Shown: piece after piece, positions 1 through 64,000 of the stretch
Position numbering within the stretch: the stretch's first letter is position 1
How the letters are laid out: every line of letters begins with the position of its first letter
Assembly (NCBI GenBank): GCA_937934305.1
Contig: CALHAG010000002.1
Span: forward strand, 13,263 to 77,262
Length of the DNA stretch: 64,000 nt
Origin: Candidatus Caldarchaeum subterraneum
GTDB lineage: Archaea; Thermoproteota; Nitrososphaeria_A; Caldarchaeales; Caldarchaeaceae
Direction of reading: 5' to 3'
The notes under the pieces: model-generated
The model's database searches: none
What the model saw: only the letters and a program-made list of their open reading frames with translations
What the model was told of the DNA's origin: nothing
Made by a program: the position numbers and the translations under genes

Positions 1-621
1 AACCAGCTCTGCGCTCAGCTCATCATCTATTATGCATCTATACGCGTAGCCTGTTCCCGTGTAATAGATTAGGTAGAACGCAATAACTGTGACTATAAGT
101 AGAGTAGTTAACGCGATGTAGTAGTATCTCATGTAGTATGGTAGATTGTCTAAAAACAGTAGGCTAACTCCTCTTATCCTGAACCCTGTTTCTCCCCCTG
201 TCAAGTCAACGAGGCCTGTGACAAGGTTGCTGAAGACGAGTGTGATGGCGAGGGTGAAAATTCCGGTGAAGATTGCGACGAGTTTGCGTCTCACGGAGAG
301 GATGCTGACTGCCCAGCCGACGATCGCGACGACGACCGTTGATAATGCGACAGCCTCTATTGGCCCAGCTATACCGTCTCTCAGCAATATTCCCGTGACG
401 TATGCACCTATTCCTGCGAAGGCTCCTATGCTGAGGAAAAGCTGTCGAGTGAATCCGAACAGGAAGTTGAAGCTGTAGGCGAATATCGTGAAGAAAGTCA
501 TCTGTGCAAGTATGAAAACCACATAGGGCGTGTTGATGAAGGGAAGAGGTAGCGCTATGTAGATGAGGATTAAAGCAGCTAAAACATACAGCCTCGTTTT
601 TACGTATTTATCGGTCACCAT
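1..621 (-). CDS. branched-chain amino acid ABC transporter permease (LivM-like), 3' end cut by window edge
   Basis: Hand translation of the minus strand from ATG at 621-619 gives an open 207-codon frame to position 1 (MVTDKYVKTRLYVLAALILIYIALPLPF...IDDELSAELV) with a hydrophobic multi-TM profile. It is absent from the ORF track because there is no in-window stop. It overlaps the livH-like gene by a few nt. Confidence 0.75.
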   Translation of the reverse strand, partial: MVTDKYVKTRLYVLAALILIYIALPLPFINTPYVVFILAQMTFFTIFAYSFNFLFGFTRQLFLSIGAFAGIGAYVTGILLRDGIAGPIEAVALSTVVVAIVGWAVSILSVRRKLVAIFTGIFTLAITLVFSNLVTGLVDLTGGETGFRIRGVSLLFLDNLPYYMRYYYIALTTLLIVTVIAFYLIYYTGTGYAYRCIIDDELSAELV

Positions 622-1487
622 CTCTCACCAAGTATTCCGTAAGGCCTTGTGAGAAGCAGCACCATGATGAGGATAAGTAGAGCCACATATGCGAGATAGG
701 TGCCCACGACGACAACAAGAAACGTGTATACAACGCCTATCACGAGCCCAGCCGCCATCGTTCCCGACACACTTCTTATTCCACCGACCACAGTCACTAG
801 CAAACCGAGTATAGTGAATTCGAGACCGCTCTCGGGAGCGACCGTAGCTATAAGGCTTCTCACGATACCCGCCATGCCAACTAAAACGGCTCCAACCATG
901 AACACAAGCAGCCTATATTTTTTTACGCTTATACCCACCAGCAAGGCTCCTGTCTCGTTTTGTGTAAGTGAACGAATCGCCCTGCCGGTCCACGTTTTCT
1001 TCAGGAATAGATATATGCCGAGAAGTATGACGGCCGATGAAACACCCGCTACTACTTGGGCTGTTCTAAACGATAAGCCGAGAAGCTCTATGTTTGGGGT
1101 TGGCATATTCAACGTCAGATAAGCAAGTGGAAAAGTGGTGATTATTCCACCATGCAGGAAAATCGAGAAAGCTAGAGTTATGTAGAGACCTAGCAACACC
1201 CTTTCCTCGCCCTCAAGCTTGTAAATAGGACTCAAGACTACACGGTCAAGAACAACCGCAACAGCAAGTGTAGCCGCGATACCTGCGATGAGCGCAAGCG
1301 GCAGCGGCAAGCCAAGCGACCCGGAAAGAACGGCTGCGGTGACTGTTGTGACAACAAGAAGCTCTCCATGCGCCAGATTGAGCACGCCCGCCAAGCCGTA
1401 TATCAGCGTCAGACCGGCTGCGATAAGGGATAGGACTAGCCCGAACACGATGCCGTCAAGAAGGTACAGAATTATAGATGCATCCAT
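615..1487 (-). CDS. branched-chain amino acid ABC transporter permease (LivH-like)
   Basis: 290-aa polytopic membrane protein (MDASIILYLLDGIVFGLVLSLIAAGLTLIYG...), typical LivH N-terminus. It is translationally coupled to its neighbours. Confidence 0.9.
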   Translation of the reverse strand: MDASIILYLLDGIVFGLVLSLIAAGLTLIYGLAGVLNLAHGELLVVTTVTAAVLSGSLGLPLPLALIAGIAATLAVAVVLDRVVLSPIYKLEGEERVLLGLYITLAFSIFLHGGIITTFPLAYLTLNMPTPNIELLGLSFRTAQVVAGVSSAVILLGIYLFLKKTWTGRAIRSLTQNETGALLVGISVKKYRLLVFMVGAVLVGMAGIVRSLIATVAPESGLEFTILGLLVTVVGGIRSVSGTMAAGLVIGVVYTFLVVVVGTYLAYVALLILIMVLLLTRPYGILGERW

Positions 1488-2237
1488 CTACATCCCCATG
1501 TATCTTCTCAAAAAAGATTTGGAGTATACGGCTTCTTTGATGTCGCCTTCATACACGATGCGCCCGTTTGACAAAACATAGCCTCTGTCACTAAGCTGAG
1601 CGGATTGCACGGTCCGCTGCTCCACGAGCAGTATGGATAGCTCCTTCTTTGTTTCCATAAGCTTACGCATTGCTTGGAAAATGGTTTTGACAAGGAGTGG
1701 TGCCAGGCCTGTTGATGGTTCATCCAATAGAAGTAGTTTCGAATCGGTCATCAAGGCTCTGCCTATTGCAAGCATCTGCTGCTCGCCTCCGCTCATTGTG
1801 CCCGCCTTCTGAGAAGCCCGCTCCTTTAACTTCGGGAAGATGCTGTAAACTATCTCGAGGTTTTCGTCTAATTTTTGGCGGGCCCGTTTATTGAAGGCGC
1901 CGAGTATGAGGTTTTCGTGAACGGTCATCAGCGGGAAAAGCTCTTTCTCAGCCAAGGCAAGCGCCACACCTTCTTCGACAATTTTCTCCGGCGGCTTGCC
2001 GTCAATCCTTTTTCCCTCTAACAGAATTCTTCCTTTCTTGGGTTTTATGATTCCTGCGATTGTTTTTAGTAGGGTGGTTTTGCCTGCGCCGTTGGGGCCA
2101 AGCACAGCAACCACCTCTCCTTTCTCCACAGTCAGCGAAACATTCCAGAGAATCTGTATGTCACCGTACCCCGAGTCCAATCCCTCAAGCTGAAGAAGAC
2201 TCGGCAACTTCTCTCTCACCCAGATATGCCTCAACAA
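1488..2237 (-). CDS. ABC transporter ATP-binding protein (LivF-like)
   Basis: Walker A GPNGAGKTTLLKTIAG, signature LSGGEQQMLAIGRAL, Walker B LLLLDEPSTGLAP. The true start is probably downstream of the tracked M (53-nt overlap with livG). Confidence 0.9.
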   Translation of the reverse strand: MLRHIWVREKLPSLLQLEGLDSGYGDIQILWNVSLTVEKGEVVAVLGPNGAGKTTLLKTIAGIIKPKKGRILLEGKRIDGKPPEKIVEEGVALALAEKELFPLMTVHENLILGAFNKRARQKLDENLEIVYSIFPKLKERASQKAGTMSGGEQQMLAIGRALMTDSKLLLLDEPSTGLAPLLVKTIFQAMRKLMETKKELSILLVEQRTVQSAQLSDRGYVLSNGRIVYEGDIKEAVYSKSFLRRYMGM

Positions 2238-2943
2238 CTTCTTGATCCATGACGACCTCCTCGGGCCTTCCCTCAGCCAGCTTCGACCCCTGATTAAGCA
2301 CAGTCACCTTATCGGCGAGAGACGCCACCGCGCTTATCACATGCTCCACCCAGACGATGGTTAACCCATATTCTCTCCGCAAGTCTTTGAAAAGTTGTAC
2401 GGCTTCCTCGACCTCAGCCGTGTTAAGCCCGCTCATATACTCATCAACCATAAGCACCTTAGGCTTCGAGGCAAGGGCCCGAGCCAGTTCAACCTTCTTC
2501 CTCTCCTGGAGATTCAGCAAACCCGCTTTCATCTCCGACTTCTCAGCGAGACCAAGCTTGTCTAAAAGAGTTGAAACATTTTTCTCCAGCTCCGTTCTGT
2601 CAAGTCTCTCGGTAAATAGCCCGCCAGCCAAGACATTTTCCCACACAGTTAAATCCTTGAAAGGTCTTGGAATCTGCAAAGTCCTGCTTATGCCAAGTTT
2701 GAATATCTCGTGAGGAGGCTTTCCCGTGATATCTTTTCCGTCAAAGAATATTTTTCCCGACGATGGTTTGTACACGCCGTTAACAACGTTAAAGAGAGTG
2801 GTTTTTCCCGCACCATTAGGGCCGATGATGGCCCTTATTTCATTAGCCTCTATCTCGAGATTGATGTTTTTCAGAGCCGGTAATCCTCCAAAATACTTCG
2901 TAACTTCAACACATTTAATTAAGGCGGTCAACCCGTAATCCAC
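2185..2943 (-). CDS. ABC transporter ATP-binding protein (LivG-like)
   Basis: GPNGAGKTTLFNVVNG, LSGLNTAEVEEA, VLMVDEYMSGL motifs. Confidence 0.9.
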   Translation of the reverse strand: MDYGLTALIKCVEVTKYFGGLPALKNINLEIEANEIRAIIGPNGAGKTTLFNVVNGVYKPSSGKIFFDGKDITGKPPHEIFKLGISRTLQIPRPFKDLTVWENVLAGGLFTERLDRTELEKNVSTLLDKLGLAEKSEMKAGLLNLQERKKVELARALASKPKVLMVDEYMSGLNTAEVEEAVQLFKDLRREYGLTIVWVEHVISAVASLADKVTVLNQGSKLAEGRPEEVVMDQEVVEAYLGEREVAESSSA

Positions 2944-2969
2944 TCCAATATAGAAAAATAAAAGGATGG

Positions 2970-4187
2970 TTACTTTTCGGGTACGTACGGCTGGACAGGC
3001 GGCGAGACGTAGAGTGTTTCGATTACCCAGTTGGCGCCGGGGTTGATGTTTCCTGGGTTACCTTGCTTGATTACAGCGAGTCTCATCGCAGGTTTCTTTA
3101 TCTCACCCCACTCGGTGTAGGAGAGAGGCCAAGCAAATATTGGCGAGTTGTATTCGCTTGTCCGAATGTGGTTGGCTACGGTGACAGGGTCAACTGACTT
3201 GGTCTTCTCAACCGCGTCAGCTATCATCATGACTGTTACATAGCCCGTGACAGCGTTGTGGTCAAAGAATTTTCCATATTTTTGATAGAATTTTTCGGCT
3301 AGCTGCCTGTACTCGGGTGCCTCCGAGTTGACGCACGTGGTTGTCACGAGTTTGCCGAGGCCGATGTCGCCTACACCTCTCAGCATCAGCTCAGGAGGCT
3401 GCACCGATGCGATGTAGTACGCGGACTGGAAACCGAGCTCGATGGCCTGTTTAGTGATTGTTGGGAAGCCTGGCGGATGTCCGGTGAGTATCATCACCTC
3501 TGGTTGAAGAGGCTGGAGCTTGCGCAGAACCGTTGTAAAGTCTGTTTCACCCAGAGGCGTCTCCTCAATCTGGTACTGTACACCCTGTAGCTGTTTCAGC
3601 CTTTGGTCCAAGACGTCTCTGATAGCGAATCCCCATTCATAGCTGGCTATCACTACTCCAACACGTTTGTATCCTTTGTCGCGTACAAAGTTCGCCAAGA
3701 GCTCACCGTTGGTGGGTGCGGGTGGAAGACAGGTTCTGAAGGTGTATCGCGACTCCTTGGTCAATATTGTGTGGGAGCCTGCCGCCACGAGGAATAGCGG
3801 CACTTTAGCCTGCTCAGCTTCGGCGGAAAGAACCGCGCCAATTCCGCTGGAAATTGTTCCGACAACCGCTGTCACCCTGTCAACCTCAGCCATTCTCTTA
3901 AAGATGGCCACAGCCTCTTTGGCGTCGTTCTTCTCATCAGCCTCCACAAGGACAACACGGGCGCCGAGAACACCTCCTCGGGCGTTTATCTCTTCGACAG
4001 CAAACCTCATGCCATCAAGGGTATAGGCGCCGTAAACAGCGAAAGGCCCCGTCAAAGGAACCAATGCACCGATTTTAACCTCTGACACACCGAGACTCTG
4101 CTGAGATAGAAAGAGAAAGCCCGCAGAAGCCGCGACAGCAGCGACAACAATCACCGCAACAATAGCGACCAATACGGACCTTTTCAC
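2970..4187 (-). CDS. ABC transporter substrate-binding protein (LivK / type I periplasmic-binding fold) with N-terminal TM/signal anchor
   Basis: 405 aa. N-terminal hydrophobic segment MKRSVLVAIVAVIVVAAVAASAGF, then KIGALVPLTGPFAVYG, typical of Leu/Ile/Val-binding family proteins. First gene of the liv-type set. Confidence 0.85.
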   Translation of the reverse strand: MKRSVLVAIVAVIVVAAVAASAGFLFLSQQSLGVSEVKIGALVPLTGPFAVYGAYTLDGMRFAVEEINARGGVLGARVVLVEADEKNDAKEAVAIFKRMAEVDRVTAVVGTISSGIGAVLSAEAEQAKVPLFLVAAGSHTILTKESRYTFRTCLPPAPTNGELLANFVRDKGYKRVGVVIASYEWGFAIRDVLDQRLKQLQGVQYQIEETPLGETDFTTVLRKLQPLQPEVMILTGHPPGFPTITKQAIELGFQSAYYIASVQPPELMLRGVGDIGLGKLVTTTCVNSEAPEYRQLAEKFYQKYGKFFDHNAVTGYVTVMMIADAVEKTKSVDPVTVANHIRTSEYNSPIFAWPLSYTEWGEIKKPAMRLAVIKQGNPGNINPGANWVIETLYVSPPVQPYVPEK

Positions 4188-4219
4188 AGCGGCATCACCT
4201 AAAACCCCGACATTTAAGT

Positions 4220-5206
4220 CTATACATTATCTACAAGGGGCAGAAGCTCATCGGTGATTTTACGCAGCTGACTCTCCTCATAGGTCACAGGGTTGAGGAC
4301 AATCCAGTCAACTCCTTCGAGAGACCTTATCCGGTTCTTTATTTTTTCAGCCAACTCCTCGACGGTGCCGTATAGGTAGAAGTTTCTCCAATAATCTAGG
4401 TTCATACCCGAGTAGAGTGAGAAACGTTTGACTGCTTCTTCATCTCCTTCGCCGGGGCTTTTGATGTAGACAAAGTTTGAGTATACTTTCTGGATTTTGT
4501 ATGGGTCGCGACCGAGCTCTGTAGCGTATTTCTTGACCTTCTCCCAGTCCTGTCTAGCCATCTCCGGTGTAGAGCTTGAATGTGGTATCCAGCCATCGGC
4601 GAATTTTGCGACACGATACAGTACCCTGTCTATGCCTTTGGCCGCGGCTCCGTATAGTATTTCATGAGGCTGGCTGCCTCCCCCAATCCAAATAGGTGGA
4701 TGAGGTTTTTGGAGAGGCTTCGGCTCCAGAACCAAGTCCCTCACGTTGAAGAACCTGCCCTCGAAGGTTATTTTATCCTCTGTCCACAGCTTCTTCAGAA
4801 GAACAAGATATTCATCCATTATTGCGCCCCGTTTCTCCAGCGGCGTATTCAAAAGCCTGAATTCGTCAGGGTTCCACCCAACCCCCGCCCCGAGAACAAA
4901 ACGACCCCCAGAGTATACATCCAGAGAAGCCAGCTGTTTCGCTAATAGGTACGGGTTTCTGAACGGTAGCACAAGTATCATGGGGCCTATGACTGCTTTC
5001 TTGGTTGCGGCGCCTATGAAAGAGAGAGCTATCAAGGGGTCGTGCCAGCTTGTCGAGTAAGCAGGCCTCGATGTGAGGAGATGATCAATCACGAAGAAAC
5101 CTTCAACGCCTAGCTCCTCAGCCTTCGCTACATAATTTTTCAGAGTCTCAAAGGAAGAGAATTCGCCGGGCCTCGCGTATGTGGGTAGTCTTAGACCGAG
5201 CTTCAT
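4220..5206 (-). CDS. LLM-class (luciferase-like) flavin/F420-dependent oxidoreductase
   Basis: 328 aa, MKLGLRLPTYARPGEF...FFVIDHLL, characteristic LLM N-terminus. Start ATG overlaps the upstream stop (cacTGATGaag). Confidence 0.8.
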   Translation of the reverse strand: MKLGLRLPTYARPGEFSSFETLKNYVAKAEELGVEGFFVIDHLLTSRPAYSTSWHDPLIALSFIGAATKKAVIGPMILVLPFRNPYLLAKQLASLDVYSGGRFVLGAGVGWNPDEFRLLNTPLEKRGAIMDEYLVLLKKLWTEDKITFEGRFFNVRDLVLEPKPLQKPHPPIWIGGGSQPHEILYGAAAKGIDRVLYRVAKFADGWIPHSSSTPEMARQDWEKVKKYATELGRDPYKIQKVYSNFVYIKSPGEGDEEAVKRFSLYSGMNLDYWRNFYLYGTVEELAEKIKNRIRSLEGVDWIVLNPVTYEESQLRKITDELLPLVDNV

Positions 5207-6390
5207 CAGTGACCAGCCTCCGGTAACTTTGCTGAGCCTTCTGTCTTGATTGAGCGGGTTGGGGGCGGAGTCATTCTGCTGCGTCCCACCCGTGGAAGAC
5301 CGTCAATCATAACCATTGCTATGCCTGGAATATCGCCGACTGAAAAAGCTTCAACAGCATCCTTCGCCACTGAGCCGTATGGAGCGTCGATGACCACGAG
5401 GTCGGCAGGCCTACCTGTCTCAATAATTCCCTCTCTAAGACCGAAAACTCTCGCCGTGTTGCCTGACGCGGCACAAACAACTCTCTCAGCCTCTACATCT
5501 GTGTTAGACGCTATGAAGGATATTGTTCTGATTATTCCTAGGGGGATGACGCCTGTTCCAGAGGGAGCGTCGTTACCTATTATAAGTCTATGAAGCTCGT
5601 TTCTCTGCTTGAGAATCTTGACGGTCTCCAGCATTGAGCGGAAGTTTCCGCATTGAACTACCTCGATGGCGGAGTTGAGGTTTTCAATAATTTTTCTGAT
5701 GTCCTGTAGAGATGGCGAAGTTGGGCCGCCGTTTATGTGTGACACGACATCTGGCCTGACTTTGAGAACTACTTCTGCGTTGTTTATTGTGCTTCCAGGA
5801 ATAGACGCGCCACCTGTATGGATGACGACCTTCATACCGTGTTTCTGCGCTGTCCGCACCATGGCAGCTGCCTCATCAGGGTCCTGCACGCTTCCGAGAC
5901 CCACCTCACCGACAAGCCATACCCCCGCCCTAACAACTTCTTCAAAATCTGACTCAGTCATCCCCTTCTCGAGTAAAAGGGCACCAGCATGTATCTTGGC
6001 GCCCAGCGGATGAATGTTTTTGAATGATTTGTGTGCGATGATTGCGAGAGCCTTTGATGCTTCTTTGTCACCTCTCGGCCTTCCGGGTAGATGCACCTCG
6101 CCTGCTGAAATAAATGTCGTTACACCTCCGTGGACTGAGGATTCTATGAAGCCGAGTGTGTTCTGCCGTGGTGTGAAGTCTCCGAAAACTGGGTGGACGT
6201 GTGAATCAAAAAGGCCCGGCATCACTGTCATGTTGTTGACGTCGAAGACACCGTCCGCAGGCCGTGAGATGTTCCAACCCACTTCCTCAATCACTCCGTC
6301 CTTGATGTAAATGCTGTTACCCTCGGCCACTGGCTTGTTGATGTCTCCTGACAGTATTTTTCCAGCATTTTTAATTATGTATGAAGGCAT
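5206..6390 (-). CDS. metal-dependent cyclic amidohydrolase (enamidase / dihydropyrimidinase-like superfamily)
   Basis: 394 aa with PGLFDSHVHPVFGDF (HxH metal motif) near the N-terminus, and GGASIPG/HINGGPT-type motifs further in. Confidence 0.8.
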   Translation of the reverse strand: MPSYIIKNAGKILSGDINKPVAEGNSIYIKDGVIEEVGWNISRPADGVFDVNNMTVMPGLFDSHVHPVFGDFTPRQNTLGFIESSVHGGVTTFISAGEVHLPGRPRGDKEASKALAIIAHKSFKNIHPLGAKIHAGALLLEKGMTESDFEEVVRAGVWLVGEVGLGSVQDPDEAAAMVRTAQKHGMKVVIHTGGASIPGSTINNAEVVLKVRPDVVSHINGGPTSPSLQDIRKIIENLNSAIEVVQCGNFRSMLETVKILKQRNELHRLIIGNDAPSGTGVIPLGIIRTISFIASNTDVEAERVVCAASGNTARVFGLREGIIETGRPADLVVIDAPYGSVAKDAVEAFSVGDIPGIAMVMIDGLPRVGRSRMTPPPTRSIKTEGSAKLPEAGH

Positions 6391-6414
6391 GTACCTCTGT
6401 GATTTTTGGAGGGT

Positions 6415-8724
6415 TTAAAGTCTTTGTCTATGAATCGCTGTCCAGAGCTGTCCCGGCGATAGGTGGGAGCGGGTTAGCCTTGTTTTGGTTGCGTCTTCCA
6501 AGGCGTTAACTATGGCGGCTGCCACCGGTATGAGCGGGCCTTCTCCCATGCCTTTGGAGCCGAGCTCCGAGAACAAAGACGGCGTCTCTATGTGGTCTAT
6601 GATAATTTCAGGTGTCTCCATGGCGGTTGGAAGCAGATAGTCGCTGAAGTGAGAGGTCAAAAGCTGGCCGTTTTCATCATAGACAAGCTCCTCGTAGAGA
6701 GTTGCTCCAATTCCCTGCAATACCCCTCCCAGTATCTGGCCATCGACAATTTTCTTGTTCAATATTTTTCCACAGTCATGGACGGCGACATATCTCAGAA
6801 TTTTTACCTCCCCTGTCTCTCTGTCGACCCTCACGACAGCAACATGGGCAGAGTTTCCATATGTGGCTGACATGTTGATTTTACCGGGTTCACCTGTGTT
6901 GAATGTCGGAAACTCATAGAAATATTCTGCTTGAAGGCTTGTGTGTTTGCCGTTAATCGTTAGAGAGTTGCGGTAAGCTATTGCGGCGATTTTCTCCAGC
7001 GATATGGAGACCTCCGAACCTTTTACCGATATTTTTCCATCACGTATCTCAAGGTCATCTGTTGATGTCTCGAGGATTTCGGCCGCTATCTCGAGGATTC
7101 TCTGTTTTAGTGTTTCGCATGATTTTTTGACGGCGGCCACTGTCATGACGCTGAATCTGCTTGCCCAAGTGCCGCCGTATGGGCTTGGGTACACAAAGTC
7201 GGTGTCGCCGAATATTACACGCACCTGTTCAGGCTTAACACCTAGAAGCTCGGAAACAAGTTCTGTAAGCACTGTTGCGTGTCCCTGCCCCTGTGGAATA
7301 GAGGCGGCATAAACAGTTATGGTGCCCGACTCCTCAAGCCTAACCACCGCACCCTCTCCTGAACCTGATGACTCGAACTCTGGGAATAGCAGCTTGTTTC
7401 GAGCTAGATTGGTGACTGCAGGCTCTACAACGCATGCGACTCCAACACCAACGTCCCCCTCATCTAGAAATTTTTCAGCCTGTGAAAGCCGCCATGCCTT
7501 GAGTAATGTGGCTTTATAGTCACCGCCGTCGTAGAGGCTTCCGAAAACAGTGCGGTAGGGCTGCTTCTCTTTTTCCACCATGTTTTTGAGACGTATCTCA
7601 ACTGGTGTCAACCCGAGCTCGCGAGCCGCGATGTCCATCATACGTTCTAAGACGAAGTAGGCCTGTTGGCATCCATAGCCTCGCACCGGGCCAGTGGGAC
7701 ATTTGTTTGTTAAGACAACCTTGAACTCGACATCGACGTTTTGTATGTCGTAGCATCCTAAGTAGGTCATTAGGGAACGCACAGTTCCACCCGGGTCTGG
7801 AAGCCGAGCATAGGCACCCACATCTTCTATGAAGCTTGTCCGGTAACCCGTCACCCGTCCGTCTTTTCTCAAAGCCATCTCAGCAACGGTGACCCTGTTT
7901 GAATTATGAGCCATCGCTGTCAAGTGTTCCCGACGTGTTTCCACCCATTTGACGGGTTTTCCGAGCTTGAGTGCGGCATAGCAGGTTAGGAAAACAATGG
8001 GGTAAAGCATTATTTTTACCCCGAATCCTCCTCCTATGTCGTGTTCGATGAACCGTAGTTTCTCCGGCTGAATTCCAAGTGATTGTGCGATGGATTTTTT
8101 GAAGAGCTGAGGGGTCTGCTGGTTGTCGTAAACGGTTAGTGAGCCGCCCTTGTCCGGGACCGCTACAACTCCGCATGTCTCTATAGGAGCCGCTGCGTAT
8201 CTGTCGAAATAGAACTTTTCTTTCACGACAGTGTCGGCTTCGGCGAACATTTTCTCTACTTCTCCAAAAACGAGTCGGCGGCTCAGAGCCACGTTTGAGC
8301 CTAGGTTTTCATGCACGAGGTTGGAGGAGTTCACCGCCTCCTCAGGGTCGACAATTGGTGGTAGCGGCTCGTAATCGATGTACACCTCCTCAGAAGCGTC
8401 GAGAGCATCTCCAAGAGTCTCGGCAGCAACCATGGCAACGGGTTCGCCGAAAAACCTTGCTTTCCCAACAGCAATTCCATAATATGGCACATCCCTAATC
8501 AGAGTATACAGCGGCTTAGTCTCATTTGCCACCGTTTTACCGTCGATAACCGCGACAGCCTTCTTGAGCGCATCACTGCTGTTTATCGATTTTATTTTTG
8601 CATGTCCATATGGGCTTCGGACAAAAACGAGATGAAGCATCTTGGGGAAAATGAGGTCATCTATGAATTGGCCTTCTCCACGCAGAAGACGCGGGTCTTC
8701 CACCCTTTTTTGCAGCTTCAACAA
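6415..8724 (-). CDS. xanthine dehydrogenase family molybdopterin-binding large subunit (CoxL / aldehyde oxidoreductase-like)
   Basis: 769 aa, MLKLQKRVEDPRLLRGEGQFIDDL..., typical Mo-hydroxylase large-subunit N-terminus. No adjacent FeS or FAD subunit genes. Confidence 0.9.
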   Translation of the reverse strand: MLKLQKRVEDPRLLRGEGQFIDDLIFPKMLHLVFVRSPYGHAKIKSINSSDALKKAVAVIDGKTVANETKPLYTLIRDVPYYGIAVGKARFFGEPVAMVAAETLGDALDASEEVYIDYEPLPPIVDPEEAVNSSNLVHENLGSNVALSRRLVFGEVEKMFAEADTVVKEKFYFDRYAAAPIETCGVVAVPDKGGSLTVYDNQQTPQLFKKSIAQSLGIQPEKLRFIEHDIGGGFGVKIMLYPIVFLTCYAALKLGKPVKWVETRREHLTAMAHNSNRVTVAEMALRKDGRVTGYRTSFIEDVGAYARLPDPGGTVRSLMTYLGCYDIQNVDVEFKVVLTNKCPTGPVRGYGCQQAYFVLERMMDIAARELGLTPVEIRLKNMVEKEKQPYRTVFGSLYDGGDYKATLLKAWRLSQAEKFLDEGDVGVGVACVVEPAVTNLARNKLLFPEFESSGSGEGAVVRLEESGTITVYAASIPQGQGHATVLTELVSELLGVKPEQVRVIFGDTDFVYPSPYGGTWASRFSVMTVAAVKKSCETLKQRILEIAAEILETSTDDLEIRDGKISVKGSEVSISLEKIAAIAYRNSLTINGKHTSLQAEYFYEFPTFNTGEPGKINMSATYGNSAHVAVVRVDRETGEVKILRYVAVHDCGKILNKKIVDGQILGGVLQGIGATLYEELVYDENGQLLTSHFSDYLLPTAMETPEIIIDHIETPSLFSELGSKGMGEGPLIPVAAAIVNALEDATKTRLTRSHLSPGQLWTAIHRQRL

Positions 8725-8829
8725 GGGTTGGGTTTGATGGGGTGAATTTTAAACTGTTTCAAAGATTGGTTGGCGGTGTTCGTGTTTCTGGACTTATTAT
8801 CTCGGGGCTGGATGTATGGCTGAGGAAAA

Positions 8830-9579
8830 ATGGACAAAAGCGCGTATGCGTTGGTTAGTGTTTCGGTGACGGCTGCGGTTTTAGCGGTTGCGCTGGCTGC
8901 GGTGACTTTGATGAGCGGCTCGACTCCGCAGATGTTGAACAACATGGCTGATGAGAGCCTGGTTTCTTCGACGTTGTCGGTGACTGGCACGGCTCAAACC
9001 ACTTTGGTGCCCGATACTTTGGTTGTTACCTTCGTTGTGCAGGAGAAGGCTGCCACATCTTCCGAGGCTTTGGCAAAGCTTTCAGAAAAAGCCAACAGGG
9101 TGGTTTCAGCGGTTCTCGGCCTCGGCATAAGCTCGGAGGACATAAAGACAACAGGTGTCAGCATCCATCCCGAATACATTTACCCTGACAAGGAGCCCCC
9201 GCGTCTAATAGGATACGTGGCCACATACAGCATAGAGGTGAGGACAAAGCGTGTCGCCGACGCAGGAACCTTGATAGACACCGCCGTGAACGCTGGAGCC
9301 GACCAAGTATCTGGGCTGTATTTCACGGTTTCGCCTGAGCAGTATGGCACTGTGTATAGACAGCTTCTTTCAGCGGCTGTCGGGGACGCCGATGCCAAGG
9401 CCGAGTCGGTTCTTCGCCCGCTTAACCTGAGGAAAACAGGCGTCAAATCCGTGTCGGTAATTGATGTGCAGCCCGTCTATCCTGCTCGCGGAGCCGTCGA
9501 AGCATCCTCAGGACCGCCGATATTGACTGGGACAACTACTCTTACGGTGTCGGTGAACGTCGTCTACACAATAGGCTAA
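8830..9579 (+). CDS. SIMPL/DUF541 domain protein with N-terminal membrane anchor
   Basis: 249 aa, TM segment then LSVTGTAQTTLVPDTLVVTFVV...IKTTGVSIHPEY pattern of SIMPL domain. Confidence 0.7.
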   Translation: MDKSAYALVSVSVTAAVLAVALAAVTLMSGSTPQMLNNMADESLVSSTLSVTGTAQTTLVPDTLVVTFVVQEKAATSSEALAKLSEKANRVVSAVLGLGISSEDIKTTGVSIHPEYIYPDKEPPRLIGYVATYSIEVRTKRVADAGTLIDTAVNAGADQVSGLYFTVSPEQYGTVYRQLLSAAVGDADAKAESVLRPLNLRKTGVKSVSVIDVQPVYPARGAVEASSGPPILTGTTTLTVSVNVVYTIG

Positions 9580-9618
9580 ACACTCTATCTTTTTTTCCTA
9601 CTTTTTATCTCCTGATGC

Positions 9619-10476
9619 ATGCCCAGGCTGTTCTATGTTTTGCAGGGTGTTGGCGCGGGTTTTTTCTTCGGCACCGCATCTATCTTTGTCAGGTTTCTGA
9701 CAGGTGTTGACGCTTTCACGATTGTTGTTTTCCGTGTATTGGTGGCGGGGCTTCTTCTTTCGGTCTTGGCTGCTTTTTTCTTCCGGAGTGATGTTGTAAA
9801 GGCTTTTCGCAGCTTTCCCGGAGAGATACCGCTGCTCGGTCTTCTCCTGAGCTTTCACTTCATCTTTTTCGTGCTCGGTGTCCAAAACACCTCCGTCGTC
9901 AACGCAACCACTCTCGTCAACACTACGCCCGCGATGGCTCTTGCTATAGGCTGGGGCCTCGGCTGGACCAGGCCCTCAAACCTCAACGTTGTTGGACTGG
10001 TTCTCGCTGTAGCAGGCTCTGCTACCATGGCGTTGGGCGAATCGTCTGGAGCAGGTGGAGGGTTGCTTGGCAACGTCTACGCCGTGTTGGGGGCTTTTTT
10101 CTGGGCCCTCTATCTCGTTGTTGGGAAAAGGGTTAGGCAGGAGGTGAACATCTTCGCCGTCTTTGGCCCGCTTCTACTCTTCACATCTCTACCGGCCCTG
10201 GCGGCGGCTTACCTACTGGGCCAAGGCCTCTACCCGCCTAACTTGGAGCAGACGCTTTTCCTCCTCGCTCTCGCGCTTTTCCCCACTGTTCTCGGCCACG
10301 GACTACAGTTCTCCAGCTTGAGAGGACTTCACCCATATCAAGCGTCCTCGCTTGCTCTGTTGGAGCCGATTGTTGCGGCTCTTCTCGCCGCTGTTTTGCT
10401 TGCTGAGGTCGCGGGCCCGGTGACCTATCTTGGAGCAGCCGCGGTGATTTTGGGCATCTATCTCGTCATAAGGTAG
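9619..10476 (+). CDS. DMT-superfamily (EamA-like) transporter
   Basis: 285 aa, about 10 TM helices, two EamA-like halves. Confidence 0.75.
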   Translation: MPRLFYVLQGVGAGFFFGTASIFVRFLTGVDAFTIVVFRVLVAGLLLSVLAAFFFRSDVVKAFRSFPGEIPLLGLLLSFHFIFFVLGVQNTSVVNATTLVNTTPAMALAIGWGLGWTRPSNLNVVGLVLAVAGSATMALGESSGAGGGLLGNVYAVLGAFFWALYLVVGKRVRQEVNIFAVFGPLLLFTSLPALAAAYLLGQGLYPPNLEQTLFLLALALFPTVLGHGLQFSSLRGLHPYQASSLALLEPIVAALLAAVLLAEVAGPVTYLGAAAVILGIYLVIR

Positions 10477-11408
10477 TCGATGAGGAGTTTGGCTGTGGCG
10501 GCGTCTTGGACGGCGAGGCCCACGCTCTTGAAAACAGTTATCTCACGCTCATCTGTTCTCCCGGGCTTGAGTCCCGCGGCTATTTCCCCTATCTCTGCGT
10601 AGATGTCCTCGAACCTCATCAGCCCAAGCTCAATAGGCTTGAGGATGTCGCCAGCCTCCTCCCGCACCGCTTCACGCGAGTCAACCACGAGCTTCGAGTT
10701 TGCGACGAGCGCTGGCTCGATTTCAACCATCTCGGGTGTGTAGCCTCCTATGGCGGATATGTGTGTGCCTTCTTTCACCCAGCTCTTGAGCACTACCGGC
10801 TGCTTAGAGGTTGTTACTGTTATCACTACGTCGCTCCATCTCACAAGCTCCTCCGCAGTCGGCGACGGCTTAACATCATGACCCAGGCGACCCATCTCCG
10901 CCACAAACTCGTTTAAGCGCTTCGAGTCGATGTCATAGGCCTTGAAGATGGTGTATGGATAGTTTGCCGCGACAACTCGAAGCTGCCACCTCGCCTGATA
11001 ACCTGTGCCGATTATGCCGACTCTGGTGAAGTCACGGCGTGCGAGATGTTTGATGGAGACGGTTGTTGCGGCCGCTGTCCGTAGACCTGTGAGGGCCCTG
11101 GCCTCTGCGACGAGCCGAGGCAGCCCCGTCGAGGCGTCCAAGGCTATGACTGTGGCGTTAATTGTTGGGAGACTTTTTTCAAGGTTCCGGGGATAGACTG
11201 TCACCAGCTTGAGGCTGAAAATCCCCATATCGGGAACAAGGCACGGCATCATCAATATGTCTCCTCCATGCTCCCTGTTTTCGACGCGTGAGCGGACAGG
11301 CATCACAACGCGGCCTGTGCTGTAAAGGATGTAGGCACGCTCCACAGCCTCAACAACCTTCACAGGGTCAACCAAAGAAGCCACTTCATCATCAGTCAAA
11401 AACTTCAT
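10458..11408 (-). CDS. ornithine cyclodeaminase / mu-crystallin family protein (archaeal alanine dehydrogenase / ketimine reductase-like)
   Basis: MKFLTDDEVASLVDPVKVVEAVERAYILYSTGRVVMPVRSRV..., Rossmann GIIGTGYQARWQL. Start taken at the internal MKFLTDD rather than the tracked upstream M at 11465. Confidence 0.85.
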   Translation of the reverse strand: MKFLTDDEVASLVDPVKVVEAVERAYILYSTGRVVMPVRSRVENREHGGDILMMPCLVPDMGIFSLKLVTVYPRNLEKSLPTINATVIALDASTGLPRLVAEARALTGLRTAAATTVSIKHLARRDFTRVGIIGTGYQARWQLRVVAANYPYTIFKAYDIDSKRLNEFVAEMGRLGHDVKPSPTAEELVRWSDVVITVTTSKQPVVLKSWVKEGTHISAIGGYTPEMVEIEPALVANSKLVVDSREAVREEAGDILKPIELGLMRFEDIYAEIGEIAAGLKPGRTDEREITVFKSVGLAVQDAATAKLLIDYLMTR

Positions 11409-11478
11409 ACATGGAACGGGCAGCAGCGCACTTATATCCTTGTATATGCACCATCTATAAATCATCTCAATTGAACTT

Positions 11479-13752
11479 TTGAACGTGTCCGCCGGACGGG
11501 CTGCAACGTTTCTAATTTTCGCGCTACTGCTGACTATTTCCTCAGTTCACGGCGGTGTTGTAGAGGAGTTGGTGCAGCGTCCGCCGGCTGAAAAGAGCGA
11601 TTCCTCATCCATGGTTGGGGAAATGTTCGCCGAGCTGGGTTTCGACGGCTACATTCAGCGGAGATATTATCCGCTTCTTGATGTAAGCTTGGTTGACATA
11701 GGTGTTGACAGGCTTTTGAATGTCTCGGGCTTGAATGCGGCGGCTGTTGATGGCCGCGGTGTCTTGATAGCTGTTGTGGACACGGGGGTGGATTACCGTC
11801 ATCCAGCCTTCAGAACAGCTAATGGCACGAGGATTGTTGCTATCTGGGACCAGACGGTCGAGGGGAAGCCGCCGCAAGGCTTCGGATACGGCTACGAATG
11901 CGATAGACAAGAGATTTTATCAGGCACTTGTCCTCAGCGCGACACGGTGGGCCATGGAACGGTGGTGGCCTCGATTGCGGCTGGAGGAGTTTACGGCGAG
12001 TGGGTGCTGAGAGGTGTTGCCTCTGGCGCGGAACTGGTTGTGGTAAAGACCGGAGGCCCTGCGTGTGGTGGGACGCGGTGGTTCTTCGGCGAAACGGGGC
12101 TGCTTGACGGCATAGCCTATGCGGTTGATAAGGCAAAGCAACTGGGTAGAAGGCTTGTCGTCGTCCTGAGTCTCGGAACAGACATCGGTGCACATGACGG
12201 CAGCACACCCCTTGAAAAAGCGCTAGACAAATGGGCCGAGGAGGATGGAGTCGTCTTCGTCGTCGCAGCAGGAAACTCGGCCAACGACTCCCGACACGTC
12301 GAAGCAACACTCACGCAAGGCATCCAGCTCACACTACGGATGACTATTCCTGAGCAGACAACAGAGGCCGCCCTTTCCCTCGTAACCCACTCCGGAAACG
12401 TTATGGAGCTAGCTCTTACATCACCGTCGCTGAACAGGGTGGAGCTGCCGCTAAACGGCTCCAAAACCTTCAGAGAAATCACGCTCGAAACAAGCACACA
12501 GAGAACAGGGCCTCTTCAGGAAATCGCCATCAGCATCAAAGCCAATCCTCTCGAGACAGGTGTTTGGAGGCTTTCTATAACACCGCGCCAAGTATTCGAC
12601 GGGAAAATGCATGCATGGCTCGAGTCAGACACATGTAGCCAAGAGTCGGAAGCCTTCCTCCCCTCAGAGGACTATGACATCACATCATCCTTCACGGTAA
12701 CTATTCCGGGCACAGCCAAGAAGGTCTTGACAGTCGGGGCCTATAACACTAGAAGAACTTGGACAGCGGGAGGACAGACATGGAGCGTGGGAGGCACAGT
12801 CGGAGACATCGAGTTCTACAGCGGACGCGGCCCCACCACAGACGGCAGAACCAAACCCGACATCACCGCACCCGGAGGCGTAGTGTTCGCAGCCCGTTCA
12901 AGAGATGCATCACGTCAAGCATTCAGCCCCAGCGAAGACACAGCGGTGAGCAGAGGCACCAGCATGGCCGCACCACATGCAGCTGGCGTGGCTGCGCTCA
13001 TCCTCCAACTCGCCCCAACCCTATCACCAGAAGAAGTTTTCGAAATTATCAGAAACACTGCGAGACGGGATAGCTACACAGGTGACACGGTGTCGAACAC
13101 ATGGGGGCATGGCAAGCTAAACGCAGACATAGCCTATGTACTTCTAGCCGAGGTGGATGGCCCGGTTGCAGAAGCTCGGCCGACGATTCTACTCGACAAC
13201 AAGGCAGTCGCCAACATCTCTACACCGAGCGTAACCAGCCTAGTGCTCTTGAGAAACAGACAAGCCAACATCTCTCTCCAGCTCCCCTCAACACCATACA
13301 CCCGATACACCACCACCCCCAGCCACTTCATCGTAAACGGTACACATGAGAAAGCACGTTTCATTCTCGATGCATATCATAGGGTTGATGTTCTATATCC
13401 CAACGGAACGATGATTGACACAGCCTGGGCACGGGAAGGAGACACACTGGACATCAACTCACTGCTAGGAGCCAAAGGGTTGAAACTTAGTTTGAGAGGC
13501 TATGTCGACGAGAAAGGTGTAGAACATAGCGGCACAACACTTCGCGTCACTGCTCCAACACGAATAACACTCATTCTAGAGGAGCCGAACATTCTCACGC
13601 CTGTGCTGGGAGCGCTCACCGCCTTAGTGCTGCTGGTTCTGCTGTCAACCGCTGTGATGCGGCTCAGACGCTACAGAAACTCTGGAACAAGGCCCTCGTC
13701 CACAACACACCTGCCTTCATCGTCCACGGAGCTTATCACGAAAAGCGGATGA
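11479..13752 (+). CDS. S8 subtilisin-like serine protease, secreted with C-terminal TM anchor
   Basis: Signal peptide. Asp box AVVDTGVDYRHPAF, His box DTVGHGTVVASIAAG, Ser box GTSMAAPHAAGVAALI. C-terminal LGALTALVLLVLLSTAV anchor. Confidence 0.9.
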   Translation: MNVSAGRAATFLIFALLLTISSVHGGVVEELVQRPPAEKSDSSSMVGEMFAELGFDGYIQRRYYPLLDVSLVDIGVDRLLNVSGLNAAAVDGRGVLIAVVDTGVDYRHPAFRTANGTRIVAIWDQTVEGKPPQGFGYGYECDRQEILSGTCPQRDTVGHGTVVASIAAGGVYGEWVLRGVASGAELVVVKTGGPACGGTRWFFGETGLLDGIAYAVDKAKQLGRRLVVVLSLGTDIGAHDGSTPLEKALDKWAEEDGVVFVVAAGNSANDSRHVEATLTQGIQLTLRMTIPEQTTEAALSLVTHSGNVMELALTSPSLNRVELPLNGSKTFREITLETSTQRTGPLQEIAISIKANPLETGVWRLSITPRQVFDGKMHAWLESDTCSQESEAFLPSEDYDITSSFTVTIPGTAKKVLTVGAYNTRRTWTAGGQTWSVGGTVGDIEFYSGRGPTTDGRTKPDITAPGGVVFAARSRDASRQAFSPSEDTAVSRGTSMAAPHAAGVAALILQLAPTLSPEEVFEIIRNTARRDSYTGDTVSNTWGHGKLNADIAYVLLAEVDGPVAEARPTILLDNKAVANISTPSVTSLVLLRNRQANISLQLPSTPYTRYTTTPSHFIVNGTHEKARFILDAYHRVDVLYPNGTMIDTAWAREGDTLDINSLLGAKGLKLSLRGYVDEKGVEHSGTTLRVTAPTRITLILEEPNILTPVLGALTALVLLVLLSTAVMRLRRYRNSGTRPSSTTHLPSSSTELITKSG

Positions 13753-14306
13753 TACCTATCACGTGGAATCATATCAGGTCTGGGATGCCCTGCAAACGCC
13801 AAGTCGATTATGACATAGCATGCCGTGACATGGACTCCGCATTCATTTAGAAGGGCGGCGGCCGTGTTTATCGTCGAAGAGGTCCGTCTCACATCGTCTA
13901 TGAGAAACACGTTGCGAAACCGGGATGCAACCGCCTTGTCCAAGTGAAGCGTCACGGGTTTACTTTCCGTGACTGAGAAACCTTCCGCCGCAACCGGCTG
14001 CTGAAAAATTAGTTTTCTCGCCTTGTGAATTGAGAAGTACGGTTTCCCAAGCTCGTTGGCCAAAGCCAAGCCATATTTGGCGCCCGAAGTCTCAACAGAG
14101 GCCACAGCATCCGCATCATACCCCATCTTCTCAGCATGCATTTTGACAAGCTTGGCAATCGCCCGGAAAACCATAGGCTCATGCACAACATTCAGCCAAA
14201 AAATCCTAAGTATCCTCTTGCCCTCCACTGGAACTATCTTTACATGGGCCCCTGTCCTAAGACCATTTAACAGCTTATGGAGAACATTGACAAAGTCGCT
14301 CTCCAC
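13671..14306 (-). CDS. phosphoribosyltransferase family protein (purine/pyrimidine PRTase or GfcR-like)
   Basis: PRPP-binding motif VFLIDDVRRTSSTINTA. Convergent 82-nt overlap with the protease 3' end. Confidence 0.65.
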   Translation of the reverse strand: MESDFVNVLHKLLNGLRTGAHVKIVPVEGKRILRIFWLNVVHEPMVFRAIAKLVKMHAEKMGYDADAVASVETSGAKYGLALANELGKPYFSIHKARKLIFQQPVAAEGFSVTESKPVTLHLDKAVASRFRNVFLIDDVRRTSSTINTAAALLNECGVHVTACYVIIDLAFAGHPRPDMIPRDRYHPLFVISSVDDEGRCVVDEGLVPEFL

Positions 14307-14327
14307 AAAACGTATTCAATTTGGCTC

Positions 14328-15449
14328 CTAATATATGGTGCGGGTCTTTGCGGCGGCTGGTGCCCACTGAAACAAGAGAGCAGCGATGAAAGGCATGAAA
14401 GCTAGGCTGAGCAGAACACTCTGGTATCCATAGACATCGACGGCGACGCCGACGAAGGGTACAATTAAGTGGCCTAATCCGAAGGTCAGCCCATACATCA
14501 GGGCCGAGGCTGCTCCTAGGTTTTGGGGTAAAAGGTCATGGGAGTATGCGACCAGTATGGGGTGGACGGCGAATATGAGGAACCCTAGGACACCGTATGA
14601 GAGATATGATAGCTGCGGGGGAGTAAGGACGGCGACGGGTATCCAGAGACCGGTCAGCAACAGAAACATTGAAACCGCTCTTCTCTTACCAATTTTCTCG
14701 GCAACATATCCGGCTGACAACATACCGCCAGCACCCGCGAGTATCATGACCGTCAACACCGTTCCAGCAATAGAGAAACTTAGACCACGCTCCGTGAGAT
14801 AGAGAGGGAGAAAAGTGACGAATGATAACGCGGCCACTGCGCGGAAAATAGCTGTGGCTAACGCGAAGCCGAGCTTCTTTACATCCGGCCTAACAGAGTT
14901 TTGAACATGTGCTTCAAGAGGTTGCCTCACCCCTACCAAGAGCATGCTTGCTGCCAAAGCGGGTAGTAAAATGAGGAGCCAAGTGCCTCGAACCCCCATG
15001 ACGGCGTAAGCTGTTGTAGCGTGGAAGGAGCCGACCGCCAACCCGACGTCCCCACCCGACATGAAGAAGGATACCGACGAAGCCCTTTTCTCTGAAACTG
15101 AGGCCAAGGAGGTTGCCGGAGGATGGAACAAGGCTGAACCGACTCCGCCGAGAAACCCGAGCAACAACATCAAGGAATAGCTTTCAACAAACCCGATGGC
15201 TGAGACCGCGACACCTCCCAAAAAAAGTCCGAGAGGCATCAAGATGGTTTTAGGCTTCCTGTCAAAGAAAAGCCCCACCGCTATTTGGAGGAATGATGCT
15301 GTCATCAAGTAGACAGTAGGAATCAAAGCTAGTGTGGCTGCAGATGATGTCTGCTGCGCCGCCAGTAGCGGAAGCAACGGAGGTAAGCTTGTGTAGAGAG
15401 TGTCGTTAGCTAAATGGCCGAAGAAAAGCAGCGGTAACCTTTTTGTCAT
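14328..15449 (-). CDS. MFS transporter
   Basis: 373 aa, 12-TM profile. Confidence 0.8.
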   Translation of the reverse strand: MTKRLPLLFFGHLANDTLYTSLPPLLPLLAAQQTSSAATLALIPTVYLMTASFLQIAVGLFFDRKPKTILMPLGLFLGGVAVSAIGFVESYSLMLLLGFLGGVGSALFHPPATSLASVSEKRASSVSFFMSGGDVGLAVGSFHATTAYAVMGVRGTWLLILLPALAASMLLVGVRQPLEAHVQNSVRPDVKKLGFALATAIFRAVAALSFVTFLPLYLTERGLSFSIAGTVLTVMILAGAGGMLSAGYVAEKIGKRRAVSMFLLLTGLWIPVAVLTPPQLSYLSYGVLGFLIFAVHPILVAYSHDLLPQNLGAASALMYGLTFGLGHLIVPFVGVAVDVYGYQSVLLSLAFMPFIAALLFQWAPAAAKTRTIY

Positions 15450-15518
15450 TTTTCCCGAGGTTTTTGAATAATCTGGGTTTTAGAGATTTCCATCCCCGAC
15501 AACCCTAAAACAAGGGCG

Positions 15519-16661
15519 TTGGTACTCTGCTATGTGAAAGAGGTTCTAGACCTGCCATCCCTTTTTCCGCTGAGCTACTGGGAGAAGATGAGTGACTCAG
15601 GCCTGTTTCCCGAGGAGTTTTGGCGAGAGTGTGGAAGACGTCGATTGCCCGGTTTCCTTATTCCAGCAACCTATGGTGGATTGGGTAAAACTGTCGGCGA
15701 CCTCGTCGAGGCCGTGATTTACCTCACTATGTATGGCTGCGGAACAGCTGTTTACCCACTTCTCAGCAACAACATGTCCTCGCTCGTGATAAACAAGTCA
15801 GGAACCGAGAAACAGCGACAAAAATTTCTCCCACGCCTCGCCATAGGCGAATACATCATGGGTCTCTCGATAACGGAGAGGGAGTCGGGCTCGGATGTGC
15901 TCTCGATAAAGACAACCGCGGTCAAACAGGGTGGAAAATATGTGATAAATGGTGAGAAGATGTATGTCAACAACTTTGACAGAGCTACTCACATGCTTCT
16001 CGCCGCTAGAACCACACCTGTTGAGCGTGCTGCGAAGAAGAGCCTGGGGCTTACGTTGTTTGTTCTCGACATGAAGAGCGCTGGGCTTAGCTTCTCGGAG
16101 CTCCCGAAGATGGGCACCAACTATTTCAGGACAGGTGTGATGAGGCTTGAAAATGTGGAGGTTGATGAAGAGGATGTTGTGGGGGAGCTGGACAATGGAT
16201 GGAAAGCTCTTGCACACGCCCTTAACCCGGACCGCATAGTTTACGCAGCTGTCGCCGTTGGCTCAGCGCTCTTCGCCATCAAAACAGCCACCTCATACGC
16301 CCAAGAGCGCAAAGTCTTCGGAAAACCGATAGGAGCTTATCAGGGCATACAGTTCCCACTCGCATCTCTCTACACAGAAACAGAGGCTGCAAGGCTTCTT
16401 ACACTAGACGCGGCTGCGAAATTTGACAGAGGTGAGGATGCGAGCGTGGCCGCGTGCTTGGCAAAGTACTTCGCCTCTGAGGTGGTGTTTAAGGCTGTTG
16501 GGCAGGCTGTTCAGGTTCTCGGCGGATACGGCTACCTTAGGGAGTCGGGGCTGGAGCGTGTGCTTAGAGACATCTACTTGCTCAGGTCAGGGCCGATTAC
16601 GCAGGAGCTGGCCCTCGCATTCATAGCAGAGAAAGGCCTCGGCTTGCCGCGGTCCTACTAA
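15519..16661 (+). CDS. acyl-CoA dehydrogenase family protein
   Basis: 380 aa, LTMYGCGTAVYPLLSNN, ERESGSDVLSIKTTA, C-terminal YQGIQFPLA...GGYGY motifs. Confidence 0.85.
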   Translation: MVLCYVKEVLDLPSLFPLSYWEKMSDSGLFPEEFWRECGRRRLPGFLIPATYGGLGKTVGDLVEAVIYLTMYGCGTAVYPLLSNNMSSLVINKSGTEKQRQKFLPRLAIGEYIMGLSITERESGSDVLSIKTTAVKQGGKYVINGEKMYVNNFDRATHMLLAARTTPVERAAKKSLGLTLFVLDMKSAGLSFSELPKMGTNYFRTGVMRLENVEVDEEDVVGELDNGWKALAHALNPDRIVYAAVAVGSALFAIKTATSYAQERKVFGKPIGAYQGIQFPLASLYTETEAARLLTLDAAAKFDRGEDASVAACLAKYFASEVVFKAVGQAVQVLGGYGYLRESGLERVLRDIYLLRSGPITQELALAFIAEKGLGLPRSY

Positions 16662-17635
16662 AGCTCCACAACCCGGCCCACATCCATCTTCTCAGCCATG
16701 CGCAAGACACGCGAAGTGAAGTAGAGGTCGAGAGCCGCAAACCCAACGGATTTGAGCAAAGATACATGAACGTTACGGGGCCTTGTCAAATTTTGTTTAA
16801 CAACTTCATGCAGCTCAAGAACCTTCGCCGGGTCCACGATGCCCTTCTCCACAGCCGCCATGATGTCACCCGCTTCCCTTAGCACGGATTTCTTGAGGTC
16901 GGCTGCTATCAACTCTGCGCGTCGAAAAGTCTCAAGGTCAAGTTCTCTACGCGTAGGAAGAGCACCTATGCTCGTCACATGCACGTTTTCCGCAAGCCAC
17001 TCACCCGATAAAACCGGTTCAGCCGAGTTCGTAGCCGTTAACACTACGTCAGCGTTTTCCACGGCTTCACGTGGGCTGTCAACAGCTTTTGCATCTATTC
17101 CAAGCGTTTTCGAAGCTTTTTCTGCAAGCTTCTCTCTGTTGGCCTTTGTTGGGCTGTAGATTTTGACACGCTCGATGTTGCGTACGGTGTGGAGGGCGGT
17201 TAACTGTGTCCAAGCTGTTCTCCCGCTTCCAATCAAAGCCGCGGACCTGCTGTCGACTGGCGCGAGATATTTTGCACCCACCCCACCAATAGCCCCTGTT
17301 CTCAGCGAAGTGAGTGCCACAGCGTCCAAAACACCTTTAAGCACGCCTGTTTCTATGTCGAAGAACAGCACAACACCATGAGCCGCCTCCATGCCGTGTA
17401 GAACAGGGTTTTTCCTGTACTCGTTTATCAGCTTCACCGCGTATCCTCCGACGTGGAGGCTCGCGGCCGGCATGTTGAGGTAGACAGCTTCACGCTCCTC
17501 AATCGCTGTAACCATCCGCGGCGGAGCAACATACTTCTCATCACCATAATCCCTGAAAAAATCTTCAACGATTTCCACAGAGGTTTTCATGTCAAGCCAG
17601 TTCTCGAGCTCGCTTCGAGAAATTACTCTGACCAA
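16658..17635 (-). CDS. ornithine cyclodeaminase / mu-crystallin family protein (second paralog)
   Basis: 325 aa, ...LHVGGYAVKLINEYRKNP, ALIGSGRTAWTQL Rossmann. About 35-40% similar to the 10458..11408 copy by eye. Confidence 0.85.
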   Translation of the reverse strand: MVRVISRSELENWLDMKTSVEIVEDFFRDYGDEKYVAPPRMVTAIEEREAVYLNMPAASLHVGGYAVKLINEYRKNPVLHGMEAAHGVVLFFDIETGVLKGVLDAVALTSLRTGAIGGVGAKYLAPVDSRSAALIGSGRTAWTQLTALHTVRNIERVKIYSPTKANREKLAEKASKTLGIDAKAVDSPREAVENADVVLTATNSAEPVLSGEWLAENVHVTSIGALPTRRELDLETFRRAELIAADLKKSVLREAGDIMAAVEKGIVDPAKVLELHEVVKQNLTRPRNVHVSLLKSVGFAALDLYFTSRVLRMAEKMDVGRVVEL

Positions 17636-17637
17636 TT

Positions 17638-18909
17638 TTATTCAGCCCGTTTATCGATGACGCGTTTGGCTTTGCCTACCTCTTGACGAGGTAGTGAGAG
17701 TGGTTCTGCGAGCTCCACCTGCACGCTTGTCAGCAGCGTCTCATGTAGTTCGCTCTCCAACTTGTTGCGGAGGGCTTCAGCCTCATCACCCTTCAATTCA
17801 TGGGCCAGCTCGGCGACGACTTTCATTTTATCAAGACCCTTCTCCCTCCAGATAATTATCTGATATTCGGGGCCGAGTTCACGGTGTCTGAGCAGCACTG
17901 CCTCGACGGCGCTGGGCCATACAGCAACCCCTGAAACCTTTATCATGTCATCAACCCTGCCCCTTATGTATCCAAGCCTGAGATGCGTTCTTCCACAGTC
18001 ACATGAACGAGCGTCGTAAATGTATGAGATGTCTCTGCAACGGTATCGCAGCAGCGGCGCAGCCTCCTTCGTCAAAGTAGTGAACACGAGCTCGCCTTTT
18101 TCCTCGGGGCCAACGGGTTCACCGGTCTTGGGGTCGATGACTTCTACGAGGAAATGGTCCTCCCAGAGATGCAGCCCATCGTGGAGAAAGCAGTCGTTCG
18201 CTACACCTGGTCCACAAAGCTCGGTGAACCCGTAGATATCGTACACATCCATGTTCCATTTCTCGGCGACCCATTTCTTCATCTCTGAAGTCCACATCTC
18301 CGAGCCGAAAACACCCTTCCTAACCAATGTATCCCTCGCCGGGTCCACACCCATCTCCAAAGCCGTCTCAGTCAACCTAAGAATGTATGAAACAACCGCG
18401 CAGACCATCGTGGTTCCAAAGTCAAGCATGTACTGGATTTGGCGGCGGCTGAAGCCTGCGCCTGTAGGGACAATCATGGCGCCTATCCTGCGTGCGCCGT
18501 AGTAGAACCCGAACCCGCCGGTAAACATTCCAAAGCTGGGTGTAATCTGGAAAACATCTTCCTTAGTAAGCCCGGACATGGCTAGGCTGCGGGCCGAGAC
18601 CTCAGCCCAGACCTCTATGTCGTTTTTTGTGTAGAACCCGAGAGTCGGCACACCTGTTGTCCCCGAGGTGGCGTGAACCTCGAGAACCTCGCTCCGCGGC
18701 ACCGCGAGAGTTCCGTATGGATAAAGTGAACGTAGCTCGTCTTTGGTTGTGAAAGGCAGCTTCACCAAGTCATCCACTGATTTAACGTCGTCTGGGCTGA
18801 CCTTAGCCTCATCAAGTTTCCTCCGGTAAAAGGGGTTGTTTCTGTAAGCGTGGCGAACAGTCCACCGGAGCATTTTATCACGGTTCTCCTCGATATCTTT
18901 CCTGCTCAT
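17638..18909 (-). CDS. phenylacetate-CoA ligase family adenylate-forming enzyme (PaaK / coenzyme F390 synthetase-like)
   Basis: HATSGTTGVPT (AMP-binding motif), FGMFTGGFGFYYGARRIGAMIVPTGAG, YGFTE. Start taken at MSRKDIEE, internal to the tracked ORF. Confidence 0.85.
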   Translation of the reverse strand: MSRKDIEENRDKMLRWTVRHAYRNNPFYRRKLDEAKVSPDDVKSVDDLVKLPFTTKDELRSLYPYGTLAVPRSEVLEVHATSGTTGVPTLGFYTKNDIEVWAEVSARSLAMSGLTKEDVFQITPSFGMFTGGFGFYYGARRIGAMIVPTGAGFSRRQIQYMLDFGTTMVCAVVSYILRLTETALEMGVDPARDTLVRKGVFGSEMWTSEMKKWVAEKWNMDVYDIYGFTELCGPGVANDCFLHDGLHLWEDHFLVEVIDPKTGEPVGPEEKGELVFTTLTKEAAPLLRYRCRDISYIYDARSCDCGRTHLRLGYIRGRVDDMIKVSGVAVWPSAVEAVLLRHRELGPEYQIIIWREKGLDKMKVVAELAHELKGDEAEALRNKLESELHETLLTSVQVELAEPLSLPRQEVGKAKRVIDKRAE

Positions 18910-19043
18910 AGTTTCAGCGGGCTTGTTGAAGAAGCGGGCTGAATTCACATCAAGGCTGAGGAGCCGCCGTTCTAAAAAATGTTTACAACACAACAAAACA
19001 CAAACCAAAGCTATAATACTACGCAGCAAACCAGATATCCGTT

Positions 19044-20009
19044 ATGAAGCTGGTTACTTTCCAACATCCCCATCGTCGCGAACCACGTCTCGGCATTGTG
19101 TACGGCGAATACGTGATTGACGGAAACATGGCCTACACCGTGTTGTTAAGTGAGGAGGGCGAAGAGGACCCGGATGTTTTGGCAAATGCTCTTCTGCCAT
19201 CGAACATGATTTCTTTCCTGCGTAGAGGCCGGAGAGCTTTTGAGGCCGCTGAGAGAGTTTTGTTCAAGGCAAGGTCCTTCATCAACATGTCCTATGGAGA
19301 AGGCCTTGTGTATGAGCTTAGCAAAGTACACCTATATGCACCCATACCGCGGCCGGGCAAAATTATACACACCGCAGGAAACTTCCGCGAACACGCGAAA
19401 GAAGCTGAGAAAGCAAAGTGGGAGTTTCCGATTCCTCAGTGGATATCTTTCCTGAAGAGTCCCACAGCCGTCATAGGGCCATACGACAACATAGTGTATC
19501 CCAAGTACACCAAGGAGCTCGACTACGAGCTCGAGATGGCGATTGTGATTGGGAAGCGTGGCAAATATATCACGAAGGAGAGGGCGTTCGACTATGTAGC
19601 CGGATTCATGGTGTTTAACGACATAACCGCGCGTGATATTCAGCGGCAGGAGATGAAGAATGGGTTGCTGAACTTCGGAAAAAACCTTGACACATTTGCT
19701 CCACTAGGCCCCTATCTCGTGACAAAGGACGAGGTAAGCAACCCCCATAACCTGAAGATGGAGCTGCGGGTTAACGGCGAGGTGCGGCAGTCGGGGAACA
19801 CCAACAGGCTCTCGGTCACGCTGCAGGAGATTATCGAGCATTATTCATGGGTAATGCTTGAACCAGGCGACATCATCACCACGGGAACAATATCCGGAGT
19901 GGCCGCATTCAGAGAAAACCCGGAGAAATATTATCTCAAGCCAGGTGACTTGGTCGAGTCTGAGATTGAGAGCCTCGGCGTGATGCGTAATCCTGTCGTG
20001 GCTGAGTAA
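19044..20009 (+). CDS. fumarylacetoacetate hydrolase (FAH) family protein
   Basis: 321 aa, KIIHTAGNFREH, LDYELEMAIVIGKRG, MVFNDITARDIQ motifs. Confidence 0.85.
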   Translation: MKLVTFQHPHRREPRLGIVYGEYVIDGNMAYTVLLSEEGEEDPDVLANALLPSNMISFLRRGRRAFEAAERVLFKARSFINMSYGEGLVYELSKVHLYAPIPRPGKIIHTAGNFREHAKEAEKAKWEFPIPQWISFLKSPTAVIGPYDNIVYPKYTKELDYELEMAIVIGKRGKYITKERAFDYVAGFMVFNDITARDIQRQEMKNGLLNFGKNLDTFAPLGPYLVTKDEVSNPHNLKMELRVNGEVRQSGNTNRLSVTLQEIIEHYSWVMLEPGDIITTGTISGVAAFRENPEKYYLKPGDLVESEIESLGVMRNPVVAE

Positions 20010-20010
20010 A

Positions 20011-21216
20011 ATGTCGTCAGAGTCTTGGCGTGGAGAAAAACACTGGGTCAGCCCATACAACTTCTCTCCACAGGTTGTTAGCCAATTCAACTTTCCCGAG
20101 AAGATTGAGATTTATGATGTTACGTTGAGGGATGGGGAGCAGACGCCCGGCGTTGTGCTGAAGGCTTCTGAGAAGCTGGAGATAGCGAAGGCATTGGATG
20201 AACTGGGTGTGCACAGGCTTGAGGCTGGGATGCCCGTTGTCTCCGAGGAGGACTTTAACGCAGTGAAGATGATTGCCAACGAGGGCCTTAGAGCGAGAGT
20301 CTTCGGGTTCGCCCGACTCGTGAAAGAAGACATCGACGCAGCCCTCAAAGCAGATGTCTCAGGAATAGTTACCGAGGGGCCTGTCGGGGTTCCGAAGCTG
20401 ATGCAGTTCGGGTGGCGGCCTGAAGACGTTGTGGAGAAGGCGGTGACGCATGTGCAGTATGCAAAGGACCATGGGCTGTACACTGTTTTCTTCGGTGTTG
20501 ACGGTACAAGAGCTGACATCAACTTTCTCAAACACATCTACTCGAGGGTTGTGACCGAGGCTAAGCCCGACGCTGTCGCGGTGGTTGACACATTTGGCTG
20601 CGCTTCTCCCGAGGGGTTCAGGTATCTTGTGGGGGAGATTGTGAGGACGGTGAAGGTGCCTGTCGAGGTTCACTGCCACAATGACTTCGGCATGGGGACT
20701 GCGGTGAGCATCGCCGGGTTGTCCGCGGGAGCGAGCGTGGTGCATGTATCTGTTAACGGGATTGGTGAGAGAGCTGGCAACGCGGCTCTTGAGGAAGTTG
20801 TTCTAAGCCTTGAGCTACTCTACGGCAGACGCCTCGGCCTCCGTCTCGAAAAGCTTGTCGAAGTCTCTCGGCTTGTGGAGAAGTTGACAGGTTTCAGACT
20901 CGCCGCCAACAAACCCGTCGTCGGAGAGAGAGTGTTCACGAGAGAATCCGGCATATCTGTCGCAGGCTGGGTAAAGTATCACCTCGGCTCCGAAGCCTTT
21001 CTACCAGAGCTTGTCGGAAACAGGCATGATGTCCTCGTCGGCAAAAAGAGCGGGAAACACTCTATCGAGTGGAAGCTCGAGAAACTCGGTGTAAAGGCGT
21101 CGCCCGAAGAGGTTCAGGCCCTTCTCCAGAAAGTAAAAGAGATATCCATCGCTAAGAAGAGGGCTTTGTCTGATGAGGAGCTTCTCGAATGTCTGGAGAC
21201 AGTGAGGCGGAGTTAG
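20011..21216 (+). CDS. DRE-TIM metallolyase, 2-isopropylmalate / homocitrate / citramalate synthase family
   Basis: IEIYDVTLRDGEQTPGVVL (LeuA-type TLRDGEQ, not DmpG TLRDGSH), HCHNDFGMGTA, 401 aa. Starts 1 nt after the FAH stop. Confidence 0.8.
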   Translation: MSSESWRGEKHWVSPYNFSPQVVSQFNFPEKIEIYDVTLRDGEQTPGVVLKASEKLEIAKALDELGVHRLEAGMPVVSEEDFNAVKMIANEGLRARVFGFARLVKEDIDAALKADVSGIVTEGPVGVPKLMQFGWRPEDVVEKAVTHVQYAKDHGLYTVFFGVDGTRADINFLKHIYSRVVTEAKPDAVAVVDTFGCASPEGFRYLVGEIVRTVKVPVEVHCHNDFGMGTAVSIAGLSAGASVVHVSVNGIGERAGNAALEEVVLSLELLYGRRLGLRLEKLVEVSRLVEKLTGFRLAANKPVVGERVFTRESGISVAGWVKYHLGSEAFLPELVGNRHDVLVGKKSGKHSIEWKLEKLGVKASPEEVQALLQKVKEISIAKKRALSDEELLECLETVRRS

Positions 21217-22265
21217 GGCTTTACAGGGTTTTGAGCCCTGAGGGGGAGGTCGTCGGAGAGCCTGACCCGGGCCTCTCCAACGAGACGATGCGTAAGATGA
21301 TGCATGACATGGTGGTTTTGAGAACGTTTGACCAGTGGATGCTCAAAATTCATCCTCTCGGAAAAGCATCTCGCTATGCGCCTGTCGAGGGACAGGAGGC
21401 TTCAGTTGTCGGAAGCGTTCACAGCTTGAGCGACGTTGACTGGACGTTTCCAACCTACCGTGAGCTTACCGTGGGTCTTCTCAGAGGAGCTCCTCTCACC
21501 ACGTTGATTCATAGGATGTTTGCCACGAGCCTCGACCACATGAAGGGCCATGAAATCACGTTGTACGGAGACAAACGTTACAGGATTGTCGTGGGCGCGG
21601 GAGCGGTTTCTCTGATGTGTCCAGTGGCGGTTGGCATGGCCATGGCGGCGAAAAAACGCGGCGAGAAGGAGGTGTTTCTGGTTTACTTGGGCGACGGCGC
21701 CACCTCCAAGGGCGATTTCCACGAAGCGATAAACTGGGCAGGTGTCTTCAAGCCGCCGGTTATCTTCTTTGTCCAAAACAACCAATGGGCCATCTCAACA
21801 CCCTTCAAGATACAGACAGCTGCACCCAACATAGCGGTAAAGGCCAAGGCCTATGGAGTCCCGGGTATACGGGTTGACGGGAACGATGTCCTAGCAGTCT
21901 ACACTATCTGCAAAAAGTTTGTGGAGAAGGCCCGTGAAGGCGGGGGAGCTGCTCTGATAGAGGCTGTCACATATAGGATGGGGCCTCATACAACCGCCGA
22001 CGACCCCTCGAAGTACCGCTCCGAAGAGGAGGTTGAAAAGATGAGAGCCCTTGACCCGTTGAAGCGGCTGCGGATTTACCTTACCCGCAACGGATTGTGG
22101 TCTAACGAGGAGGAGCAGAAGATTGTGGAGAACTTCAGGGAAGAGCTGCGCCGCGCCACCGAGGAAGCGGAGAAAACGCCGCCGCTCAACCCACGTGTTA
22201 TCTTTGAAGACGTTTACGCAGAGCTTCCATGGCATCTGAGAGAAGAGATGGCTGAACTGGGTTGA
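21189..22265 (+). CDS. TPP-dependent 2-oxoacid dehydrogenase E1 component alpha subunit (no beta subunit gene adjacent)
   Basis: YLGDGATSKGDFHEAINWAGVFKPPVIFFVQNNQWAISTP, 358 aa. Overlaps the upstream gene by 28 nt. Confidence 0.85.
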   Translation: MSGDSEAELGLYRVLSPEGEVVGEPDPGLSNETMRKMMHDMVVLRTFDQWMLKIHPLGKASRYAPVEGQEASVVGSVHSLSDVDWTFPTYRELTVGLLRGAPLTTLIHRMFATSLDHMKGHEITLYGDKRYRIVVGAGAVSLMCPVAVGMAMAAKKRGEKEVFLVYLGDGATSKGDFHEAINWAGVFKPPVIFFVQNNQWAISTPFKIQTAAPNIAVKAKAYGVPGIRVDGNDVLAVYTICKKFVEKAREGGGAALIEAVTYRMGPHTTADDPSKYRSEEEVEKMRALDPLKRLRIYLTRNGLWSNEEEQKIVENFREELRRATEEAEKTPPLNPRVIFEDVYAELPWHLREEMAELG

Positions 22266-23122
22266 AGCTAAAACCTTGGACAATAACCCTAGCCGACACC
22301 GAAAACCTTCACCCACATGAGCAATCCATTCCACAAGCAGTGGCCCGCATAGCCGAGGACATCGCTCAAAAAGAACGCTTCATAGACCCTGTGATAGTGG
22401 ACGCGGAGACAGGGCTGGTCGTTGACGGCACACATAGGGTTGAGGCGGCTATAAGGCTTGGCCTTGGAAAAATCCCTGTCTACACAGTCGACTACATGTC
22501 GCCACGGGTTGTCCTCGCCGGATGGGGACGGGCTGCATCAAAAAACATATCCAAAGATGAGCTTCGAGGATTATTTGGTCGACTAGGCTTCACGGAGTCC
22601 ATGGCAAGCTATGATGCACGTTTCATTTGGAGCGATGGCCATGTGCTACAGGTTAAGCATAGTGGAGAACTGTCGACCAAGCAGGTTTACGAAAAACTCT
22701 CCATCATAGACCAAAGCCTACAGCACCTCGGCATAGCTTATGTCAGGGACAGCGACGTTGAAGAGCTTGTCAAACAAGGTAAACATGTCTTCGGATACTT
22801 GCTGAGGCCCTTGAAGAAAGAGGAAGTCGTCTCAATCGTTAAACAGGGTTACAGGCTTCCCCCCAAGTCTACCCGCCACCTCATCGACCGAAGACCAATG
22901 TACATAAACTGTCCTCTCGAAATTCTCCGCAGCAGCGACGCCGTGGAAAAATTTACTGAATTTCTCTCAGAGGGGGTTTGGGTGGAGCTGGGCCCCGGCG
23001 CTGAGCTGGACAGGAGATATGATGAAAAAGTTATGGTTTTTTACAGGGAGGATTTGGCTGCTTTTTATCCCGAGAAGCTGCTCAAGCTTGTCAAGAGCTC
23101 GTTGAAGCAAACGCTTCGATGA
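22262..23122 (+). CDS. ParB/sulfiredoxin-like domain protein (possible ADP-dependent serine kinase SerK-type)
   Basis: DPVIVDAETGLVVDGTHRVEAAIRLG resembles the ParB-N DGhHR motif. TTG start overlapping the E1-alpha stop (gggTTGAag). Function not recognised. Confidence 0.4.
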   Translation: MKLKPWTITLADTENLHPHEQSIPQAVARIAEDIAQKERFIDPVIVDAETGLVVDGTHRVEAAIRLGLGKIPVYTVDYMSPRVVLAGWGRAASKNISKDELRGLFGRLGFTESMASYDARFIWSDGHVLQVKHSGELSTKQVYEKLSIIDQSLQHLGIAYVRDSDVEELVKQGKHVFGYLLRPLKKEEVVSIVKQGYRLPPKSTRHLIDRRPMYINCPLEILRSSDAVEKFTEFLSEGVWVELGPGAELDRRYDEKVMVFYREDLAAFYPEKLLKLVKSSLKQTLR

Positions 23123-24038
23123 CCTTTTTCGCCAGCATCGTCGCAGCGGCTTCCTGAGCCTCCAGAGTTTGCGCCCCTATGTGAGGAGTTAGCACGACGT
23201 TGTCGAGCTCGAGAAGTTTGCTTCCCGTGGGCGGTTCTTTCTCGAAAACATCGAGTCCCGCGCCAGCTATTCTACCGTTTTTTAGAGCGGTGTAGAGAGC
23301 CTCTTCATCTATGACCTCTCCCCGCGAGGCGTTTATGATTATCGCCCCCGGCTTCATCATCTCCAGTTTACTGGCGTTGATTAAGTGTCTTGTCTCGGGT
23401 GTGAGAGGGACGTGCAGTGTTATGATGTCTGCTGTCCGCAGCACTTCCTCGAGGCTGGTGAGCTTGGCCCCTGCTTTTGCAAGAACCTCCTCGGGTATCG
23501 GTATGACATCGTAGGCTACAATCTTCATTCCCATGGCGTATGCTATCTCAGCCACTCGCCGCCCAATCCGTCCATAGCCCACCACGCCAAGAGTCTTCCC
23601 AGCCAGCTCGACACCCATGGCCTCAGACTTCGGCCACCTACCCCCGCGAACCTGTCTATCACACCAAGCAATTTTACGGGCCACGGCTATCATCAACCCG
23701 ATGACAAGCTCCGCCACGCTCTCGGTCGAGGACTCGGGCGTGTTCAGCACCTTGACACCATGCCGCGCCGCAGCCTCGAGGTCGACGTTGTCAAGCCCCA
23801 CTCCAGCCCGGCCAACAACCTTCAACACAGGCACACCGCGTTCAATAACCTTGGCCGTCACCTTTGTCCTACCCCGGACAAGCAACACATCATAGCCGCC
23901 TATCACAGATTCAAGCTCCTCCGCCGAAATCCCAGGACGCAAATCCACCCTAAAACCCGCTTTCTCCAGCAAATCAACCGCCGACCTGTCAATCGCGTCG
24001 GCCACCAAAACCTTCCTGTTCACAATAACCCCATCCAC
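23091..24038 (-). CDS. D-isomer-specific 2-hydroxyacid dehydrogenase (SerA-like D-3-phosphoglycerate dehydrogenase)
   Basis: 315 aa, GKTLGVVGYGRIGRRVA NAD motif, ...HIGAQT. Confidence 0.85.
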   Translation of the reverse strand: MDGVIVNRKVLVADAIDRSAVDLLEKAGFRVDLRPGISAEELESVIGGYDVLLVRGRTKVTAKVIERGVPVLKVVGRAGVGLDNVDLEAAARHGVKVLNTPESSTESVAELVIGLMIAVARKIAWCDRQVRGGRWPKSEAMGVELAGKTLGVVGYGRIGRRVAEIAYAMGMKIVAYDVIPIPEEVLAKAGAKLTSLEEVLRTADIITLHVPLTPETRHLINASKLEMMKPGAIIINASRGEVIDEEALYTALKNGRIAGAGLDVFEKEPPTGSKLLELDNVVLTPHIGAQTLEAQEAAATMLAKKVIEAFASTSS

Positions 24039-24122
24039 TTCAACATATTTAAGAGCATACCGGGACAGGGTCTTGTTTAGCCTGCTAACTTATATGTAGG
24101 CTGCTTATGCTGTTACGTGGAT

Positions 24123-24407
24123 ATGCCGTTCAAGCGTAAGAGCCGTGGAAGGTCGAAAGGCGCTAAGGGGAAAGAGCCTACTGTTCAGTGTGACAACTGC
24201 GGAGCATATGTGCCGAGGAGCAAGGTGCAGCGTGTGACGCGGCGTGTTTCTCTTGTCCGGGGGGACCTGGCCCGTGAGCTAAAACAGGCAGGAGCTTATC
24301 TAGCCGAAAACATCGTCGTCAAAAACCTCTGCATCAGCTGCGCCATCCACTACGGTGTTCTCAAGGTAAGGGCCCGCGAGGAGAGAAAACCTGAGCAATT
24401 CCTCTGA
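24123..24407 (+). CDS. rps26e: 30S ribosomal protein S26e
   Basis: MPFKRKSRGRSKG...VQCDNCGAYVPRSK...CISCAIH zinc-binding pattern of eS26. TATA-like ttatat about 30 nt upstream. Confidence 0.85.
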   Translation: MPFKRKSRGRSKGAKGKEPTVQCDNCGAYVPRSKVQRVTRRVSLVRGDLARELKQAGAYLAENIVVKNLCISCAIHYGVLKVRAREERKPEQFL

Positions 24408-24463
24408 GATAAGGGATATGGTTTATTAGATGCCGGGTCAACCGGCGTTATAGGTGAGGTTTT

Positions 24464-25432
24464 TTGACCACTGCACAGGAGAGGGCAAGGCTATCTCTCG
24501 TCAAGCTCCGTCTCGCCATGGTTGGTACGTGGGCGTTGATAACGGGAGTGGCCTCGCTTCTCTTCGTGGCTGTGTTGACGTTTCTCCGCATACCGCTTCT
24601 CAACTTCTACACCATCATAGGGTTTGTCGTCGCCTTCCATGTTTTCCAGTGGCTCATAGGGCCCTACATAATCGGAGCGGTTTACAGGACCCGGCCGGCG
24701 GCGGAGGCTGGGCTTGGCTGGGTTGAGGAGGCTGTCAACCGCTTAAGCATAGCCGCGGGGATGGAGAAGCCGCCGAAAACCTATGTCGCTGAAATAGACA
24801 TCCCCAACGCATTCGCATACGGCAGCCCCCTCACAGGACCCATGGTAGCCGTCACCCGACGACTCGTCGAAAGCCTTCCACGGGAAGAGGTTGAGGCTGT
24901 CATCGGCCACGAGCTGGGCCACATCAAACACCGCGACGTAGCCTTCATGATGGCGATAAGCATCATACCAGCCATCATCTACTACCTCGGCTACACCCTG
25001 TTTGTTTCAGGGGCCTACGGCGGCCGCCGAGAAGGAGGAGCCTATACATTCCTCATCGGAATCGTCTTGATGGTTTTCAGCTTCATCTTCAACATATTCG
25101 TCTTCTACATGAGCAGGCTCCGCGAATACTACGCCGACTACTTCGCCGCAAAAACCGTGTCCAACGGCGCCCGAAACCTTCAACGTGCACTCGTCAGAAT
25201 CATGATGCTTGCGGGTAGGATGAGAAGGGAAGAGGTGGCCCACGTGGAGCAGTTCAAGGCATTCTTCATAGCTGACCCCGACGTCAAGCTACAGGCTTTC
25301 GGCGACATAGATAGAGTCGTAGAAGAAGTGAAGAACCGTAAACCCAGCACCTTGGCAGAGCTCTTCAGCACACACCCCGACCCGGCCAAACGGCTAAGAG
25401 CACTCGACAACTACGTCTTCAGTATGCCCTAG
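24464..25432 (+). CDS. htpX: M48 family zinc metalloprotease HtpX homolog
   Basis: Two N-terminal TMs and HELGHIKHRD (HExxH). Confidence 0.85.
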   Translation: MTTAQERARLSLVKLRLAMVGTWALITGVASLLFVAVLTFLRIPLLNFYTIIGFVVAFHVFQWLIGPYIIGAVYRTRPAAEAGLGWVEEAVNRLSIAAGMEKPPKTYVAEIDIPNAFAYGSPLTGPMVAVTRRLVESLPREEVEAVIGHELGHIKHRDVAFMMAISIIPAIIYYLGYTLFVSGAYGGRREGGAYTFLIGIVLMVFSFIFNIFVFYMSRLREYYADYFAAKTVSNGARNLQRALVRIMMLAGRMRREEVAHVEQFKAFFIADPDVKLQAFGDIDRVVEEVKNRKPSTLAELFSTHPDPAKRLRALDNYVFSMP

Positions 25433-26876
25433 CGAAGTAAACCACTTCAGCCGCGTTTTTTCCGCATACTATGCAGGGGCCGCTGGGCACCTCGAGCTCG
25501 TCAAACCTGCTTCCCCTCAACTCTCCCCCCGCCGCTGCTTTCAGCTGCTCAGCACACTCCACCGAGCCGCACCAGTCAAACTTGGCTATTCTTCTCTCGG
25601 AAATAACTTTCTTCACCTCATCTATGGATGATATCTCCACAACCATCTGACGCATGATGCGCCAGCTCCGCTCCGCGAGGCTCTGCCCAATACTTGTCAA
25701 CACTGTTTCCACAGCCTTCTCAATCTCCTCGACGGCGACAACCTGTTTCTCCAACGTATCCCGCCTAAACAAAGTAGCCCTGTTCTCAGCCACCTCACGA
25801 GGCCCAATCTCAAGCCTCACAGGCACACCCAATTTCTCCCAGTAGTAAAACTTCTCACCCGGAGTCACATCCTCTCTGTCATCAACCTTCACAGCAAACT
25901 TCTGAAGCCTCTCAGCGACACCGTAGCAGAATTGTTTAATGGACTCTTCCTGACCCTTGAAGACTATGGGGACAATCACTACGTGAAGAGGGGCCACAAC
26001 AGGAGGAAGCACAAGACCTCTGTCATCTCCGTGCTGGCTTATCAACGCAGCCAAAACCCTGCTGTAGCCAAACCCATAGCAGAGCTGATGAGGATTCTCA
26101 CGCTTACCGTCCCGTGTCTCAAACTCTATCTCAAACACTTTCGAGAAATTTTTCCCAAGGTTGTGGACGGTTGCGACCTGGTTAACTCTGCCATCCGGAT
26201 TCCATGCATCAAAAGCTATCGAGTATCTTGCGCCAGGGAACTTGTCGAAATCAGGTCTCTTCAACACCAGGTAAGCGAGCCCAAGCTGGTCCAACACCTT
26301 GCGATAAATTTCCACAGCTTTCTTAACCTGTTGCTCGGCCTCCGCAGCCGTAGCGTGAACAGTATGCGCCTCATTCCACGGAATCTCCCGCACACGTAGG
26401 AGAGGCCTCGTCGCCTTGGTCTCATGCCTATAAACCATGTTGCTCTGATGGACGAGGAGAGGAAGGTCTGCGTGACTCCTTATCCAGAGCTTGAACATTG
26501 GATACATGATGGTCTCGCTCGTCGGCCGAACAATCAGCTTAACGTCAAGAGGTTTACCTCCGGCAGACTCTATCACAAACACCTCTGTGCTGAAGCCTTT
26601 GATGTGCTGAGCCTCCTTGCCGAGAAGCTCCTCCGTGGTCACCAGCGGGAAAATCATCTCCTTATGACCCGTTTCCCGAAGCTCCTTCTCCAGCATCTCA
26701 CGCACACGTCTCAGAATATATGCCCCGTTCTCCAGATAGACAGAGAAACCCTTAACAGGAAAACGGTCATCCAAAATCCGCGCCTCGAGCAAAAGCTTGT
26801 CAAACCACTCGCTGAAATTACGGTATTTATTGAGCGCCGTAGCAGTCGACATCAAGCCATAGAAAATCCCAATCAT
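25419..26876 (-). CDS. proS: proline--tRNA ligase, archaeal/eukaryotic type
   Basis: 485 aa, class II motifs, RPTSETIMYPMF, C-terminal zinc-binding CIVCGKNA... Confidence 0.9.
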   Translation of the reverse strand: MIGIFYGLMSTATALNKYRNFSEWFDKLLLEARILDDRFPVKGFSVYLENGAYILRRVREMLEKELRETGHKEMIFPLVTTEELLGKEAQHIKGFSTEVFVIESAGGKPLDVKLIVRPTSETIMYPMFKLWIRSHADLPLLVHQSNMVYRHETKATRPLLRVREIPWNEAHTVHATAAEAEQQVKKAVEIYRKVLDQLGLAYLVLKRPDFDKFPGARYSIAFDAWNPDGRVNQVATVHNLGKNFSKVFEIEFETRDGKRENPHQLCYGFGYSRVLAALISQHGDDRGLVLPPVVAPLHVVIVPIVFKGQEESIKQFCYGVAERLQKFAVKVDDREDVTPGEKFYYWEKLGVPVRLEIGPREVAENRATLFRRDTLEKQVVAVEEIEKAVETVLTSIGQSLAERSWRIMRQMVVEISSIDEVKKVISERRIAKFDWCGSVECAEQLKAAAGGELRGSRFDELEVPSGPCIVCGKNAAEVVYFARAY

Positions 26877-27171
26877 ATATAACTGTATCCAGTTTGCCCA
26901 ATCACCTACTCACGAGGAAGGGCCCTAGGATGTTGGCTTGTAAGCCCCGTAAAGTGATTGCATTCTCGCTATAAGCTCTTCGTTGTAGGGGAGGAAAACA
27001 TGACAGTAGTATGGGTATTGGTGGACTCCTAATAGCATGTTCAGAGCGATGCCTAGAATGAAGCAAAATCCACATAGCATCAGAATCATCATGATGGAGG
27101 CACAGACATATTTGTATTGGGGTTGGACATTGTTTAAATTTGTTTTTATGGTGTATTGTTCTATGTGATGG

Positions 27172-27477
27172 TTGTTGAATTTAATACTTTCTAGACATGC
27201 GAGAGAGAAGATTGAGCTTAGAGGCTTGAAGATGGAACTTATCAATCAGGTGTTAAATAGCCCTGAGCAGATTTATTTCGATGTCGTTACAAGGCTTTAC
27301 GTAGCTATCAGAAATGTAGATTTTCACGATGAGAAGATTCCTATGGTGGTTGTTTACAGACCCGAGAATGACAGTTATTATATCGCTACAGCGTATCCCT
27401 GTAAAGAATTCAAAGAGGAGGTTGATAGAAAGGTTAAAAAAGGAAGATGGATAAAGGTAGGTGTAAGAGAGGAATGA
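27172..27477 (+). CDS. DUF4258 domain protein (putative toxin of DUF4258/DUF2283 pair)
   Basis: 101 aa, ILSRHAREKIELRGL... Low-GC context. Confidence 0.55.
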   Translation: MLNLILSRHAREKIELRGLKMELINQVLNSPEQIYFDVVTRLYVAIRNVDFHDEKIPMVVVYRPENDSYYIATAYPCKEFKEEVDRKVKKGRWIKVGVREE

Positions 27478-27692
27478 AGGTAACCTACGACCCGGAAGCA
27501 GATATTATTTACATGGTTTTGAGAGACGGGGAAATCTACGATAGCAGAGAGGAGAATGAGGACGTTAGACTGGAATATGATAAAGAAGGGCATCTAATAG
27601 GAATAGAGATAATGAACGCAAGAACAAACCTCATAGCAGCCATTGCAGAGGAAATATCAAGAGAGATAAACAACGCTCTACAGACAAGGTAA
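27474..27692 (+). CDS. DUF2283 domain protein (putative antitoxin)
   Basis: MKVTYDPEADIIYMVLRDGEIYDSRE, classic DUF2283 N-terminus. ATGA overlap with the upstream gene. Confidence 0.6.
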   Translation: MKVTYDPEADIIYMVLRDGEIYDSREENEDVRLEYDKEGHLIGIEIMNARTNLIAAIAEEISREINNALQTR

Positions 27693-28000
27693 AATGATTT
27701 TTACCGCGATGCATTGTCGCTCGTCGCACCCATCTCTTCGGCTCTTTTCGCCGTCGATATTCCAGCGGCGAGCCCATAATAACGCTGTGAGGCTTCCTAC
27801 CGGGCCTGCTTTATTCATGTGGAGAACCTATTGAAGATAGGTTTTTAGAGAGGTGTTTATGATAGGCTTTCGGTGCATCGCTTCTGTCGGTAAGCTTCGG
27901 TGGAAAGTTTCTCCCAACCAAGCTTGAGCTGATAAGGGCGAGGCGTAGTCTTCAGGTTGCAAAGAGCATTTACCGTATTCTGGAGGATAAGCGGGATGTC

Positions 28001-28546
28001 TTGGTGAGGCGGCTGAATGACTTGGTTGAGGTGGCGGAGACGGAGCGTGAGAAGATGGAGCAGCCTCTTCGACGGGCCTACATGTCTCTCTTCAAAGCCT
28101 ATGCGGAGATGGGTTCTGTCAAGGTGGAGGCAATCGCCGCCACTACGCCGCCATCCATAGAGGTTAAGGTGAGCGAGAAAACCATCCTCGGCATAAGGAT
28201 ACCGACCCTCGAGATAGCGAGCACGAAAATCCCCCTCAACTACGGCCTGCTCGACACCGCCTCATCATTCGACGAAGCAGTCAGAAACTTCAGAGAAATC
28301 ATAGCCACCCTCTGCAAAGTGGCCGAGATAGAGAACACCATATTCCGCCTCGCCGAGGAGCTGAAGAAGACACAGCGCCTACTAAACGCCCTCGAACACC
28401 TCATTATCCCAAGATACCAGGAAGCGATAAAATTCATCAGCGCAAGCCTCGAAGAACGTGAGAGAGAAGACTTTGTCAAGCTCAAGCATGTGAAACGTAT
28501 CCTCGAGAGAAGAAAAGAGGTGGAGACAGTTGGAGGAACAGGTTAG
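28001..28546 (+). CDS. atpD: V-type ATP synthase subunit D; both ends look frame-disrupted
   Basis: Tracked ORF (TTG start) lacks the conserved N-terminus. That N-terminus is encoded in-frame upstream (27902.. ...FLPTKLELIRARRSLQVAKSIYRILEDKRDVLVRR) with no start codon. The C-terminus ends early while a -1 frame continues as LEEQVRKEFEQLRQEIRKKKQEMAEALRKKAEEASA (to 28640). Confidence 0.75.
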   Translation: MVRRLNDLVEVAETEREKMEQPLRRAYMSLFKAYAEMGSVKVEAIAATTPPSIEVKVSEKTILGIRIPTLEIASTKIPLNYGLLDTASSFDEAVRNFREIIATLCKVAEIENTIFRLAEELKKTQRLLNALEHLIIPRYQEAIKFISASLEEREREDFVKLKHVKRILERRKEVETVGGTG

Positions 28547-28645
28547 GAAAGAGTTTGAGCAACTGAGGCAAGAGATTAGGAAGAAGAAGCAGGAGATGGC
28601 TGAGGCTCTGCGGAAAAAAGCAGAAGAAGCCTCTGCATAAGATTC

Positions 28646-29332
28646 TTGGTTAAAGACACGGAGTTAAATAACGAGCCAAATAAACCATTCCTAGAGTTGG
28701 ACATCCGTGGAGCAGCCGCGGCCACGATTATCGCAGCCTTCGCCTACATATCCCTTTTCCACTACCCGTTGGTGAGAGGCCTCGAGCTCACCAACCTGCT
28801 CTTCTACATGGATGTCTGGCCCACCTTCATCGCAGCGGTCGGCTACTCAACAGCCTATCTCATATCTAAGCGTCTGTACACCAACTTCGGCAAACCATGG
28901 AGCCGCTACATCGGCTTCAGCGCAGCAGCGGCCCTCATTTTCTACTGGCATCTACCCGCCAACTCATTCTTCGGATACGGAGTATGCCCAGCCGACCTCA
29001 ACAACCCAGCCCTCTACCAGCTCAAAAGAATATCCTACTTCATCGTAGGTGTTCTCATCTACTTCGCCGCAAAAGACTTCAACAAGCCCTGGCGCGAAGC
29101 ACTCGCCATCGCCTTCGGCAAAGTAATGGGATGGTACGGCTTCTACCTCACACTTGTAACAGAGCCACTATATGTAGCCCCGCCTGTCATATTCAGCCTC
29201 CAGCTCCACCACGAAGCAGGAGCGGCCATGATACTCTCGATGATAGCACTCGACTTCCTCGCCGCAGCATCACTCATAAACCACCTCTTCAAAGACAAAA
29301 AAGCAACACCCTACCCACTAACAACCAGCTAA
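28646..29332 (+). CDS. hypothetical polytopic membrane protein
   Basis: 228 aa, 5-6 predicted TM helices. No family recognised. TTG start uncertain. Confidence 0.45.
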   Translation: MVKDTELNNEPNKPFLELDIRGAAAATIIAAFAYISLFHYPLVRGLELTNLLFYMDVWPTFIAAVGYSTAYLISKRLYTNFGKPWSRYIGFSAAAALIFYWHLPANSFFGYGVCPADLNNPALYQLKRISYFIVGVLIYFAAKDFNKPWREALAIAFGKVMGWYGFYLTLVTEPLYVAPPVIFSLQLHHEAGAAMILSMIALDFLAAASLINHLFKDKKATPYPLTTS

Positions 29333-29353
29333 CAAAAAAGCAAATACACCGCA

Positions 29354-29370
29354 TATCCATCACAGATGGA
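29354..29370. promoter_or_regulatory. perfect 7-3-7 palindrome ATCCATC-ACA-GATGGAT immediately upstream of the aspartic protease gene
   Basis: Read directly at 29354-29370. Confidence 0.4.
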
Positions 29371-29379
29371 TAGATATAT

Positions 29380-29787
29380 TTGTCCGAATCTGCCCTATTA
29401 GTTGGTGCTAAGTGTTTGGGTCTTGTTTATGTCGATGCGGTGGTTAAGAAGGGTGGCAAAAGTGTCGTGTTGAGACTTCTTGTAGACTCCGGAGCAACCT
29501 ATACCGTGTTGAAAAAGGATGTCTGGACAATACTAGGACTAGAGCCGCTTGGTGAAATAGACCTCATTCTAGCCGACGGCACAACCATCACAAGGAAGGT
29601 CTCCGAAGCAATCATCGAACTACCCGGATACGGCGAACGACATACACCAGTTGTGCTCGGAGAAGAGGAGGACGAGAACCTTCTCGGAATCGTCACCCTG
29701 GAGATTTTTGGGCTGATTCTCGACCCTCTCAAGAGAACTCTGAAACCTATTAGAGCCATACTGAAGACAGAACATCATAGTGGATAG
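29380..29787 (+). CDS. retropepsin-like (clan AA) aspartic protease domain protein
   Basis: LLVDSGATYTVL (D-S-G-A active-site motif), about 135 aa. TTG start uncertain. Confidence 0.6.
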   Translation: MSESALLVGAKCLGLVYVDAVVKKGGKSVVLRLLVDSGATYTVLKKDVWTILGLEPLGEIDLILADGTTITRKVSEAIIELPGYGERHTPVVLGEEEDENLLGIVTLEIFGLILDPLKRTLKPIRAILKTEHHSG

Positions 29788-29866
29788 AAATGCTTAGGAT
29801 GAGGTCTTCGCGAGTGTGATGATGATGTGGCAAATTTAGGATGCTTAAATAATTGGGTTAAAAACA

Positions 29867-30289
29867 TTGTTTTGCAGAGAGTTGAGGTTCTCCAGAGTTG
29901 AGGCTGAATATTGGTTTAAACAAGCTGTGGAAGATTTTAAACTTGCTGAGAAACTGTTATCAGACGGCAAGTATAACTACTCGGCTTTTCTAGCTCATCA
30001 GGCTGCTGAGAAGATTCTGAACGCTCTCATTATCGAGGTTTTGAGAGAGATTCCGCCTAGGGTTCACAACTTGTTAGAGCTGGGAGAGGCTCTGAGAAAA
30101 ACGGGAATAGACATGGCTGAGGTGGAGGATGGCCTGAAATACCTAAACCCACACTACCTCACATCACGTTACCCAGATGCTGCGAACGGCGTCCCCACCG
30201 AGGTCTACAGCAGACGCATGGCCGAGCTATGTCTACAATCTGCAAAGAGGGTTCTGGCTTGGGCAGAAAACTTACTCGAGAAGAAGTAA
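29867..30289 (+). CDS. HEPN domain protein (PF05168-type)
   Basis: LNPHYLTSRYPDAANG (sRYPD HEPN motif), 140 aa. Confidence 0.75.
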   Translation: MFCRELRFSRVEAEYWFKQAVEDFKLAEKLLSDGKYNYSAFLAHQAAEKILNALIIEVLREIPPRVHNLLELGEALRKTGIDMAEVEDGLKYLNPHYLTSRYPDAANGVPTEVYSRRMAELCLQSAKRVLAWAENLLEKK

Positions 30290-30294
30290 CCCAA

Positions 30295-30714
30295 ATGGTT
30301 TCAAACTATGTTGACGCCGTCAGGGAAAACGGGTTTGACGTAGTCTCCGCCGTACTGTTCGGCTCGAGGGCGAGAGGTGTAGAACTTGTATACAGCGACG
30401 TTGACCTGCTTCTTGTGCTCAGTAACTGTTCTTACGGATTTGTTGAGAGGATTGAGGCTTTGTCAAAGTTTTGGCGGCATGAGCTCAGTTTAGAGGTTTT
30501 TCCATACACAAAAGACGAGGTGATGAGATTGTTCAAAAGAGGCTCCATAACGCTTTACGACTGTCTAGAACACGGCATAATCATCTATGATGATGGATTC
30601 TTCTCATCTCTGAGGAGGCTTTTCGCCGAGTTGGTTGGAAAAGGCGTCATCAGAAGAGGGCCAAACGGCTGGTGGATGTTTCCAGAGCCAGACACTATCC
30701 GCATCCAAGGCTAA
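30295..30714 (+). CDS. minimal nucleotidyltransferase (MNT) partner of HEPN
   Basis: LFGSRARG...YSDVDLLLVL (GSx10DxD). Start may be the TTG at 30259 inside the HEPN 3' end. Confidence 0.75.
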   Translation: MVSNYVDAVRENGFDVVSAVLFGSRARGVELVYSDVDLLLVLSNCSYGFVERIEALSKFWRHELSLEVFPYTKDEVMRLFKRGSITLYDCLEHGIIIYDDGFFSSLRRLFAELVGKGVIRRGPNGWWMFPEPDTIRIQG

Positions 30715-30753
30715 TGGTTATTTTCTAGAAGATGCCTCGATAAGCGGCTGAGA

Positions 30754-31620
30754 ATGATTAGGAAGGTTGTGATAACTGCGGCGGGCCTTGGAACACGGCT
30801 GCTGCCTACAACCAAGGAGATGCCGAAGGAGATGCTGCCCATATATGTCCGGGCTGGAAACGGCCAGGTCACGCTCAAACCTCTCCTACAGGCGCTGTTT
30901 GAACAGCTCTACAACTTCGGATTCAGACAATTCTGCTTCGTCGTGGGCCGCGGAAAAAGAGCCATCGAGGACCACTTCACACCCGACTGGGACTTTGTCG
31001 AGAAAATGGACAAGATGGGGAAATATTCAACGGTCTCAGAACTTGTAGCCTTCTACAAGATGCTTGAAGAATCGGTTATTGTCTGGGTGAGCCAGCATGT
31101 TCCACGGGGGTTCGGAGACGCCGTCAGAACAGCACGCCACTTCGTAGGCGACGACGACTTCCTCCTCTGCGCAGGAGACACAATCATCCTCGGAAGCAAC
31201 ACCAACTTTCTCCAGAGACTCTTGGATGCAGGACCGCGTAATGAGCTTGACGCATCTCTCCTCGTCCAAAAAGTCGAGAACCCACAGCAGTATGGTGTGG
31301 TCGTGTCAAAGCCCCTCAGCCACAACCTCCACCAAGTATCCAAAGTGGTTGAGAAACCCAAGACACCTCCCTCCAACCTCGCCATCATGCCCTTCTACAT
31401 ATTCACACCACACATCATGAAAATGTTGGACATGATATCCGAGGGTGTGGGTGGAGAGATTCAGCTCACAGACGCCATACAGAAACTCATCGACATGGGT
31501 GGGAAGGTGTTGGCTGTTGAGCTGCTGGATAACGAGCTGCGGCTGGACATAGGAACGCCTGAAACATACATGGAGGCCCTGTCGCTGTCCTACAAATACG
31601 CGAACAGTGGTGAAAAATGA
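30754..31620 (+). CDS. sugar-1-phosphate nucleotidylyltransferase (UTP--glucose-1-phosphate uridylyltransferase GalU-like)
   Basis: VVITAAGLGTRLLPTTKEMPKEMLPI. Confidence 0.85.
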   Translation: MIRKVVITAAGLGTRLLPTTKEMPKEMLPIYVRAGNGQVTLKPLLQALFEQLYNFGFRQFCFVVGRGKRAIEDHFTPDWDFVEKMDKMGKYSTVSELVAFYKMLEESVIVWVSQHVPRGFGDAVRTARHFVGDDDFLLCAGDTIILGSNTNFLQRLLDAGPRNELDASLLVQKVENPQQYGVVVSKPLSHNLHQVSKVVEKPKTPPSNLAIMPFYIFTPHIMKMLDMISEGVGGEIQLTDAIQKLIDMGGKVLAVELLDNELRLDIGTPETYMEALSLSYKYANSGEK

Positions 31621-32930
31621 AGATAGCGGTTGTCGGCCTCGGATACGTGGGGTTGACAACAGCCGCTTGCCTAGCATCACGCGGATTCAAAGTAACAGGA
31701 ATAGACATAGACAGGCACAAGGTTGAGACAATCAACGAGGGGAAAACACCGTTCAAGGAGCCCGGGCTCGATAAATTATTGAAGAGAAGCAGGCTGAGAT
31801 GCAGCACCGACTACGCTGAGGCAGGGGACGCGGACTTTGTCTTCATATCGGTTGGAACACCCGCTGGGCCCGGTGGAGAGATTGACCTCTCCTATGTTGC
31901 GAGTGCTGCACATAGTTTGGGCGAGGTTTTGGCAAACAGTAAGAAACCATGCACGGTTGTGGTGAGAAGCACTGTTGTACCTGGAACAACCCGCGGGCTT
32001 GTGAAAAACGAGTTGGAGAAATCGTCGGGGAAGAAAGTTGGCGAGGATTTGTTTCTCTGCGTTAACCCCGAGTTTCTCCGCGAAGGCAACGCTGTCCACG
32101 ACACTTTCAACCCTGATAGAATAGTTATTGGCGACGACTGGGGCAGAGGTGGGAAAAACCTTCTCAGGCTCTACCGACGGTTCTATCGACGGAGAAAACC
32201 AGCCACCATATTGACGAGCACCGTCAACGCGGAGATGATAAAATACGCCAGCAACGCCTTCCTAGCGGCGCGTATAAGCCTCATCAACGAGATAGCCAAC
32301 ATCTGCAACCATATACCAGGCGCAGACATCACCGTAGTCTCCAAAGCAGTCGGCCTCGACAAGAGAATAGGGCCCTATTTCTTGAACGCTGGACTGGGAT
32401 ACGGCGGCAGCTGCTTCCCGAAAGACGTGAAAGCCTTGATAAAATATGCGGAGAATCTGGGGGAGAGGCCGCAGGTGCTCGAGGCCGTTGACAGGGTAAA
32501 CATGGGACAGCCTCTCAAAGCAGTCGAGCTCGCCGAAAAACTCCTCGGAAACCTAGATGGAAAAACAGCCGCAATCCTAGGCCTCGCCTTCAAACCCAAC
32601 ACAGACGACATCCGGGAAGCCGTCTCACTCAAAATAATCAAAACACTTCAGGAAAAAGGATGCAACATCAAGGCCTACGACCCCGCGGCCATGGAAAATG
32701 CGAAAAAAATCCTCGGAGACTCTGTGATTTACGCATCCTCGGCAGAAGACTGTCTGAGAGGTTCGGATTTCTGCATAGTTGTCACGGAGTGGGGGGAGTT
32801 TAGAAGGCTAGGGCCTGATGTTTTCCGCAAGCTGATGAGAAACCCTGTGGTGATTGATGGAAGAAGGATATACGACCCCGTGAAGTTCAGGGAGAAGCTA
32901 AAGTTTGCCGCGGTGGGCTTTGGTTCATGA
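31617..32930 (+). CDS. UDP-glucose / nucleotide-sugar 6-dehydrogenase
   Basis: MKIAVVGLGYVGLTTAACLA, catalytic GGSCFPKDV. Confidence 0.9.
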   Translation: MKIAVVGLGYVGLTTAACLASRGFKVTGIDIDRHKVETINEGKTPFKEPGLDKLLKRSRLRCSTDYAEAGDADFVFISVGTPAGPGGEIDLSYVASAAHSLGEVLANSKKPCTVVVRSTVVPGTTRGLVKNELEKSSGKKVGEDLFLCVNPEFLREGNAVHDTFNPDRIVIGDDWGRGGKNLLRLYRRFYRRRKPATILTSTVNAEMIKYASNAFLAARISLINEIANICNHIPGADITVVSKAVGLDKRIGPYFLNAGLGYGGSCFPKDVKALIKYAENLGERPQVLEAVDRVNMGQPLKAVELAEKLLGNLDGKTAAILGLAFKPNTDDIREAVSLKIIKTLQEKGCNIKAYDPAAMENAKKILGDSVIYASSAEDCLRGSDFCIVVTEWGEFRRLGPDVFRKLMRNPVVIDGRRIYDPVKFREKLKFAAVGFGS

Positions 32931-33898
32931 GGGTTTTGATGGTTGGGCGAAAGCCTTCGATAGCCTTGGATGAGCTGAGAAAATACTGGGGAACGGTTGA
33001 GGTGGCTACAGGTTTCTTCACTCCGAGGCTGACACGCTACGACCTCGTGATAGCTCAGGAACCAACCGTCAAGATAGGGCTGCCCGCCCTTCTGCAGGCA
33101 AAGCTTTCAAACGCCCTCTTAGTCACAGAGGTGCATGGAGACTACTTGAGGGGAAATTTTCTTCCCTGGAAAGACCGGTTATTCGCATGGTTTGCTCTAA
33201 AGTCGTCGGATTTCGTGAGAGCCGTTAACAATGGCATCGCGTCATTTCTCAAATCAAGGGGATTATCTAATGTTCATGTGATTCCAGCCGTGTACATCAG
33301 GTTGGACATTTTCAAACCTTTGAAAAATCCCGATGAGAGAGGGCATGTTGTTGTAACCGCGGCGAGGCTGGTTCCTGAGAAAGGTCTGGACCTGTTGCTA
33401 AAATCTGTTCCACTTCTGCTGCGAGATTTTCGGGACTTGGAGGTTAGGATACTCGGTGATGGGCCGATGCGGGAAACCCTGCAGCGATTGGCTAGGGAGC
33501 TTGGTGTTGAGGAGGTTGTAAAGTTTCTGGGCTGGGTTTCTCTGGAGGAGCTTGTCAAACACTATAACGAGGCCGCTGTCTTTGTCTGCACATCTATCTA
33601 CGAGGGTGGCCCGAGGACAGTTTTCGAAGCAGCCGCTTGTTTAACACCCAGCGTATCAACACCAGTGGGCATAGTTCCTGAGGTGTTAAAGGAGGAGGAG
33701 AGTGTGTTGCTTGTTGAGAGAAGGGACCCAGTTCTGCTTGCGAAGAAAATAGCACTGCTTCTACATGACAGGGACAAACGCCGTCGACTCGCTGAGAAGG
33801 CTCGCGAGATTGTTCTAAGAGAGTTTGAATGGCCCAAGTCAGTTGAGAGATATGCTAGGTTTTACATCAATTTAGCTGAGAGACGTTTGCTTAAGTAG
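32927..33898 (+). CDS. glycosyltransferase family 4 (GT-B, group 1)
   Basis: C-terminal E-x7-E region ...VCTSIYEGGPRTVFEAAAC. Confidence 0.8.
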   Translation: MRVLMVGRKPSIALDELRKYWGTVEVATGFFTPRLTRYDLVIAQEPTVKIGLPALLQAKLSNALLVTEVHGDYLRGNFLPWKDRLFAWFALKSSDFVRAVNNGIASFLKSRGLSNVHVIPAVYIRLDIFKPLKNPDERGHVVVTAARLVPEKGLDLLLKSVPLLLRDFRDLEVRILGDGPMRETLQRLARELGVEEVVKFLGWVSLEELVKHYNEAAVFVCTSIYEGGPRTVFEAAACLTPSVSTPVGIVPEVLKEEESVLLVERRDPVLLAKKIALLLHDRDKRRRLAEKAREIVLREFEWPKSVERYARFYINLAERRLLK

Positions 33899-35044
33899 TT
33901 CTGCAATCTGAGGAATTACAACCTCGTGGCTGAACTCTTTCTCTATCTTTCTTCTAGCTGCCTCCCCAAGCCTTCGGGCTAGGTTTTTATCACCTAGCAA
34001 TGTAATGAGTGCATCAGCTAGTTGCTCTATGTTTTGGCGTTCAACCAACAGCCCAGTCCCACCATGAATAATTGCCTCGGGTATCCCTGAGACCTTTGTT
34101 GCAACAACAGGAGCTTCACATGCCATGGCTTCTAGGATTGCTCTAGGTATTCCCTCGCCTCCTCGGGACGGGTATGCGAAGACACTACAATTAGCCATAT
34201 AGCGGGGAACCTCTTCATTGGGGATACCGCCTATGAAAAGCACCTTACCTGCTAGCCCGAGCTCATCTGTTTTCTTTTTCAGATGTTTTACGTACAGGTT
34301 GTCGCCTGTTCCCGCTATCACTAGCTGAACGTCTTTTATGTGTTGACAGACTGTTTTGAAAGCTTCGATGAGGTCTCCGACACCTTTTCCTTCGTTGATG
34401 CGGCCAACCCAGAAAACTGTGTCTGCCCCGTTTTTTAGCAGGTTAGGGGGTGACAGTCCGGGTCTGAACCTTTGTATGTTTACCGAGTTGTGTATGATGC
34501 GTACTTTCGATGGGTCGAGTCTGGGTAAGAAGTATCTGATTTCCGGCATCATGTATCGGGAATAGACTGTTACAGCGTCTGCCGAGTATGCGGCTCTCCT
34601 GAGAATCCATCTAAAGATTGATTTCTTCAGCCCGGGTCTCTCGTAGGGTTTGCCGAAGAGCCAAGTGCCGCCAAGAGTCAAGAGCGTGCGCTTGCGTCCT
34701 AGCTTCTTCGACATCCAAAGACTCATGAGTTCAGGTGGGCTGAAGGTTCTGACATAAACTATGTCAGCATGCGTCGTCAGCGGCCCTAATGTGTAAAAGA
34801 GGGTTTTAGTTGCTCCATAGATTTTCGGTATCTTAATTTTTGGAACCTGCTGTATCGTAAGATTGCTGGGAAGATTATCGGGCAGGTATTCTACCGTGTC
34901 CGTTACTATCGTAATTTTGTCGAGATACTCCGCTAACCTGAGATATTCCTCAAAATACTGTGCGTGGAGTGAGGCTGCCTTTAGACCGCTAATACGCCCA
35001 GTAAATGTAACGACTGAGACCATGTGGACCAAATCATCTATCAT
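33872..35044 (-). CDS. glycosyltransferase family 4
   Basis: FAYPSRGGEGIPRAILEAMACEAPVVATKVSGIPE. Confidence 0.85.
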   Translation of the reverse strand: MIDDLVHMVSVVTFTGRISGLKAASLHAQYFEEYLRLAEYLDKITIVTDTVEYLPDNLPSNLTIQQVPKIKIPKIYGATKTLFYTLGPLTTHADIVYVRTFSPPELMSLWMSKKLGRKRTLLTLGGTWLFGKPYERPGLKKSIFRWILRRAAYSADAVTVYSRYMMPEIRYFLPRLDPSKVRIIHNSVNIQRFRPGLSPPNLLKNGADTVFWVGRINEGKGVGDLIEAFKTVCQHIKDVQLVIAGTGDNLYVKHLKKKTDELGLAGKVLFIGGIPNEEVPRYMANCSVFAYPSRGGEGIPRAILEAMACEAPVVATKVSGIPEAIIHGGTGLLVERQNIEQLADALITLLGDKNLARRLGEAARRKIEKEFSHEVVIPQIAELLKQTSLS

Positions 35045-35117
35045 TGAAATAGTATTTTTAGTTGTTTTGTAGCCTTTTATCTAGGAAATTGTTTGGGAGG
35101 ACTGCCGGCTATATTTT

Positions 35118-36013
35118 CTATAATCCCGCCTTTAGTGAGCTTGGCGCAAAAAGATATATTTCCCATGGCGGCGAGAATCTTCCTAGGTTGGTGTATACAT
35201 AAAGTATTGATGCAGATATATTGACTATATAGAGTAGGATTTTGATGTTTCTGAGTCCTATTTTGTTGAGTAGAGGTTTACTGCCCAGCGAAATAGAAAT
35301 TTCTTCTAATCCTAATCCTGCAACGGGCATAGTGGCGTAGTAGGTTACGACGGCTATCCTTAAGTCACAGAATGGCCATGCTGCGTATGAGGCTAGGACC
35401 GGGATTAGCAGGGCGTAGAAGTTCAGGTTTAGCTTTCTGTCTGAAGTGTTTATAAATCCAATGAGTACGGCAGCGGCGCCGAGGGGAAATGACCTAAAGC
35501 AAGGGCCTTTAGTATGTCAATCAAATCCGAGTAGAAAGGGATACTGTAGCGTGTCTGGCTGTATTCGATACCAGCCCGCAGGTAGTGTGTTATGTAATTC
35601 TCGCCAAATGCAAGTGTTGTATATGTTTGCCAGACAATGGCCGGAATTGCTAGTAGGATGGTGAATTTTATTGTTTTTCTATATTCCTTGTCTATTAATC
35701 CCAATAAGACTATAGATAAAACAACTGGTAGTGTTGATTCTTTAGCTAGAAGCCCTACCCCTGCCAAGATAGGGACGAACAGAAGTTTACGCTCGTTCCG
35801 GAATTTTAGGTAAAGCCATAGTGTTAGAAAGGCGAAGAATGTAGCTCCGGCGAACGTGCCCGCATTTGTTGGCCGTTTTAGAAAACATGTTTTCGCTGTT
35901 CTAGAAATTAATAGGTTGAAGAACATGAGGCTTCCATCAAAGAGCTTACAGCCCAAGCACTGGAACAGCGGCTTGACCAACAATAGGTTCAAGCCCACTA
36001 TTATTATATGCAT
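35118..36013 (-). pseudogene. disrupted polytopic membrane protein (GT-C / mannosyltransferase-like?) split by a frameshift near 35485
   Basis: ORFs 36013..35450 and 35330..35118 are in different frames. Hand translation shows the second frame is open from about 35516 and overlaps the first (HFPSAPLP vs SFPLGAAAVLIGF). Low-GC segment. Confidence 0.4.
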
Positions 36014-36031
36014 GCATGAGCCATTCTACTG

Positions 36032-36694
36032 TTACGTTATTTTCTTCAACGCTTCAAGCCCGAATCCGGTTTCTGGTATTATGCGTGCAACCGGTGTCCA
36101 GACATAGTCAGCTAGAAGATATAATTTGTCTATTTTTCCTCTGCCAATTACTGGCCTGAATCCATATCCTTTTACAATGTATCCACGTTCGGCAAAATCT
36201 TGAACAGTCCATCCGGACCTGTGTTGTAAGGGGCCACACCTTTCTGGTTTTGTTTGGTGCCAGCCGTTTGGCGTTGTGAGATAGACATAACCTCCTTTCC
36301 TAGTTATTCTCTCCATTTCACTTAAGAGATGGTGTCCAGCTTGTTTGCTTAGATGCTCGATGACTTCTATGCATATGGTCAAGTCTGCGAAGCCGTCGGA
36401 GAGGGGTATGGGTTCTTTCGCCGAGTCAACTTTAACCGGTTTGTAGATTTTGCTGATTTCCGACAACGTCCTTAGATAAGGCTCGTAAACATTTAATCCA
36501 ACTACCTCAACAGGTCTACCGGCAATAGCTGCCAGCATGTGGCCCGCCCAGCCAAGCCTACAGCCAACATCAACAACAACCCTCTACTCATCACCCAACT
36601 CTCGGCAAAATGAAGCAAATCTAAAGGCGACAATCCCCTCGAGAAGACCCATATCAGCCACTTGTTTACCGCAGATGTATAAAAATTTGTTCAC
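36032..36694 (-). CDS. class I SAM-dependent methyltransferase, interrupted by an in-frame TAG (36586-36584) just before motif I
   Basis: Tracked ORF 36032..36538 starts inside motif I. In-frame upstream: VNKFLYICGKQVADMGLLEGIVAFRFASFCRELGDE-TAG-RVVVDVGCRLGWAGHMLAAIAG... (VVDVGCxxG is the SAM motif). Confidence 0.7.
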
Positions 36695-36699
36695 GTTGT

Positions 36700-38187
36700 T
36701 TATGAAAACATTCTGTTGAAAACGAGTTTTATCATGGTTTTGGCTTCGGTGTCTATGAGCATTATTGTTGCTGTGTAGGCTGCGGCTCCTGTGAGCAGTA
36801 TGGTGATTATTCGTGTTAGCTGGATGATGGCTGTGTTGCTTGGTGGGATGATGAGGTAGATGGGTGTTATGGCGGCTGTCATGAGGAGGGCGGCGATGAT
36901 GTATTTTGCGAGAGGCTTTGCGGGGAGTTGAAATTTTATTCGGCGACGCGAGAAGAGATAACCTACAGTGGTCAGAGATATGCTGAAGCCGAGGTGTGCA
37001 TAGGCCCAGAGCTGAGCGGTCTCCAGATGGGACATGGCCGCAGATTTTGCATACATCGTTGCGAACGAGAAGGCCGCTACATATGCGCTTGCGAGAACAA
37101 GGTAGAAAAGGTTGTAGCGGAAAATTCCCGACCTAAGATAATCGGCCAGAGAGACATCGCTTCTCTTATCCACTTCATCCAAGCCTCCGACAACGCTGGT
37201 GAAGAAATAGCTAAGCCCGTTTATGAAGTAGCTAATCGATAAGACAACGAGTATTGAGGAGGCCTCTGCATATGCCGGCCGGAGAAGCTGTAGAATGTCT
37301 CTTCCCAAGATTAGAGCGCCGAATAGTAGTGGGACACCGAGAAGCATAGCAAACCGGAAAACCTTCTCGATGTCTCTTGAGCCTCCTCCACCGAGTAATA
37401 CGGGGTAGAGACCCACCACGAGGTTGTTGTACATGCCGACGACAAGGGCGACGGTTAAAGCGGCTTGCCAGTAGGCGAGGGGTAGAGCGGAGCCGTAGAG
37501 TACGCCTCCGAGAAAAACATCCAACCCATACACGAACCCGCCCAGAACGGTCAGCAGAGGCACCGCGAACCCCTTCAACCATCTCAGCAAATCTCCAAAC
37601 CTAAAAGAGTCCAGAGTATTTCTCTGTAGGTAGATGAGAATGCTTGCTTGGAGAAGTTGGGCTAACGCGAGGGAGATGAAGACACCCGCGAGTCCGAGGC
37701 CGAGAAAATATACCGCGACAACCGCGAATGTGACTTTAGCCACTTCAAAGACTGCAAAGCCGTAGGCCGATGCGATGGGCTTATGGCCGTAGGACACACC
37801 CTCAGCCGTGTTCAAGAGATGTAGGATGGGGAGCTGTATCAGGCCCAGCATGACAACCCATGGTTCTCGGCCGATGGCCTCAGCTGAAAAAGCCACAACC
37901 CCGAGATAAGCTATGGATAGAATCAGTGACATAAGGACTGAGCCGGCTAACGCGGTTTTGAGAGGTTTGCCGCCTCGGCCCGCGTCCCTCCCGGCCCAGA
38001 AGCTGATAAAAGAAGCCGTTACCGCGAAATATGAGACCAGTCTACCGACGTAGGTCCATGCCCCGAAATCCTCTTCCGAAAGCCTTCTCGCGACAATCAC
38101 TGAGAAGATGAGGCCCGAGGCCAGGCTCGCCATCCTAACCACAAACGACACAAACCCTGTAAGACGGAGCCTCGGCCTCCCGGACAT
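36700..38187 (-). CDS. MOP-superfamily oligosaccharide/polysaccharide flippase (Wzx-like)
   Basis: 495 aa, about 14 TM helices. Confidence 0.85.
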   Translation of the reverse strand: MSGRPRLRLTGFVSFVVRMASLASGLIFSVIVARRLSEEDFGAWTYVGRLVSYFAVTASFISFWAGRDAGRGGKPLKTALAGSVLMSLILSIAYLGVVAFSAEAIGREPWVVMLGLIQLPILHLLNTAEGVSYGHKPIASAYGFAVFEVAKVTFAVVAVYFLGLGLAGVFISLALAQLLQASILIYLQRNTLDSFRFGDLLRWLKGFAVPLLTVLGGFVYGLDVFLGGVLYGSALPLAYWQAALTVALVVGMYNNLVVGLYPVLLGGGGSRDIEKVFRFAMLLGVPLLFGALILGRDILQLLRPAYAEASSILVVLSISYFINGLSYFFTSVVGGLDEVDKRSDVSLADYLRSGIFRYNLFYLVLASAYVAAFSFATMYAKSAAMSHLETAQLWAYAHLGFSISLTTVGYLFSRRRIKFQLPAKPLAKYIIAALLMTAAITPIYLIIPPSNTAIIQLTRIITILLTGAAAYTATIMLIDTEAKTMIKLVFNRMFS

Positions 38188-38259
38188 CGGAGAACCCTTA
38201 AAAACCTATATAATAACGATGAAAACAAGCCGCCAACATTAGATGAGAGTGATGGTAGC

Positions 38260-39339
38260 TTGATGAGAGTTAGGCTGGTTACGGCTGTCTCTGCTTATCC
38301 TTTCTATAACTTTAGGTATCTTAAGCTTTTGGACGAGTTTGCGAGGGTTTTTGATGTTTATTGTTTCGCGGGCAGGGCTTTGGGGAGAAGGGTTAGGCGA
38401 GCTGGTTTTAGGCTGGTGCATGTTTATCCCTTCACGGTTCCTCATAGAATCAGCTACGTTGTCGGCCCATACGTGGCCCAGTTTTTCATGAATGTTATTC
38501 GGGCGGATGTTGTTTGGGTGTTCGACACGGCAACGGCTTTGGCTCCCAACTTTTTACGGTCTCCTGCTGTGCTTGACGTAGAGGACCCGAAGGTTGTTCT
38601 TCCACCGGATGAGCTGGCTAAGCAGTCGAGGCTGTCTTTCGTTCATGAGATGAGGATGCTGAGGGATAAGCGGTTTAGGAAAATAGTTGTAACTACGGAG
38701 ATGATTCGACGAAAGTTTGTTAGTCTCGGGGTTGATAAAGAGAGAATAGAGGTTATTCCATACGGTGTTGATACAGAGTTGTTCAAGCCCTCTCCCCTGC
38801 CCGACGAGCCGGTGGTGCTATACTATGGCACGTTTCAGCCCCATCGGGCACAACTCCTCGTCAAGGTCGTGGAAAAGGTGGCGTCTATGCGGAGTGATAT
38901 AAGGTTTCTGCTGGTGGGGGATGTGCCACAGCCCGTAGCGACCATGTTGAAAAAGGTTGCTGGTGATAGGGTTGAGATGCCCGGTTTTGTTCCACATGAC
39001 GAGCTTCCAAAATGGATTCAGAAATCAAGAATATGTATCTTGACACAGGACAGGTCTTTAGGCGGGAGACTCTCTTTCAAACTACTTGAATACATGGCCT
39101 CTGGAAGGCCTGTGGTCTCAACCGACGTCGACGAATCTTTTCCAGTTCGGGATTCGGGCGCGGGAATAGTAACCCCCATAGACGCCGACGCTATGGCTAA
39201 CGCCATAATCCAATTAATAGATGACGATGCATTGGCTAAGCAGATGGCTGAAAGAGGCGTCAACTACGCAAAACAGTTTGACTGGCGCATGATGGTTGAC
39301 AAATACGTCAACCTAATCAAACAAGTAGCCCAGACGTAG
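38260..39339 (+). CDS. glycosyltransferase family 4
   Basis: GFVPHDELPKW...LLEYMASGRPVVSTDV. Confidence 0.8.
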   Translation: MMRVRLVTAVSAYPFYNFRYLKLLDEFARVFDVYCFAGRALGRRVRRAGFRLVHVYPFTVPHRISYVVGPYVAQFFMNVIRADVVWVFDTATALAPNFLRSPAVLDVEDPKVVLPPDELAKQSRLSFVHEMRMLRDKRFRKIVVTTEMIRRKFVSLGVDKERIEVIPYGVDTELFKPSPLPDEPVVLYYGTFQPHRAQLLVKVVEKVASMRSDIRFLLVGDVPQPVATMLKKVAGDRVEMPGFVPHDELPKWIQKSRICILTQDRSLGGRLSFKLLEYMASGRPVVSTDVDESFPVRDSGAGIVTPIDADAMANAIIQLIDDDALAKQMAERGVNYAKQFDWRMMVDKYVNLIKQVAQT

Positions 39340-39344
39340 AGTGC

Positions 39345-40226
39345 TCAAAATTCCCATAGAACTTTTACAATTCGCCGCGAAGCGCCCGAACCCGTCTGAG
39401 TAGCCTTTTCACGGAGAATTTTGCCCAAGCCCATCTTTTCCCTTAATTTATCCAGTGAGCTGTAGGCGTCGAACTCTCCAGTATCATGAAAATCTACTGC
39501 CAGCTTCTTCACCCCTAAACTGGGGAGCAGAGAGAGTTCATCGATAACGTAGTGCTCACATCCTTCACAGTTTAGCTTAACCACTTCAGGCCTGTATCTG
39601 TTAACTAAATCCAGTAAACCAACTACCGGCACTTGAAGCTTATCGCCAGCACCAGCCCCAAACTCAAGTCCGTATCCCATAGAGCCATATTGTGAAGGAA
39701 GATCCGGAACAGCAGTACCTATAGACGCGTTTAAACATTCAACAGGAAGGCCCCTGACGTTAAGCTCGAGAAACCTAAAGTGGAATTGGACAGGTTCTAC
39801 TGCGATGACCTTTCTGGCATTTTTATGAATCCATAGAAGCGGGGTATCCCCAAGATAAGCCCCTACGTCAAGCACAACCATCCCCTCAACATCAAAATTA
39901 TAGAATTGGTGAAATGCAGAAGGCGGCGCCACTCCCTCAGCCCTAAGAGGAATAGTAAAATCTCTACCGAAATAATTCGGTATAACAAGGGCGTCGGACC
40001 CGAACTTGACAAGGGGAAGCACTTCACCATAATGTCGCCAACTGTTCTCGAGTCTAACAAGCTGTTTCAAAAGAGACCGCCCACTACACACAATTTCACC
40101 TCCTCCCCTTGAAACAAACCTGCCATCCATCCTAAGCAAAGCCCTAAACATAAGAGAAACCCAGTTAACCACATGCTTCCGAGCAACATGAAAAGCAAAC
40201 AAGTAACTTCTAAGCCTGTTCGTCAT
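39345..40226 (-). CDS. FkbM family methyltransferase
   Basis: VVLDVGAYLGDT, AVEPVQFHFRFLELN. Confidence 0.8.
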   Translation of the reverse strand: MTNRLRSYLFAFHVARKHVVNWVSLMFRALLRMDGRFVSRGGGEIVCSGRSLLKQLVRLENSWRHYGEVLPLVKFGSDALVIPNYFGRDFTIPLRAEGVAPPSAFHQFYNFDVEGMVVLDVGAYLGDTPLLWIHKNARKVIAVEPVQFHFRFLELNVRGLPVECLNASIGTAVPDLPSQYGSMGYGLEFGAGAGDKLQVPVVGLLDLVNRYRPEVVKLNCEGCEHYVIDELSLLPSLGVKKLAVDFHDTGEFDAYSSLDKLREKMGLGKILREKATQTGSGASRRIVKVLWEF

Positions 40227-40578
40227 ACCTCAACCCAAACTCAAAAACGCGCAAATATAAAACAATATCCCGCAGACTAGAGGACACAAGATTGTCTAAA
40301 AATTGCGGGAAGATCTCTAACACCCAGATACTTTAAAACAAGATGCGCATCGAGAAAACGTCAAGGTAGGCAACAAAATATATGTGAATTGGACCGAAGC
40401 ATCAAGAAACGTGATGGCTGGGAAGATACATCCGCAGCCATAGAACAATATCACAAAGACACACATTAGCCTAAGGAAAACTAGCAAAACCGCGAACCTT
40501 TAAAAACCAAAACTCCAACGCCTAAACAGGCCCAGGCCATGCATCAAAACAGAAGGAATACACCGAGGCTGGACAAGT

Positions 40579-41682
40579 ATGAAGGTGCTATTCACGGCAA
40601 GCGGTGAAAAAGTGGGCGGAGCCACGCTCGCCATGCTTCATCTAATGCTAGGCCTACCCAGCCAAGGCATCCAACCCATACTCCTCACACCAAACACCTC
40701 CGCAATAAACCCAAACCTAACCAAAAAACTCATGCAAAAAGGTGTCAAAATAGTCGAGGGCCGACACAGACTAAAAGGCCTCCTTCACTGGCTATGGCTA
40801 CTCATAACAACCCTAAAGCTCTCCAGAAAACTCGGCGTCAAGATAATCCACACACACGGCCCAAAAGAGGCCACGGTTTTAGGCATCGCAGCAAAAATAC
40901 TCGGGCTAAAACATGTCTACACAGTCGAGGGGGACCCTATCATAGAAACCTACATCAACAGAAGCGGCCCCGTAGCCACTCTGGTCAACAAAATCCTCTT
41001 CAAAACAGGCCTCCGACTCGCAGACGAGGTGGTAGGATGCAGCCGATGGATGGCCACACACATCACGAAAACCTACGGAATAAAAGCCACACCGATATGG
41101 AACCCCATCGACCACGAAAAATTCTCCAACACCACAACATCCCACCCCGACGAACAAACCATCCTCACCGCAGCCAGACTCGACAAAGTCAAAGACATAG
41201 AAACACTGCTACACGCCGTCGAAGACATAGAACCCATGAACCGCCCCAAACTCCTAATCGCGGGAGACGGCCCACTCAAGGAAACCCTCACCGAAATGGT
41301 GAAAACAAAAAAACTACAAGACAAGGTCATCTTCCTCGGACACAGAACAGACGTTGAAGAACTAATGGCCAAGGCCCACATCTTCATACTTCCATCACTC
41401 TACGAGCCCTTCGGCATGGCGGCCGCAGAAGCCATGGCAGCAGGCAGACCAGTCATAGCATCAAACGTCGGCGGCCTCAGAGAAATAGTAGACCACGGCG
41501 TAAACGGCCTCCTCTTCACACCAAAAAACCACCGCGAACTCGCACAACACATAACAAAACTCCTACAAGACAAAAAACTATGGACCACTCTCTCACAAAA
41601 CGCCAGAGAAAAATCAGCCATCTTCAAACCCGAGAACATAGCGAAACGATACCTAGAGGTTTACATGCGATGCTTAGGTTAA
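40579..41682 (+). CDS. glycosyltransferase family 4
   Basis: ILPSLYEPFGMAAAEAMAAGRPVIASNVGGLREIV. Coding strand strongly A+C-rich and T-poor. Confidence 0.85.
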   Translation: MKVLFTASGEKVGGATLAMLHLMLGLPSQGIQPILLTPNTSAINPNLTKKLMQKGVKIVEGRHRLKGLLHWLWLLITTLKLSRKLGVKIIHTHGPKEATVLGIAAKILGLKHVYTVEGDPIIETYINRSGPVATLVNKILFKTGLRLADEVVGCSRWMATHITKTYGIKATPIWNPIDHEKFSNTTTSHPDEQTILTAARLDKVKDIETLLHAVEDIEPMNRPKLLIAGDGPLKETLTEMVKTKKLQDKVIFLGHRTDVEELMAKAHIFILPSLYEPFGMAAAEAMAAGRPVIASNVGGLREIVDHGVNGLLFTPKNHRELAQHITKLLQDKKLWTTLSQNAREKSAIFKPENIAKRYLEVYMRCLG

Positions 41683-41707
41683 AAAATCGGTCAACAACCC
41701 TCGATGC

Positions 41708-42664
41708 ATGATAATGGTCACGGGGGCGCTTGGGTTCATAGGCAGCCACCTAACCGAAGATCTCCTCGACAAAGGCGAAAAAGTAGCAGGCGTCAGCCAC
41801 CCGACACCACCTGAAAACAACATCAACATCCTAACAAGCCACAAAGCCGCATCAAACCTCCACATAATATACAGCGACCTGAAAAACCTCGACGAAGTAA
41901 AACAGATACTGAAAACAAACGCCCCCACACATGTATACCATCTCGCGGCACTCGCCTCCCACAGACTGAGCATGTCCGAGCCATACAAATACCTCGAAAA
42001 CAACATACTAACCACACTCAACATCCTAGAAGCAGCACGCCTCACAGAACCCAGCCCGCGTATAATTTATTCATCAAGCAGCAGCATCTACGGAAACAAC
42101 AAACCGCCGTTGAGAGAGGACATGAAGCCCGACCCAAGAGGACCATACGCTCTAAGCAAATGGATATGCGAAGAGCTCTGCAGCCAATACGTCAAAGACT
42201 ATGGACTCGACGTCGTCACGGTGAGATACTTCAACGTCGTCGGTGAAAGATGCAGAGGAAACATAGTTTTCCGAGTTTTCGCCGAACGCGCATCAAAAAA
42301 CTTGGACCTTGAGGTCTACGGGCGATTCATCAACGGCGTCTTCAAACCCGCTGCAAGAGACTTCACATACGTCAAAGACGCAGTCCAAGGAACGATTCTA
42401 GCCGCTGAGAAAGGTGTAAAAGGTGAGGTCTACAACATCGGGTTCGGCAGACCGGTCAGCGTCAAAACAGTGGCTGAACTAATCATAAAAAACCTGGGAA
42501 GTCGTTCAAGAATAGTGGAGAAGGAGCTCAAGCCACATGAAAGCCTCGAAAGCTACTCCGATAACAACAAAGCGCGGACACAACTCGGCTGGACGCCGAA
42601 GAAAGACGTAGAGGAAATGGTGCATAGATTCTTAGTATACTGGAAAAATATCCAACAACCATAA
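41708..42664 (+). CDS. NAD-dependent epimerase/dehydratase (extended SDR; UDP-sugar 4-epimerase-like)
   Basis: MIMVTGALGFIGSHL, YALSKWICE (YxxxK). Confidence 0.9.
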   Translation: MIMVTGALGFIGSHLTEDLLDKGEKVAGVSHPTPPENNINILTSHKAASNLHIIYSDLKNLDEVKQILKTNAPTHVYHLAALASHRLSMSEPYKYLENNILTTLNILEAARLTEPSPRIIYSSSSSIYGNNKPPLREDMKPDPRGPYALSKWICEELCSQYVKDYGLDVVTVRYFNVVGERCRGNIVFRVFAERASKNLDLEVYGRFINGVFKPAARDFTYVKDAVQGTILAAEKGVKGEVYNIGFGRPVSVKTVAELIIKNLGSRSRIVEKELKPHESLESYSDNNKARTQLGWTPKKDVEEMVHRFLVYWKNIQQP

Positions 42665-42838
42665 ACCATAATCGCTCAAAAACTTAGAAACAATCTCCAA
42701 CGTGCCGTCAACAGAGCCACCATCAACCACCACAACATCACCAACCATATCACCCAACTCCACCAAACCTTCTAGACAATCACGAATAGTCCTCGAAGAA
42801 TTCCTAGTTAAAATGACGAACGAAACTTCTGCAACAGA
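42632..42838 (-). pseudogene. remnant of a family-2 glycosyltransferase (N-terminal about 65 codons only, no start codon)
   Basis: Hand translation of the minus strand: SVAEVSFVILTRNSSRTIRDCLEGLVELGDMVGDVVVVDGGSVDGTLEIVSKFLSDYGLWLLDIFPVY*. VIxxxN and VVDxGSxDGT are GT2 hallmarks. Ends inside the epimerase 3' end. Confidence 0.5.
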
Positions 42839-43079
42839 TTACAAACAGGCCCTATTTATTTTTCAAGAGAGACAACATCACTAAAATACACTCGGCACCA
42901 ACAACGATGCTAACAGAGCAGATTATTCCTCAAATTCCTTTTTCGTAAAAAATTCTGAATCCTAAATATGAGCACCAACCCCATATGCTTGAAACCTTGG
43001 ATAAGAAGCTGAGCTGGCAGTGGTTATTACCTCGGGTAAAACAGGTAATACCTAGATACCGAGAAATATTTCATTAAAC

Positions 43080-43331
43080 ATGAAGGTTGTTAGCGTCAAG
43101 GTAGACGACAGCACTAAAGCCAAAATGGAAAAGTTTAAAGACGTTAACTGGTCTGAGGTAATAAGAAAAGCCATCATTGAAAGGATTAAGTTCAAGGAAA
43201 GTTTACGTACAGAGATAGACAAGCGCCGTGCGCATCATGCTTCTGAGCGGATGGAGAAGCTTAGGGAGAAAACAACCGGTAAATGGAGCGGGGGCGAGGA
43301 GATTAGGAAGTGGCGCGAGCTGAGACTATAG
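43080..43331 (+). CDS. VapB-like antitoxin (archaeal RHH/AbrB-like family), paralog of 45078..45329
   Basis: MKVVSVKVDDSTKAKMEKFKDVNWSEVIRKAIIERI compared with 45078 copy VVAVKVNKRLKEAMRRYSNRVDWPSEIRTFIMEKI. Confidence 0.5.
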   Translation: MKVVSVKVDDSTKAKMEKFKDVNWSEVIRKAIIERIKFKESLRTEIDKRRAHHASERMEKLREKTTGKWSGGEEIRKWRELRL

Positions 43332-43498
43332 TTATTGACGCGTCTGTGGCCGTTAAATGGTTTAACAAAGAGGAATATTCAGATGACGCAGATCGGTTGA
43401 AGGATGCCCATGTGAGGGGGAGGATAAGACTTGCGGCTCCTGAGCTACTTTTGTATGAGGTTTTAAACGCGCTACGCTATAACGCTGAGCAGCCCTAA
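43310..43498 (+). pseudogene. truncated PIN-domain (VapC) gene, N-terminal about 60 codons only
   Basis: IVIDASVAVKWF...LAAPELLLYEVLNAL is the PIN N-terminus. Stop after 62 codons, whereas VapC is about 130 aa. Confidence 0.5.
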
Positions 43499-43504
43499 GA
43501 CTAG

Positions 43505-43729
43505 TTCGCCAAACATGTTCTCACTAATGCCGCATCGAATCTTCGCATAATTTACAGATACCTGAAAAAGACGAAACAGGGCCTCGAAAGCTACTCAGAC
43601 AACACCAAAGCACGTAAACATCTATGTTGGGAGCCGAAAACAGACATCGAGCAGATGATGAAAAAATTCACAGAATATTGGAAGAACACAAACCACTTAA
43701 CTGATAAGATTATAAACCAGGTCACATGA
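43505..43729 (+). pseudogene. 3' fragment of a second NAD-dependent epimerase gene (no start)
   Basis: Open frame ...NLRIIYRYLKKTKQGLESYSDNTKARKHLCWEPKTDIEQMMKKFTEYWKN aligns with the C-terminus of 41708..42664 (ELKPHESLESYSDNNKARTQLGWTPKKDVEEMVHRFLVYWKN), about 75% nt identity. Confidence 0.55.
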
Positions 43730-44808
43730 TTATCTTTTGGACAATGGCCCAGAGGCTGAGGAAGCAGTTCATCGATTTGCTGGAGAAGGATGTCGAGTTC
43801 CGGTACACAGTGGCAGGCTACCTTGGGTTATCCGAGGTTTTGAAGAGGCTTGACGCAGTGGAGGCGGAGCTACGAGGTCTACGCGAGGATGTGAAGAAGC
43901 TGTGGGAGGAGGTGAAAAGCCTCCGAGAGGAAGAGAACAAGCTATGGGAAGAGGTAAAGAGCCTTAGAGAAGGGCAGAACAAACTGTGGGAAGGCCAGAA
44001 CAGGCTATGGGAAGAGGTCAAGAGCTTGAGAGATGGTCAGAACAAACTGTGGGAAAGCGTTGAGAAGCTTTGGGTAGAAGTCAAAAACCTTAGAGAGGGT
44101 CAGGAGAAACTCTGGGAAAACCAGAACAGGCTTTGGGAGGGGCAGAATAAGCTGTGGGAAGAGGTGAAGAGCCTTAGAGAAGGGCAGGAGAAGCTGTGGG
44201 AGGAGGTGAAAAGCCTCCGAGAGGGGGAGAATAAGCTATGGGAGGAGGTGAAGAACCTTAGAGAGGGTCAGGAGAAACTCTGGGAAAACCAGAACAGGCT
44301 TTGGGAGGGGCAGAACAAGCTATGGGAGGAGGTGAAGAACATGAGGGATAGTTTGAACAGGTTGTGGGAGTCTCATTTCCGTCTAGAGAAATATGTCAGG
44401 ACTGGATTTGAGGGGCTTCGGAAGGCGCTTCACATCACATTCGAAGACTACTCCCGCTCCTTTACCCAGCTGCTTCTCGAGGAAATGGGGTATGGCTGGC
44501 GTGAAGTGGATAGGAAGATTCTGGTTTCCGACGGTGAACCGGTTGAGGTTGATATCTTCTGTGAGGAGCCGCTGGTTGTGGGTGAGGTTACCTCGTTGCT
44601 GGAGAGGTGGGAGGACGTGGAGAGGGAGCTTGATAGATTGGAGAAACGGGTTGAGCTCGCCAGCCGTGTTTATGGGAGAAAGCCCGAGATGGTGCTTCTC
44701 TGCGTTGGCCGTGTCTCTGAGGACATTGCTCCAAGCCTCCGACGCGCTGCCTCGACCAAGGGTGTGAGGCTTGTTCTCGGCGGCGAGATAAAGGAGGCCG
44801 TTGTCTAA
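43726..44808 (+). CDS. coiled-coil protein with about 25 tandem 11-residue repeats (LWEEVKxLREG) and a C-terminal alpha/beta domain of unknown function
   Basis: 360 aa. Residues about 55-225 are near-perfect undecad repeats. C-terminal 135 aa are non-repetitive (…ILVSDGEPVEVDIFCEEPLVVGEVTSLLE…). Family not recognised. Confidence 0.6.
   Translation: MIIFWTMAQRLRKQFIDLLEKDVEFRYTVAGYLGLSEVLKRLDAVEAELRGLREDVKKLWEEVKSLREEENKLWEEVKSLREGQNKLWEGQNRLWEEVKSLRDGQNKLWESVEKLWVEVKNLREGQEKLWENQNRLWEGQNKLWEEVKSLREGQEKLWEEVKSLREGENKLWEEVKNLREGQEKLWENQNRLWEGQNKLWEEVKNMRDSLNRLWESHFRLEKYVRTGFEGLRKALHITFEDYSRSFTQLLLEEMGYGWREVDRKILVSDGEPVEVDIFCEEPLVVGEVTSLLERWEDVERELDRLEKRVELASRVYGRKPEMVLLCVGRVSEDIAPSLRRAASTKGVRLVLGGEIKEAVV
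43897..44350 (+). repeat. intragenic tandem repeat array (33-bp units, with a higher-order 168-bp unit)
   Basis: A 61-bp stretch at 44084-44144 is repeated exactly at 44252-44312 (spacing 168 bp). Many 33-bp units such as gaggtgaagagccttagagaagggcagaacaag. Confidence 0.85.
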
Positions 44809-44825
44809 GCTATTCTGTCTGTGAA

Positions 44826-44861
44826 ATGGCTGTTGTGTGAACCGATACAGAAGCAAATAAC
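44826..44861. repeat. 36-bp direct repeat, copy 1 (31/36 identical to 46804..46839)
   Basis: aagctattctgtctgtgaaatggctgttgtgtgaac versus aagctattctgtctgtgaggtggctggtgcgagaac. Confidence 0.7.
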
Positions 44862-45077
44862 TTTACAACAGAGGTTGGTGAACCTATACCTTCAGATGGA
44901 GGGGCTTTCTCCACGCGCAAAGTTCTTTGAGGAGCTTGTGAATTCTTGGAGCGGGTTAACCCGACGAGTGAGGATGCTGATGAGGAGCCCGATGAAGCCA
45001 AGAGCCATATCTCCATATGATGTCTACATGGCTGCAGAACCCGTAAATAAGTTAGGTATAACCGTAGGTTTATAAAA

Positions 45078-45329
45078 GTGTATAACGATGAGTTTACTGT
45101 GAGCAGTGTAGTCGCCGTCAAAGTCAACAAAAGATTGAAGGAGGCTATGAGACGCTACAGCAATCGGGTTGACTGGCCTTCCGAGATCAGGACATTTATC
45201 ATGGAAAAAATTAGGAGGCTTGAGGCTGAGGAAAATCTTGAAAGAGTGGTGAAGATGTTGGAGGAAACGGGGAGTGTCGAGGAGGGGTTCAGCCTCAAAG
45301 CCGTGAGGGAGGACCGTGATAGTCATTGA
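45078..45329 (+). CDS. vapB: VapB-like antitoxin
   Basis: 83 aa. 14-nt overlap with the downstream PIN gene. Confidence 0.6.
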   Translation: MYNDEFTVSSVVAVKVNKRLKEAMRRYSNRVDWPSEIRTFIMEKIRRLEAEENLERVVKMLEETGSVEEGFSLKAVREDRDSH

Positions 45330-45714
45330 CAGCTCGATACTAGCATCGTTCATCCTAAAAGAGCCCGGTTGGGAAAAAATCAAAGAACTAATGCTTGATG
45401 CCGTGACAGTTGACCTAGCAATCAAAGAAGTCTTTAATGCTCTGTTGATAGCGTGCCAAACCGGTCGGATAACCTTCGAAGATGCGCAGAAGAAGGCCGA
45501 GGCTCTCGAAAAACTCATCACAATTAATGTCAAAACTTTCAATCAAGAAGATATACTGATGGAATCTTTCGAGCTTGCATACAAAGAAAAATTGACAATT
45601 TACGACAGCTTGTTCATTGTTTTGGCCCGGAAGCTCAAGCTACCCCTCGCCACGAAAGACCGGCGCCAGCACGAGGTGGCGCTTTTGGCTGGTGTGCCAG
45701 CATCACTTTACTAA
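45316..45714 (+). CDS. vapC: PIN-domain ribonuclease VapC
   Basis: MIVIDSSILASFILKE... D-x-E-D-D PIN acidic residues, 132 aa. Confidence 0.8.
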   Translation: MIVIDSSILASFILKEPGWEKIKELMLDAVTVDLAIKEVFNALLIACQTGRITFEDAQKKAEALEKLITINVKTFNQEDILMESFELAYKEKLTIYDSLFIVLARKLKLPLATKDRRQHEVALLAGVPASLY

Positions 45715-45741
45715 TCGGAACACATCTTTCTAGATGGAATG

Positions 45742-46167
45742 TCACAGTTGTAAGCTGTTCATTAATTTTCTGACCGCCTCGAATACTTTTTCGGCGTCTG
45801 AGAGAGCTTTTTCGGCATCGATTTTTGCATAAATTTCTTCTGGCGGAAGGTTAAGCTCTTCGTCGCCGTACATGGCCGTTTCTCTCTCCTTCCTTAAAGC
45901 TCTCGATATGGAGGCCAGTTCATCAATCTGTTCGTTCATCCACGATGGGAACCTGCTTTTCTCTCTTCTGAGTATTGGTCCGACATCATGCCATTTAGGC
46001 GGCTCGACTCCGACCAGTCTCAACGCAGCTTTGAGGGAAAGCTCCACACATTCTTGACAAAGTCTTACGGCGTATGCGTAGCTGCCTTTCTGTAGGGCTG
46101 TTTTCGCTGTTGTCAACCGCTCCTCGGCCTGTCTAAGGTTGGACTTGGCCATCTCCAGATTGTCCAT
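45742..46167 (-). CDS. HEPN domain protein
   Basis: 141 aa, all-alpha, ...RALRKERETAMYGDEE (R-x4-6-H/Y-type HEPN motif). Confidence 0.65.
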   Translation of the reverse strand: MDNLEMAKSNLRQAEERLTTAKTALQKGSYAYAVRLCQECVELSLKAALRLVGVEPPKWHDVGPILRREKSRFPSWMNEQIDELASISRALRKERETAMYGDEELNLPPEEIYAKIDAEKALSDAEKVFEAVRKLMNSLQL

Positions 46168-46726
46168 TTATCTTCACCCTCTTCACTCCGCCGCCTTTCC
46201 AGAGCCTCCAGTACCATTTCCTCCCTATCCACACCCTTTCAGCACCCATCTTCTCTAGATTAGCCCTTAGAGAATTGAGGAGGTTTGTAAGGAAACTGTC
46301 TTTGTCGTATAGTATTACGGCGTCTTCGGTCATGTCTAGGAGAATGCTGGGTATTCGCGCGGCCTCTTGGGGTGTGAGGATGATTGGTGAGATGGAGACG
46401 CCGTAGCCCCGTTCATAAAGAGTGTCCAGGAACTTGTCCAAATCTTTCTCGCATTCTATGAACAGCTCTGTTCTATCCAGCCTGTTCTTAGGGAGCTTCT
46501 CACACACAACCATCACATCCAAATCGCTTTCTTTCCCCGCTTCACCTCTTGCAACAGAGCCGAAAACAGCGACGGAGACCAGCCGATCACCCAGCCGTCG
46601 GTGAAGGCTTTCCACCAGCTTTTGAGCAAGTGTTCTGTACGGCTCCTCCAGCAAAGCTTCAGTCACAAAATACGGGTTTACCGGTATAATTAAAGCTAAG
46701 CCAAAAAGCGTCGCGTGACATTCCAT
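46133..46726 (-). CDS. nucleotidyltransferase (MNT) with C-terminal extension, partner of HEPN
   Basis: VFGSVARGEAGKESDLDVMVV. Confidence 0.75.
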   Translation of the reverse strand: MECHATLFGLALIIPVNPYFVTEALLEEPYRTLAQKLVESLHRRLGDRLVSVAVFGSVARGEAGKESDLDVMVVCEKLPKNRLDRTELFIECEKDLDKFLDTLYERGYGVSISPIILTPQEAARIPSILLDMTEDAVILYDKDSFLTNLLNSLRANLEKMGAERVWIGRKWYWRLWKGGGVKRVKINGQSGDGQVQP

Positions 46727-46803
46727 AACTTGTATAGTAATTGCTCTGGCGGCTGATGCGATTTTGTTGCGGGTGGTGACTTTTGTAGGCTACGGGGTTG
46801 TTG

Positions 46804-46839
46804 AAGCTATTCTGTCTGTGAGGTGGCTGGTGCGAGAAC
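46804..46839. repeat. 36-bp direct repeat, copy 2
   Basis: See copy 1. Confidence 0.7.
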
Positions 46840-47001
46840 TCTCTTGATGTAGTTTTGTCTGTTTCTTTGTCGTGGGAAGGGTGATTTGCGTGGCTTGGCC
46901 TCGAGCTTGGGTGTCTGGCTTCTCACTTTTCCCGCTTTTGTGATGCTTCCGTGGGACGGCATGCCAATATGTTGACTGTTTTTCCTGTATATTAGGGCTA
47001 T

Positions 47002-47008
47002 CTCGTTT
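47002..47008 (+). promoter_or_regulatory. TATA-like box (tttatat) about 30 nt upstream of the nop5 ATG; leaderless-type promoter
   Basis: Sequence and spacing only. Confidence 0.4.
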
Positions 47009-47037
47009 ATATCGCGGGATGGTGTTCTTTTCCGCGG

Positions 47038-48216
47038 ATGTCTCGGGCTGTTGTGGTGCCGATGGGTGTTGGCTGGGCTGGTTTGGACGATGATGGAAGG
47101 CTTGTTTTGCTGAGGTTTTTTTCGGAGAAGGTGGATGAGCTTGTGCGGATTGTTTCCTCGAATGATTTACCCTCGGGGTTTGTTGAGGCTTTTCTCAAGG
47201 AGCTGCGGGAACGTGGATACTCTGTTCTGGGTTACTGGGATGAGAGAGTGGGCGATGTGTTGAACAAGTATGCGGCTTCTTTTGGTTTTTCTCTTGAGAG
47301 GGTTGAGAAGAGGCTGGTGGATGTTGAGTCTCTTTTGCCATCTTCAGAGGTGGAGAGGTTTCGCGAGCTTGTTCGAGAGGTTTCCTTGGCGGTGGCCCGG
47401 CAGCGTATCATGGCCGAGGCCGGGCGGAGAGACCTTCACATCGTCCACGCTGTGAGGGTGCTCGACGACCTTGAGAAGACGAAAAACCAGCTCTACGTCC
47501 GTGTGAGAGAATGGTATAGTGTTCATTTCCCTGAGCTATCCTCTCTCCTGACCGATGGCGATGATTTTCTCAAGTTCGCGTCGGTGCCGGTTTTGCGGCA
47601 TAGTTTGGATGAGCGGGTGGTTTCGAAGCTGCTGGGCCCTGATTTGGCTAGACGGGTTATGGAGGCTGCTGAGAAGTCTGTCGGCGGTGACATGGGGCCC
47701 GGTGACGCGGCGATGCTTTCGGCAACGGCTTCACTTGGGCTAGAGGTGAGCAAGCTTGCTGAAAAAACCGCCGAATACATACGTGAGTTGATGGCTTCCG
47801 AGGCACCGAACCTATCGGCAGTGGCTGGCCCTGTTCTGGGCAGTAGGCTGATTTCTTTGGCGGGCGGGCTTGAGCGTCTCGCACGGCTTCCCGCAAGCAC
47901 CATTCAAGTCCTCGGAGCGGAGAAGGCCTTGTTCAGGTTCCTGAAAACAGGACGCGGCTCCCCCAAACATGGCGTGATATTCCAGCACCCGCTTATACAC
48001 ACGGCGCCGAAGTGGCAGAGAGGCAAGATTGCAAGGGCCCTCGCCACCAAGATAAGTATAGCCGCGCGCATAGACTATTTCTCTAAAGGGGACAGGGGTG
48101 CGCAGCTACGTGAAGCCTTGGAGAAAAGGGTTGAGGAGATACGTCGTAAATATGCTTCACCGCCTGCGAAGAAACCTTTGGCGAAACCCGTTGAAAGGAG
48201 GCGTAGAAGAAGGTGA
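47038..48216 (+). CDS. nop5: C/D box sRNP protein Nop5 (Nop56/58)
   Basis: NOP domain ...[20 protein letters not shown]...[19 protein letters not shown], Lys/Arg tail. Confidence 0.9.
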
Positions 48217-48908
48217 AGCCGTCGATTAAGCCTCATCCACGTTTTGAAGGTGTTTATTTCGTCGAGGGGGTTGAGGGGCTTAGGCCTGCGACCAAGAGCT
48301 TGGACCCAGGGTTTCAGGTCTATGGTGAGGAGCTTGTCAAGGCAGGTGACGGGGAGTATCGTGTGTGGAACCCTTTCCGAAGCAAGCTTGCAGCCGCCAT
48401 CCTGAGGGATGTGAAGGAGATTTTCATACGACCCGGGTCAAGGGTTCTTTATCTCGGCTCCGCATCGGGGACAACTGTTTCACATGTCTCCGACATCGTG
48501 GGGCCGCGGGGGATTGTGTATGGCGTCGATTTTGCTCCAAAGGTTATGCAGCAGTTTATCCAGAAAGTTGCCGAGCGCAGGAGAAATGTTGTACCTATAT
48601 TGGCTGATGCGTCGAAGCCTGAGACCTATGCTCATCTCGTCGGTGTGGTGGACGTTATCTATGCTGATGTTGCGTGGCCTGCTCAAGCCGACCTCGTCGC
48701 CGCCAATGCGCGGCTTATGCTGCGGAAGGGAGGAGGTGTTTTGCTGGCTGTGAAGGCGCGGAGCATCGACAGCGTAGAGGAGCCGGGCAAGGTTGTAGAC
48801 CGAGAGGTGCGTACGCTTGCCTCTAGCGGGTTTGAGATAAGGGAGACTCTTGGGCTCGAGCCTTTTGAGAAGGACCATGTGATGGTTGCGGCGGTCTACC
48901 TTGGCTAA
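48213..48908 (+). CDS. flpA: fibrillarin-like rRNA/tRNA 2'-O-methyltransferase
   Basis: YRVWNPFRSKLAAAIL, VLYLGSASGTTVSHVSDIVG, IYADVA. ATGA-type overlap with nop5. Confidence 0.92.
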   Translation: MKPSIKPHPRFEGVYFVEGVEGLRPATKSLDPGFQVYGEELVKAGDGEYRVWNPFRSKLAAAILRDVKEIFIRPGSRVLYLGSASGTTVSHVSDIVGPRGIVYGVDFAPKVMQQFIQKVAERRRNVVPILADASKPETYAHLVGVVDVIYADVAWPAQADLVAANARLMLRKGGGVLLAVKARSIDSVEEPGKVVDREVRTLASSGFEIRETLGLEPFEKDHVMVAAVYLG

Positions 48909-49551
48909 GGGTTTGCTTTGCGGTGTTGATGAAGCAGGTAGAGGCTGTGTGGTCGGGCCTCTGGTTATCGCGGCTGTCGCCGCCGAGCGTGATGAACTAC
49001 CTCTGCTCAAGGCTTTGGGTGTGGCTGATTCGAAGACGCTTTCTCCGAGAAGACGTGAAGAGATTTTTGAGAAGCTGCGGACGAGTTTTCGGGTCGGGTA
49101 TATGGCGGTTACGCCGAGACGTATCTCCTCGTGTCTCAGGGTTAACGGCGGCGATGGGTTGAACGAGCTTGAATATGGTGTGATGGCGGAGCTTGTGCAG
49201 AGTTTTCGGCCGCGGATTTTGTTTGTTGATTCGCCTGACAGGGATGTGAGACGTGCTCGTCGGAGGCTTTTGGAGAAGCTTGAGATGGAGATGGATGTTA
49301 GGTGTATGGTGAAGGGTGATAGGCGGCATGTTTTGGTCGCCGCGGCCTCTATAGTTGCGAAAGTGGTGAGGGACAGGAAAGTGGAGATGCTACGGAGGCG
49401 GCTGGGCGACTTCGGCTCAGGGTATCCATCCGACCCGAAGACACGGAAATGGCTTCTCGAGAACCTTGGACAAGCAGCCATAAAACCATACATTCGCACG
49501 GGTTGGGCCACCCTTGAAAACCTCAGACAAACAAGGCTCGACGAGTTCTAG
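48886..49551 (+). CDS. rnhB: ribonuclease HII
   Basis: LCGVDEAGRGCVVGPLVIAAV. Confidence 0.9.
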   Translation: MRRSTLAKGLLCGVDEAGRGCVVGPLVIAAVAAERDELPLLKALGVADSKTLSPRRREEIFEKLRTSFRVGYMAVTPRRISSCLRVNGGDGLNELEYGVMAELVQSFRPRILFVDSPDRDVRRARRRLLEKLEMEMDVRCMVKGDRRHVLVAAASIVAKVVRDRKVEMLRRRLGDFGSGYPSDPKTRKWLLENLGQAAIKPYIRTGWATLENLRQTRLDEF

Positions 49552-50086
49552 GATAGCGGCGTTGACGGGCCGACCGGGTGTGGGCAAGACAACGGCGTTG
49601 ATGCGTGTTGTTGAGTTGCTTAGGAGAGACGGGTTCAGGGTTGGCGGGTTCTACACCCGTGAGCTGCGGGAGACGGGTGTGAGGAAAGGGTTTGAGGTCG
49701 TAGACATCGAGAGCGGTGAAACGGCGTTGCTTGCATCGGCTTCAGCTGGACCGGGCCCCCGCATAGGCAGATACGTCGTCATGCTCAGCAACTTAGAGAA
49801 GCTGGGAGTAGCATCTCTTGAAAAAAGCTTGGAGACCTGTGATGTTTTGGCGGTTGATGAGGTGGGGCCCATGGAGCTCCTCAGCAACAAATTCGTGGAA
49901 ACCGTTGAAAAAATTCTGCGGAGCGGCAAACCCTCGGTCTTCACCGTCCACGTCTCTGCCACACATCCCATAGCAGAATCCATAAGGAGATTGGCTGGGG
50001 AAAACCTCTATGTTCTCGACACGGTGAACAGGGATAGGGTTCCGCGGGTTATTTACGAGGTGGTGAAAAAGTGGCTGAGAAGCTGA
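49514..50086 (+). CDS. nucleoside-triphosphatase (THEP1/MJ1559-like P-loop NTPase)
   Basis: IAALTGRPGVGKTT (Walker A), DEVGPMEL (Walker B). True start possibly the TTG near 49561. Confidence 0.75.
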   Translation: MKTSDKQGSTSSRIAALTGRPGVGKTTALMRVVELLRRDGFRVGGFYTRELRETGVRKGFEVVDIESGETALLASASAGPGPRIGRYVVMLSNLEKLGVASLEKSLETCDVLAVDEVGPMELLSNKFVETVEKILRSGKPSVFTVHVSATHPIAESIRRLAGENLYVLDTVNRDRVPRVIYEVVKKWLRS

Positions 50087-51246
50087 GCTTGCTGCAGTCG
50101 CTGGATTTTCCCGCGAAATGGTACCGAGAGGGCCGTGTAGAGTTTGTTGCGCCCGTGTTTCCGACAACGAAGGTGGGTGAACCAGCTGCGCCGACACGTT
50201 CCCCTGTCTTTTACAACCCCTACTCTGCCCTGTCAAGAGATTTGACGGTTGTTTTGGCCAGAACGTTTGGAGAAGAGGTGGTGGCCGCGGAGCCTCTCGC
50301 CGGCTCGGGTGTGAGAGCCATTCGTCTGCTGGTTGAGACAACCACGGTCGCACGGGTTTTGATGAACGACATCAACCCAAACGCGGTTAAGGTCATGCGC
50401 CTCAATGCGGAGTGGAACAGTGTAGCCGAGAGGTGTGAGGTTTTCGAGGGGGATGCGGCTGTTTTTTTGACGAGGCTCAGCGGATGGCGGGACCGTGTTC
50501 AATATGTTGACGTGGACCCTGTAGGCGCACCTGTGAAGTTTGTGGAAAACAGTCTGCGTGCTGTTGCGAACGGCGGATACATCGGTGTCTCGGCCACCGA
50601 CCTTGCGCCTCTTGTTGGAAACCATCCCGAGACATGCTTCAGAAAATATGGGCTATTCTCTGGAAAAACCTTTTTCGCTAAAGAAGCGGCCATCCGCCTC
50701 CTTGCATCATTCGTCATAATGCGTGGGGCCTCGTTGAACATTGCGGCAACCCCTGTTCTCAGCGTCCAGCACAGACATTTTGTCCGCGTTTTTTTCCACG
50801 TCCTACGCGGCAGGTCACGTGTAATCAAGCTGCTCGAGAAGATGGGCTGGATAAAAGCCTGCAAATGCCTACATAGCGAGACCCATCCGCTGCATGATTT
50901 TCCAGCCAAAATTTGTCCGAGATGCGGAGGCGAGGCGGCTGTTGTAGGGCCTGCTTGGCTGGGGCCATTGCACAGCGGAGAACTGGTTGAGAAGATGCTT
51001 TCACAGTCTAATGATTTGCCGAAGGCTCGGAAAATTTTGGAGAGAATAAGCGGAGAGGTCGATGTTGTGGGCTACTATCCAGTGGATAGGATAGCTCATG
51101 TCAATGGTTCGACTCCTCGGTCGCCGATAGTTCTTGTGGCTTCTTTAAGGTCGATGGGTTACCGGGCCTCTCTGACACATGTGGACCCGACGGCTGTTAA
51201 GACTGATGCTCCTCTTGAGGATGTGCTGCGGGCCGCTGCTGGCTGA
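50071..51246 (+). CDS. trm1: tRNA (guanine26-N2)-dimethyltransferase Trm1
   Basis: 391 aa, ...VDVDPVGAPVKFVE..., C-terminal CxxC...CPRCGG. Confidence 0.85.
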   Translation: MAEKLSLLQSLDFPAKWYREGRVEFVAPVFPTTKVGEPAAPTRSPVFYNPYSALSRDLTVVLARTFGEEVVAAEPLAGSGVRAIRLLVETTTVARVLMNDINPNAVKVMRLNAEWNSVAERCEVFEGDAAVFLTRLSGWRDRVQYVDVDPVGAPVKFVENSLRAVANGGYIGVSATDLAPLVGNHPETCFRKYGLFSGKTFFAKEAAIRLLASFVIMRGASLNIAATPVLSVQHRHFVRVFFHVLRGRSRVIKLLEKMGWIKACKCLHSETHPLHDFPAKICPRCGGEAAVVGPAWLGPLHSGELVEKMLSQSNDLPKARKILERISGEVDVVGYYPVDRIAHVNGSTPRSPIVLVASLRSMGYRASLTHVDPTAVKTDAPLEDVLRAAAG

Positions 51247-51873
51247 GCCTCCGCCTCGCCGGGCCTCTGTAGCCGAGGCCGAGTAGAAAGATTTCGCTGC
51301 TACCTTTCTTGGTTGACCGTGGCACATACCGCTCAACCCTCCAGAAACACGTCATCATCTTCCTCTCGAAAACTCTTAGACGGGGATGCTCGAAGGCCTT
51401 GAACACGGCGTTTCCTCCCCTGCGGAGAAACCTGTGGCAGAGGCTGAGGGATGCCTCGAGGAGGTCTAATTGCTGTTCGACCAATAGGTCATAGTCTCCC
51501 GAGTGATGGGGAGAGAGGTCGGAGACCACGACATCGAAAAACCCCTGGCCCAAAGCTGTTTGAACATCTTTCGTCAACCGGGCTTCATAGATGTCAGTCT
51601 GTATTGGGACAATGTTAGGCCTTATGAGCTGAAGCGGCTCCCTGTCCACTGCCACGACCAGCCCTTTCTCGCCGACGATGTCTGACGCGACCGCCGCCAT
51701 GCCTCCCGGCGCTGCCCCTAGGTCCAGCACCCTATATCCCTCGCGGATAATTTTCCACCGTCTCTGTATTTCGAGGAGCTTGAAGGCGGCGCGTGATGGA
51801 TAACCCAGTTCCTTGGCTCTCCGCCAATAGGGGTCCTCTCTCCTCCGCTGAAGCCACTGTTCCTTCGTCAAAT
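51197..51873 (-). CDS. rlmE: 23S rRNA U2552 2'-O-methyltransferase RlmE/FtsJ
   Basis: DPYWRRAKELGYPSRAAFKL, VLDLGAAPGGMAAV, VVSDLSP. Start taken as TTG at 51873-51871, directly abutting the upstream wHTH gene stop. Confidence 0.85.
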
Positions 51874-52220
51874 TACTTCCGGCCGCTAAGCCACTCCTCG
51901 AGCAGTATGCATGTTTTGTAGTGGTGTTCGCCTCTTGGGCCACAGACGTTGTCATACACGCATGAGGGGCATGGCACGCCGATGAGCGGCTCTATGTTTA
52001 TCTGCTTGATAAGAGGGACAAGCCTCCGGGTCCATCTGTCGTTGCTGAAAGCCTTAACCCGTTTAATGTAGCCTTTACGCTCCAGCTTAATACCTATCCT
52101 CGAGCCTTCGCGGCTCGTCACACCAAGCTTATGCCACAGCTCCGACTGAAGCATCCCAACCTCGTTCTGCATCAACAGGGCTAACGCCTTCTCCTCCAGC
52201 TTAGAAAGCTTCGCGGGCAA
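51874..52220 (-). CDS. winged-helix DNA-binding protein with C-terminal Cys/His cluster (putative regulator)
   Basis: 115 aa, KALALLMQNEVGMLQSELWHKLGVTSREGSRIGIKLERKGYIKR (wHTH-like), then CPSC...C...HH. Confidence 0.4.
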
Positions 52221-52278
52221 GTTTATCCAAAATCATATATAGTGACCGCCTATTCATAAAGATGTCTCCCTTTAGCGG

Positions 52279-53070
52279 CTATGGGTTGTTGATTGATTCG
52301 AGGAGGGCTATGGCTTTGCGGAGAGTTAGGACGCTGACTCCCGCTGCTTCGGAGACTGTGCTAAGCGGTTTCTTAACCCCTTCTCGGCGGCAGGCGAGGT
52401 AGACGGCGGCCGCGGATATGGCGGCGGGCTTTCTGCCCGAGATTTTTCCCGAACTGGCCGCGGATTGGTAGATTCTGCAGGCTGTGTTGGCCGTGGTCTG
52501 CGGCAGCTCCAGCGTTCTCGTCAGCTTGTCTATGAGGGCCGCGACGTTGAAGGGTTTAAGCCTTAAGTTGAGGCCGAAAACAAGCCTTGATACCTCGCGG
52601 TTGAGCTGGTTGAGCGGAACATCTGCCGCCGAGGCAATCTCCTCCATGGATTTGCAGAGGCCGTTGTTGTTGGCTGACAGGTAAACAAGAGCGGCTGCGG
52701 CTGGTCTTCTAGAACGCTTGACCAGTTTCGAGAAAACAGCTTTTCTCGCCAGCTCGCCCGCTCCCTCTGCAGCTTGACGCGGCAAACCAATTTTGTCAGC
52801 TATCCAGAAAACTTCGCTCAGCAAACGGGTCAGCAGCCTCTCTTCAGAGGAGAGCAGACGGCCCTTGCTGATTGTCCCTATGCCTCCGTCGTGGAGAAGG
52901 CTTGTAACCCTTGGCCCCACGCCGCCACGGCTGTCGAGCAGCATCTTTTTCGTGGGGGTTGTTGACGTTGTTCTCTCCGCCACCACTGCTCCGCAGATGC
53001 TGCAGAAAAGCTCACCCGACACAGGGTCATTGACGAGAGAAGGTTCTCCACATTGGGGACACGTGTTCAG
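52279..53070 (-). CDS. tfb: transcription initiation factor IIB (TFB) family protein; start codon unresolved
   Basis: Two cyclin-like repeats. The zinc ribbon TCPQCGEPSLVNDPVSGELFCSICG is encoded in-frame upstream of the tracked GTG start (53022). No ATG/GTG/TTG lies between the in-frame stop and the ribbon. Confidence 0.8.
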   Translation of the reverse strand: MNTCPQCGEPSLVNDPVSGELFCSICGAVVAERTTSTTPTKKMLLDSRGGVGPRVTSLLHDGGIGTISKGRLLSSEERLLTRLLSEVFWIADKIGLPRQAAEGAGELARKAVFSKLVKRSRRPAAAALVYLSANNNGLCKSMEEIASAADVPLNQLNREVSRLVFGLNLRLKPFNVAALIDKLTRTLELPQTTANTACRIYQSAASSGKISGRKPAAISAAAVYLACRREGVKKPLSTVSEAAGVSVLTLRKAIALLESINNP

Positions 53071-53315
53071 CTCTTCTCTACGTATAGCGCCTCACCCTCC
53101 ACAACCTCGGCCTCCGCGGCGGGCTTAACAGCTACATACGGAGACGCCACCGGCCCGAAAATGTTTGATACATAACCAACCTCCCGTCCCTTGCCGTTGT
53201 ATACCTTGTCACCGAGCCGTGGCACCGTGTAGGCCCTGATGACGAGATAGTCTCTGCGGCTGTGGAGGACTTCTCCGAGAAGCTTCAGCCTTCGCAGCGT
53301 CTGTCTATTTACCAT
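53067..53315 (-). CDS. gar1: H/ACA RNP protein Gar1
   Basis: 82 aa, KLLGEVLHSRRDYLVIRA...KVYNGKGREVGYVSNIFGPVASPYVAVKP. Confidence 0.85.
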   Translation of the reverse strand: MVNRQTLRRLKLLGEVLHSRRDYLVIRAYTVPRLGDKVYNGKGREVGYVSNIFGPVASPYVAVKPAAEAEVVEGEALYVEKS

Positions 53316-53592
53316 GTTTCCGCAGCTCCTCAGCCACCATCTTGAGAAACATGTTCTTAGACATCTTGGGCCGCGGCTTCACAACAACGTAGCCTGTTCT
53401 CCTGCTCCATCTCCGTGGATAAGCGGCATCAGTCTTCTCAACCTCGTAGCCAAGCCTCTTACACGCTGCCGCCAAATCATCCGCCGAAGGCCTCTGAACA
53501 GCGAGACCCCGTGAAACACGACGCCCCTGTTTACGGCTGCTCTTAGAATCGAAGTAAACAGGCCACAGGATTAAGCCTTCACGTCTGATCAA
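53305..53592 (-). CDS. srp19: signal recognition particle protein SRP19
   Basis: ILWPVYFDSKSSRKQGRRV. Confidence 0.85.
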   Translation of the reverse strand: MIRREGLILWPVYFDSKSSRKQGRRVSRGLAVQRPSADDLAAACKRLGYEVEKTDAAYPRRWSRRTGYVVVKPRPKMSKNMFLKMVAEELRKHGK

Positions 53593-53978
53593 GCCCCTCC
53601 CTGCTTCACCAATACGGCGTTGACTGTGCCGTCTTGTCCGGGTCTTGACGTGACTCTTGCCAAGCCCTCAGGTGTCTCTATTAACGCGCCTTTTGTGATT
53701 ACTTTTCTTCTGTCGTAGTCTCTGTTGCTGGGGTTGGATACTACGCGTAGTATCTCGAGACGCTTGACCACGGAGCCGACGACGACGTTGGCTGTTTTCG
53801 TCGACAAAGCGGCTGCCTTGAGGTTTCCTCCCAATGCTCTCCGTGTAACCACTTTCTGCTCTCCCAGGGAAACGAGGTTTATCTCGCCGCCACGTTCTCT
53901 TTTTCTCCTACCCCTCGCTGGATGAGCTTTTGCCCCCGTCTTTTTGCGTTTGTGAAGGTCGCTGTGCCACTGAACCAT
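53589..53978 (-). CDS. rps8e: 30S ribosomal protein S8e
   Basis: ...GGNLKAAALSTKTANVV...ITKGALIETPEGLARVTSRPGQDGTVNAVLV. Confidence 0.85.
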   Translation of the reverse strand: MVQWHSDLHKRKKTGAKAHPARGRRKRERGGEINLVSLGEQKVVTRRALGGNLKAAALSTKTANVVVGSVVKRLEILRVVSNPSNRDYDRRKVITKGALIETPEGLARVTSRPGQDGTVNAVLVKQGGA

Positions 53979-54519
53979 TCTGCTTCTTCAGAGTTGAAGC
54001 ATGTTTTATACTTGTTTCGCCTCCTGAGGCCAGCATCTTATCTATCAGCGACTTGATTGCGGATGGGGTGTTCTCCACGCCGAAAAAGTCTGCGAAGAGC
54101 CGCGAGGTTCTGAGAACAGATGTGCGGCCTTTTTTCTCAGACTCGACCAACCCTCTTTCCTGAAGTATCTTGATTTGTCTGTAGCTGTCTTTTCCACGTA
54201 TAGCTGCCAACGTTGAAAGAGGTATGGGCTGGTAGTATGCGATTGTCGCCAGTGTTTTGAGGACACCGTGTGGAAGCATTTTGCGGCGTGTGTATTTTTT
54301 GACCTGGGCTGCGAGGTCGGGCCTTAGCCGCATATAGTATCTTCCTCCGTCCAGCTCAACAATCTCTACAGCTCTTCCGCTGTATTCGTTCTTCAGCGTC
54401 TCGACAATTTTCCGAACCTTTTCAGGAGACCTTGTCCTGAGGGCTCGCTGCAGCGTCTTGATGTCCACGGGTTTGTCTGATGCGAAGAGAAGAGCCTCAG
54501 CCACCAGCTTGCTGTCCAT
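53908..54519 (-). CDS. scpB: segregation and condensation protein B (ScpB)
   Basis: Tandem winged-helix pattern EALLFASDKPV...LVESEKKGRTSVLRTS. 71-nt overlap with the rps8e start. Confidence 0.8.
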   Translation of the reverse strand: MDSKLVAEALLFASDKPVDIKTLQRALRTRSPEKVRKIVETLKNEYSGRAVEIVELDGGRYYMRLRPDLAAQVKKYTRRKMLPHGVLKTLATIAYYQPIPLSTLAAIRGKDSYRQIKILQERGLVESEKKGRTSVLRTSRLFADFFGVENTPSAIKSLIDKMLASGGETSIKHASTLKKQNGSVAQRPSQTQKDGGKSSSSEG

Positions 54520-55186
54520 CTGAGGCTCCAAAAAGCTCACCCCCGAGTATGACGAGGTCGCTGAACTCATCGGCTTGTAGAAGCATCACATAGCGGCGCG
54601 CGGCTGCGAAGAGCAGAAGAATGAAGGTTTTCGCGGCTTCGAGACGGGGCATTCCCTCGACAAGCTCGGAGAAGGTGATAGACGTTCTCACACTGAAAAT
54701 TTCTCTCAGCTTCTCGAGAAACTTGTCAAGCTCTTCCTCAATCTTGACGATGAACTCGTTGAGTATCAACCTGTTCTCCATTATCTGGGGTGGCGCGGCC
54801 TCGGTTTTGCTGCGGCCAGATTGTGAAAGAGCTTTTTGAAGAGCTGTCACAATTTCCTGTAACGTTGCTGTGATTAGCTCGGGTTTGAAGGGAAGCTCGA
54901 TAGGGGGCATGATGTTTATCTCGGGCTTGGGCTTGGGTTTGGGCGGCTGGTCTGCTTGGAGAAGCTTCTCGCTCTTTATCCGATGTATTATTGCGGCCGA
55001 GTGGACAGCTATTCCGCAGATGTTGAAGTCTATGTAGCCTTGGACGCGGAGAACCTGCGCAAACTCCGTCAAAACCTCCGAGAGCCTGACCTCCCACACC
55101 TTCACCCTATCCAGCCGCGTTACATCAAACAGTATACGCCAAGGAGCCGTCATCAATTGCTCAGCAAAACCATTATCCAGCCTCAA
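54497..55186 (-). CDS. scpA: segregation and condensation protein A (ScpA kleisin)
   Basis: 229 aa, located between smc and scpB. Confidence 0.8.
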   Translation of the reverse strand: MRLDNGFAEQLMTAPWRILFDVTRLDRVKVWEVRLSEVLTEFAQVLRVQGYIDFNICGIAVHSAAIIHRIKSEKLLQADQPPKPKPKPEINIMPPIELPFKPELITATLQEIVTALQKALSQSGRSKTEAAPPQIMENRLILNEFIVKIEEELDKFLEKLREIFSVRTSITFSELVEGMPRLEAAKTFILLLFAAARRYVMLLQADEFSDLVILGGELFGASDGQQAGG

Positions 55187-58100
55187 CCACCTCGCTCAAC
55201 CGTGTCCTAACAACTTGAGAAGACTCGTTAACCATGTAGACACCAAACAGCGCATCAGCCTGCTCCGCGATAATGTCCTTCAAAGTGATGATTATTATCT
55301 GTTTCTTGGTGGACATCTTCTTTAAAAGGTTGACCAGGTTTTTGACGTATACGACGTCTAGGTGGGCGTCGATTTCGTCGAAGATGTAGAACTGGGCGGG
55401 TGTAAGGTCCTGCAACGCGAGTATCAACGCAACAGCCGAGACCGATTTCTCTCCACCGCTTATCGAGACAGTGCTACGTGTCTGTTTCCCGACAAACTTG
55501 ACAAGCATCTCTACCCCTGAGTTAAGCGGGTCATCAGGGTTTTCAAGCTTGAGGAAACCCTCGCCACCAGTCAACTGGTTAAAGTAGAAGCTGAAACTAT
55601 CCGAAACTCTCTCCAAGGCTCTCCGGAACGCGTCAACCTCCTCCCTGTTAATCGACTCAATCAGGTCGAGTATGCGTTTCCTCTCCATCTCGAGCTCGTT
55701 TATCCTTGTTGAGCGGAGACGATAGTTTTCTACTATGCTGTCATACTGCATCGCCGCAAGCTGGTTGACTACCGGTATCTCTGCTACCTCGGTTTCGAGA
55801 TGCGGAATTAGTTCAAGTGGAAGAGATGTCTCAGCTTCCTCACCTGAGCCGAAGCTCTGAAGCCGTTCCCCGATAGACTTGAGGGTGGTCTCTATGCGGA
55901 CTCTCTCTATTGCCAGGTTGTTGTTCTCCCTCTCAAGCGCAGAAACCTCGTTTAACAAGATGGAGAGGTTCTGCTCGAGCTGCTTAACCTCTTTACTCTT
56001 CTCCACGAGAGCCTCTGTGAGCTGGCTCAACTCATTGTCCATCTTCTCCTTCATCTCACTGGCCTCGGCTATTTTCTGGTCCAGCTCCTCTATCCTGACA
56101 CGGAGTTGCTCAAGCTCCTCGGCGAGCTCGCGTTCACGCAGGGCAATTTGCTCAAACTCTTTCTCGGAGCTGGCAAGCGACTCCTCTATGTTTCTAAGCT
56201 CAATCAAAATCCTGTCCCTCTCTCTTTCGGCGTTCACATATACCCGGTATGTTGTGGATGATTCCTGTGATTTTCGTCGCATGTCTTCCTCAGCTCTCCG
56301 CAGCGCCTGTTTCTTCTCGGCCACCATCTGTCTTAGATGGGTCAGGGCCGTTATCTCATCCGTCTTGTCTGACAGCAGCTGCGTCAGCTTCTCTTTTTCT
56401 TGAACCAGTCGTGAGACCTCTTCCTCGAGTTGGTTGAGACGTTGGACGCTGTTTTCCACGGATTTGGAGAGGTTGTTTAGCTCTGTCTCGAGACGGGTTT
56501 TCTCAAGAGCCTTTATGTTTAGTTGACGCCTCGTCTCCTCCATCTCGGCCTCTGTCTCTCTAAGACGTTTTTCAGCAAGCTTGGCCTCCCTGTCAAAAGC
56601 CTCCCTCGCGTTTAGGAGTTTGGCCTCAACGGCTTCGAGCCTTTCCATGCTACGGTTTACACGCTCGGCTGCAACAGCCTCGCTCATCTCACCGGCGACA
56701 CTGATTATCGCCGGGTCACCCACGTAGACACCGTCCATCGTGGCAACATCTCTGTCGCCTGGTTGAAGCTGTTTCACAGACTCCACAACCCTAAACCCTA
56801 CACCATGGGTCAAGGCCTTCACCAGCGAATCAAGGTCGAGAGAATCGGCGACAATCTTCAGCGGAATCTTCTTCTCAGCAGCCTCCCTCGCCAGCGACAG
56901 ACCCGCTTCAGCATCGGCGACATAAACAGCGTTAAGCCAATCGCCGAGAACAGCCCGATGAACCCCCGAGAGCCTCTCTCCAAATACTTCACGCACCGTT
57001 CTGAGTCCGCTTGATTTCCTATCCTCTTTCACCGCTGTCTGCAGCGTTTCGAGGAGCTGTTGTCCAGCGGCCTTGAGCAGACGTGTCTTCTCTATGAGTT
57101 TGTCGATTGAAGCGATTTTTTCTCGGCTGTTTTCGAGTTCTCGCCGGATGTTTTTTGCGGTGTTTATCTGTGTTTCATGAAGTTGTGAAAGCTGTTCCAT
57201 CGATTCGATTAGGCGGGTTAGTTGCTCGTTTTTTTCGCTGAGGATGTTTCTGGTTTCTGCGAGCTTTTTTTCAGCCTCCTCCTTCTCGTGTTGTCTGTGT
57301 GTTAGCTGTTTCTGGATGTTGTCAAGGAGTAGGGATTTGCCGTCGTCGCTTAGCTTGAGGAAACGCAGCTCCTCAACCTTTGCCGCATAACGGTTCTCAA
57401 CCTCGTCAACCTCTTTCTGAAGCTCTTCGAGAAGCTTTTTGGACTCGTTGTACTCCGCCTCTTTGAATGCCCATTGTTCACGTAGATTTTCCACCTGTTG
57501 TGTTTTCTTCTCAAATTCTTCTTTGAGCTGGCTTTGTCTCTCCCGCCACTTGGCTACACGCGTCTCCAGAGACCTGCGCTGTAGGTCCAGCTGTTTCAAC
57601 GCGTTTTCCGCAGAGTTTTTCTCAGCTATTTTCCGCGATTTCTCCGTCTCTAGACTGAGGACAGCCCGGTCTATTTTGCTGACCTCGGCGGCCAATTCCC
57701 GCCGCCTCCTCTCAAGCTCCTCAGCCTCGTTCTTCAGAGCAGCGGCCCGGGCCCGAACATGCTCGGCTTCAGCCTGTTTCTCCGCAAGCTTGTTCAACAG
57801 CTCCGCCGCCCGTGCATCAAGCTCTTTCAAAGCCTGTGCATGAGAGTTGTACTCGTTAATCAGGGAGAGTGATTTCAAACTGTTTAGGATTTTTTCGGAG
57901 AGGGTTTTCCGTAGAAGCTGGTTGCGCTCCAGCTCTAGTTGTTTAACGCGTGACCTTACCTCTGATGTTGCAGCTTTAGCGATGTCGATGTTTTTCTGCG
58001 CTATTTCAAGCTCTTTATGGGCCTCGTCGCGTCTCTTCTTGTAGCCCGATATTCCCGCTGCGTCCTCCAAAACCTCCCTCAGCTCCCTGCTGGTCATCTC

Positions 58101-58550
58101 GGCTATGCCGACAACCGAGCCCTGGGTCACGAGGTTCAACCCGTCAGGTTTTATGTTGGCTGCGGAGAGGATTGTGAGAAGCTCGTTTCTCGACACGATG
58201 CGGTTGTTGAGCATGTATTCGCTTTCTCCCGTCGCGTAGAGCCGCCTGCTTATGACAACTTCTTCGGAGTCGACGGGGATGCTGTGGTCTGAGTTGTCGA
58301 GCGTGAGGGTTACAAGGGCCTGAGAATCGGTGCCCTTGCTTGATTCATGCAAAAGCTTAGAAAACCTATCAACCCTGAGATTGTGTGCGCTAAGCTCTCC
58401 GAGCGCAAACTTGACGGCGTCGAGGACCGTTGACTTCCCCCCGCCGTTAGGCCCCGTTATAACCACGAGGCCAGGCGGCAGCTTTATCACGGTTCTCTTA
58501 TTCCCAAACGATTTGAAACCCGTGATAGCCACCGACTTTATTCTAACCAT
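55173..58550 (-). CDS. smc: chromosome segregation ATPase SMC
   Basis: 1125 aa, GPNGGGKSTVLDAV Walker A, long coiled coils, hinge, C-terminal LSGGEKSVSAVALILAL signature and FDEIDAHLD. Confidence 0.92.
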   Translation of the reverse strand: MVRIKSVAITGFKSFGNKRTVIKLPPGLVVITGPNGGGKSTVLDAVKFALGELSAHNLRVDRFSKLLHESSKGTDSQALVTLTLDNSDHSIPVDSEEVVISRRLYATGESEYMLNNRIVSRNELLTILSAANIKPDGLNLVTQGSVVGIAEMTSRELREVLEDAAGISGYKKRRDEAHKELEIAQKNIDIAKAATSEVRSRVKQLELERNQLLRKTLSEKILNSLKSLSLINEYNSHAQALKELDARAAELLNKLAEKQAEAEHVRARAAALKNEAEELERRRRELAAEVSKIDRAVLSLETEKSRKIAEKNSAENALKQLDLQRRSLETRVAKWRERQSQLKEEFEKKTQQVENLREQWAFKEAEYNESKKLLEELQKEVDEVENRYAAKVEELRFLKLSDDGKSLLLDNIQKQLTHRQHEKEEAEKKLAETRNILSEKNEQLTRLIESMEQLSQLHETQINTAKNIRRELENSREKIASIDKLIEKTRLLKAAGQQLLETLQTAVKEDRKSSGLRTVREVFGERLSGVHRAVLGDWLNAVYVADAEAGLSLAREAAEKKIPLKIVADSLDLDSLVKALTHGVGFRVVESVKQLQPGDRDVATMDGVYVGDPAIISVAGEMSEAVAAERVNRSMERLEAVEAKLLNAREAFDREAKLAEKRLRETEAEMEETRRQLNIKALEKTRLETELNNLSKSVENSVQRLNQLEEEVSRLVQEKEKLTQLLSDKTDEITALTHLRQMVAEKKQALRRAEEDMRRKSQESSTTYRVYVNAERERDRILIELRNIEESLASSEKEFEQIALRERELAEELEQLRVRIEELDQKIAEASEMKEKMDNELSQLTEALVEKSKEVKQLEQNLSILLNEVSALERENNNLAIERVRIETTLKSIGERLQSFGSGEEAETSLPLELIPHLETEVAEIPVVNQLAAMQYDSIVENYRLRSTRINELEMERKRILDLIESINREEVDAFRRALERVSDSFSFYFNQLTGGEGFLKLENPDDPLNSGVEMLVKFVGKQTRSTVSISGGEKSVSAVALILALQDLTPAQFYIFDEIDAHLDVVYVKNLVNLLKKMSTKKQIIIITLKDIIAEQADALFGVYMVNESSQVVRTRLSEVVEAG

Positions 58551-58625
58551 TCGCCTAAATCAACGTAAAGGGATGTTTATCAACATGCCTCCAGATGTCG
58601 AAGGCGGTCATATGCGCCAATTACC

Positions 58626-59741
58626 TTGGTAAAACCATCAAGAGGCATAAATACGGATTCTACGGGTTTTACACCGTTGAGCGAGCGGCTTTTTGAGGAG
58701 AGGCTGGAGAGTTTTGTTTCGCGGCTCAGAAGCTCACCTGTTGAATCGGTTATTCTTTCCAAGAAATCCAACGTCATGTATTTTACGGGTTCAGAGAACG
58801 GTGTGTTGCTGATAACCGCGGACGGCACAGTCAGCGTCTTCTCAAACACCCCCGTAAACACTCCTCTAGCCGGCAGGGTTCACATAGTCGAGAAACTCGG
58901 CCGCAGAGAAATCTACCCCATCGTCTTCGAGTACATAGGTGATAGGAGGATGACAGTGGGCTATGACACCATGCCCGCCGAAACATATCAGTCAATAATC
59001 AAAAACTATCCATCCCTCTCACTCACCTGCATCAAAGACATTGTCTACGAGCAGCGGCAGAGCAAATCCGATTACGAGATAATGCTTATCCGCAAAGCCT
59101 CGTCAATCGTCTCCTTCGCCATGGAAATCGTCAGAGAGGTCATCGCCGGAGGAACAACTGCCTCGGATATTAGACGGGCTTTGGCTGACAACATTTACCG
59201 CCTCGAAGCCGACCTCCCATACAGCCCACGCATATCGATAGGGGAAGAAACCTTCCTCAACATAGATAGCCCTCCTAACCGAGGGATAAGAGAAGGTGAA
59301 ATCGTCAAAATATCATTCGCCGCATCGGTCGAGGGATACATATCACATATCTCACGCACCTACTTCTACAAAAAATCGCAGGAAAAAATCTTGAAAACCT
59401 ATCAACAGCTCATCCGCCTAAAAGAATACATAACTTCGCTTCTCTCGGTGTGGTCCTCCGCTGTCTCGATATACGATAGGGCAAGAGCCTTTGCGATGGA
59501 GATTGGGCTCGACCCCACATCTCTAACATTGTTTGGAAGAGGTGTGGGTCTCGAGGCGGAGGAGCATCCATTCATCGACGCGGCTAGCACCGACATCATA
59601 CGCGAGGGGTCTGTCATCAGCATAGGCCCCGACCTGCTTCTCCCAGGGCGATATGGCTTATCGGTTTCAGACATATATCTTGTCACTTCCAGAGGTGTGG
59701 AGAAGTTAACTGATGCCGATGTCGAAATGGAGGTTGGCTAG
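58626..59741 (+). CDS. M24 family metallopeptidase (Xaa-Pro peptidase/creatinase fold)
   Basis: 371 aa, N-terminal creatinase-like domain then pita-bread domain. Confidence 0.75.
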   Translation: MVKPSRGINTDSTGFTPLSERLFEERLESFVSRLRSSPVESVILSKKSNVMYFTGSENGVLLITADGTVSVFSNTPVNTPLAGRVHIVEKLGRREIYPIVFEYIGDRRMTVGYDTMPAETYQSIIKNYPSLSLTCIKDIVYEQRQSKSDYEIMLIRKASSIVSFAMEIVREVIAGGTTASDIRRALADNIYRLEADLPYSPRISIGEETFLNIDSPPNRGIREGEIVKISFAASVEGYISHISRTYFYKKSQEKILKTYQQLIRLKEYITSLLSVWSSAVSIYDRARAFAMEIGLDPTSLTLFGRGVGLEAEEHPFIDAASTDIIREGSVISIGPDLLLPGRYGLSVSDIYLVTSRGVEKLTDADVEMEVG

Positions 59742-60493
59742 AGCCCGAACCTGCGTTCCCTGCTCTGATAAGTGCGTATCGCTCTGAGAAGGTCAATGTA
59801 CCTGAAGTCGGGCAGGTTAACGTCTTGGAAGACGAACTCACTGTAAGCCGATTGCCACAGCAGAAAGTTACTTATCCGTGTTTCACCGGACGTTCTTATG
59901 ATGAGGTCGGGCTCCGGGTTGGGTACACCGTTTGTGTAGAGATGTTTCTCGAAAGTTTTCTCATCGATTTGCTCGGGTGACAGCTGGCCCATCTTCACCT
60001 CCTCCGCTATCTGTTTGACGGCTTCGAGTATCTCCAGCCGGCCGCCGTATGCTATCGCGAGGTTGAGGAACCGGTTGTCATGCAGCTCGGTCGCATGCTC
60101 AAGCTTCTCAAGCGCCTCCACAACATTTGGCGGAAGCATGTCTTTTCTGCCGATGACCTTGACTTTTACTCGGTACTTGTATATCTTCGGGTCTTTGAGA
60201 AGCTTGTGAGCCTTCTCCTCTATTAGCCGGAATATCTCCTCAACCTCGTGCATGGGACGTCTCAGGTTCTCCGTGGAGAGGATGTATAGGGTTACTGTTT
60301 TTATGCCCAGCTCCAGCAACCAGTCAAGAATCTCCTCAACCTTATCCGCCCCCGCTTCATGACCCTTCCACGGAGGCCATCCCCGCACCCTCGCCCACCT
60401 CCTATTACCGTCGAGAATCAGCCCCACATGGCTAGGCATCTGACCCGAAGAAACGTTCCTCAGCAACCATTTCTCATATAGCCAGTAAACACC
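59738..60493 (-). CDS. uppS: cis-prenyltransferase (undecaprenyl-diphosphate synthase UppS family)
   Basis: HVGLILDGNRRWA, ...IRTSGETRISNFLLWQSAYSE. Start taken at MGVYWLYEK, downstream of the neighbouring gene end. Confidence 0.85.
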   Translation of the reverse strand, partial: GVYWLYEKWLLRNVSSGQMPSHVGLILDGNRRWARVRGWPPWKGHEAGADKVEEILDWLLELGIKTVTLYILSTENLRRPMHEVEEIFRLIEEKAHKLLKDPKIYKYRVKVKVIGRKDMLPPNVVEALEKLEHATELHDNRFLNLAIAYGGRLEILEAVKQIAEEVKMGQLSPEQIDEKTFEKHLYTNGVPNPEPDLIIRTSGETRISNFLLWQSAYSEFVFQDVNLPDFRYIDLLRAIRTYQSRERRFGL

Positions 60494-60527
60494 CATTAGC
60501 TGTAGAAGTTTTTTCAACAAACCAGGG

Positions 60528-61712
60528 TCACTGTTTCTTGGCCGCTCCTTTTCTGAACTGTTTTCCATATATTGAGCGGAGGACACGTGTCATAGCGAAG
60601 GTTACTCCAAGCGTAACCACACCCATCACAGCCGTAAGTATGAACAGGAAGGTTGAGCTCTCGGTTATCGTCGTCGGCTGAGGCTGCTGCAAAAGCACTC
60701 CCGCCCGTTTGAGCAGGGCCCACAGCCATATTGACAGAACACCCGCGTGAATGGTTCGCCAGAATCCATAGTATCTTATGATGTAGTAGTAGATCATGTT
60801 GGAGAGAACCACGAGTATCGCGCTAATCGCTATAAAGTCGATGCTCTGGCTTATGAAAACTCCGGAGAGTCTGAGCACGGTGGGCAGCAGTATCGCTGGG
60901 TCGATGAGCTGTTCACTCGTCAGGTTGAGGGAGATGTAGGTCGTGTAGGTAGATGATAGGCCGAGGTACAGCCCGATGAGCAGGGAAGCTCCTGCACCGA
61001 GGTAGGCGAAGGCCCTTATCTGCCCGATTGCAGGCATCTGAGATATTCTGTAGAAGCCTGTGAAAAGGCGTGAAAAATGAATGTCTATCCTAAACCCCCA
61101 GAGAAAAAGAAGTAGGCCTAGGAAGAGGAGTAGGATGGAGGGTTGTGCGAGTCCGAAGATGCTTAGGAGAGCGGAGAGAGCGATGAAGCCTCCTGGTATG
61201 CCTATGATGAACTTGGCGTAGCGCGGGTCGGTTATGCCGAGTCGCAGATACTTGCCTAGAATGAGCCATGACTGCTCAACGGTCTGGCTCTGTTTGACGG
61301 TGACCCGTTGAACCGAGGCGATGGCGACTTGTGAGGAGATTATCGGGGTCACTATCGCGTCTGTCTCGCCGTCGCTCACGAATATGCAGCGCTGTGCCGG
61401 AAACTTTTCAAGCACCTCACGCAGCTGGTTGAATATGTTCATGTCCGCCTCCATCCCTTCTTTACGGGAGCCCGTGAGCGTGGCCACCTCAACCTCCTCT
61501 CCCGTTTTACTCTGGGTCAACTGGTCATAGAGTTTGACCGCGTAGAAGAGCGCGTTGGCGTCGGGGTCCTCGGGGTCCGCCAAAGCAAGCCGCACAGCTG
61601 CATCCAGGTTAGCCTCCCGCCCAACAACAGGGCCGCTTATCCCTGTTTTCACCCCGAGGTCATCATCCCTGTCAACAACTATGATAAGCAGCCTGTCACC
61701 GTCCTCAGCCAT
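60528..61712 (-). CDS. DUF373-like archaeal membrane protein
   Basis: N-terminal soluble domain LLIIVVDRDDDLGVKTGISGPVVGRE followed by about 7 TM helices. Family call made from memory. Confidence 0.5.
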   Translation of the reverse strand: MAEDGDRLLIIVVDRDDDLGVKTGISGPVVGREANLDAAVRLALADPEDPDANALFYAVKLYDQLTQSKTGEEVEVATLTGSRKEGMEADMNIFNQLREVLEKFPAQRCIFVSDGETDAIVTPIISSQVAIASVQRVTVKQSQTVEQSWLILGKYLRLGITDPRYAKFIIGIPGGFIALSALLSIFGLAQPSILLLFLGLLLFLWGFRIDIHFSRLFTGFYRISQMPAIGQIRAFAYLGAGASLLIGLYLGLSSTYTTYISLNLTSEQLIDPAILLPTVLRLSGVFISQSIDFIAISAILVVLSNMIYYYIIRYYGFWRTIHAGVLSIWLWALLKRAGVLLQQPQPTTITESSTFLFILTAVMGVVTLGVTFAMTRVLRSIYGKQFRKGAAKKQ

Positions 61713-61999
61713 TCCCCAACATTCTCTCCCACAACAATGATTTAAAGGCTCTCAAGTCCTCTGCCCACCCCTCACATCATATACAAACAGAATATCCGGT
61801 CTCAAGTCAAAATTTCACCTCAATGCATCTCTCCTTAACAAACAGCTTCAAACCACTGGACAACCTAGACCCTGCAACAATGCATGCAATCACCCTTCTC
61901 AGCAAGGTTTCTTCGAGGCTGAGTAAACTTGCCAAGAGAACTCATAGTGAGCTGTGAACTATATTTTCCTTCCGAATAACCACAAAGTGCCACCGCTCA

Positions 62000-62446
62000 T
62001 TAAAAACGCCGGTAAGTGTCTACGTTGAAGTTCAACACGCTCTTCAGCGAGGCGGTAGAGGAGCTCCAGAACACTGAGGAGAGATTAAGCCCTGTATATG
62101 GGATAGCCTGTATAAGCCCTGTTACCTCTAATGTGGGCAATATAACTCGGCGGAATCGCTGGAGATGTTCAGACGCAGAGACCATCACAGGTAACGTCAA
62201 AGTTTCCTGAGCAGCAGGAACAGCAATGAAGATACTCCATACTGCACCACCTATCCAAAGGCCAAAGGCGAGTAAATGAAACGGCCGCAGCACCCAAGCC
62301 GAAGGCTGTGTTGGAAATGTCAAACGGGCGTCAAGAAGCGCAGTCAACACAATGCTCAAAGCCAGCAGAACCAAGTTTAGTCTAACTAGGCTGAGTTTAA
62401 AGACTCGCACGCAATGGCTGGACCGGTAACTAGGCAGTTGAACCAT
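62000..62446 (-). CDS. hypothetical membrane protein
   Basis: 148 aa, 3-4 TM segments. No family recognised. Confidence 0.3.
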   Translation of the reverse strand: MVQLPSYRSSHCVRVFKLSLVRLNLVLLALSIVLTALLDARLTFPTQPSAWVLRPFHLLAFGLWIGGAVWSIFIAVPAAQETLTLPVMVSASEHLQRFRRVILPTLEVTGLIQAIPYTGLNLSSVFWSSSTASLKSVLNFNVDTYRRF

Positions 62447-62592
62447 ATGCTAGAATAAGCTTGAAGAGACCGGCTCCCCAGAGCGCACGGTCCATGGCTG
62501 GGGTGGACCATGAATATATCAAGGCCGCGAAGGAGAGGATGGTTTCCCTACTCGATGAGCTCGACAAAATCCTACAAAATATGTTGCAAAGC

Positions 62593-62982
62593 TTAATTCT
62601 TCCCTTCTCTAAGCTTTATTTCCACGTCCATATTCTCAGAAAGAGCTCTGCTCAGGAGCGATGATGGGATGGCGCTGTCTCTAGTGATAACCCTGATGCC
62701 TTCAGTAAGTATCTTCACTCGCTGCTTTGGCGATGTCTGCTCTATGGGCATGAGGTCCACCGGTGTCCTGAGCAGGTCTTCCAAAACGTTTGCAACCTCG
62801 ATCAACTTCCGCAAACTCAGTTCTGGACGGGAATACACAGCTATATCAATGTCCCGCACCAACCTCCGCCTTACCGCGGAACCGAATATAACTGCAAACT
62901 TAATCTCCGGCATCCTTTCGAAGAAATCTCTCACCTTATCCACCACTTCATGCAACAGAACCTCATGGTATATTATGCTCAA
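62593..62982 (-). CDS. nucleotidyltransferase (MntA-like)
   Basis: IFGSAVRRRLVRDIDIAV. Confidence 0.8.
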   Translation of the reverse strand: MSIIYHEVLLHEVVDKVRDFFERMPEIKFAVIFGSAVRRRLVRDIDIAVYSRPELSLRKLIEVANVLEDLLRTPVDLMPIEQTSPKQRVKILTEGIRVITRDSAIPSSLLSRALSENMDVEIKLREGKN

Positions 62983-63404
62983 CGAGTGAAAGCCTCCTCA
63001 ACCGCATATAAGAATTCCTCTACACATTTAAAGTCATCCAAAATCTCCCGGTAAACCCTCTCGTCATCCACCGTCCAGTAGCGATGTATCAGCAGATTCC
63101 TGAATCCCACCAAGGCCTGAAGATCCTTCACGCATGAAAGAGTTAGTCTTTCAGCCACACATTTAATTGCCTCCCTATACGAGGTGGGAGTCTTGCCGTA
63201 TGCCTCCATGCAAAGATGCGTGCATAGGGACACGAGAGATTCCACCAAAGTAATCAAATTGTATCTCATCGAATATCTCTGGTCCACATCTAGCTCCGAG
63301 AATGGTCTGGAAGTTAGCCTCAGTAGCTCGTTGACCGATAGTCTAACATCCGAAATCCTAGCCCTCACCAAAGCAGGGTCAACAGGCATTCGTAACCAGC
63401 CCAC
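62979..63404 (-). CDS. DUF86 / HepT-like HEPN toxin
   Basis: GFRNLLIHRYWTVDDERV (RNxxxHxY motif). 4-nt overlap with the MNT gene. Confidence 0.8.
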   Translation of the reverse strand: MGWLRMPVDPALVRARISDVRLSVNELLRLTSRPFSELDVDQRYSMRYNLITLVESLVSLCTHLCMEAYGKTPTSYREAIKCVAERLTLSCVKDLQALVGFRNLLIHRYWTVDDERVYREILDDFKCVEEFLYAVEEAFTR

Positions 63405-64000
63405 ATCTATGTAGGCGGGTTAATAATCCTTCCTTCAAAGGAGCCCCCCGATACTCTGTTCAACCTAATTCGGCGGCGGGTGAAGAAAAATTCCTCAAGC
63501 TATAGAAAGCCATGTCAAGACCGGAGAGGCCAGAGACATCAGCAGCTATGTGAGAAAAGCCTTAGAACTCAAGCTCAGACAAGACAACCCCCAGGCAACC
63601 GCAGACATCCCAAAACTTCTCACCGCTGAAATTGAGAAAGAGATGGACAACTTTCTAAACTCCCAGCTGGCTATTGACCTAGGGATAGAGGACAAGCATC
63701 AGCTAGTCTCCCAAGCCGTCAGATACTTCCTACACATCCATCGCCTGCATATCTAAAGAGTAGACAGTACACGACTAAACGACACATTATACGTTACGAT
63801 ATGCACAACGCGTCCAGGGCTGGCACACCATTGGAGACAGCTCCTAAAATTCATCCACGAAAACGGTATAGCAACAAAGGTCAAGCTCTACTTATCCAGA
63901 GACAGCGAACACTTCATAGAAGCATACCTAGCAGCCCTAACCATCGACGCCACCTTCATCATAGGCAAGTTCACCGCAACAATAACCGCCAAAATGGAGC

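Follow-up and report, generated by a model that had tools for sequence, protein, structure and literature searches.

A conserved gene cluster of Candidatus Caldarchaeum subterraneum that may encode a variant of the reductive nicotinate pathway joined to a Liv-type importer

The window analysed here is a 64,000-nt stretch of the genome of the hot-spring archaeon Candidatus Caldarchaeum subterraneum (CALHAG010000002.1:13263-77262; GCA_937934305.1). Its positions 1-8724 carry eight genes that run in one direction on the minus strand, and gene calling together with Pfam and NCBIfam searches bears out the positions and families assigned to them in an initial annotation. From high to low coordinate, the first three genes encode a Mo-hydroxylase large subunit of the CoxL/Cut type (6415..8724; 768-769 aa; Ald_Xan_dh_C, MoCoBD_1 and MoCoBD_2), an amidohydrolase homologous to enamidase (5206..6390; 394 aa; matching PDB 2vun) and a luciferase-like (LLM) oxidoreductase (4220..5206; 328 aa; TIGR03619). 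The remaining five encode a Peripla_BP_6 (Liv-type) binding protein (2970..4187; PF13458, E 3e-55), a LivG-like ATPase (2185..2943, called start 2931; 248 aa; ABC_tran and BCA_ABC_TP_C), a LivF-like ATPase (1488..2237, called start 2219; 243 aa; ABC_tran), a LivH-like permease (615..1487; 290 aa; BPD_transp_2, E 3e-30) and a partial LivM-like permease (1..618; BPD_transp_2). About 206 of the 321 LivM-like codons lie inside the window and the gene runs 347 nt past position 1; it is complete at 15773-16738 of a public contig (L001). The HAAT (Liv-type) importer set is complete, with the binding protein, two BPD_transp_2 permeases and two ABC_tran ATPases, one of them carrying BCA_ABC_TP_C. The binding protein carries a membrane anchor or signal sequence at its N-terminus, its PDB relatives are binding proteins of the Leu/Ile/Val and aromatic-acid types, and it falls into one homology cluster with its counterparts at the bacterial enamidase loci.

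With starts as called in identical public contigs, the spacers from the large-subunit gene onwards are 24, -1, 32, 38, -35, 0 and -4 nt, so that the range is -35 to +38 nt and not the 0-30 nt first claimed; the TGATG in which the stop of the amidohydrolase gene was said to overlap the start of the LLM gene can be seen in the sequence. The 35-nt overlap is that of the LivF-like ATPase gene with the gene preceding it. The ATG of the enamidase homologue has a GAGGT motif 4 nt ahead of it. A 105-nt intergenic region is common to the large-subunit gene and a divergent SIMPL/DUF541 gene. A TATA-box-like element read from the sequence, TTTAAAAT (8746..8753, minus strand), fits the archaeal TATA consensus. 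It lies 21 nt ahead of the large-subunit gene's first TTG and is likely to be the promoter from which the operon is transcribed without a leader.

The same conserved neighbourhood continues past the window start with a convergent pair of genes, for a DUF1185 protein (on the opposite strand, from 344 to 952 nt past that edge) and for an aldehyde dehydrogenase resembling methylmalonate semialdehyde dehydrogenase (MMSDH). The latter scores 441 bits on TIGR01722 (MMSDH; cut-off 448.5), and enzymes of the same type are found at 37-45% identity in other enamidase loci. An identical cluster is present on at least four public Caldarchaeum contigs, and Aigarchaeota that are further removed also have the CoxL-enamidase-LLM core (L085, whose CoxL is 61% identical, and L097-L100), so the gene order is not a matter of chance. 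The possibility allowed for earlier, that the large subunit is unrelated to its neighbours, is answered by this linkage, which is conserved across lineages. The combination of an LLM with a lone CoxL is also common among high-GC soil metagenome contigs. The cluster is a real, conserved and apparently undescribed variant of a known pathway.

The pathway is indicated by the amidohydrolase. It matches the enamidase of Eubacterium barkeri (PDB 2vun) with a phmmer E-value of 3e-124 and over its full length (residues 3-382 of 394 against 3-384 of 386). H64, H66, K132, H191, H218 and D274 match 2vun and are invariant in 13 homologues; they correspond to the residues that in this superfamily hold the two metals of the amidohydrolase fold (HxH, Lys, His, His, Asp). 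Enamidase (EC 3.5.2.18) converts 1,4,5,6-tetrahydro-6-oxonicotinate (THON) to 2-formylglutarate and ammonia. Full-length homology to this enzyme speaks for nicotinate breakdown by the reductive THON route, and we propose that the Caldarchaeum protein is a putative ring-opening hydrolase acting on THON.

The large subunit has the hammerhead domain, the two MoCo-binding domains and the catalytic Glu and Gln of the Mo-hydroxylase family. Its motifs (GGGFG, the Gln of NQQTPQ, R348-G349 and the Glu, E728, of GMGEG) align with those of Qor and CODH, and it retains 73 of the 81 columns conserved in large subunits linked to S and M genes, the catalytic Glu among them. Its best PDB matches are 8uem (CoxL), 1t3q (quinoline 2-oxidoreductase), 4zoh and 7dqx. 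It is not a form I CoxL of aerobic CO dehydrogenase: it has TGPVRGYGCQQ in place of the VAYRCSFR loop that bears the Cu-binding Cys, and TIGR02416 gives 440 bits (cut-off 991). The protein falls below every NCBIfam cut-off, the best model being glyceraldehyde dehydrogenase alpha (560 bits against 790). We propose that it is a candidate nicotinate 6-hydroxylase, although its low identity (28-31%) to the XDH-like hydroxylases of clusters with the 6-hydroxynicotinate reductase Hnr counts against this reading. Its 55% orthologue in another locus (L086) has a complete coxL-coxM-coxS set as a neighbour and also adjoins a NicX-family gene and a formamidase-type cyclase; these last two belong to the other nicotinate route.

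The absence of CoxS and CoxM genes, noted initially for at least 9 kb, extends to the whole 64-kb window, including the region beyond position 8724 where mis-called genes might have lain: a motif scan finds none and tblastn with archaeal queries gives nothing better than E = 1.8. The loci of the more distant Aigarchaeota (L085, L097-L100) have none either, and Caldarchaeum is absent among the matches of a search from archaeal CoxM. In published Aigarchaeota genomes coxL outnumbers coxS and coxM (PMC4681859, PMC6053391); Calditenuis has five coxL and one coxM/coxS pair, and other Aigarchaeota bins have 13 coxL in total, with at least two LMS sets each. This excess makes it likeliest that CoxS and CoxM would be supplied in trans from elsewhere in the genome. 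The lone CoxLs of archaea and those from soil do not form sister clades, so that the role of one cannot be transferred to the other by orthology.

The LLM protein is probably F420-dependent: it scores 202.7 bits on TIGR03619, an F420-dependent class without an assigned substrate (cut-off 166.9). Its homologues in L017 and L014 score 219 and 176 bits. The window yielded no genes for F420 biosynthesis, but such genes have been reported from TACK archaea generally, the Aigarchaeote Calditenuis, Rokubacteria and Actinobacteria (PMC8498797, PMC4681859), and F420H2 enzymes reduce enones and enoates (PMC8498797). We propose that the LLM is a putative 6-hydroxynicotinate reductase, standing in for Hnr. 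No LLM is known to act on 6-hydroxynicotinate, and a full-text search combining that compound with F420 gave one paper, a general review of contaminant biodegradation.

Clustering of conserved neighbours around 80 bacterial enamidase loci gives the usual partners of this enzyme: coxS-coxM-coxL, an Hnr-like Fe-S reductase, an ApbE-like protein, DUF1185 and a Liv ABC transporter. DUF1185 is found at 58 of the loci (60 by tblastn), an Hnr-like 510-aa protein with a 2x[4Fe-4S] domain at 37-41, the ApbE-like protein at 39-40, a Liv binding protein at 29 and a Mo-hydroxylase large subunit at 24, in most cases alongside coxS and coxM. These loci agree with the published Azorhizobium and Bradyrhizobium nicotinate cluster (PMC3511419). 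In this first set the only loci with LLM homologues (36-70% identity) are L085, L017 and L014, all three without Hnr, and a tblastn search from three Hnr-like and two ApbE-like proteins finds no match in the window, its public counterpart L001, or these three loci. Starting instead from the LLM (68 contigs whose LLM is at least 44% identical), all 38 contigs with enough upstream flank have enamidase and 37 of them DUF1185, while CoxL is present in 38 of 39 with enough downstream flank, and Hnr, the ApbE-like protein, CoxS and CoxM in none of the 14 with at least 6 kb on each side. The LLM and the pair of Hnr and ApbE-like protein are complementary in distribution, with no co-occurrence across 160 otherwise equivalent loci. 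The many soil contigs are close relatives of one another, and the counts given here therefore overstate the independent observations.

The suggestion that the operon serves N-heterocycle catabolism, of nicotinate or a purine- or pyrimidine-like compound, coupled to uptake is thereby supported and can be narrowed to the THON route of nicotinate, on the strength of the enamidase homology and of the company that the same family keeps in bacteria, where its clusters include a Mo hydroxylase, an Hnr-like reductase and a Liv-type ABC transporter. We place moderate confidence in the reading that the cluster is an archaeal reductive (THON) nicotinate pathway joined to a dedicated Liv-type importer. 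It has the Mo hydroxylase, enamidase, Liv-type ABC transporter and DUF1185 of such clusters; an Hnr-type reductase is absent, so we class it as a variant and not as a member. The substrate (nicotinate or a close pyridine relative) and the step and cofactor of the LLM we infer from homology and gene context. The Liv-type importer would bring in nicotinate or a very close pyridine carboxylate, and the large subunit, working with 2Fe-2S and FAD subunits encoded elsewhere, would hydroxylate C6 to give 6-hydroxynicotinate. The LLM would then use reduced F420 to place a hydride on C4 of the pyridone, yielding THON, a step carried out in E. barkeri and the proteobacteria by the Fe-S flavoprotein Hnr. 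The enamidase homologue would open the ring to release 2-formylglutarate and ammonia, and DUF1185 and the MMSDH-like enzyme may finish the conversion, most simply to glutaryl-CoA and CO2.

Enamidase homologues at about 55% identity could take a different cyclic enamide. It is conceivable, if unlikely, that the substrate is another N-heterocycle giving a 6-oxo-tetrahydropyridine-type enamide (for example a pyridine or pyridone carboxylate), or that 6-hydroxynicotinate is imported directly. No relative of the binding protein is diagnostic, and the large subunit, which fits no curated equivalog family, counts quinoline and 6-hydroxypseudooxynicotine enzymes among its PDB relatives. Enamidase homologues at 40-47% identity, moreover, are accompanied by DUF1185 where there is no hydroxylase and no reductase. 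However, enamidase, which the amidohydrolase matches over its full length, is the sole characterised member of the family; relatives at about 49-58% identity sit in Hnr-type clusters resembling that of nicotinate-grown bacteria, and the large subunit's 55% orthologue lies beside NicX-family genes.

The large subunit might instead be a late aldehyde oxidoreductase, acting on 2-formylglutarate or glutarate semialdehyde, with import of an already hydroxylated substrate. We regard this as improbable. The top NCBIfam model and the Sulfolobus-type 4zoh among the best PDB matches fit such a role, as do the high-GC soil clusters that have CoxL and no MMSDH-like aldehyde dehydrogenase nearby, but the score on that model is far under its cut-off, the N-heterocycle hydroxylases 1t3q and 7dqx score equal to the aldehyde enzyme, and an aldehyde dehydrogenase dedicated to the task is already encoded at the Caldarchaeum locus. 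Moreover, the Mo hydroxylase next to or near enamidase in Hnr-type clusters comes with coxS and coxM genes of its own, and nicotinate hydroxylation is reported as the first step of the pathway in E. barkeri and Azorhizobium (PMC3511419).

A comparably small chance attaches to the LLM acting after ring opening, in the conversion of 2-formylglutarate to 2-(hydroxymethyl)glutarate, or being a flavin monooxygenase, with the 6-hydroxynicotinate reductase encoded elsewhere. In E. barkeri that conversion is reportedly carried out by Hgd. Some F420-dependent LLMs are alcohol or hydroxy-acid dehydrogenases, and the Caldarchaeum protein has matches of this kind in PDB 9fp4 and in TIGR04465. One cluster (L080) combines enamidase with CoxLMS and has no LLM or Hnr inside 10 kb, so the cluster does not have to contain a reductase. 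Yet the mutual exclusion of the LLM and the Hnr/ApbE-like pair is the pattern expected if one displaces the other at a single step, LLM-type clusters share no further conserved redox enzyme, and proteobacterial Hnr-type clusters do without an LLM.

That the large subunit works without CoxS and CoxM, passing its two electrons directly or by free F420 to the LLM in a redox-neutral hydration of nicotinate to THON, is very improbable. In its favour, two unrelated CoxL clades as a rule pair a lone CoxL with an LLM, other lone CoxL genes of Caldarchaeum are followed by F420-type LLM genes (one pair overlapping by 4 nt), and hydroxylation and reduction balance in electrons by their chemistry. Against it, we know of no xanthine-oxidase-family enzyme that functions without 2Fe-2S centres, the lone CoxLs resemble ordinary large subunits in the conserved columns, the LLM does not replace S and M, since several LLM-type clusters (L103, L014, L164, L171-L175) have the full CoxL/M/S set, and Aigarchaeota are reported with fewer M and S than L genes, but with some. 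We would be surprised, to the same extent, if the large subunit and LLM formed a self-contained pair for net hydration, the two electrons of the Mo centre reaching the deazaflavin or flavin of the LLM with no CoxS or CoxM between, within a module of lone CoxL, F420-LLM and Liv importer that had been copied for other substrates elsewhere in Caldarchaeum (L089-L096).

The preferred reading, a THON route with an LLM in the place of Hnr, resembles known systems to different degrees. The nicotinate fermentation cluster of E. barkeri encodes Ndh, Hnr and the enamidase Ena (Alhapel et al. 2006, cited in PMC3511419). The likeness extends to its first three steps, Mo hydroxylase, reduction to THON and ring opening by enamidase, whereas Caldarchaeum has an LLM instead of an Hnr-like Fe-S flavoprotein and an ApbE-like gene, a hydroxylase of the CoxL/Cut and not the XDH type, without S and M genes, and, in an archaeal host, an ABC importer fused to the operon. 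Closer in layout are the clusters of Azorhizobium caulinodans and Bradyrhizobium, which bring the hydroxylase, enamidase and a Liv-type putative nicotinate ABC transporter into one neighbourhood, together with conserved proteins of unknown function that are probably DUF1185 and ApbE-like, and in which metabolism continues via glutarate (PMC3511419). These have an Hnr homologue and at least coxS beside the hydroxylase; in Caldarchaeum the LLM is present and the large subunit stands alone. The LLM shares its TIM-barrel family with F420H2-dependent (LLHT) reductases such as picrate hydride transferase, Mer and Adf, and the first of these, handing hydride to the picrate ring, is a precedent for transfer to an electron-poor ring (PMC8498797). 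The large subunit is of the same family and domain order as the form II CoxL/Cut-type hydroxylases of Aigarchaeota and Sulfolobales. The CoxL homologues of Aigarchaeota, treated earlier as possible CO dehydrogenases, likewise lack the CODH active-site loop (PMC4681859, PMC6053391), but the Caldarchaeum paralogue described here differs in its conserved catabolic context of enamidase, LLM and importer.

The cluster at positions 1-8724 consists, as the initial annotation described, of eight minus-strand open reading frames, and only small corrections to that description are needed. The intergenic spacers, earlier put at 0-30 nt, are instead 24, -1, 32, 38, -35, 0 and -4 nt when starts are taken as called in identical public contigs, and at the TGATG junction the amidohydrolase stop and the LLM start do have one base in common. 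The gene for the Mo-hydroxylase large subunit (769 aa, 8724-6415; Ald_Xan_dh_C, MoCoBD_1 and MoCoBD_2 domains) is followed on the minus strand by those for an amidohydrolase homologous to enamidase (394 aa, 6390-5206), an LLM (luciferase-like) oxidoreductase (328 aa, 5206-4220), a binding protein of the Peripla_BP_6 family (4187-2970), a pair of ABC ATPases and a pair of permeases of the BPD_transp_2 family. The final permease is truncated at the window edge and is completed past the window start in the public contigs that carry an identical amidohydrolase, which is found on contigs of three NCBI MAGs and in Logan assemblies. This amidohydrolase shares 97% identity with a protein of Candidatus Caldarchaeum subterraneum, which places the window in a Caldarchaeum species (Aigarchaeota / Caldarchaeales). 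The reading that we favour, with moderate confidence, is that this is an archaeal variant of the reductive nicotinate cluster, in which the pathway runs through 1,4,5,6-tetrahydro-6-oxonicotinate (THON), with the LLM protein taking the place of the Fe-S flavoprotein 6-hydroxynicotinate reductase (Hnr).

An TTTAAAAT element (8746-8753) precedes the first TTG of the large-subunit gene by 21 nt, a spacing that would be that of an archaeal TATA box for a leaderless transcript. A T-rich tract (2944-2969; CCTTTTATTTTTCTATATT on the coding strand) separates the binding-protein gene from the first ATPase gene and might act as a partial terminator or as an internal promoter raising the level of the binding protein. 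A PDB search with this binding protein gave no clue to its substrate, all the relatives being generic ones of Leu/Ile/Val type and aromatic-acid type. Past the window start, and convergent with the operon, is a pair of opposite-strand genes encoding an AA_synth/DUF1185 protein (202 aa) and an aldehyde dehydrogenase (480 aa) (16735-18785 of L001, a public contig that carries the identical cluster; 344-2394 nt beyond the window start), with the aldehyde dehydrogenase gene upstream and a 1-nt overlap.

The amidohydrolase points to the pathway. Against all PDB sequences its sole strong match is 2vun, the Eubacterium barkeri enamidase (full length, E 3e-124), the next best being a dihydroorotase (E 2.5e-09). 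Residues H64, H66, K132, H191, H218 and D274, which we take to be the classic amidohydrolase metal-ligand set, are invariant in 13 archaeal and bacterial homologues. Enamidase opens the THON ring in the reductive nicotinate pathway, a route known in E. barkeri and in the aerobic Azorhizobium (PMC3511419). For comparison, all ORFs neighbouring bacterial enamidase homologues (40-58% identical) were clustered at 80 loci among the matches listed. Within this set of listed matches, the recurrent partners are DUF1185/AA_synth (58 of 80 loci by clustering, 60 by tblastn), a protein of ~510 aa whose N-terminal part is a 2x[4Fe-4S] domain (37-41 loci), an ApbE-like protein of ~290 aa (39-40), a Liv-type binding protein (29) and a Mo-hydroxylase large subunit (24, in most cases with coxS and coxM adjoining). 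DUF1185 is frequently a tandem pair in the proteobacterial loci. Because this partner set agrees with the published nicotinate cluster of Azorhizobium and Bradyrhizobium (PMC3511419), the 2x[4Fe-4S] protein is probably Hnr.

The identity of the large subunit bears on the first step. Neighbour-joining of 33 sequences over 714 columns, with 100 bootstraps, places the enamidase-linked large subunits in three clades: XDH/PucD-like proteins with small (CoxS, 2Fe-2S) and medium (CoxM, FAD) subunits, lone soil CoxL proteins, and an Aigarchaeal clade that includes the window protein and is nested with other Caldarchaeum paralogues. Orthology of the soil and archaeal lone CoxLs was rejected, since they fall in separate, well-supported, non-sister clades. 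An orthologue of the window protein (55% identical) is found at L086/L087 (10001-15383) beside genes of the NicX and cyclase/formamidase families, an amino-acid permease gene, an SDR gene and a divergent complete coxL-coxM-coxS operon. In nicotinate breakdown by the aerobic maleamate route NicX acts as the 2,5-dihydroxypyridine dioxygenase, and this neighbourhood suggests the other, 2,5-dihydroxypyridine, route; a Pfam scan of the NicX-family gene gave only a Peptidase_M29 relationship, and no NicC-like gene was seen in L086. The THON and maleamate routes have only their first step, nicotinate 6-hydroxylation, in common, which fits catalysis of that step by this CoxL clade; we regard the assignment as suggestive. 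The substrate could also be another pyridine carboxylate, or 6-hydroxynicotinate itself.

A less likely alternative makes the large subunit an aldehyde oxidoreductase for a late step of the pathway. It falls under the cut-off of every curated NCBIfam model and its best match, though under cut-off, is to glyceraldehyde dehydrogenase alpha, a point in favour of such a role. In itself the protein has the look of an ordinary large subunit. Aligned with quinoline 2-oxidoreductase and CO dehydrogenase, it has the Gln of NQQTPQ, GGGFG, R348-G349 and the catalytic Glu (GMGEG), and it retains 73 of the 81 columns conserved in large subunits with adjoining S and M genes. Identity as a CO dehydrogenase was rejected: the YRCSFR active-site loop of that enzyme is absent and the score is far under the cut-off.

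Replacement of Hnr by the LLM protein is argued for by gene distribution. No Hnr-like or ApbE-like gene is present in the window, in its public twins or in the locus of a more distant Aigarchaeote, L085 (CoxL 61% and LLM 70% identical to the window proteins), and the LLM gene is there instead. In the first set of loci, LLM homologues (36-70% identity) occur, among the matches listed, only in L085, in the Methylomirabilia bacterium locus L017 (51%; order enamidase-DUF1185-LLM) and in the actinomycete locus L014 (36%), and Hnr is absent from all three. A reverse search, in which metagenome contigs were scanned with an LLM alignment, gave 68 contigs with an LLM of at least 44% identity, ~7 of them low-GC and Aigarchaeota-like and ~60 high-GC (0.67-0.75) and from soil. 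Enamidase is encoded in 38 of 38 and DUF1185 in 37 of 38 contigs with at least 2.5 kb upstream of the LLM gene, and CoxL in 38 of 39 that extend 2.5 kb or more downstream; the 14 contigs with 6 kb or more on both sides all lack Hnr, ApbE-like, CoxS and CoxM genes. The high-GC soil contigs (L104-L162) carry a nine-gene order, SBP-LivHM-LivG-LivF-enamidase-DUF1185-LLM-lone CoxL, that is common in soil metagenomes, an example being L107 2676-12278, whose genes were checked by Pfam. The closest named relative of these soil clusters is the Methylomirabilia locus. Across ~160 otherwise equivalent loci, among the matches listed, LLM and Hnr never occur together, which is how non-orthologous displacement would look. 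Close relatedness among the soil contigs leaves few independent lineages, perhaps four or five.

The LLM protein scores 202.7 bits on TIGR03619 (cut-off 166.9), an F420-dependent LLM class without an assigned substrate, and is probably F420-dependent. It would carry out Hnr's step, reduction of the C4=C5 bond of 6-hydroxynicotinate, a reaction in which conjugate addition of hydride precedes protonation. Known substrates for reduction by F420H2-dependent enzymes include enones, enoates and enamines, and an LLM-family enzyme transfers hydride onto the picrate ring (PMC8498797). The named LLM-type loci belong to Aigarchaeota, Methylomirabilia and an actinomycete, groups with reported F420 genes: F420 biosynthesis genes are reported in TACK archaea, Rokubacteria and Actinobacteria (PMC8498797), and the pathway in Calditenuis, another Aigarchaeote (PMC4681859). 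A full-text literature search pairing '6-hydroxynicotin' with 'F420' returned nothing beyond a general contaminant-biodegradation review. The LLM protein could alternatively act once the ring is open.

The lack of CoxS and CoxM genes beside the large subunit, previously noted for its immediate surroundings, extends across the whole 64-kb window: no 2Fe-2S motif was found in any plausible ORF, and archaeal CoxS and CoxM queries matched by tblastn at E = 1.8 at best. With the CoxM of L086 as query against a large protein database, the nearest relatives were of Nitrososphaerales type, with none from Caldarchaeum. A lone coxL is usual in this lineage, S and M genes not adjoining coxL at five further Aigarchaeal or related loci; a complete set was seen only in L086, right beside the 55% orthologue. 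Calditenuis has five coxL genes versus one coxM/coxS pair (PMC4681859), other Aigarchaeota bins have 13 coxL in total with at least two complete sets each, and Caldarchaeales MAGs have multiple copies each of coxL, coxM and coxS (published genomes). The most economical reading is therefore that the window protein uses S and M subunits encoded in trans. That CoxL and LLM form a self-contained redox pair needing neither S nor M is very improbable, since LLM-type clusters with a complete L/M/S set exist (L103, L014, L164 and L171-L175) and LLM is therefore no substitute for S and M. All four alternatives are less well supported than a reductive nicotinate cluster with LLM in Hnr's place.

Lone CoxL paralogues 39-40% identical to the window protein also occur in Caldarchaeum loci L089-L092 and L093-L096. 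After each comes a Mer-like LLM gene of F420 type (with a 4-nt overlap in the former and a 37-nt gap in the latter), and a second LLM gene and one or two Liv-type ABC importers flank the pair, with coxS and coxM absent. The arrangement resembles a module of lone CoxL, LLM and importer that has been reused. Two more CoxL paralogues, in L177 (a 1.75-Mb contig) and the Aigarchaeote locus L178, lack adjoining coxS and coxM; UbiD, nitrilase, CoA-transferase and LLM genes lie close to one of them and FtsX-type ABC genes close to the other.

For the steps after ring opening, the convergent aldehyde dehydrogenase reaches 441 bits against the model for CoA-acylating methylmalonate-semialdehyde dehydrogenase, a little short of its cut-off of 448.5, and the same type is found in several enamidase loci (37-45% identity). 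2-Formylglutarate is a 2-substituted malonate semialdehyde, and on chemical grounds the enzyme would convert it to glutaryl-CoA and CO2, which agrees with the report of a glutarate route in Azorhizobium (PMC3511419). DUF1185, which matches the solved structure 2qtp (E 1e-63), has a chorismate-mutase-like fold and no assigned function, and a link to branched-chain-type ABC transporters has been noted (PMC2954203); the present data tie it instead to enamidase. As a guess, it might help to hydrolyse the enamine or imine left after ring opening. The acyl-CoA dehydrogenase at 15519-16661 was considered as a glutaryl-CoA dehydrogenase, gave only weak generic matches (190 bits versus a cut-off of 470) and was therefore left out of the cluster.

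Elsewhere in the window are two ornithine cyclodeaminase/mu-crystallin paralogues (10458-11465 and 16658-17635), the second grouped (15519-22265) with genes for the acyl-CoA dehydrogenase, a PaaK-like CoA ligase, an FAA-hydrolase-family protein, an HMGL-like protein and an E1 dehydrogenase component; the group is possibly another catabolic island, one with no demonstrated link to the enamidase cluster. A 757-aa subtilisin-like S8 protease (11479-13752) has an N-terminal signal-like segment and, at its C-terminus, a hydrophobic anchor and then a Ser/Thr-rich tail. No tRNA gene was found in 1-64000 and no Rfam family at gathering threshold, and the 495-aa (36700-38187) and 286-aa (22262-23122) ORFs have no Pfam match.

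If the assignment is correct, this would be the first nicotinate-type route assigned to an archaeon, and at least one 'CO dehydrogenase-like' coxL of the Aigarchaeota would be re-read as serving the scavenging of organic nitrogen and carbon, not CO oxidation. A soluble, probably F420-dependent LLM protein becomes a candidate non-orthologous replacement for an Fe-S flavoprotein reductase, which would give the TIGR03619 class a testable substrate, 6-hydroxynicotinate, and the structurally solved DUF1185 gains an enamidase context. The cluster is also a defined test case for how orphan Mo-hydroxylase large subunits obtain their electron-transfer partners. The assignments for the F420-LLM class, DUF1185 and one Aigarchaeal coxL paralogue are putative and testable. 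The type of pathway is already known, and the variant, which appears to be undescribed in the searchable literature, is marked by the replacement of Hnr by LLM, a CoxL-type subunit that lacks partner genes, its presence in an archaeon and its broad spread across soil metagenomes.

Follow-up and report, generated by a model that had tools for sequence, protein, structure and literature searches.

The catabolic-looking gene cluster that we analyzed in Candidatus Caldarchaeum, a hot-spring archaeon of the Caldarchaeales, is probably a conserved but composite stretch of chromosome comprising at least three functionally separate modules, in which an E1-alpha gene works with an E1-beta gene at a distant locus. 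The first-pass annotation of the window (the whole 64-kb stretch of DNA that was analyzed) had instead proposed one non-textbook pathway across the interval, with an E1-alpha that dispenses with E1-beta by forming a homodimer or pairing with the adjacent LeuA-like DRE-TIM protein, and with a substrate of aryl, heterocyclic or amino-acid origin. The gene cluster itself is real, and ORFs and domain assignments recovered all of the genes then listed, at their positions and with their overlaps; a mosaic of separate modules takes the place of the single pathway with a partnerless E1-alpha. The features are as follows:

9619–10476, plus strand: EamA/DMT-family transporter (Pfam EamA, 5.6e-32; neighbourhood kept in L008)
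10458–11465, minus strand: OCD2, OCD/mu-crystallin family (Pfam PF02423, 1.7e-74; all NCBIfam equivalogs under cut-off)
11479–13752, plus strand: S8 subtilase (Pfam Peptidase_S8, 5.4e-44)
13671–14306, minus strand: phosphoribosyltransferase-domain protein (Pfam Pribosyltran, 1.2e-9)
14328–15449, minus strand: MFS transporter (Pfam MFS_1, 3.7e-29)
15519–16661, plus strand: acyl-CoA dehydrogenase (Pfam Acyl-CoA_dh_N, _M, _1; no NCBIfam equivalog cut-off reached)
16658–17635, minus strand: OCD1, OCD/mu-crystallin family (Pfam PF02423, 4.2e-58)
17638–18948, minus strand: PaaK-like adenylate-forming acyl-CoA ligase (AMP-binding and AMP-binding_C_2)
18949–19043, no strand: divergent intergenic region with A/T-rich boxes; candidate promoter region
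19044–20009, plus strand: FAH-superfamily enzyme, YisK-like, with N-terminal domain (Pfam FAA_hydrolase, 2.6e-67)
20011–21216, plus strand: LeuA/HCS-like DRE-TIM protein (HMGL-like and HCS_D2)
21189–22265, plus strand: E1-alpha, paralogue alpha-1 (E1_dh, 1.7e-84)
22262–23122, plus strand: SerK-family putative free-serine kinase, ParB/Srx fold, 286 aa (NCBIfam SerK, 1.6e-18; SbnI, 6.4e-10)
23091–24038, minus strand: SerA-like D-2-hydroxyacid (3-phosphoglycerate) dehydrogenase (2-Hacid_dh and 2-Hacid_dh_C)

The coordinates bear out that the four plus-strand genes beginning with FAH are tightly coupled and that they diverge from the minus-strand OCD1–PaaK pair. A 1-nt gap separates FAH from the LeuA-like gene, which overlaps the E1-alpha gene by 28 nt, and E1-alpha overlaps the next gene by 4 nt (TTGA), all as previously described; these overlaps suggest tight translational coupling, as a single pathway would lead one to expect. 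The spacer between the PaaK-like gene and OCD1 downstream of it is 2 nt rather than the 3 nt given earlier. The PaaK-like ORF reaches 19029, with gene callers placing the start at 18948 (436 aa), and the acyl-CoA dehydrogenase gene is convergent with OCD1, the two overlapping by 4 nt. The intergenic region from 18949 to 19043 is a candidate promoter region, in which the sequence ctataata precedes the ATG of FAH by ~25 nt. Also within the interval are the S8 subtilase and phosphoribosyltransferase genes, on which the first-pass annotation was silent; the S8 subtilase is probably unrelated to any pathway here.

Gene order was kept across Candidatus Caldarchaeum lineages. Because the arrangement recurred at ~15 Caldarchaeum-clade loci despite divergence of the 286-aa protein to 44–54% identity there, chance does not account for it. 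The same lineages also share the order of clearly unrelated genes (encoding S26e, an M48 peptidase, ProRS and the S8 protease), so conservation of order inside the genus says little about function. These unrelated genes would fit a reading in which adjacency is inherited synteny only, with FAH, LeuA-like, E1-alpha, SerK-like and neighboring genes functionally unrelated and tightly packed in a compact genome, as would the observation that the only association seen outside the Caldarchaeales was that of the SerK-like gene with SerA or an aminotransferase. We nevertheless consider this reading quite improbable, because part of the cluster survives in new surroundings: FAH–LeuA-like–E1alpha is present in Pelearchaeum (L091), FAH and E1alpha are directly adjacent in another Caldarchaeales MAG (L174), and both flanks differ at these two loci, which constitute the evidence from outside the genus and both lie at contig ends. 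Moreover, all three enzymes act on or yield 2-oxoacids, which we take from general knowledge of their families. FAH–LeuA-like–E1alpha is thus a unit that persists outside the genus, with FAH as the first gene of a conserved triad; that L174 has no LeuA-like gene between the other two counts against one pathway spanning the whole interval.

The E1-alpha of the triad looks conventional. It scored just under the NCBIfam equivalog threshold for TIGR03181 (393.9 bits, cut-off 411), and its best PDB match was the alpha subunit of the Thermus thermophilus branched-chain E1 (1UM9, 1.3e-78), its best solved relatives being alpha2beta2 E1 enzymes. The E1_dh domain is full, every canonical motif is kept, and neither lone nor operon-encoded relatives depart from the GDG...NN motif or H267. 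The protein is 93% identical to that of C. subterraneum, many Caldarchaeum MAGs encode it unchanged, and its 66–76% identity across lineages in which the SerK-like protein falls to 34–54% indicates purifying selection. By its sequence, therefore, it is an ordinary-looking alpha subunit of a heterotetrameric 2-oxoacid dehydrogenase of the branched-chain/pyruvate type.

In line with the first-pass annotation, which had noted no E1-beta, E2 or E3, tblastn found no E1-beta (E ≤ 10) and no E2 or E3 (E ≤ 1e-3) in the 64-kb window, and all orthologous loci lacked the three genes in their ±10-kb surroundings, an absence that favors a single self-contained pathway. From the missing subunits the annotation had judged classical 2-oxoacid dehydrogenase activity unlikely, while proposing a genome-wide search for E1-beta; an E1-beta gene in a mis-called frame nearby, or separate conservation of the tetrad genes with canonical partners elsewhere, was to count against its own reading. 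We found E1-beta at a distant locus of the same genome and not in the window, which, with the intact motifs of the E1-alpha, leaves that judgement unsupported. The E1-beta (MEM0336766.1), the exact alpha of the window (MEM0337251.1) and a second lone E1-alpha paralogue, alpha-2 (MEM0336468.1), which occupies a third locus of that genome, share one 1,502,792-bp contig. The same trio was recovered from a second MAG (alpha-1, MDJ0272625; beta, MDJ0273011; alpha-2, MDJ0273312) and from the 1.68-Mb C. subterraneum genome (BAJ50112, BAJ51441 and BAJ51201, respectively). In our survey of the best 120 E1-beta relatives, the Caldarchaeum E1-beta locus reads LipA-E1beta-E3-LplA/B_cat-TBP (L176–L180), thus including a lipoyl/octanoyl transferase, and the nearest canonical relative, from a sister lineage (L173, an Aigarchaeota archaeon), reads LipA-E1alpha-E1beta-E2-E3-LplA/B_cat-TBP with the same flanks. 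At L090 and L092, a lone alpha paralogue lies beside genes for an acyl-CoA dehydrogenase and a thiolase, and at L175 beside those for a branched-chain amino-acid ABC transporter; at L095, with an acyl-CoA dehydrogenase gene, tblastn found no E1-beta. In C. subterraneum, the relative with the 93%-identical E1-alpha rather than the genome of the window, two E2 genes were reported elsewhere in the genome, together with LipB and LipA (PMC3904984 Table S1, 2014).

These loci suggest that an ancestral operon lost its alpha and E2 genes from the LipA/E1-beta site, and that the alpha subunits may now sit beside genes that feed them. The window E1-alpha would join the distant E1-beta in a normal alpha2beta2 E1, which would oxidatively decarboxylate pyruvate or a branched-chain 2-oxoacid produced or processed by the FAH-type enzyme. 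The window E1-alpha resembles that of known complexes with a heterotetrameric E1 (from T. thermophilus, 1UM9, and from the Thermoplasma and Aeropyrum E1alpha-E1beta-E2-E3 operons) in its complete E1_dh domain, its thiamine-diphosphate motif and its catalytic His, and the Caldarchaeum genome also encodes E1-beta, E3 and LipA along with a lipoyl transferase. Unlike in those operons, the Caldarchaeum genes are dispersed, with E1-beta and E3 beside lipoylation genes and two E1-alpha paralogues at separate loci by catabolic genes. Thiamine-diphosphate enzymes require both PP and Pyr domains, of which E1-alpha brings the PP domain only; this requirement and the matching lone E1-beta in the same genome make a single pathway built on a partnerless E1-alpha very unlikely, despite the presence of PaaK-like ligase, FAH and acyl-CoA dehydrogenase genes and the co-occurrence, twice and with different paralogue pairs (window and L092), of E1-alpha with a LeuA-like protein that has lost its Glu and His.

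That LeuA-like protein, with its lost catalytic base, is the one unusual part of the cluster and a new observation. Its best PDB match was the Sulfolobus acidocaldarius homocitrate synthase (6KTQ, 3.5e-61). It shares with the Claisen-condensing DRE-TIM synthases LeuA, HCS, CimA and MAMS (6KTQ; Brassica juncea MAMS, 6E1J) the TIM barrel, HCS_D2 and the R-D-E and HxH motifs that supply metal and 2-oxoacid ligands (R40, D41, E43, H221 and H223) and, like HCS, it is ~400 aa long and has no regulatory domain. In contrast to those enzymes, the general-base His, supporting Glu and stacking Tyr are gone (S316, V163 and S327). Canonical relatives show 100% conservation at four positions (Glu, His, His and Tyr), all of which are replaced in the clade of the window protein, which itself has V163, R311, S316 and S327 there; a fifth (Glu 328, 97% in canonical relatives) is also replaced in the clade, although the window protein itself keeps Glu. 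The Glu/His/Tyr loss is common to at least 78 representative clusters and marks a large uncharacterised clade, in which E219 and H245, both close to the metal, are conserved instead as residues of its own. Mutagenesis of MAMS, a LeuA-family enzyme, showed that changing the His to Ala, Asp, Glu or Gln, the Glu to Ala or Asp, or the Tyr to Ser abolishes activity (PMC11532901). Without the Glu, His and Tyr for acetyl-CoA enolisation, the window protein, as judged from its residues, cannot make isopropylmalate, homocitrate or citramalate as a standard synthase does, by the canonical mechanism.

It might still be a synthase of the 2-alkylmalate type, making citramalate, homocitrate or isopropylmalate with other catalytic residues, in which case the triad would be a biosynthetic node, with FAH converting oxaloacetate to pyruvate, E1 producing acetyl-CoA and the synthase condensing both. 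In keeping with this idea, LeuA and HCS enzymes are its best family and structure matches, the ligands and HCS_D2 subdomain are retained, E219 and H245 lie close to the metal, and the nearest solved relative of FAH is an oxaloacetate decarboxylase. We regard it as unlikely all the same: the replacements within the clade are variable and mostly hydrophobic, unlike a substitute base at those sites, substitutions of the same residues inactivate MAMS, and the protein falls under every NCBIfam cut-off. Within the composite arrangement that we favor, the LeuA-like protein might perhaps serve the same route as its neighbors, as a metal-dependent lyase or decarboxylase with a 2-oxoacid as substrate. 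FAH enzymes are decarboxylases, hydrolases or hydratases. The best solved relative of the window FAH is Bacillus subtilis YisK (8SKY, 1.7e-50), an oxaloacetate decarboxylase, and a small N-terminal domain precedes the FAA_hydrolase domain as in other FAH-superfamily oxaloacetate decarboxylases/acylpyruvate hydrolases (YisK, FAHD1 and Cg1458), from which it differs in lying under all NCBIfam equivalog cut-offs.

The fourth plus-strand gene, which had been read as ParB/Srx-like and as part of a tetrad, belongs elsewhere. The ParB/Srx fold stands, as SerK and SbnI matches attest, whereas the ParB-type identity gives way to that of a full-length distant SerK relative. No Pfam family matched the 286-aa protein; the NCBIfam SerK match was full-length at 66.7 bits, so far under the equivalog cut-off of 380 that its substrate could differ from that of SerK. 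It matched the ADP-dependent free serine kinase of Thermococcus kodakarensis (Tk-SerK, TK0378; PDB 5X0B, 1.7e-9), its motifs PHE(Q), DGxHR and PPKSTRH being invariant. Full-length alignment and the motifs PHE(Q), DGxHR and PK(S/T)TRH are shared with SerK and Staphylococcus aureus SbnI, whereas identity is only ~25–30% and the window protein has a ~65-aa C-terminal extension. The family is broad, with members in Caldarchaeales, Thermofilaceae, Bathyarchaeia, Nitrososphaeria and Micrarchaeota, where a 2016 paper found no clear-cut homologues (PMC5120207).

Its conserved partners across archaeal phyla are SerA and a class-V aminotransferase, and not FAH, LeuA or E1-alpha. A class-V aminotransferase gene neighbors it in ~20 loci, ApgM in 8 and SerA in 7 loci beyond the Caldarchaeum clade, with SerA recurring in Pelearchaeum, Micrarchaeota and Promethearchaeati loci; serK of the Desulfurococcales has the same SerA/aminotransferase arrangement (PMC5120207). 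In the window, the SerA-like gene (375 bits against TIGR01327 PGDH, cut-off 454) lies just beyond the end of the interval first annotated, convergent with the SerK-like gene through a 32-nt 3′ overlap. In Pelearchaeum the triad and the SerK-like/SerA pair are on different contigs. The tetrad thus dissolves as a unit, and with it a further argument for a single pathway. We infer that the SerK-like gene and the convergent SerA form a separate phosphoserine module, which, going by homology and recurrent gene neighborhoods, would link free serine and 3-phosphoglycerate via O-phosphoserine and may also provide O-phosphoserine for cysteine synthesis.

The remaining genes are less constant. The OCD–PaaK pair is missing in L008/L014 and was not detected in L015 or L021, and some such lineages keep all else; the pair is dispensable, which again counts against one pathway across the interval. 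Scores of 438–440 bits place the PaaK-like ligase under the PaaK model cut-offs (646–700). OCD1 and OCD2, previously called duplicated, are only 30% identical and are thus old paralogues rather than products of a recent duplication. PaaK-like/OCD1, the acyl-CoA dehydrogenase, the transporters and OCD2 are best explained as variable accessory genes of amino-acid or organic-acid catabolism, a general flavor that the first-pass annotation had already caught.

The interval that the first-pass annotation had described as a divergent catabolic-looking cluster (10458-23122) contains, together with the genes at its two edges, the following genes (window coordinates and strand; all were named from domain matches except the 286-amino-acid protein, which is without a Pfam match):

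9619-10476, plus strand, EamA transporter
10458-11465, minus strand, OCD-family protein (OCD2; PF02423)
11479-13752, plus strand, S8 subtilase
13671-14306, minus strand, phosphoribosyltransferase
14328-15449, minus strand, MFS transporter
15519-16661, plus strand, acyl-CoA dehydrogenase
16658-17635, minus strand, OCD-family protein (OCD1; PF02423)
17638-18948/19029, minus strand, PaaK-like ligase
19044-20009, plus strand, FAH
20011-21216, plus strand, HMGL-like plus HCS_D2 protein (LeuA-like)
21189-22265, plus strand, E1_dh protein (E1-alpha)
22262-23122, plus strand, 286-amino-acid protein (SerK-like)
23091-24038, minus strand, SerA-like dehydrogenase, convergent with the preceding gene

Every gene previously listed for the interval was present, and the junctions of the plus-strand tetrad (FAH, LeuA-like, E1-alpha and the 286-amino-acid gene, the last then called ParB/Srx-like) were as claimed, with a 1-nt gap, a 28-nt overlap and a TTGA overlap in turn; the spacer between OCD1 and the PaaK-like ligase, put at 3 nt, is 2 nt. 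The two OCD genes had been called duplicated; both contain PF02423, and the proteins are just 30% identical. The subtilase and phosphoribosyltransferase ORFs overlap at their 3′ ends by 82 nt (13671-13752), which is unusually long for convergent genes.

The E1-alpha protein (alpha-1, to distinguish it from alpha-2, a second lone paralogue at another locus) is a full-length E1_dh protein (PF00676, 283.8 bits, profile positions 3-299 of 300) that narrowly missed the TIGR03181 equivalog cut-off (393.9 versus 411.35 bits), and the solved structures that it matches best are those of alpha2beta2 enzymes. The residues of its ThDP motif, GDG-X(25-30)-NN (G168, D169, G170, N197 and N198), and the conserved alpha-subunit histidine, H267, were invariant or nearly so in both lone and operon-encoded relatives, and the protein stayed 66-76% identical across lineages in which the SerK-like protein had diverged to 34-54%. 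Judged from its sequence, alpha-1 is a conventional, strongly conserved protein, with alpha2beta2 assembly and 2-oxoacid decarboxylation predicted. Its reported lack of a local partner was borne out: none of E1-beta, E2 and E3 was found across the 64-kb window or at any orthologous locus, and tblastn with two canonical E1-beta queries (E ≤ 10) detected no E1-beta in any frame of the window. The 286-amino-acid gene was ruled out as a degenerate E1-beta by its clear SerK/SbnI homology.

A metagenome scan with the E1-alpha alignment, which served as a control and also supplied E1-beta sequences, returned mainly canonical relatives at 40-49% identity among the matches listed, and most canonical E1-alpha genes among those matches that had enough downstream sequence were followed immediately 3′ by E1-beta. 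The closest operon-encoded relative of alpha-1 (52% identity) was in L173, a locus of an Aigarchaeota archaeon (L-numbers denote loci from other archaeal genomes and MAGs), with the order LipA-E1alpha-E1beta-E2-E3-LplA/B_cat-TBP. Using the L173 E1-beta as the query, we recovered E1-beta proteins from Caldarchaeum MAGs, in five loci (L176-L180) with the order LipA-E1beta-E3-LplA/B_cat-TBP and the same flanks as in L173. These loci are the L173 locus with E1-alpha and E2 neatly excised and the rest of the operon left intact.

The window belongs to a Candidatus Caldarchaeum genome. Its exact E1-alpha occurs in many hot-spring MAGs and is 93% identical to the C. subterraneum protein. In one of these MAGs it lies on a 1.5-Mb contig (1,502,792 bp) that, by cluster membership, carries E1-beta (MEM0336766.1), the exact window E1-alpha (MEM0337251.1) and alpha-2 (MEM0336468.1). 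The same trio was found in a second MAG (MDJ0272625, MDJ0273011 and MDJ0273312) and in the 1.68-Mb C. subterraneum genome, as BAJ50112 (alpha-1), BAJ51441, which is E6N916 (beta), and BAJ51201 (alpha-2). The C. subterraneum LipA is E6N917, the accession adjoining that of E1-beta, and a published inventory of this organism lists LipB and LipA along with two E2 genes (PMC3904984). Because E1-beta and alpha-1 share a genome and E1-beta sits in a LipA-E3 locus, canonical partners are conserved elsewhere, an outcome that the first-pass annotation had itself named as counting against its reading, and the earlier judgment that classical 2-oxoacid dehydrogenase activity was unlikely is not supported. 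Nor is a novel, non-classical pathway around a partnerless E1-alpha, E1-beta being encoded at another locus of the same genome. A dispersed but classical complex is the simplest reading.

The second paralogue is closer to the operon-encoded form, alpha-2 being 61-68% identical to the L173 alpha subunit versus 52% for alpha-1, and it too stands alone, in L090 and L092, where its neighbors are a thiolase, a DUF35 protein, an acyl-CoA dehydrogenase and an acetyl-CoA synthetase. Two further loci hold lone alphas: L095, where an acyl-CoA dehydrogenase gene lies close by and tblastn detected no E1-beta, and L175, in which the E1-alpha relative lies beside a branched-chain amino-acid ABC transporter.

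To see whether the cluster is one unit, we used an alignment of the 286-amino-acid protein to search a single genome from each GTDB species, which yielded 80 loci, and mapped all window proteins onto them. Among these 80 loci, the full order FAH, LeuA-like, E1-alpha, 286-amino-acid gene and convergent SerA was confined to the Caldarchaeum clade (L007-L021). Clearly unrelated neighbors (ribosomal S26e, an M48 peptidase and ProRS) were conserved in these loci as well, and synteny within the genus is therefore no evidence of function. The OCD1-PaaK pair was absent in L008 and L014, and mapping of the window proteins detected no OCD1 or PaaK homologues upstream of FAH in L015 and L021. Nowhere in the 80 loci was the 286-amino-acid gene beside FAH, LeuA or E1-alpha outside the Caldarchaeum clade. 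Its conserved partners elsewhere in archaea are SerA and a class-V aminotransferase, and the tetrad is not supported as a single four-gene unit.

The 286-amino-acid protein matched the NCBIfam models for SerK, the ADP-dependent serine kinase (1.6e-18, profile positions 16-243 of 244), and SbnI (6.4e-10), as well as the solved Tk-SerK (PDB 5X0B, 1.7e-9), its P. furiosus homologue and SbnI (5UJE at 4e-5). At 66.7 versus 380 bits it falls far below the SerK equivalog cut-off, and it is a distinct subfamily. Its motifs PHE(Q), DGxHR and PPKSTRH, the last as PK(S/T)TRH, are family-invariant and align to those of Tk-SerK, with H19, E20, D55, G56, H58, R59, K202, T204, R205 and H206 invariant in 17 family members; the glutamate of PHE(Q) is Glu30 of the Tk-SerK catalytic site.

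SerA is convergent with the SerK-like gene in the window and in every complete Caldarchaeum-clade locus. When we clustered the neighbors of SerK-like homologues in other archaea, a class-V aminotransferase (Aminotran_5) of the archaeal phosphoserine-aminotransferase type directly adjoined the gene in ~20 loci from other Caldarchaeales families and Micrarchaeota; SerA adjoined it in 7 loci outside the Caldarchaeum clade (Pelearchaeum and Micrarchaeota), and in one Promethearchaeati locus a SerA-like gene lay ~4 kb away. An ApgM-type phosphoglycerate mutase was encoded ~1.2-1.7 kb downstream in 8 loci, mostly of Thermofilaceae (L009, L033, L035, L036, L040, L041, L055 and L068); in L009 an unannotated ~500-amino-acid protein with only a weak ATP-cone match lies between the two. 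Directly 3′ of the SerK-like gene in 12 loci, mostly of Bathyarchaeia (L032, L034, L037, L046, L047, L050, L052-L054 and L063-L065), was a gene for a ~105-amino-acid ThiS/Urm1-like protein, with GTPase-like and SAM-synthetase-like proteins next in order. By analogy with the CysO/CysM route, this arrangement may mean that cysteine is made from O-phosphoserine and a protein thiocarboxylate.

The association of serK with serA and an aminotransferase was previously described in Desulfurococcales by Makino et al., who at that time found no clear homologues elsewhere (PMC5120207), and a 2026 preprint argues that such kinases beside serA can serve either serine utilization or synthesis. From these homologies and gene contexts we conclude that 22262-23122 and 23091-24038 probably form a separate O-phosphoserine module with putative serine kinase activity, joined to the end of the triad operon (FAH, LeuA-like and E1-alpha) in Caldarchaeum by happenstance. 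With the SerK-like family, the O-phosphoserine route of serine utilization or cysteine formation would reach far past the Thermococcales and Desulfurococcales in which it was described. In three unclassified archaeal MAGs (L027, L029 and L030), an OCD/mu-crystallin gene whose product is 35-36% identical to OCD2 lies ~1 kb downstream of the SerK-like gene, an arrangement that recalls how SbnI is paired with SbnB in staphyloferrin B biosynthesis. An otherwise identical MAG (L006, GCA_038831385.1) has a ~0.5-kb deletion equivalent to window ~22620-23150 that truncates the SerK-like protein to 120 amino acids and SerA to 263, with the M48 peptidase gene split; the deletion reflects either a difference between strains or an error of assembly.

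The triad itself is kept in Pelearchaeum (L091), on a contig other than that of the SerK-like/SerA pair of the same genome and with different upstream neighbors, and in another Caldarchaeales MAG (L174) FAH directly adjoins E1-alpha with no LeuA-like gene between them; both contigs stop right after E1-alpha. In L174, as in the window, a xanthine-dehydrogenase-family molybdenum enzyme is encoded nearby, there directly upstream of FAH-E1alpha. FAH enzymes in general make or process 2-oxoacids, which are the substrates of E1, and a functional link from FAH through a 2-oxoacid to E1 is therefore plausible but unproven. The nearest solved relative of the window FAH is B. subtilis YisK (8SKY, 1.7e-50), an oxaloacetate decarboxylase that also binds 4-hydroxy-2-oxoglutarate.

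The LeuA-like protein best matched homocitrate and isopropylmalate synthases (HCS and IPMS) and scored below the curated family cut-offs (403 versus 517 bits and 396 versus 485 at best). An alignment with S. acidocaldarius HCS, N. meningitidis IPMS and MAMS, the LeuA-family enzyme of B. juncea, showed V163 of the window protein in place of the conserved glutamate (Glu227 in MAMS), R311 in place of the first histidine of the HxxGxH motif, S316 in place of the second, which is the general base (His388 in MAMS, His379 in MtIPMS), and S327 in place of the stacking Tyr399 of MAMS. The MAMS variants H388A/D/E/Q, E227A/D and Y399S are inactive, and the arrangement is conserved in IPMS (PMC11532901). 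The window protein shares with the Claisen-condensing DRE-TIM synthases LeuA, HCS and CimA the fold and the metal and 2-oxoacid ligands of the TIM barrel (R40, D41 and E43 of R-D-E, H221 and H223 of HxH), but lacks their His, Glu and Tyr. The reading as an ordinary LeuA, HCS or CimA was rejected on account of the missing catalytic residues.

The same loss was found, identically, in every triad orthologue. HMMER was run exhaustively against 1.84 billion representative proteins, and among the 150 nearest representatives, which we compared, at least 78 full-length clusters shared the loss, with variable, mostly hydrophobic replacements. The 38 representatives of the 150 that have both the catalytic Glu and the general-base His, which we call canonical, also had the remaining His, the Tyr and one more Glu conserved at 97-100%, and R40, H221 and H223 were at least 90% conserved in both the canonical and the base-less group; N17, E219 and H245 were conserved specifically in the base-less clade. 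L092 encodes a LeuA-like paralogue (14571-15815) that is 50% identical to the window protein and likewise without the catalytic Glu and His; it lies 5.5 kb from an alpha-2-type E1-alpha, with an acyl-CoA dehydrogenase, a MOFRL protein and an ADP-forming acyl-CoA synthetase between. Because the Glu, His and Tyr are lost clade-wide, alkylmalate synthesis by the canonical mechanism is unlikely for the window protein, for which we tentatively suggest lyase or decarboxylase activity, metal-dependent and with a 2-oxoacid as substrate. Members of this large base-less clade are probably often annotated wrongly, as isopropylmalate or homocitrate synthases, and predicted amino-acid biosynthesis would be skewed as a result. 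The three matches inspected in a plasmid search for annotated base-less contexts were all canonical, with Glu and His intact, and an apparent pair of LeuA and a thiamine-diphosphate enzyme on a Rhizobium plasmid was actually an acetolactate-synthase-type enzyme with a canonical LeuA.

The accessory genes all scored under equivalog cut-offs: the PaaK-like protein at 438-440 bits versus 646-700 for PaaK, both OCD proteins under those of alanine dehydrogenase, ketimine reductase, cyclodeaminase, SbnB and BhcD, and the acyl-CoA dehydrogenase under every curated one. No substrate can be named for any of them, and 17638-18948/19029 is best called simply a PaaK-like ligase. On the minus strand at 615-8724 lie a branched-chain-type ABC transporter (permease, two ATPases and binding protein), a luciferase-like monooxygenase, an amidohydrolase and the large subunit of a xanthine-dehydrogenase-family molybdenum enzyme. 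This wider neighborhood is consistent with, but not diagnostic of, amino-acid or organic-acid catabolism.

Metabolic reconstructions of the Caldarchaeales (formerly Aigarchaeota) state just 'PDH complex present', and left routes of leucine and isoleucine degradation unidentified despite many branched-chain amino-acid transporters. Of interest in this analysis are the split dehydrogenase complex with two alphas, the base-less LeuA-like clade linked here to FAH and E1-alpha, and the wide archaeal SerK-like family. A complex in pieces, with two alphas beside different catabolic genes, suggests in concrete terms what could determine substrate range. A bolder model, which we regard as possible and rather doubtful, is that Caldarchaeum has a modular 2-oxoacid dehydrogenase, in which one E1-beta, retained beside E3 and the genes for lipoylation, would pair interchangeably with two or more E1-alpha paralogues, every one of them placed in a catabolic operon for a particular substrate. 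Alpha-1, the paralogue linked to FAH, would act together with a LeuA-like protein from the clade that lost Glu, His and Tyr, whose chemistry would be new, for example a lyase or decarboxylase reaction with a 2-oxoacid, and the system could belong to an archaeal route degrading branched-chain or other amino acids.

Farther along the window, 30754-42664 is a sugar-nucleotide and glycosyltransferase island (an NTP transferase, UDP-glucose dehydrogenase, five GT4-type glycosyltransferases and an epimerase) whose GC content falls to 0.45 in parts; in the 40-42 kb segment a strongly positive AT skew (0.40) is accompanied by a negative GC skew. Just upstream of the island, at ~29880-30715 (18694-19526 in L001), is a HEPN/minimal nucleotidyltransferase pair of toxin-antitoxin type.

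Follow-up and report, generated by a model that had tools for sequence, protein, structure and literature searches.

At the border of a glycosylation (sugar-coat) locus in Candidatus Caldarchaeum sp., a hot-spring archaeon, a region of about 1.1 kb contains incomplete genes of several kinds, which raises the question of whether these genes decayed separately or were left by a single event. The region is part of a window of 64,000 nucleotides, this being the whole stretch of DNA that was analysed, and unattributed positions refer to it. The original prediction had described the region as insertion and deletion remnants at the edge of the locus. The fragments are indeed real and lie where they had been placed, and the window layout is found in 13 further distinct assemblies or metagenome contigs. 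The same structure is present in 17 distinct records overall, the window allele in 13. An insert of approximately 1.0 kb, flanked on each side by a 16-nt core (at 42543 on the left and 43581 on the right), is absent from both sister species. It contains a replacement epimerase tail, a GT2 stub, vapB, and vapC. It is probable that the region is a single recombination scar, modified by later strain-specific decay, rather than three genes dying independently.

The epimerase itself is intact. This NAD-dependent sugar epimerase/dehydratase of 318 aa (41708-42664, plus strand) matches Pfam families PF01370 and PF16363 over its full length, the latter at positions 1-331 of 332 (E 2e-57). Its translation has the full domain of an extended SDR, with GxxGxxG present as GALGFIG and YxxxK as YALSK. 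Most of the gene resembles the Ca. C. subterraneum-type gene in record L101, window positions 41033-42580 being mostly 85-97% identical per 100 nt, with a low of 0.81 at 42283-42382. By this similarity, 851 nt (41708-42558, plus strand) are assigned as the resident 5' part. This part ends in the left copy of the 16-nt core, GCCTCGAAAGCTACTC (42543-42558, plus strand), which is identical in the epimerase, in L101, and in the epimerase relic, where the second copy occupies 43581-43596. This left copy is the proposed crossover point.

Beyond the core, the first mismatch of the epimerase to L101 is at 42559. There are 3 mismatches in the 134 nt of 42425-42558 and 30 in the 106 nt (28%) after it, and this jump in divergence marks the last 35 or so codons and the stop (42559-42664, plus strand) as a foreign replacement 3' end. 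The max-chi2 breakpoint is at 42559-42594 (Fisher p 7e-7), statistics which rest on about 110 nt of tail and apply to a C-terminus, a part that generally evolves faster. The working tail has 18 unique changes in 113 nt, compared with 14 in the relic and 5 in the sister's tail. Its pN is 0.154, that of the relic 0.092, and that of the 5' part 0.034. Judged from its sequence, the working epimerase is a chimera of a resident body and a foreign tail of 106 nt. Tandem duplication of the tail in situ was considered as a candidate and rejected, since unique and nonsynonymous changes are both more numerous in the working copy than in the relic, the reverse of what such a duplication predicts.

An open frame of 74 codons at the insert's opposite end had been taken for the C-terminal fragment, about 75% identical, of a second epimerase gene. 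The figure stands, at 74.5% identity between 43581-43686 and 42543-42648 (blastn E 7e-14), but a second piece, equivalent to codons ~41-66, had been missed. The second gene does not stand. The fragment is collinear with the downstream gene as in the sister genome, and the open frame is best read as a relic in which 43581-43729 is the native 3' end that this one epimerase has lost, not a decayed paralogue. This larger piece (43581-43729, plus strand), which includes the right 16-nt core (43581-43596), is collinear with L101 2211-2491 (81%, 282 nt) and L106 8836-9126 (80%), through the stop codon and into the next gene. Its peptide matches the sister protein P0001 at 31 of 38 positions, compared with 25 of 35 for the working tail. 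The smaller piece (about 43511-43580, plus strand) has small indels. Within it, 43526-43569 has 82% identity to codons ~46-60 of the working gene (41843-41886); the match at the protein level reaches ~43511, and the peptide HVLTN-AASNLRIIY agrees with P0001 at 14 of 18 positions.

With codons ~41-66 and 279-318 only, and with neither of the two motifs, the fragment at 43511-43729 is not an extended SDR. Its reading frame is broken by frameshift in L108 and in L110-type strains. Relic and working tail differ at a pS of 0.59. Between relic and L101 pN/pS is approximately 0.2, so most of this divergence predates the loss of function and has little dating power. A word-indexed protein search with the 74-aa relic gave no candidate and the same search with the GT2 stub gave only the stub's own 44-aa ORF, so that neither search found a donor for the insert.

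Synteny with close relatives had been named in the original prediction as the means of checking it, and this comparison separates what is resident from what arrived. In the sisters, Ca. C. subterraneum (L106/L101) and GCA_041641305 (L098), there is no GT2 stub, vapB, or vapC at the site and both flanks of the insert are collinear. Each has a single epimerase and no GT2 here. The next gene, which encodes a coiled-coil repeat protein (43744-44808, plus strand), gives the context, its adjacency to the epimerase 3' end being ancestral: in L101 and L106 the first 47 codons of this gene come directly after the intact epimerase. Its start is likely to be 43744, since the ATG at 43726 is AAG in L110. 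The proposed invasion by a toxin-antitoxin module is thus upheld to the extent that vapBC arrived by insertion, neither sister having these genes. An ancestral GT2-epimerase arrangement, which the module was supposed to have disrupted, is not supported, as neither sister species has such a pair at the site. For the same reason, the GT2 stub is counted as part of the inserted DNA.

The GT2 glycosyltransferase stub (42632-42832, minus strand) matches PF00535 at positions 1-50 of 168 (E 1.6e-7). This match and the alignment of homologues agree with the earlier description of a minus-strand GT2 N-terminus that has no start codon and ends inside the epimerase 3' end. The homologous stretch, 42832-42680, corresponds to the first ~51 codons of a gene of 304 codons, which is intact in L023 and L019 (304 aa); identity to these GT2 genes is 48-54%. 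The codon aligned to the ATG of the homologues is GCA, with a TAA three codons upstream. Between the end of the homology and the stop codon of the epimerase are about 16 nt, while the frame continues for 33 nt into the epimerase 3' end. A GT2 enzyme has a full GT-A domain of ~170 residues with the DXD/catalytic region, which the stub does not; the L023 homologue covers PF00535 positions 1-167. The stub also has the highest substitution density relative to L108, with 8 differences in 162 nt (4.9%).

Between the stub and vapB is a non-coding spacer (42827-43079) in which there is no ORF and no Rfam match, although a perfect 8-nt inverted repeat is present (43025-43032 and 43043-43050). S30e or any other relic was sought in this spacer and in the filler after vapC, with chance-level matches only. 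Rfam searched at a permissive threshold over 40000-47200 gave no match, and there is therefore no sign of a hidden RNA gene in this interval. Counts from a promoter and terminator scan were near those expected from shuffled sequence, the consensus used being of bacterial type and not informative for an archaeal host.

The vapB gene had been called degenerate, a description that does not fit. It is a full-length ORF for a VapB-type ribbon-helix-helix antitoxin of 83 aa (43080-43331, plus strand). Its relatives at 60-67% identity all have this length, and next after each comes a PIN gene of 144-165 aa. As a small ORF with an N-terminal ribbon-helix-helix, it overlaps the start of the PIN gene, by 22 nt. 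L102-L105 and L108 share this length and layout, with a full PIN gene as the partner in every case. NCBIfam NF050799 matches with an E of 6e-9 and 36 bits, below its 60-bit cut-off, and PF26688 is on record for the protein. In the window VapB has derived residues K37, K39, and G71 when compared with its relatives, and of the 8 differences between its gene and that of L108, 7 are nonsynonymous, numbers too small for a formal test of selection.

The vapC gene, in contrast to its counterpart in L108, has an in-frame internal deletion of 237 nt, leaving 62 codons (43310-43498, plus strand). That it is truncated agrees with the earlier view of it, in which it stopped after about 60 codons; the cause is this deletion, since no stop codon has arisen early and the gene is not cut off at a junction. 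The deleted stretch was lost between 43489 and 43490, and the reading frame still closes at the original stop codon. The window lacks L108 4402-4642, and L108, a strain of 97.8% identity, has an intact vapC of 141 aa. What is left matches PF01850 at positions 1-47 of 120, with a Pfam score of 21.0, below the gathering score of 23.6, and shares 66% identity with the N-terminus of a PIN gene of 144 aa in L102. VapC proteins have four conserved acidic residues across ~120-140 residues; here there are only D10 and E50, the YD and AD acidic positions of L108 and L102 falling within the deletion. The 62-aa "VapC family toxin" in public records is therefore a product of deletion, with half of its active site missing.

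Three vapBC alleles share a common relic scaffold. One has the 237-nt deletion, another a deletion of 613 nt that begins at ~42999 and removes vapB and the 5' part of vapC (3 assemblies), and the third, in L108 only, is intact. Since L108 retains the whole of vapC, the deletion in vapC came after the insertion. A cut in vapC at the joint with the epimerase relic was considered and rejected, as in L108 the intact vapC is followed by the same relic. In the window vapB now has no working toxin partner. It alone among the fragments may possibly have a function, as an orphan antitoxin on which constraint is relaxed; the others are unlikely to have any.

Comparison of these genomes suggests the following history. 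In the ancestor shared with Ca. C. subterraneum, the gene order would have been GT4, epimerase, and coiled-coil gene, with nothing between the last two. In the lineage of the window about 1.27 kb of foreign DNA would then have become fixed inside the epimerase, a length reconstructed from the strain with the whole vapC. The incoming DNA would have carried the epimerase 3' end of a divergent homologue, the start of an already truncated GT2, the spacer, and a complete vapB-vapC cassette. Its left joint lies at the 16-nt identity (42543-42558), keeping the epimerase in frame and intact with a new tail of 35 codons, and was probably made by homologous recombination. The native tail (43581-43729) was pushed ~1 kb downstream and is still next to its former neighbour. 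The right joint may have been illegitimate, from ~10 nt past the vapC stop onto codon ~41 of the epimerase in a second genome copy; such a joint would duplicate codons ~41-283, and most of this right-hand copy (codons ~67-278) would have been deleted afterwards. Duplication of the target and Campbell-type integration of a circle are not cleanly separable, because the origin of the smaller relic piece, resident or donor, rests on 44-70 nt. The later deletions are strain-specific, the window and 13 others having lost 237 nt of vapC and with it two of the four catalytic acidic residues. The relics drift, with frameshifts in other strains and the highest density of substitutions in the GT2 stub.

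A different account keeps the second epimerase as a true paralogue, which with a resident GT2 formed an ancestral pair that vapBC invaded, all three then decaying independently. A GT2 gene does occur at the equivalent locus edge, intact and adjoining S30e, in the more distant Caldarchaeum L019 and L023, and the relic holds pieces of both the 5' and 3' parts of an epimerase, as a decayed full gene would. Third-position A+C is also in keeping with this, being typical in vapB (0.43) and the deleted vapC (0.35) and atypical in the two genes on their left, at 0.17 for the GT2 stub and 0.76 for the working epimerase; the relic on the right, at 0.60, is not atypical. Both sisters have one epimerase and no GT2 at the site, and the sister's 3' end has its orthologue, by position as well as by sequence, in the relic and not in the working tail. 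The breakpoint of the chimeric working gene falls exactly at the point where the relic begins, and a search for codons 1-40 of a second gene found no trace of them. A decayed paralogue is thus unlikely. The direction of change could also be reversed, the insert predating the split from Ca. C. subterraneum and that lineage having excised it precisely through the direct repeats of the epimerase tail, restoring a single gene. Repeats of >100 nt do flank the insert, deletion of this kind is documented for icd/icdC (PMC13626634), and the C. subterraneum-type locus has other deletions nearby, with a coiled-coil gene broken off after its 47th codon and a damaged HEPN gene. The repeats are only 75% identical, with a pS of 0.59, and would therefore have been already divergent and poor substrates for recombination. 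Furthermore, the sister's tail is not mosaic (5 unique changes in 113 nt), and the outgroup L098 also lacks the insert. Gain here rather than loss there rests on parsimony and this one outgroup, and precise loss is judged a little less probable even than the decayed paralogue.

Toxin-antitoxin and glycosyltransferase genes are typical cargo of integrative elements. The insert could accordingly be an eroded site-specific element that targeted the epimerase 3' end and carried a replacement tail, the integrase and most of the cargo having since been deleted. The architecture fits, with an element-borne tail, the displaced native tail at the far end, and the 16-nt core at both joints, and the icd/e14/icdC layout is known (PMC13626634). 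Against this, there is no integrase, recombinase, or other mobility gene or domain in 42559-43596 or in the adjacent islet up to S30e, and scans of viral contigs with VapB and the deleted VapC found no relatives. The smaller relic piece (codons ~41-66) by the right joint is not expected of a simple attR. The core sits in ordinary gene homology and need not be an att site; its two copies, at 42543 and 43581, and the replacement tail are also expected from plain homologous recombination within a gene. An eroded element of this type is doubtful, and it is equally a long shot that the ~1.3-kb insert represents the remains of a so far undescribed Caldarchaeales (Aigarchaeota) integrative element, icd/e14-like, which targeted a nucleotide-sugar epimerase gene at its 3' end, came with a replacement tail of its own, and brought a cargo of toxin-antitoxin and glycosyltransferase genes to the locus edge. 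An assembly or binning artefact, through chimeric contigs or collapsed repeats, might be suspected as every source is a metagenome assembly and the locus is strain-variable upstream, yet the junctions are identical in another 13 records, which come from various samples and assemblers, and the other alleles share the relic scaffold. This leaves an artefact with almost no probability, and a single recombination scar as the preferred reading.

The surroundings of the scar are themselves variable. The upstream part of the locus differs between strains, with a cassette swapped at 33855-35896 and clustered SNPs, and identity to the sister genome is mosaic, from 75 to 97%. Records L001-L008 have zero substitutions across 42559-43596 and the diversity within the species is for that reason uninformative here. 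A strand-specific compositional island across 39.3-43.0 kb, independent of gene orientation, was also considered, and was weakened: minus-strand neighbours appear A+C-rich on the plus strand anyway, because the ordinary genes of the genus favour codons ending in G or T. True outliers in codon composition are limited to GT4, the epimerase, and the GT2 stub of 54 codons. Across Caldarchaeum, the border between the glycosylation locus and S30e-Nop56 is a hot spot for insertion and deletion.

The scar and the decay of its toxin-antitoxin genes are ordinary genome wear, well resolved, and not a new kind of system. In Escherichia coli the cryptic prophage e14 is inserted in icd, supplying an in-frame 3' end and leaving the icdC pseudogene, with direct repeats of gene sequence bracketing the insert (PMC13626634). 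Likewise, the insert here gives the epimerase a new in-frame 3' end and is bracketed by direct gene repeats. It differs in being only ~1.0-1.3 kb, with no integrase or phage genes and in an archaeal host. At its right joint there is also an additional relic piece, which comes from the gene's 5' third, and the divergence of the replacement tail (28% of nt) far exceeds that between icd and icdC. The case illustrates cleanly, in nature and in a thermophilic archaeon that is uncultured, how a gene survives an insertion by means of a 3' end supplied by the incoming DNA. The vapBC genes resemble other decaying type II modules in their overlapping layout, in a toxin disabled by deletion beside an antitoxin ORF that is still open, and in the presence of other loss alleles in other strains. 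Compared with ordinary VapBC decay nothing is unusual; the in-frame 237-nt deletion and the three co-existing alleles document the process well, the module being dismantled through separate deletions among co-existing strains, with one allele intact, another in which the toxin alone is disabled, and a third that has lost the antitoxin and most of the toxin. Cassette exchange by recombination occurs in loci for surface polysaccharide and glycosylation, and the scar lies at the border of such a locus, with its strain-swapped cassette and clustered SNPs. Unlike a clean allele replacement, however, the event here added DNA and duplicated part of its target gene.

The fragments lie between a glycosylation locus (UDP-glucose dehydrogenase, several GT4, a flippase-like gene, methyltransferases and the epimerase) and an islet with a coiled-coil protein gene, an intact vapBC pair and a HEPN/nucleotidyltransferase pair, beyond which are ribosomal protein S30e, Nop56 and fibrillarin. 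Three dying genes had been predicted at 42632–43729, a GT2 remnant, a degenerate vapB with a truncated vapC, and a second epimerase fragment, and three fragments are indeed present at these positions. The identical arrangement and spacing are found in 13 further records from different samples, therefore an assembly artefact, which the prediction had left as a possibility, is excluded. There are no substitutions at 42559–43596 among the records near-identical to the window (L001–L008).

Two sister lineages were reached through homologues of the intact epimerase (41708–42664). DNA identity is ~87% for the Ca. Caldarchaeum subterraneum reference genome (L106, grouped with L100/L101, which come from a sample of the same type) and ~73–84% for GCA_041641305 (L097/L098). 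The GT2 stub, vapB and vapC are absent at this locus from both. In C. subterraneum the coiled-coil gene, represented by its first 47 codons, comes directly after a single epimerase. The C-terminal epimerase fragment (43581–43729) is, as predicted, about 75% identical to the intact 3' end (74.5% for 43581–43686 against 42543–42648, E 7e-14). It is not, however, part of a second epimerase. The 282 nt at 43581–43862, comprising the fragment, its stop codon and the coiled-coil start, align to the sister epimerase 3' end and downstream DNA without a gap at 81% identity, which makes the fragment positionally orthologous to the end of the single sister gene.

Compared to L101, most 100-nt windows of 41033–42580 are 85–97% identical, the lowest being 81% at 42283–42382. 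Identity is 97% at 42433–42532, after which the last two windows give 80% and 67%. The mismatch count is 3 for 42425–42558 and 30 for 42559–42664 (best breakpoint, Fisher p = 7e-7), the switch directly following the 16-nt core GCCTCGAAAGCTACTC, a stretch that the working gene (at 42543), the relic (at 43581) and the sister genome share without a difference. Both sisters lack the 1,022 nt between the two cores. Unique changes across the 113 alignable nt number 18 in the working tail, 14 in the relic and 5 in the sister, and the relic protein matches the sister at 31/38 positions compared to 25/35 for the working tail. The pN is 0.154 for the working tail, 0.092 for the relic and 0.034 for the 5' part of the epimerase. 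In-place duplication, which predicts faster drift in the pseudogene copy, was rejected, the reverse being seen. This indicates that the tail in service came from a more distant homologue and that the relic is the native tail; the working epimerase itself is a chimera.

A second relic piece (43511–43580), overlooked in the original prediction, shares one reading frame with the C-terminal piece. Within it, 43526–43569 is 82% identical to 41843–41886 (epimerase codons ~46–60), a divergence of ~18% that is similar to that of the C-terminal piece. It resembles the sister sequence at 14/18 residues, with V and R as in the sister epimerase protein P0001, unlike the window's own gene; this very small sample fits a resident origin. 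In the window the relic frame remains open, but it has a 1-nt deletion in L108, a contig found by cluster-member look-up that is 97.8% identical to window 39091–43490, and other 1-nt deletions in L110. These breaks are signs of neutral decay.

The insert contains, in order, the foreign tail, the GT2 stub, a 253-nt spacer, vapB, the deletion-bearing vapC, ~12 nt and the first relic piece. The stub (42632–42832, minus strand) matches the first 50 positions of PF00535 (E 1.6e-7). Its frame has no start codon, with a TAA three codons upstream, and overlaps the epimerase 3' end by 33 nt, in agreement with the prediction. No close relative of the stub was found in a large protein database. Among the fetched loci, two more distant Caldarchaeum species (L019, L023) encode an intact 304-aa GT2 immediately downstream of S30e, on the minus strand, and the stub shares 48–54% identity with its first ~51 codons. 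The presence of a GT2 at the edge of the locus is therefore an old theme in the family. The GT2 start portion is 16 nt from the epimerase stop codon, and at this site in this genus the gene arrived already cut to 17% of its length. Of the parts left of the coiled-coil gene that are or once were coding, the stub differs most densely from L108 (4.9% substitutions), a further sign of neutral decay.

The ribbon-helix-helix ORF of vapB (43080–43331, 83 codons) is overlapped at its end by the PIN ORF (43310–43498), which, as expected from the description of a gene stopping after ~60 codons, has 62 codons. VapB relatives in a metagenome scan are 60–67% identical and each is followed by a 144–165-aa PIN gene; all are 83 aa, so the window vapB is full length. 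The term degenerate does not hold for the ORF, which is whole, but may describe a trend, since 7 of the 8 differences from L108 are protein-changing and the window has derived states at three positions conserved in relatives. A perfect 8-nt inverted repeat at 43025–43050 (TATTACCT, 10 nt, AGGTAATA), 30–55 nt upstream of vapB, could be an antitoxin operator, although in 270 nt chance alone would not infrequently give a match this long.

L108 has the same tail, stub and relics, yet an intact 141-aa vapC. Relative to it, the window vapC lacks 237 nt (79 codons, in frame; junction 43489/43490), keeping the original stop codon; of the acidic residues at the PIN site, the third and fourth are gone. 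L109–L111 have a separate 613-nt deletion from the spacer (~42999) into vapC, which removes vapB and leaves exactly the part of vapC missing in the window. Among the records examined, 13 have the window allele, 3 the 613-nt deletion and 1 the intact gene. From these alleles it follows that the whole toxin-antitoxin cassette was inserted first, with later and independent losses. NCBI/UniRef records name the 62-aa derivative "type II toxin-antitoxin system VapC family toxin" or "PIN domain-containing protein" and do not mark it as partial.

An ATG at 43726 overlaps the relic stop codon, however it is AAG in L110; the seeming ATGA coupling is thus a coincidence, and 43744 is the probable start of the coiled-coil gene. 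At 43853–44390 this gene has ~18 in-register copies of a 21-nt (7-residue) unit, the protein being 360/354, 340, 333, 256 or 242 aa depending on strain, and its C-terminal 142 residues match no Pfam or NCBIfam family. In Ca. C. subterraneum the gene breaks off after 47 codons, with codon 3 being a stop. The HEPN gene is damaged in C. subterraneum-type loci (L101 2467–2800; L106 9023–9316), where tblastn recovers it as two pieces whose frames differ, and where there is a 97-aa call. In L109–L111 (~9320–10500) it is called as one 295-aa product; the window has separate overlapping genes of 141 and 197 aa. S30e and Nop56 are adjacent in the window (46962/47038) and in distant Caldarchaeum, whereas the sisters have between them an 835–859-aa minus-strand gene with a weak fn3 match, or three smaller genes (L098 11386–13965; L101 3644–6151; L106 10268–12776). 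This gap is another insertion/deletion hot spot.

Strain differences between otherwise near-identical assemblies are nearly all within 33000–39000, part of the glycosylation locus, with 39500–49000 almost invariant. The cassette at 33855–35896 is swapped, the window type having a minus-strand GT4 and a 176-aa ORF and L003–L005 a plus-strand GT4 and a 331-aa epimerase. A convergent pair of GT4 and FkbM-family methyltransferase genes (TIGR01444, E 5e-14) at 38260–40226 is inverted as a unit relative to L098 4421–6395 (GCA_041641305). Extreme use of A/C-ending codons is found at 40579–42664, with third-position A+C of 0.84 (GT4) and 0.76 (epimerase) against 0.31–0.65 in all other long window genes and 0.77 in S30e. 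T, K, H, P, N and Q are abundant in both proteins. In the two sister species (L098 7334–10960, L100 5481–7575) the orthologues and a flippase share this bias, but L017, L022 and L023, which are distant Caldarchaeum, do not. The GT2 stub, on the minus strand, goes the opposite way (0.17), and A+C consequently makes up 63.5% of the plus strand over the whole of 39299–42983. Atypical codon usage or strand-specific mutation bias could be the source.

The left joint looks like homologous recombination within the epimerase gene, while the right joint would be illegitimate, a few nt past the vapC stop and onto epimerase codon ~41. As that codon lies upstream of the left joint, such an event must have duplicated codons ~41–283, possibly via two genome copies or integration of a circular intermediate. 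The right-hand copy would then have lost codons ~67–278 by later deletion. Less probably, the insert might be a decayed integrative element, or an older insertion that was lost from the sister lineage, or the relic might come from a true second epimerase paralogue. None of these alternatives fits as many observations as recombination with a more distant homologue.

The scar is not a new kind of system but a further case of known processes, and the survival of several stages in public assemblies makes it a well-documented one. The architecture is the same as that of E. coli icd, prophage e14 and the icdC pseudogene (PMC13626634), although the scar here is without an integrase. The loss of the toxin first is likewise the standard pattern of toxin-antitoxin decay.
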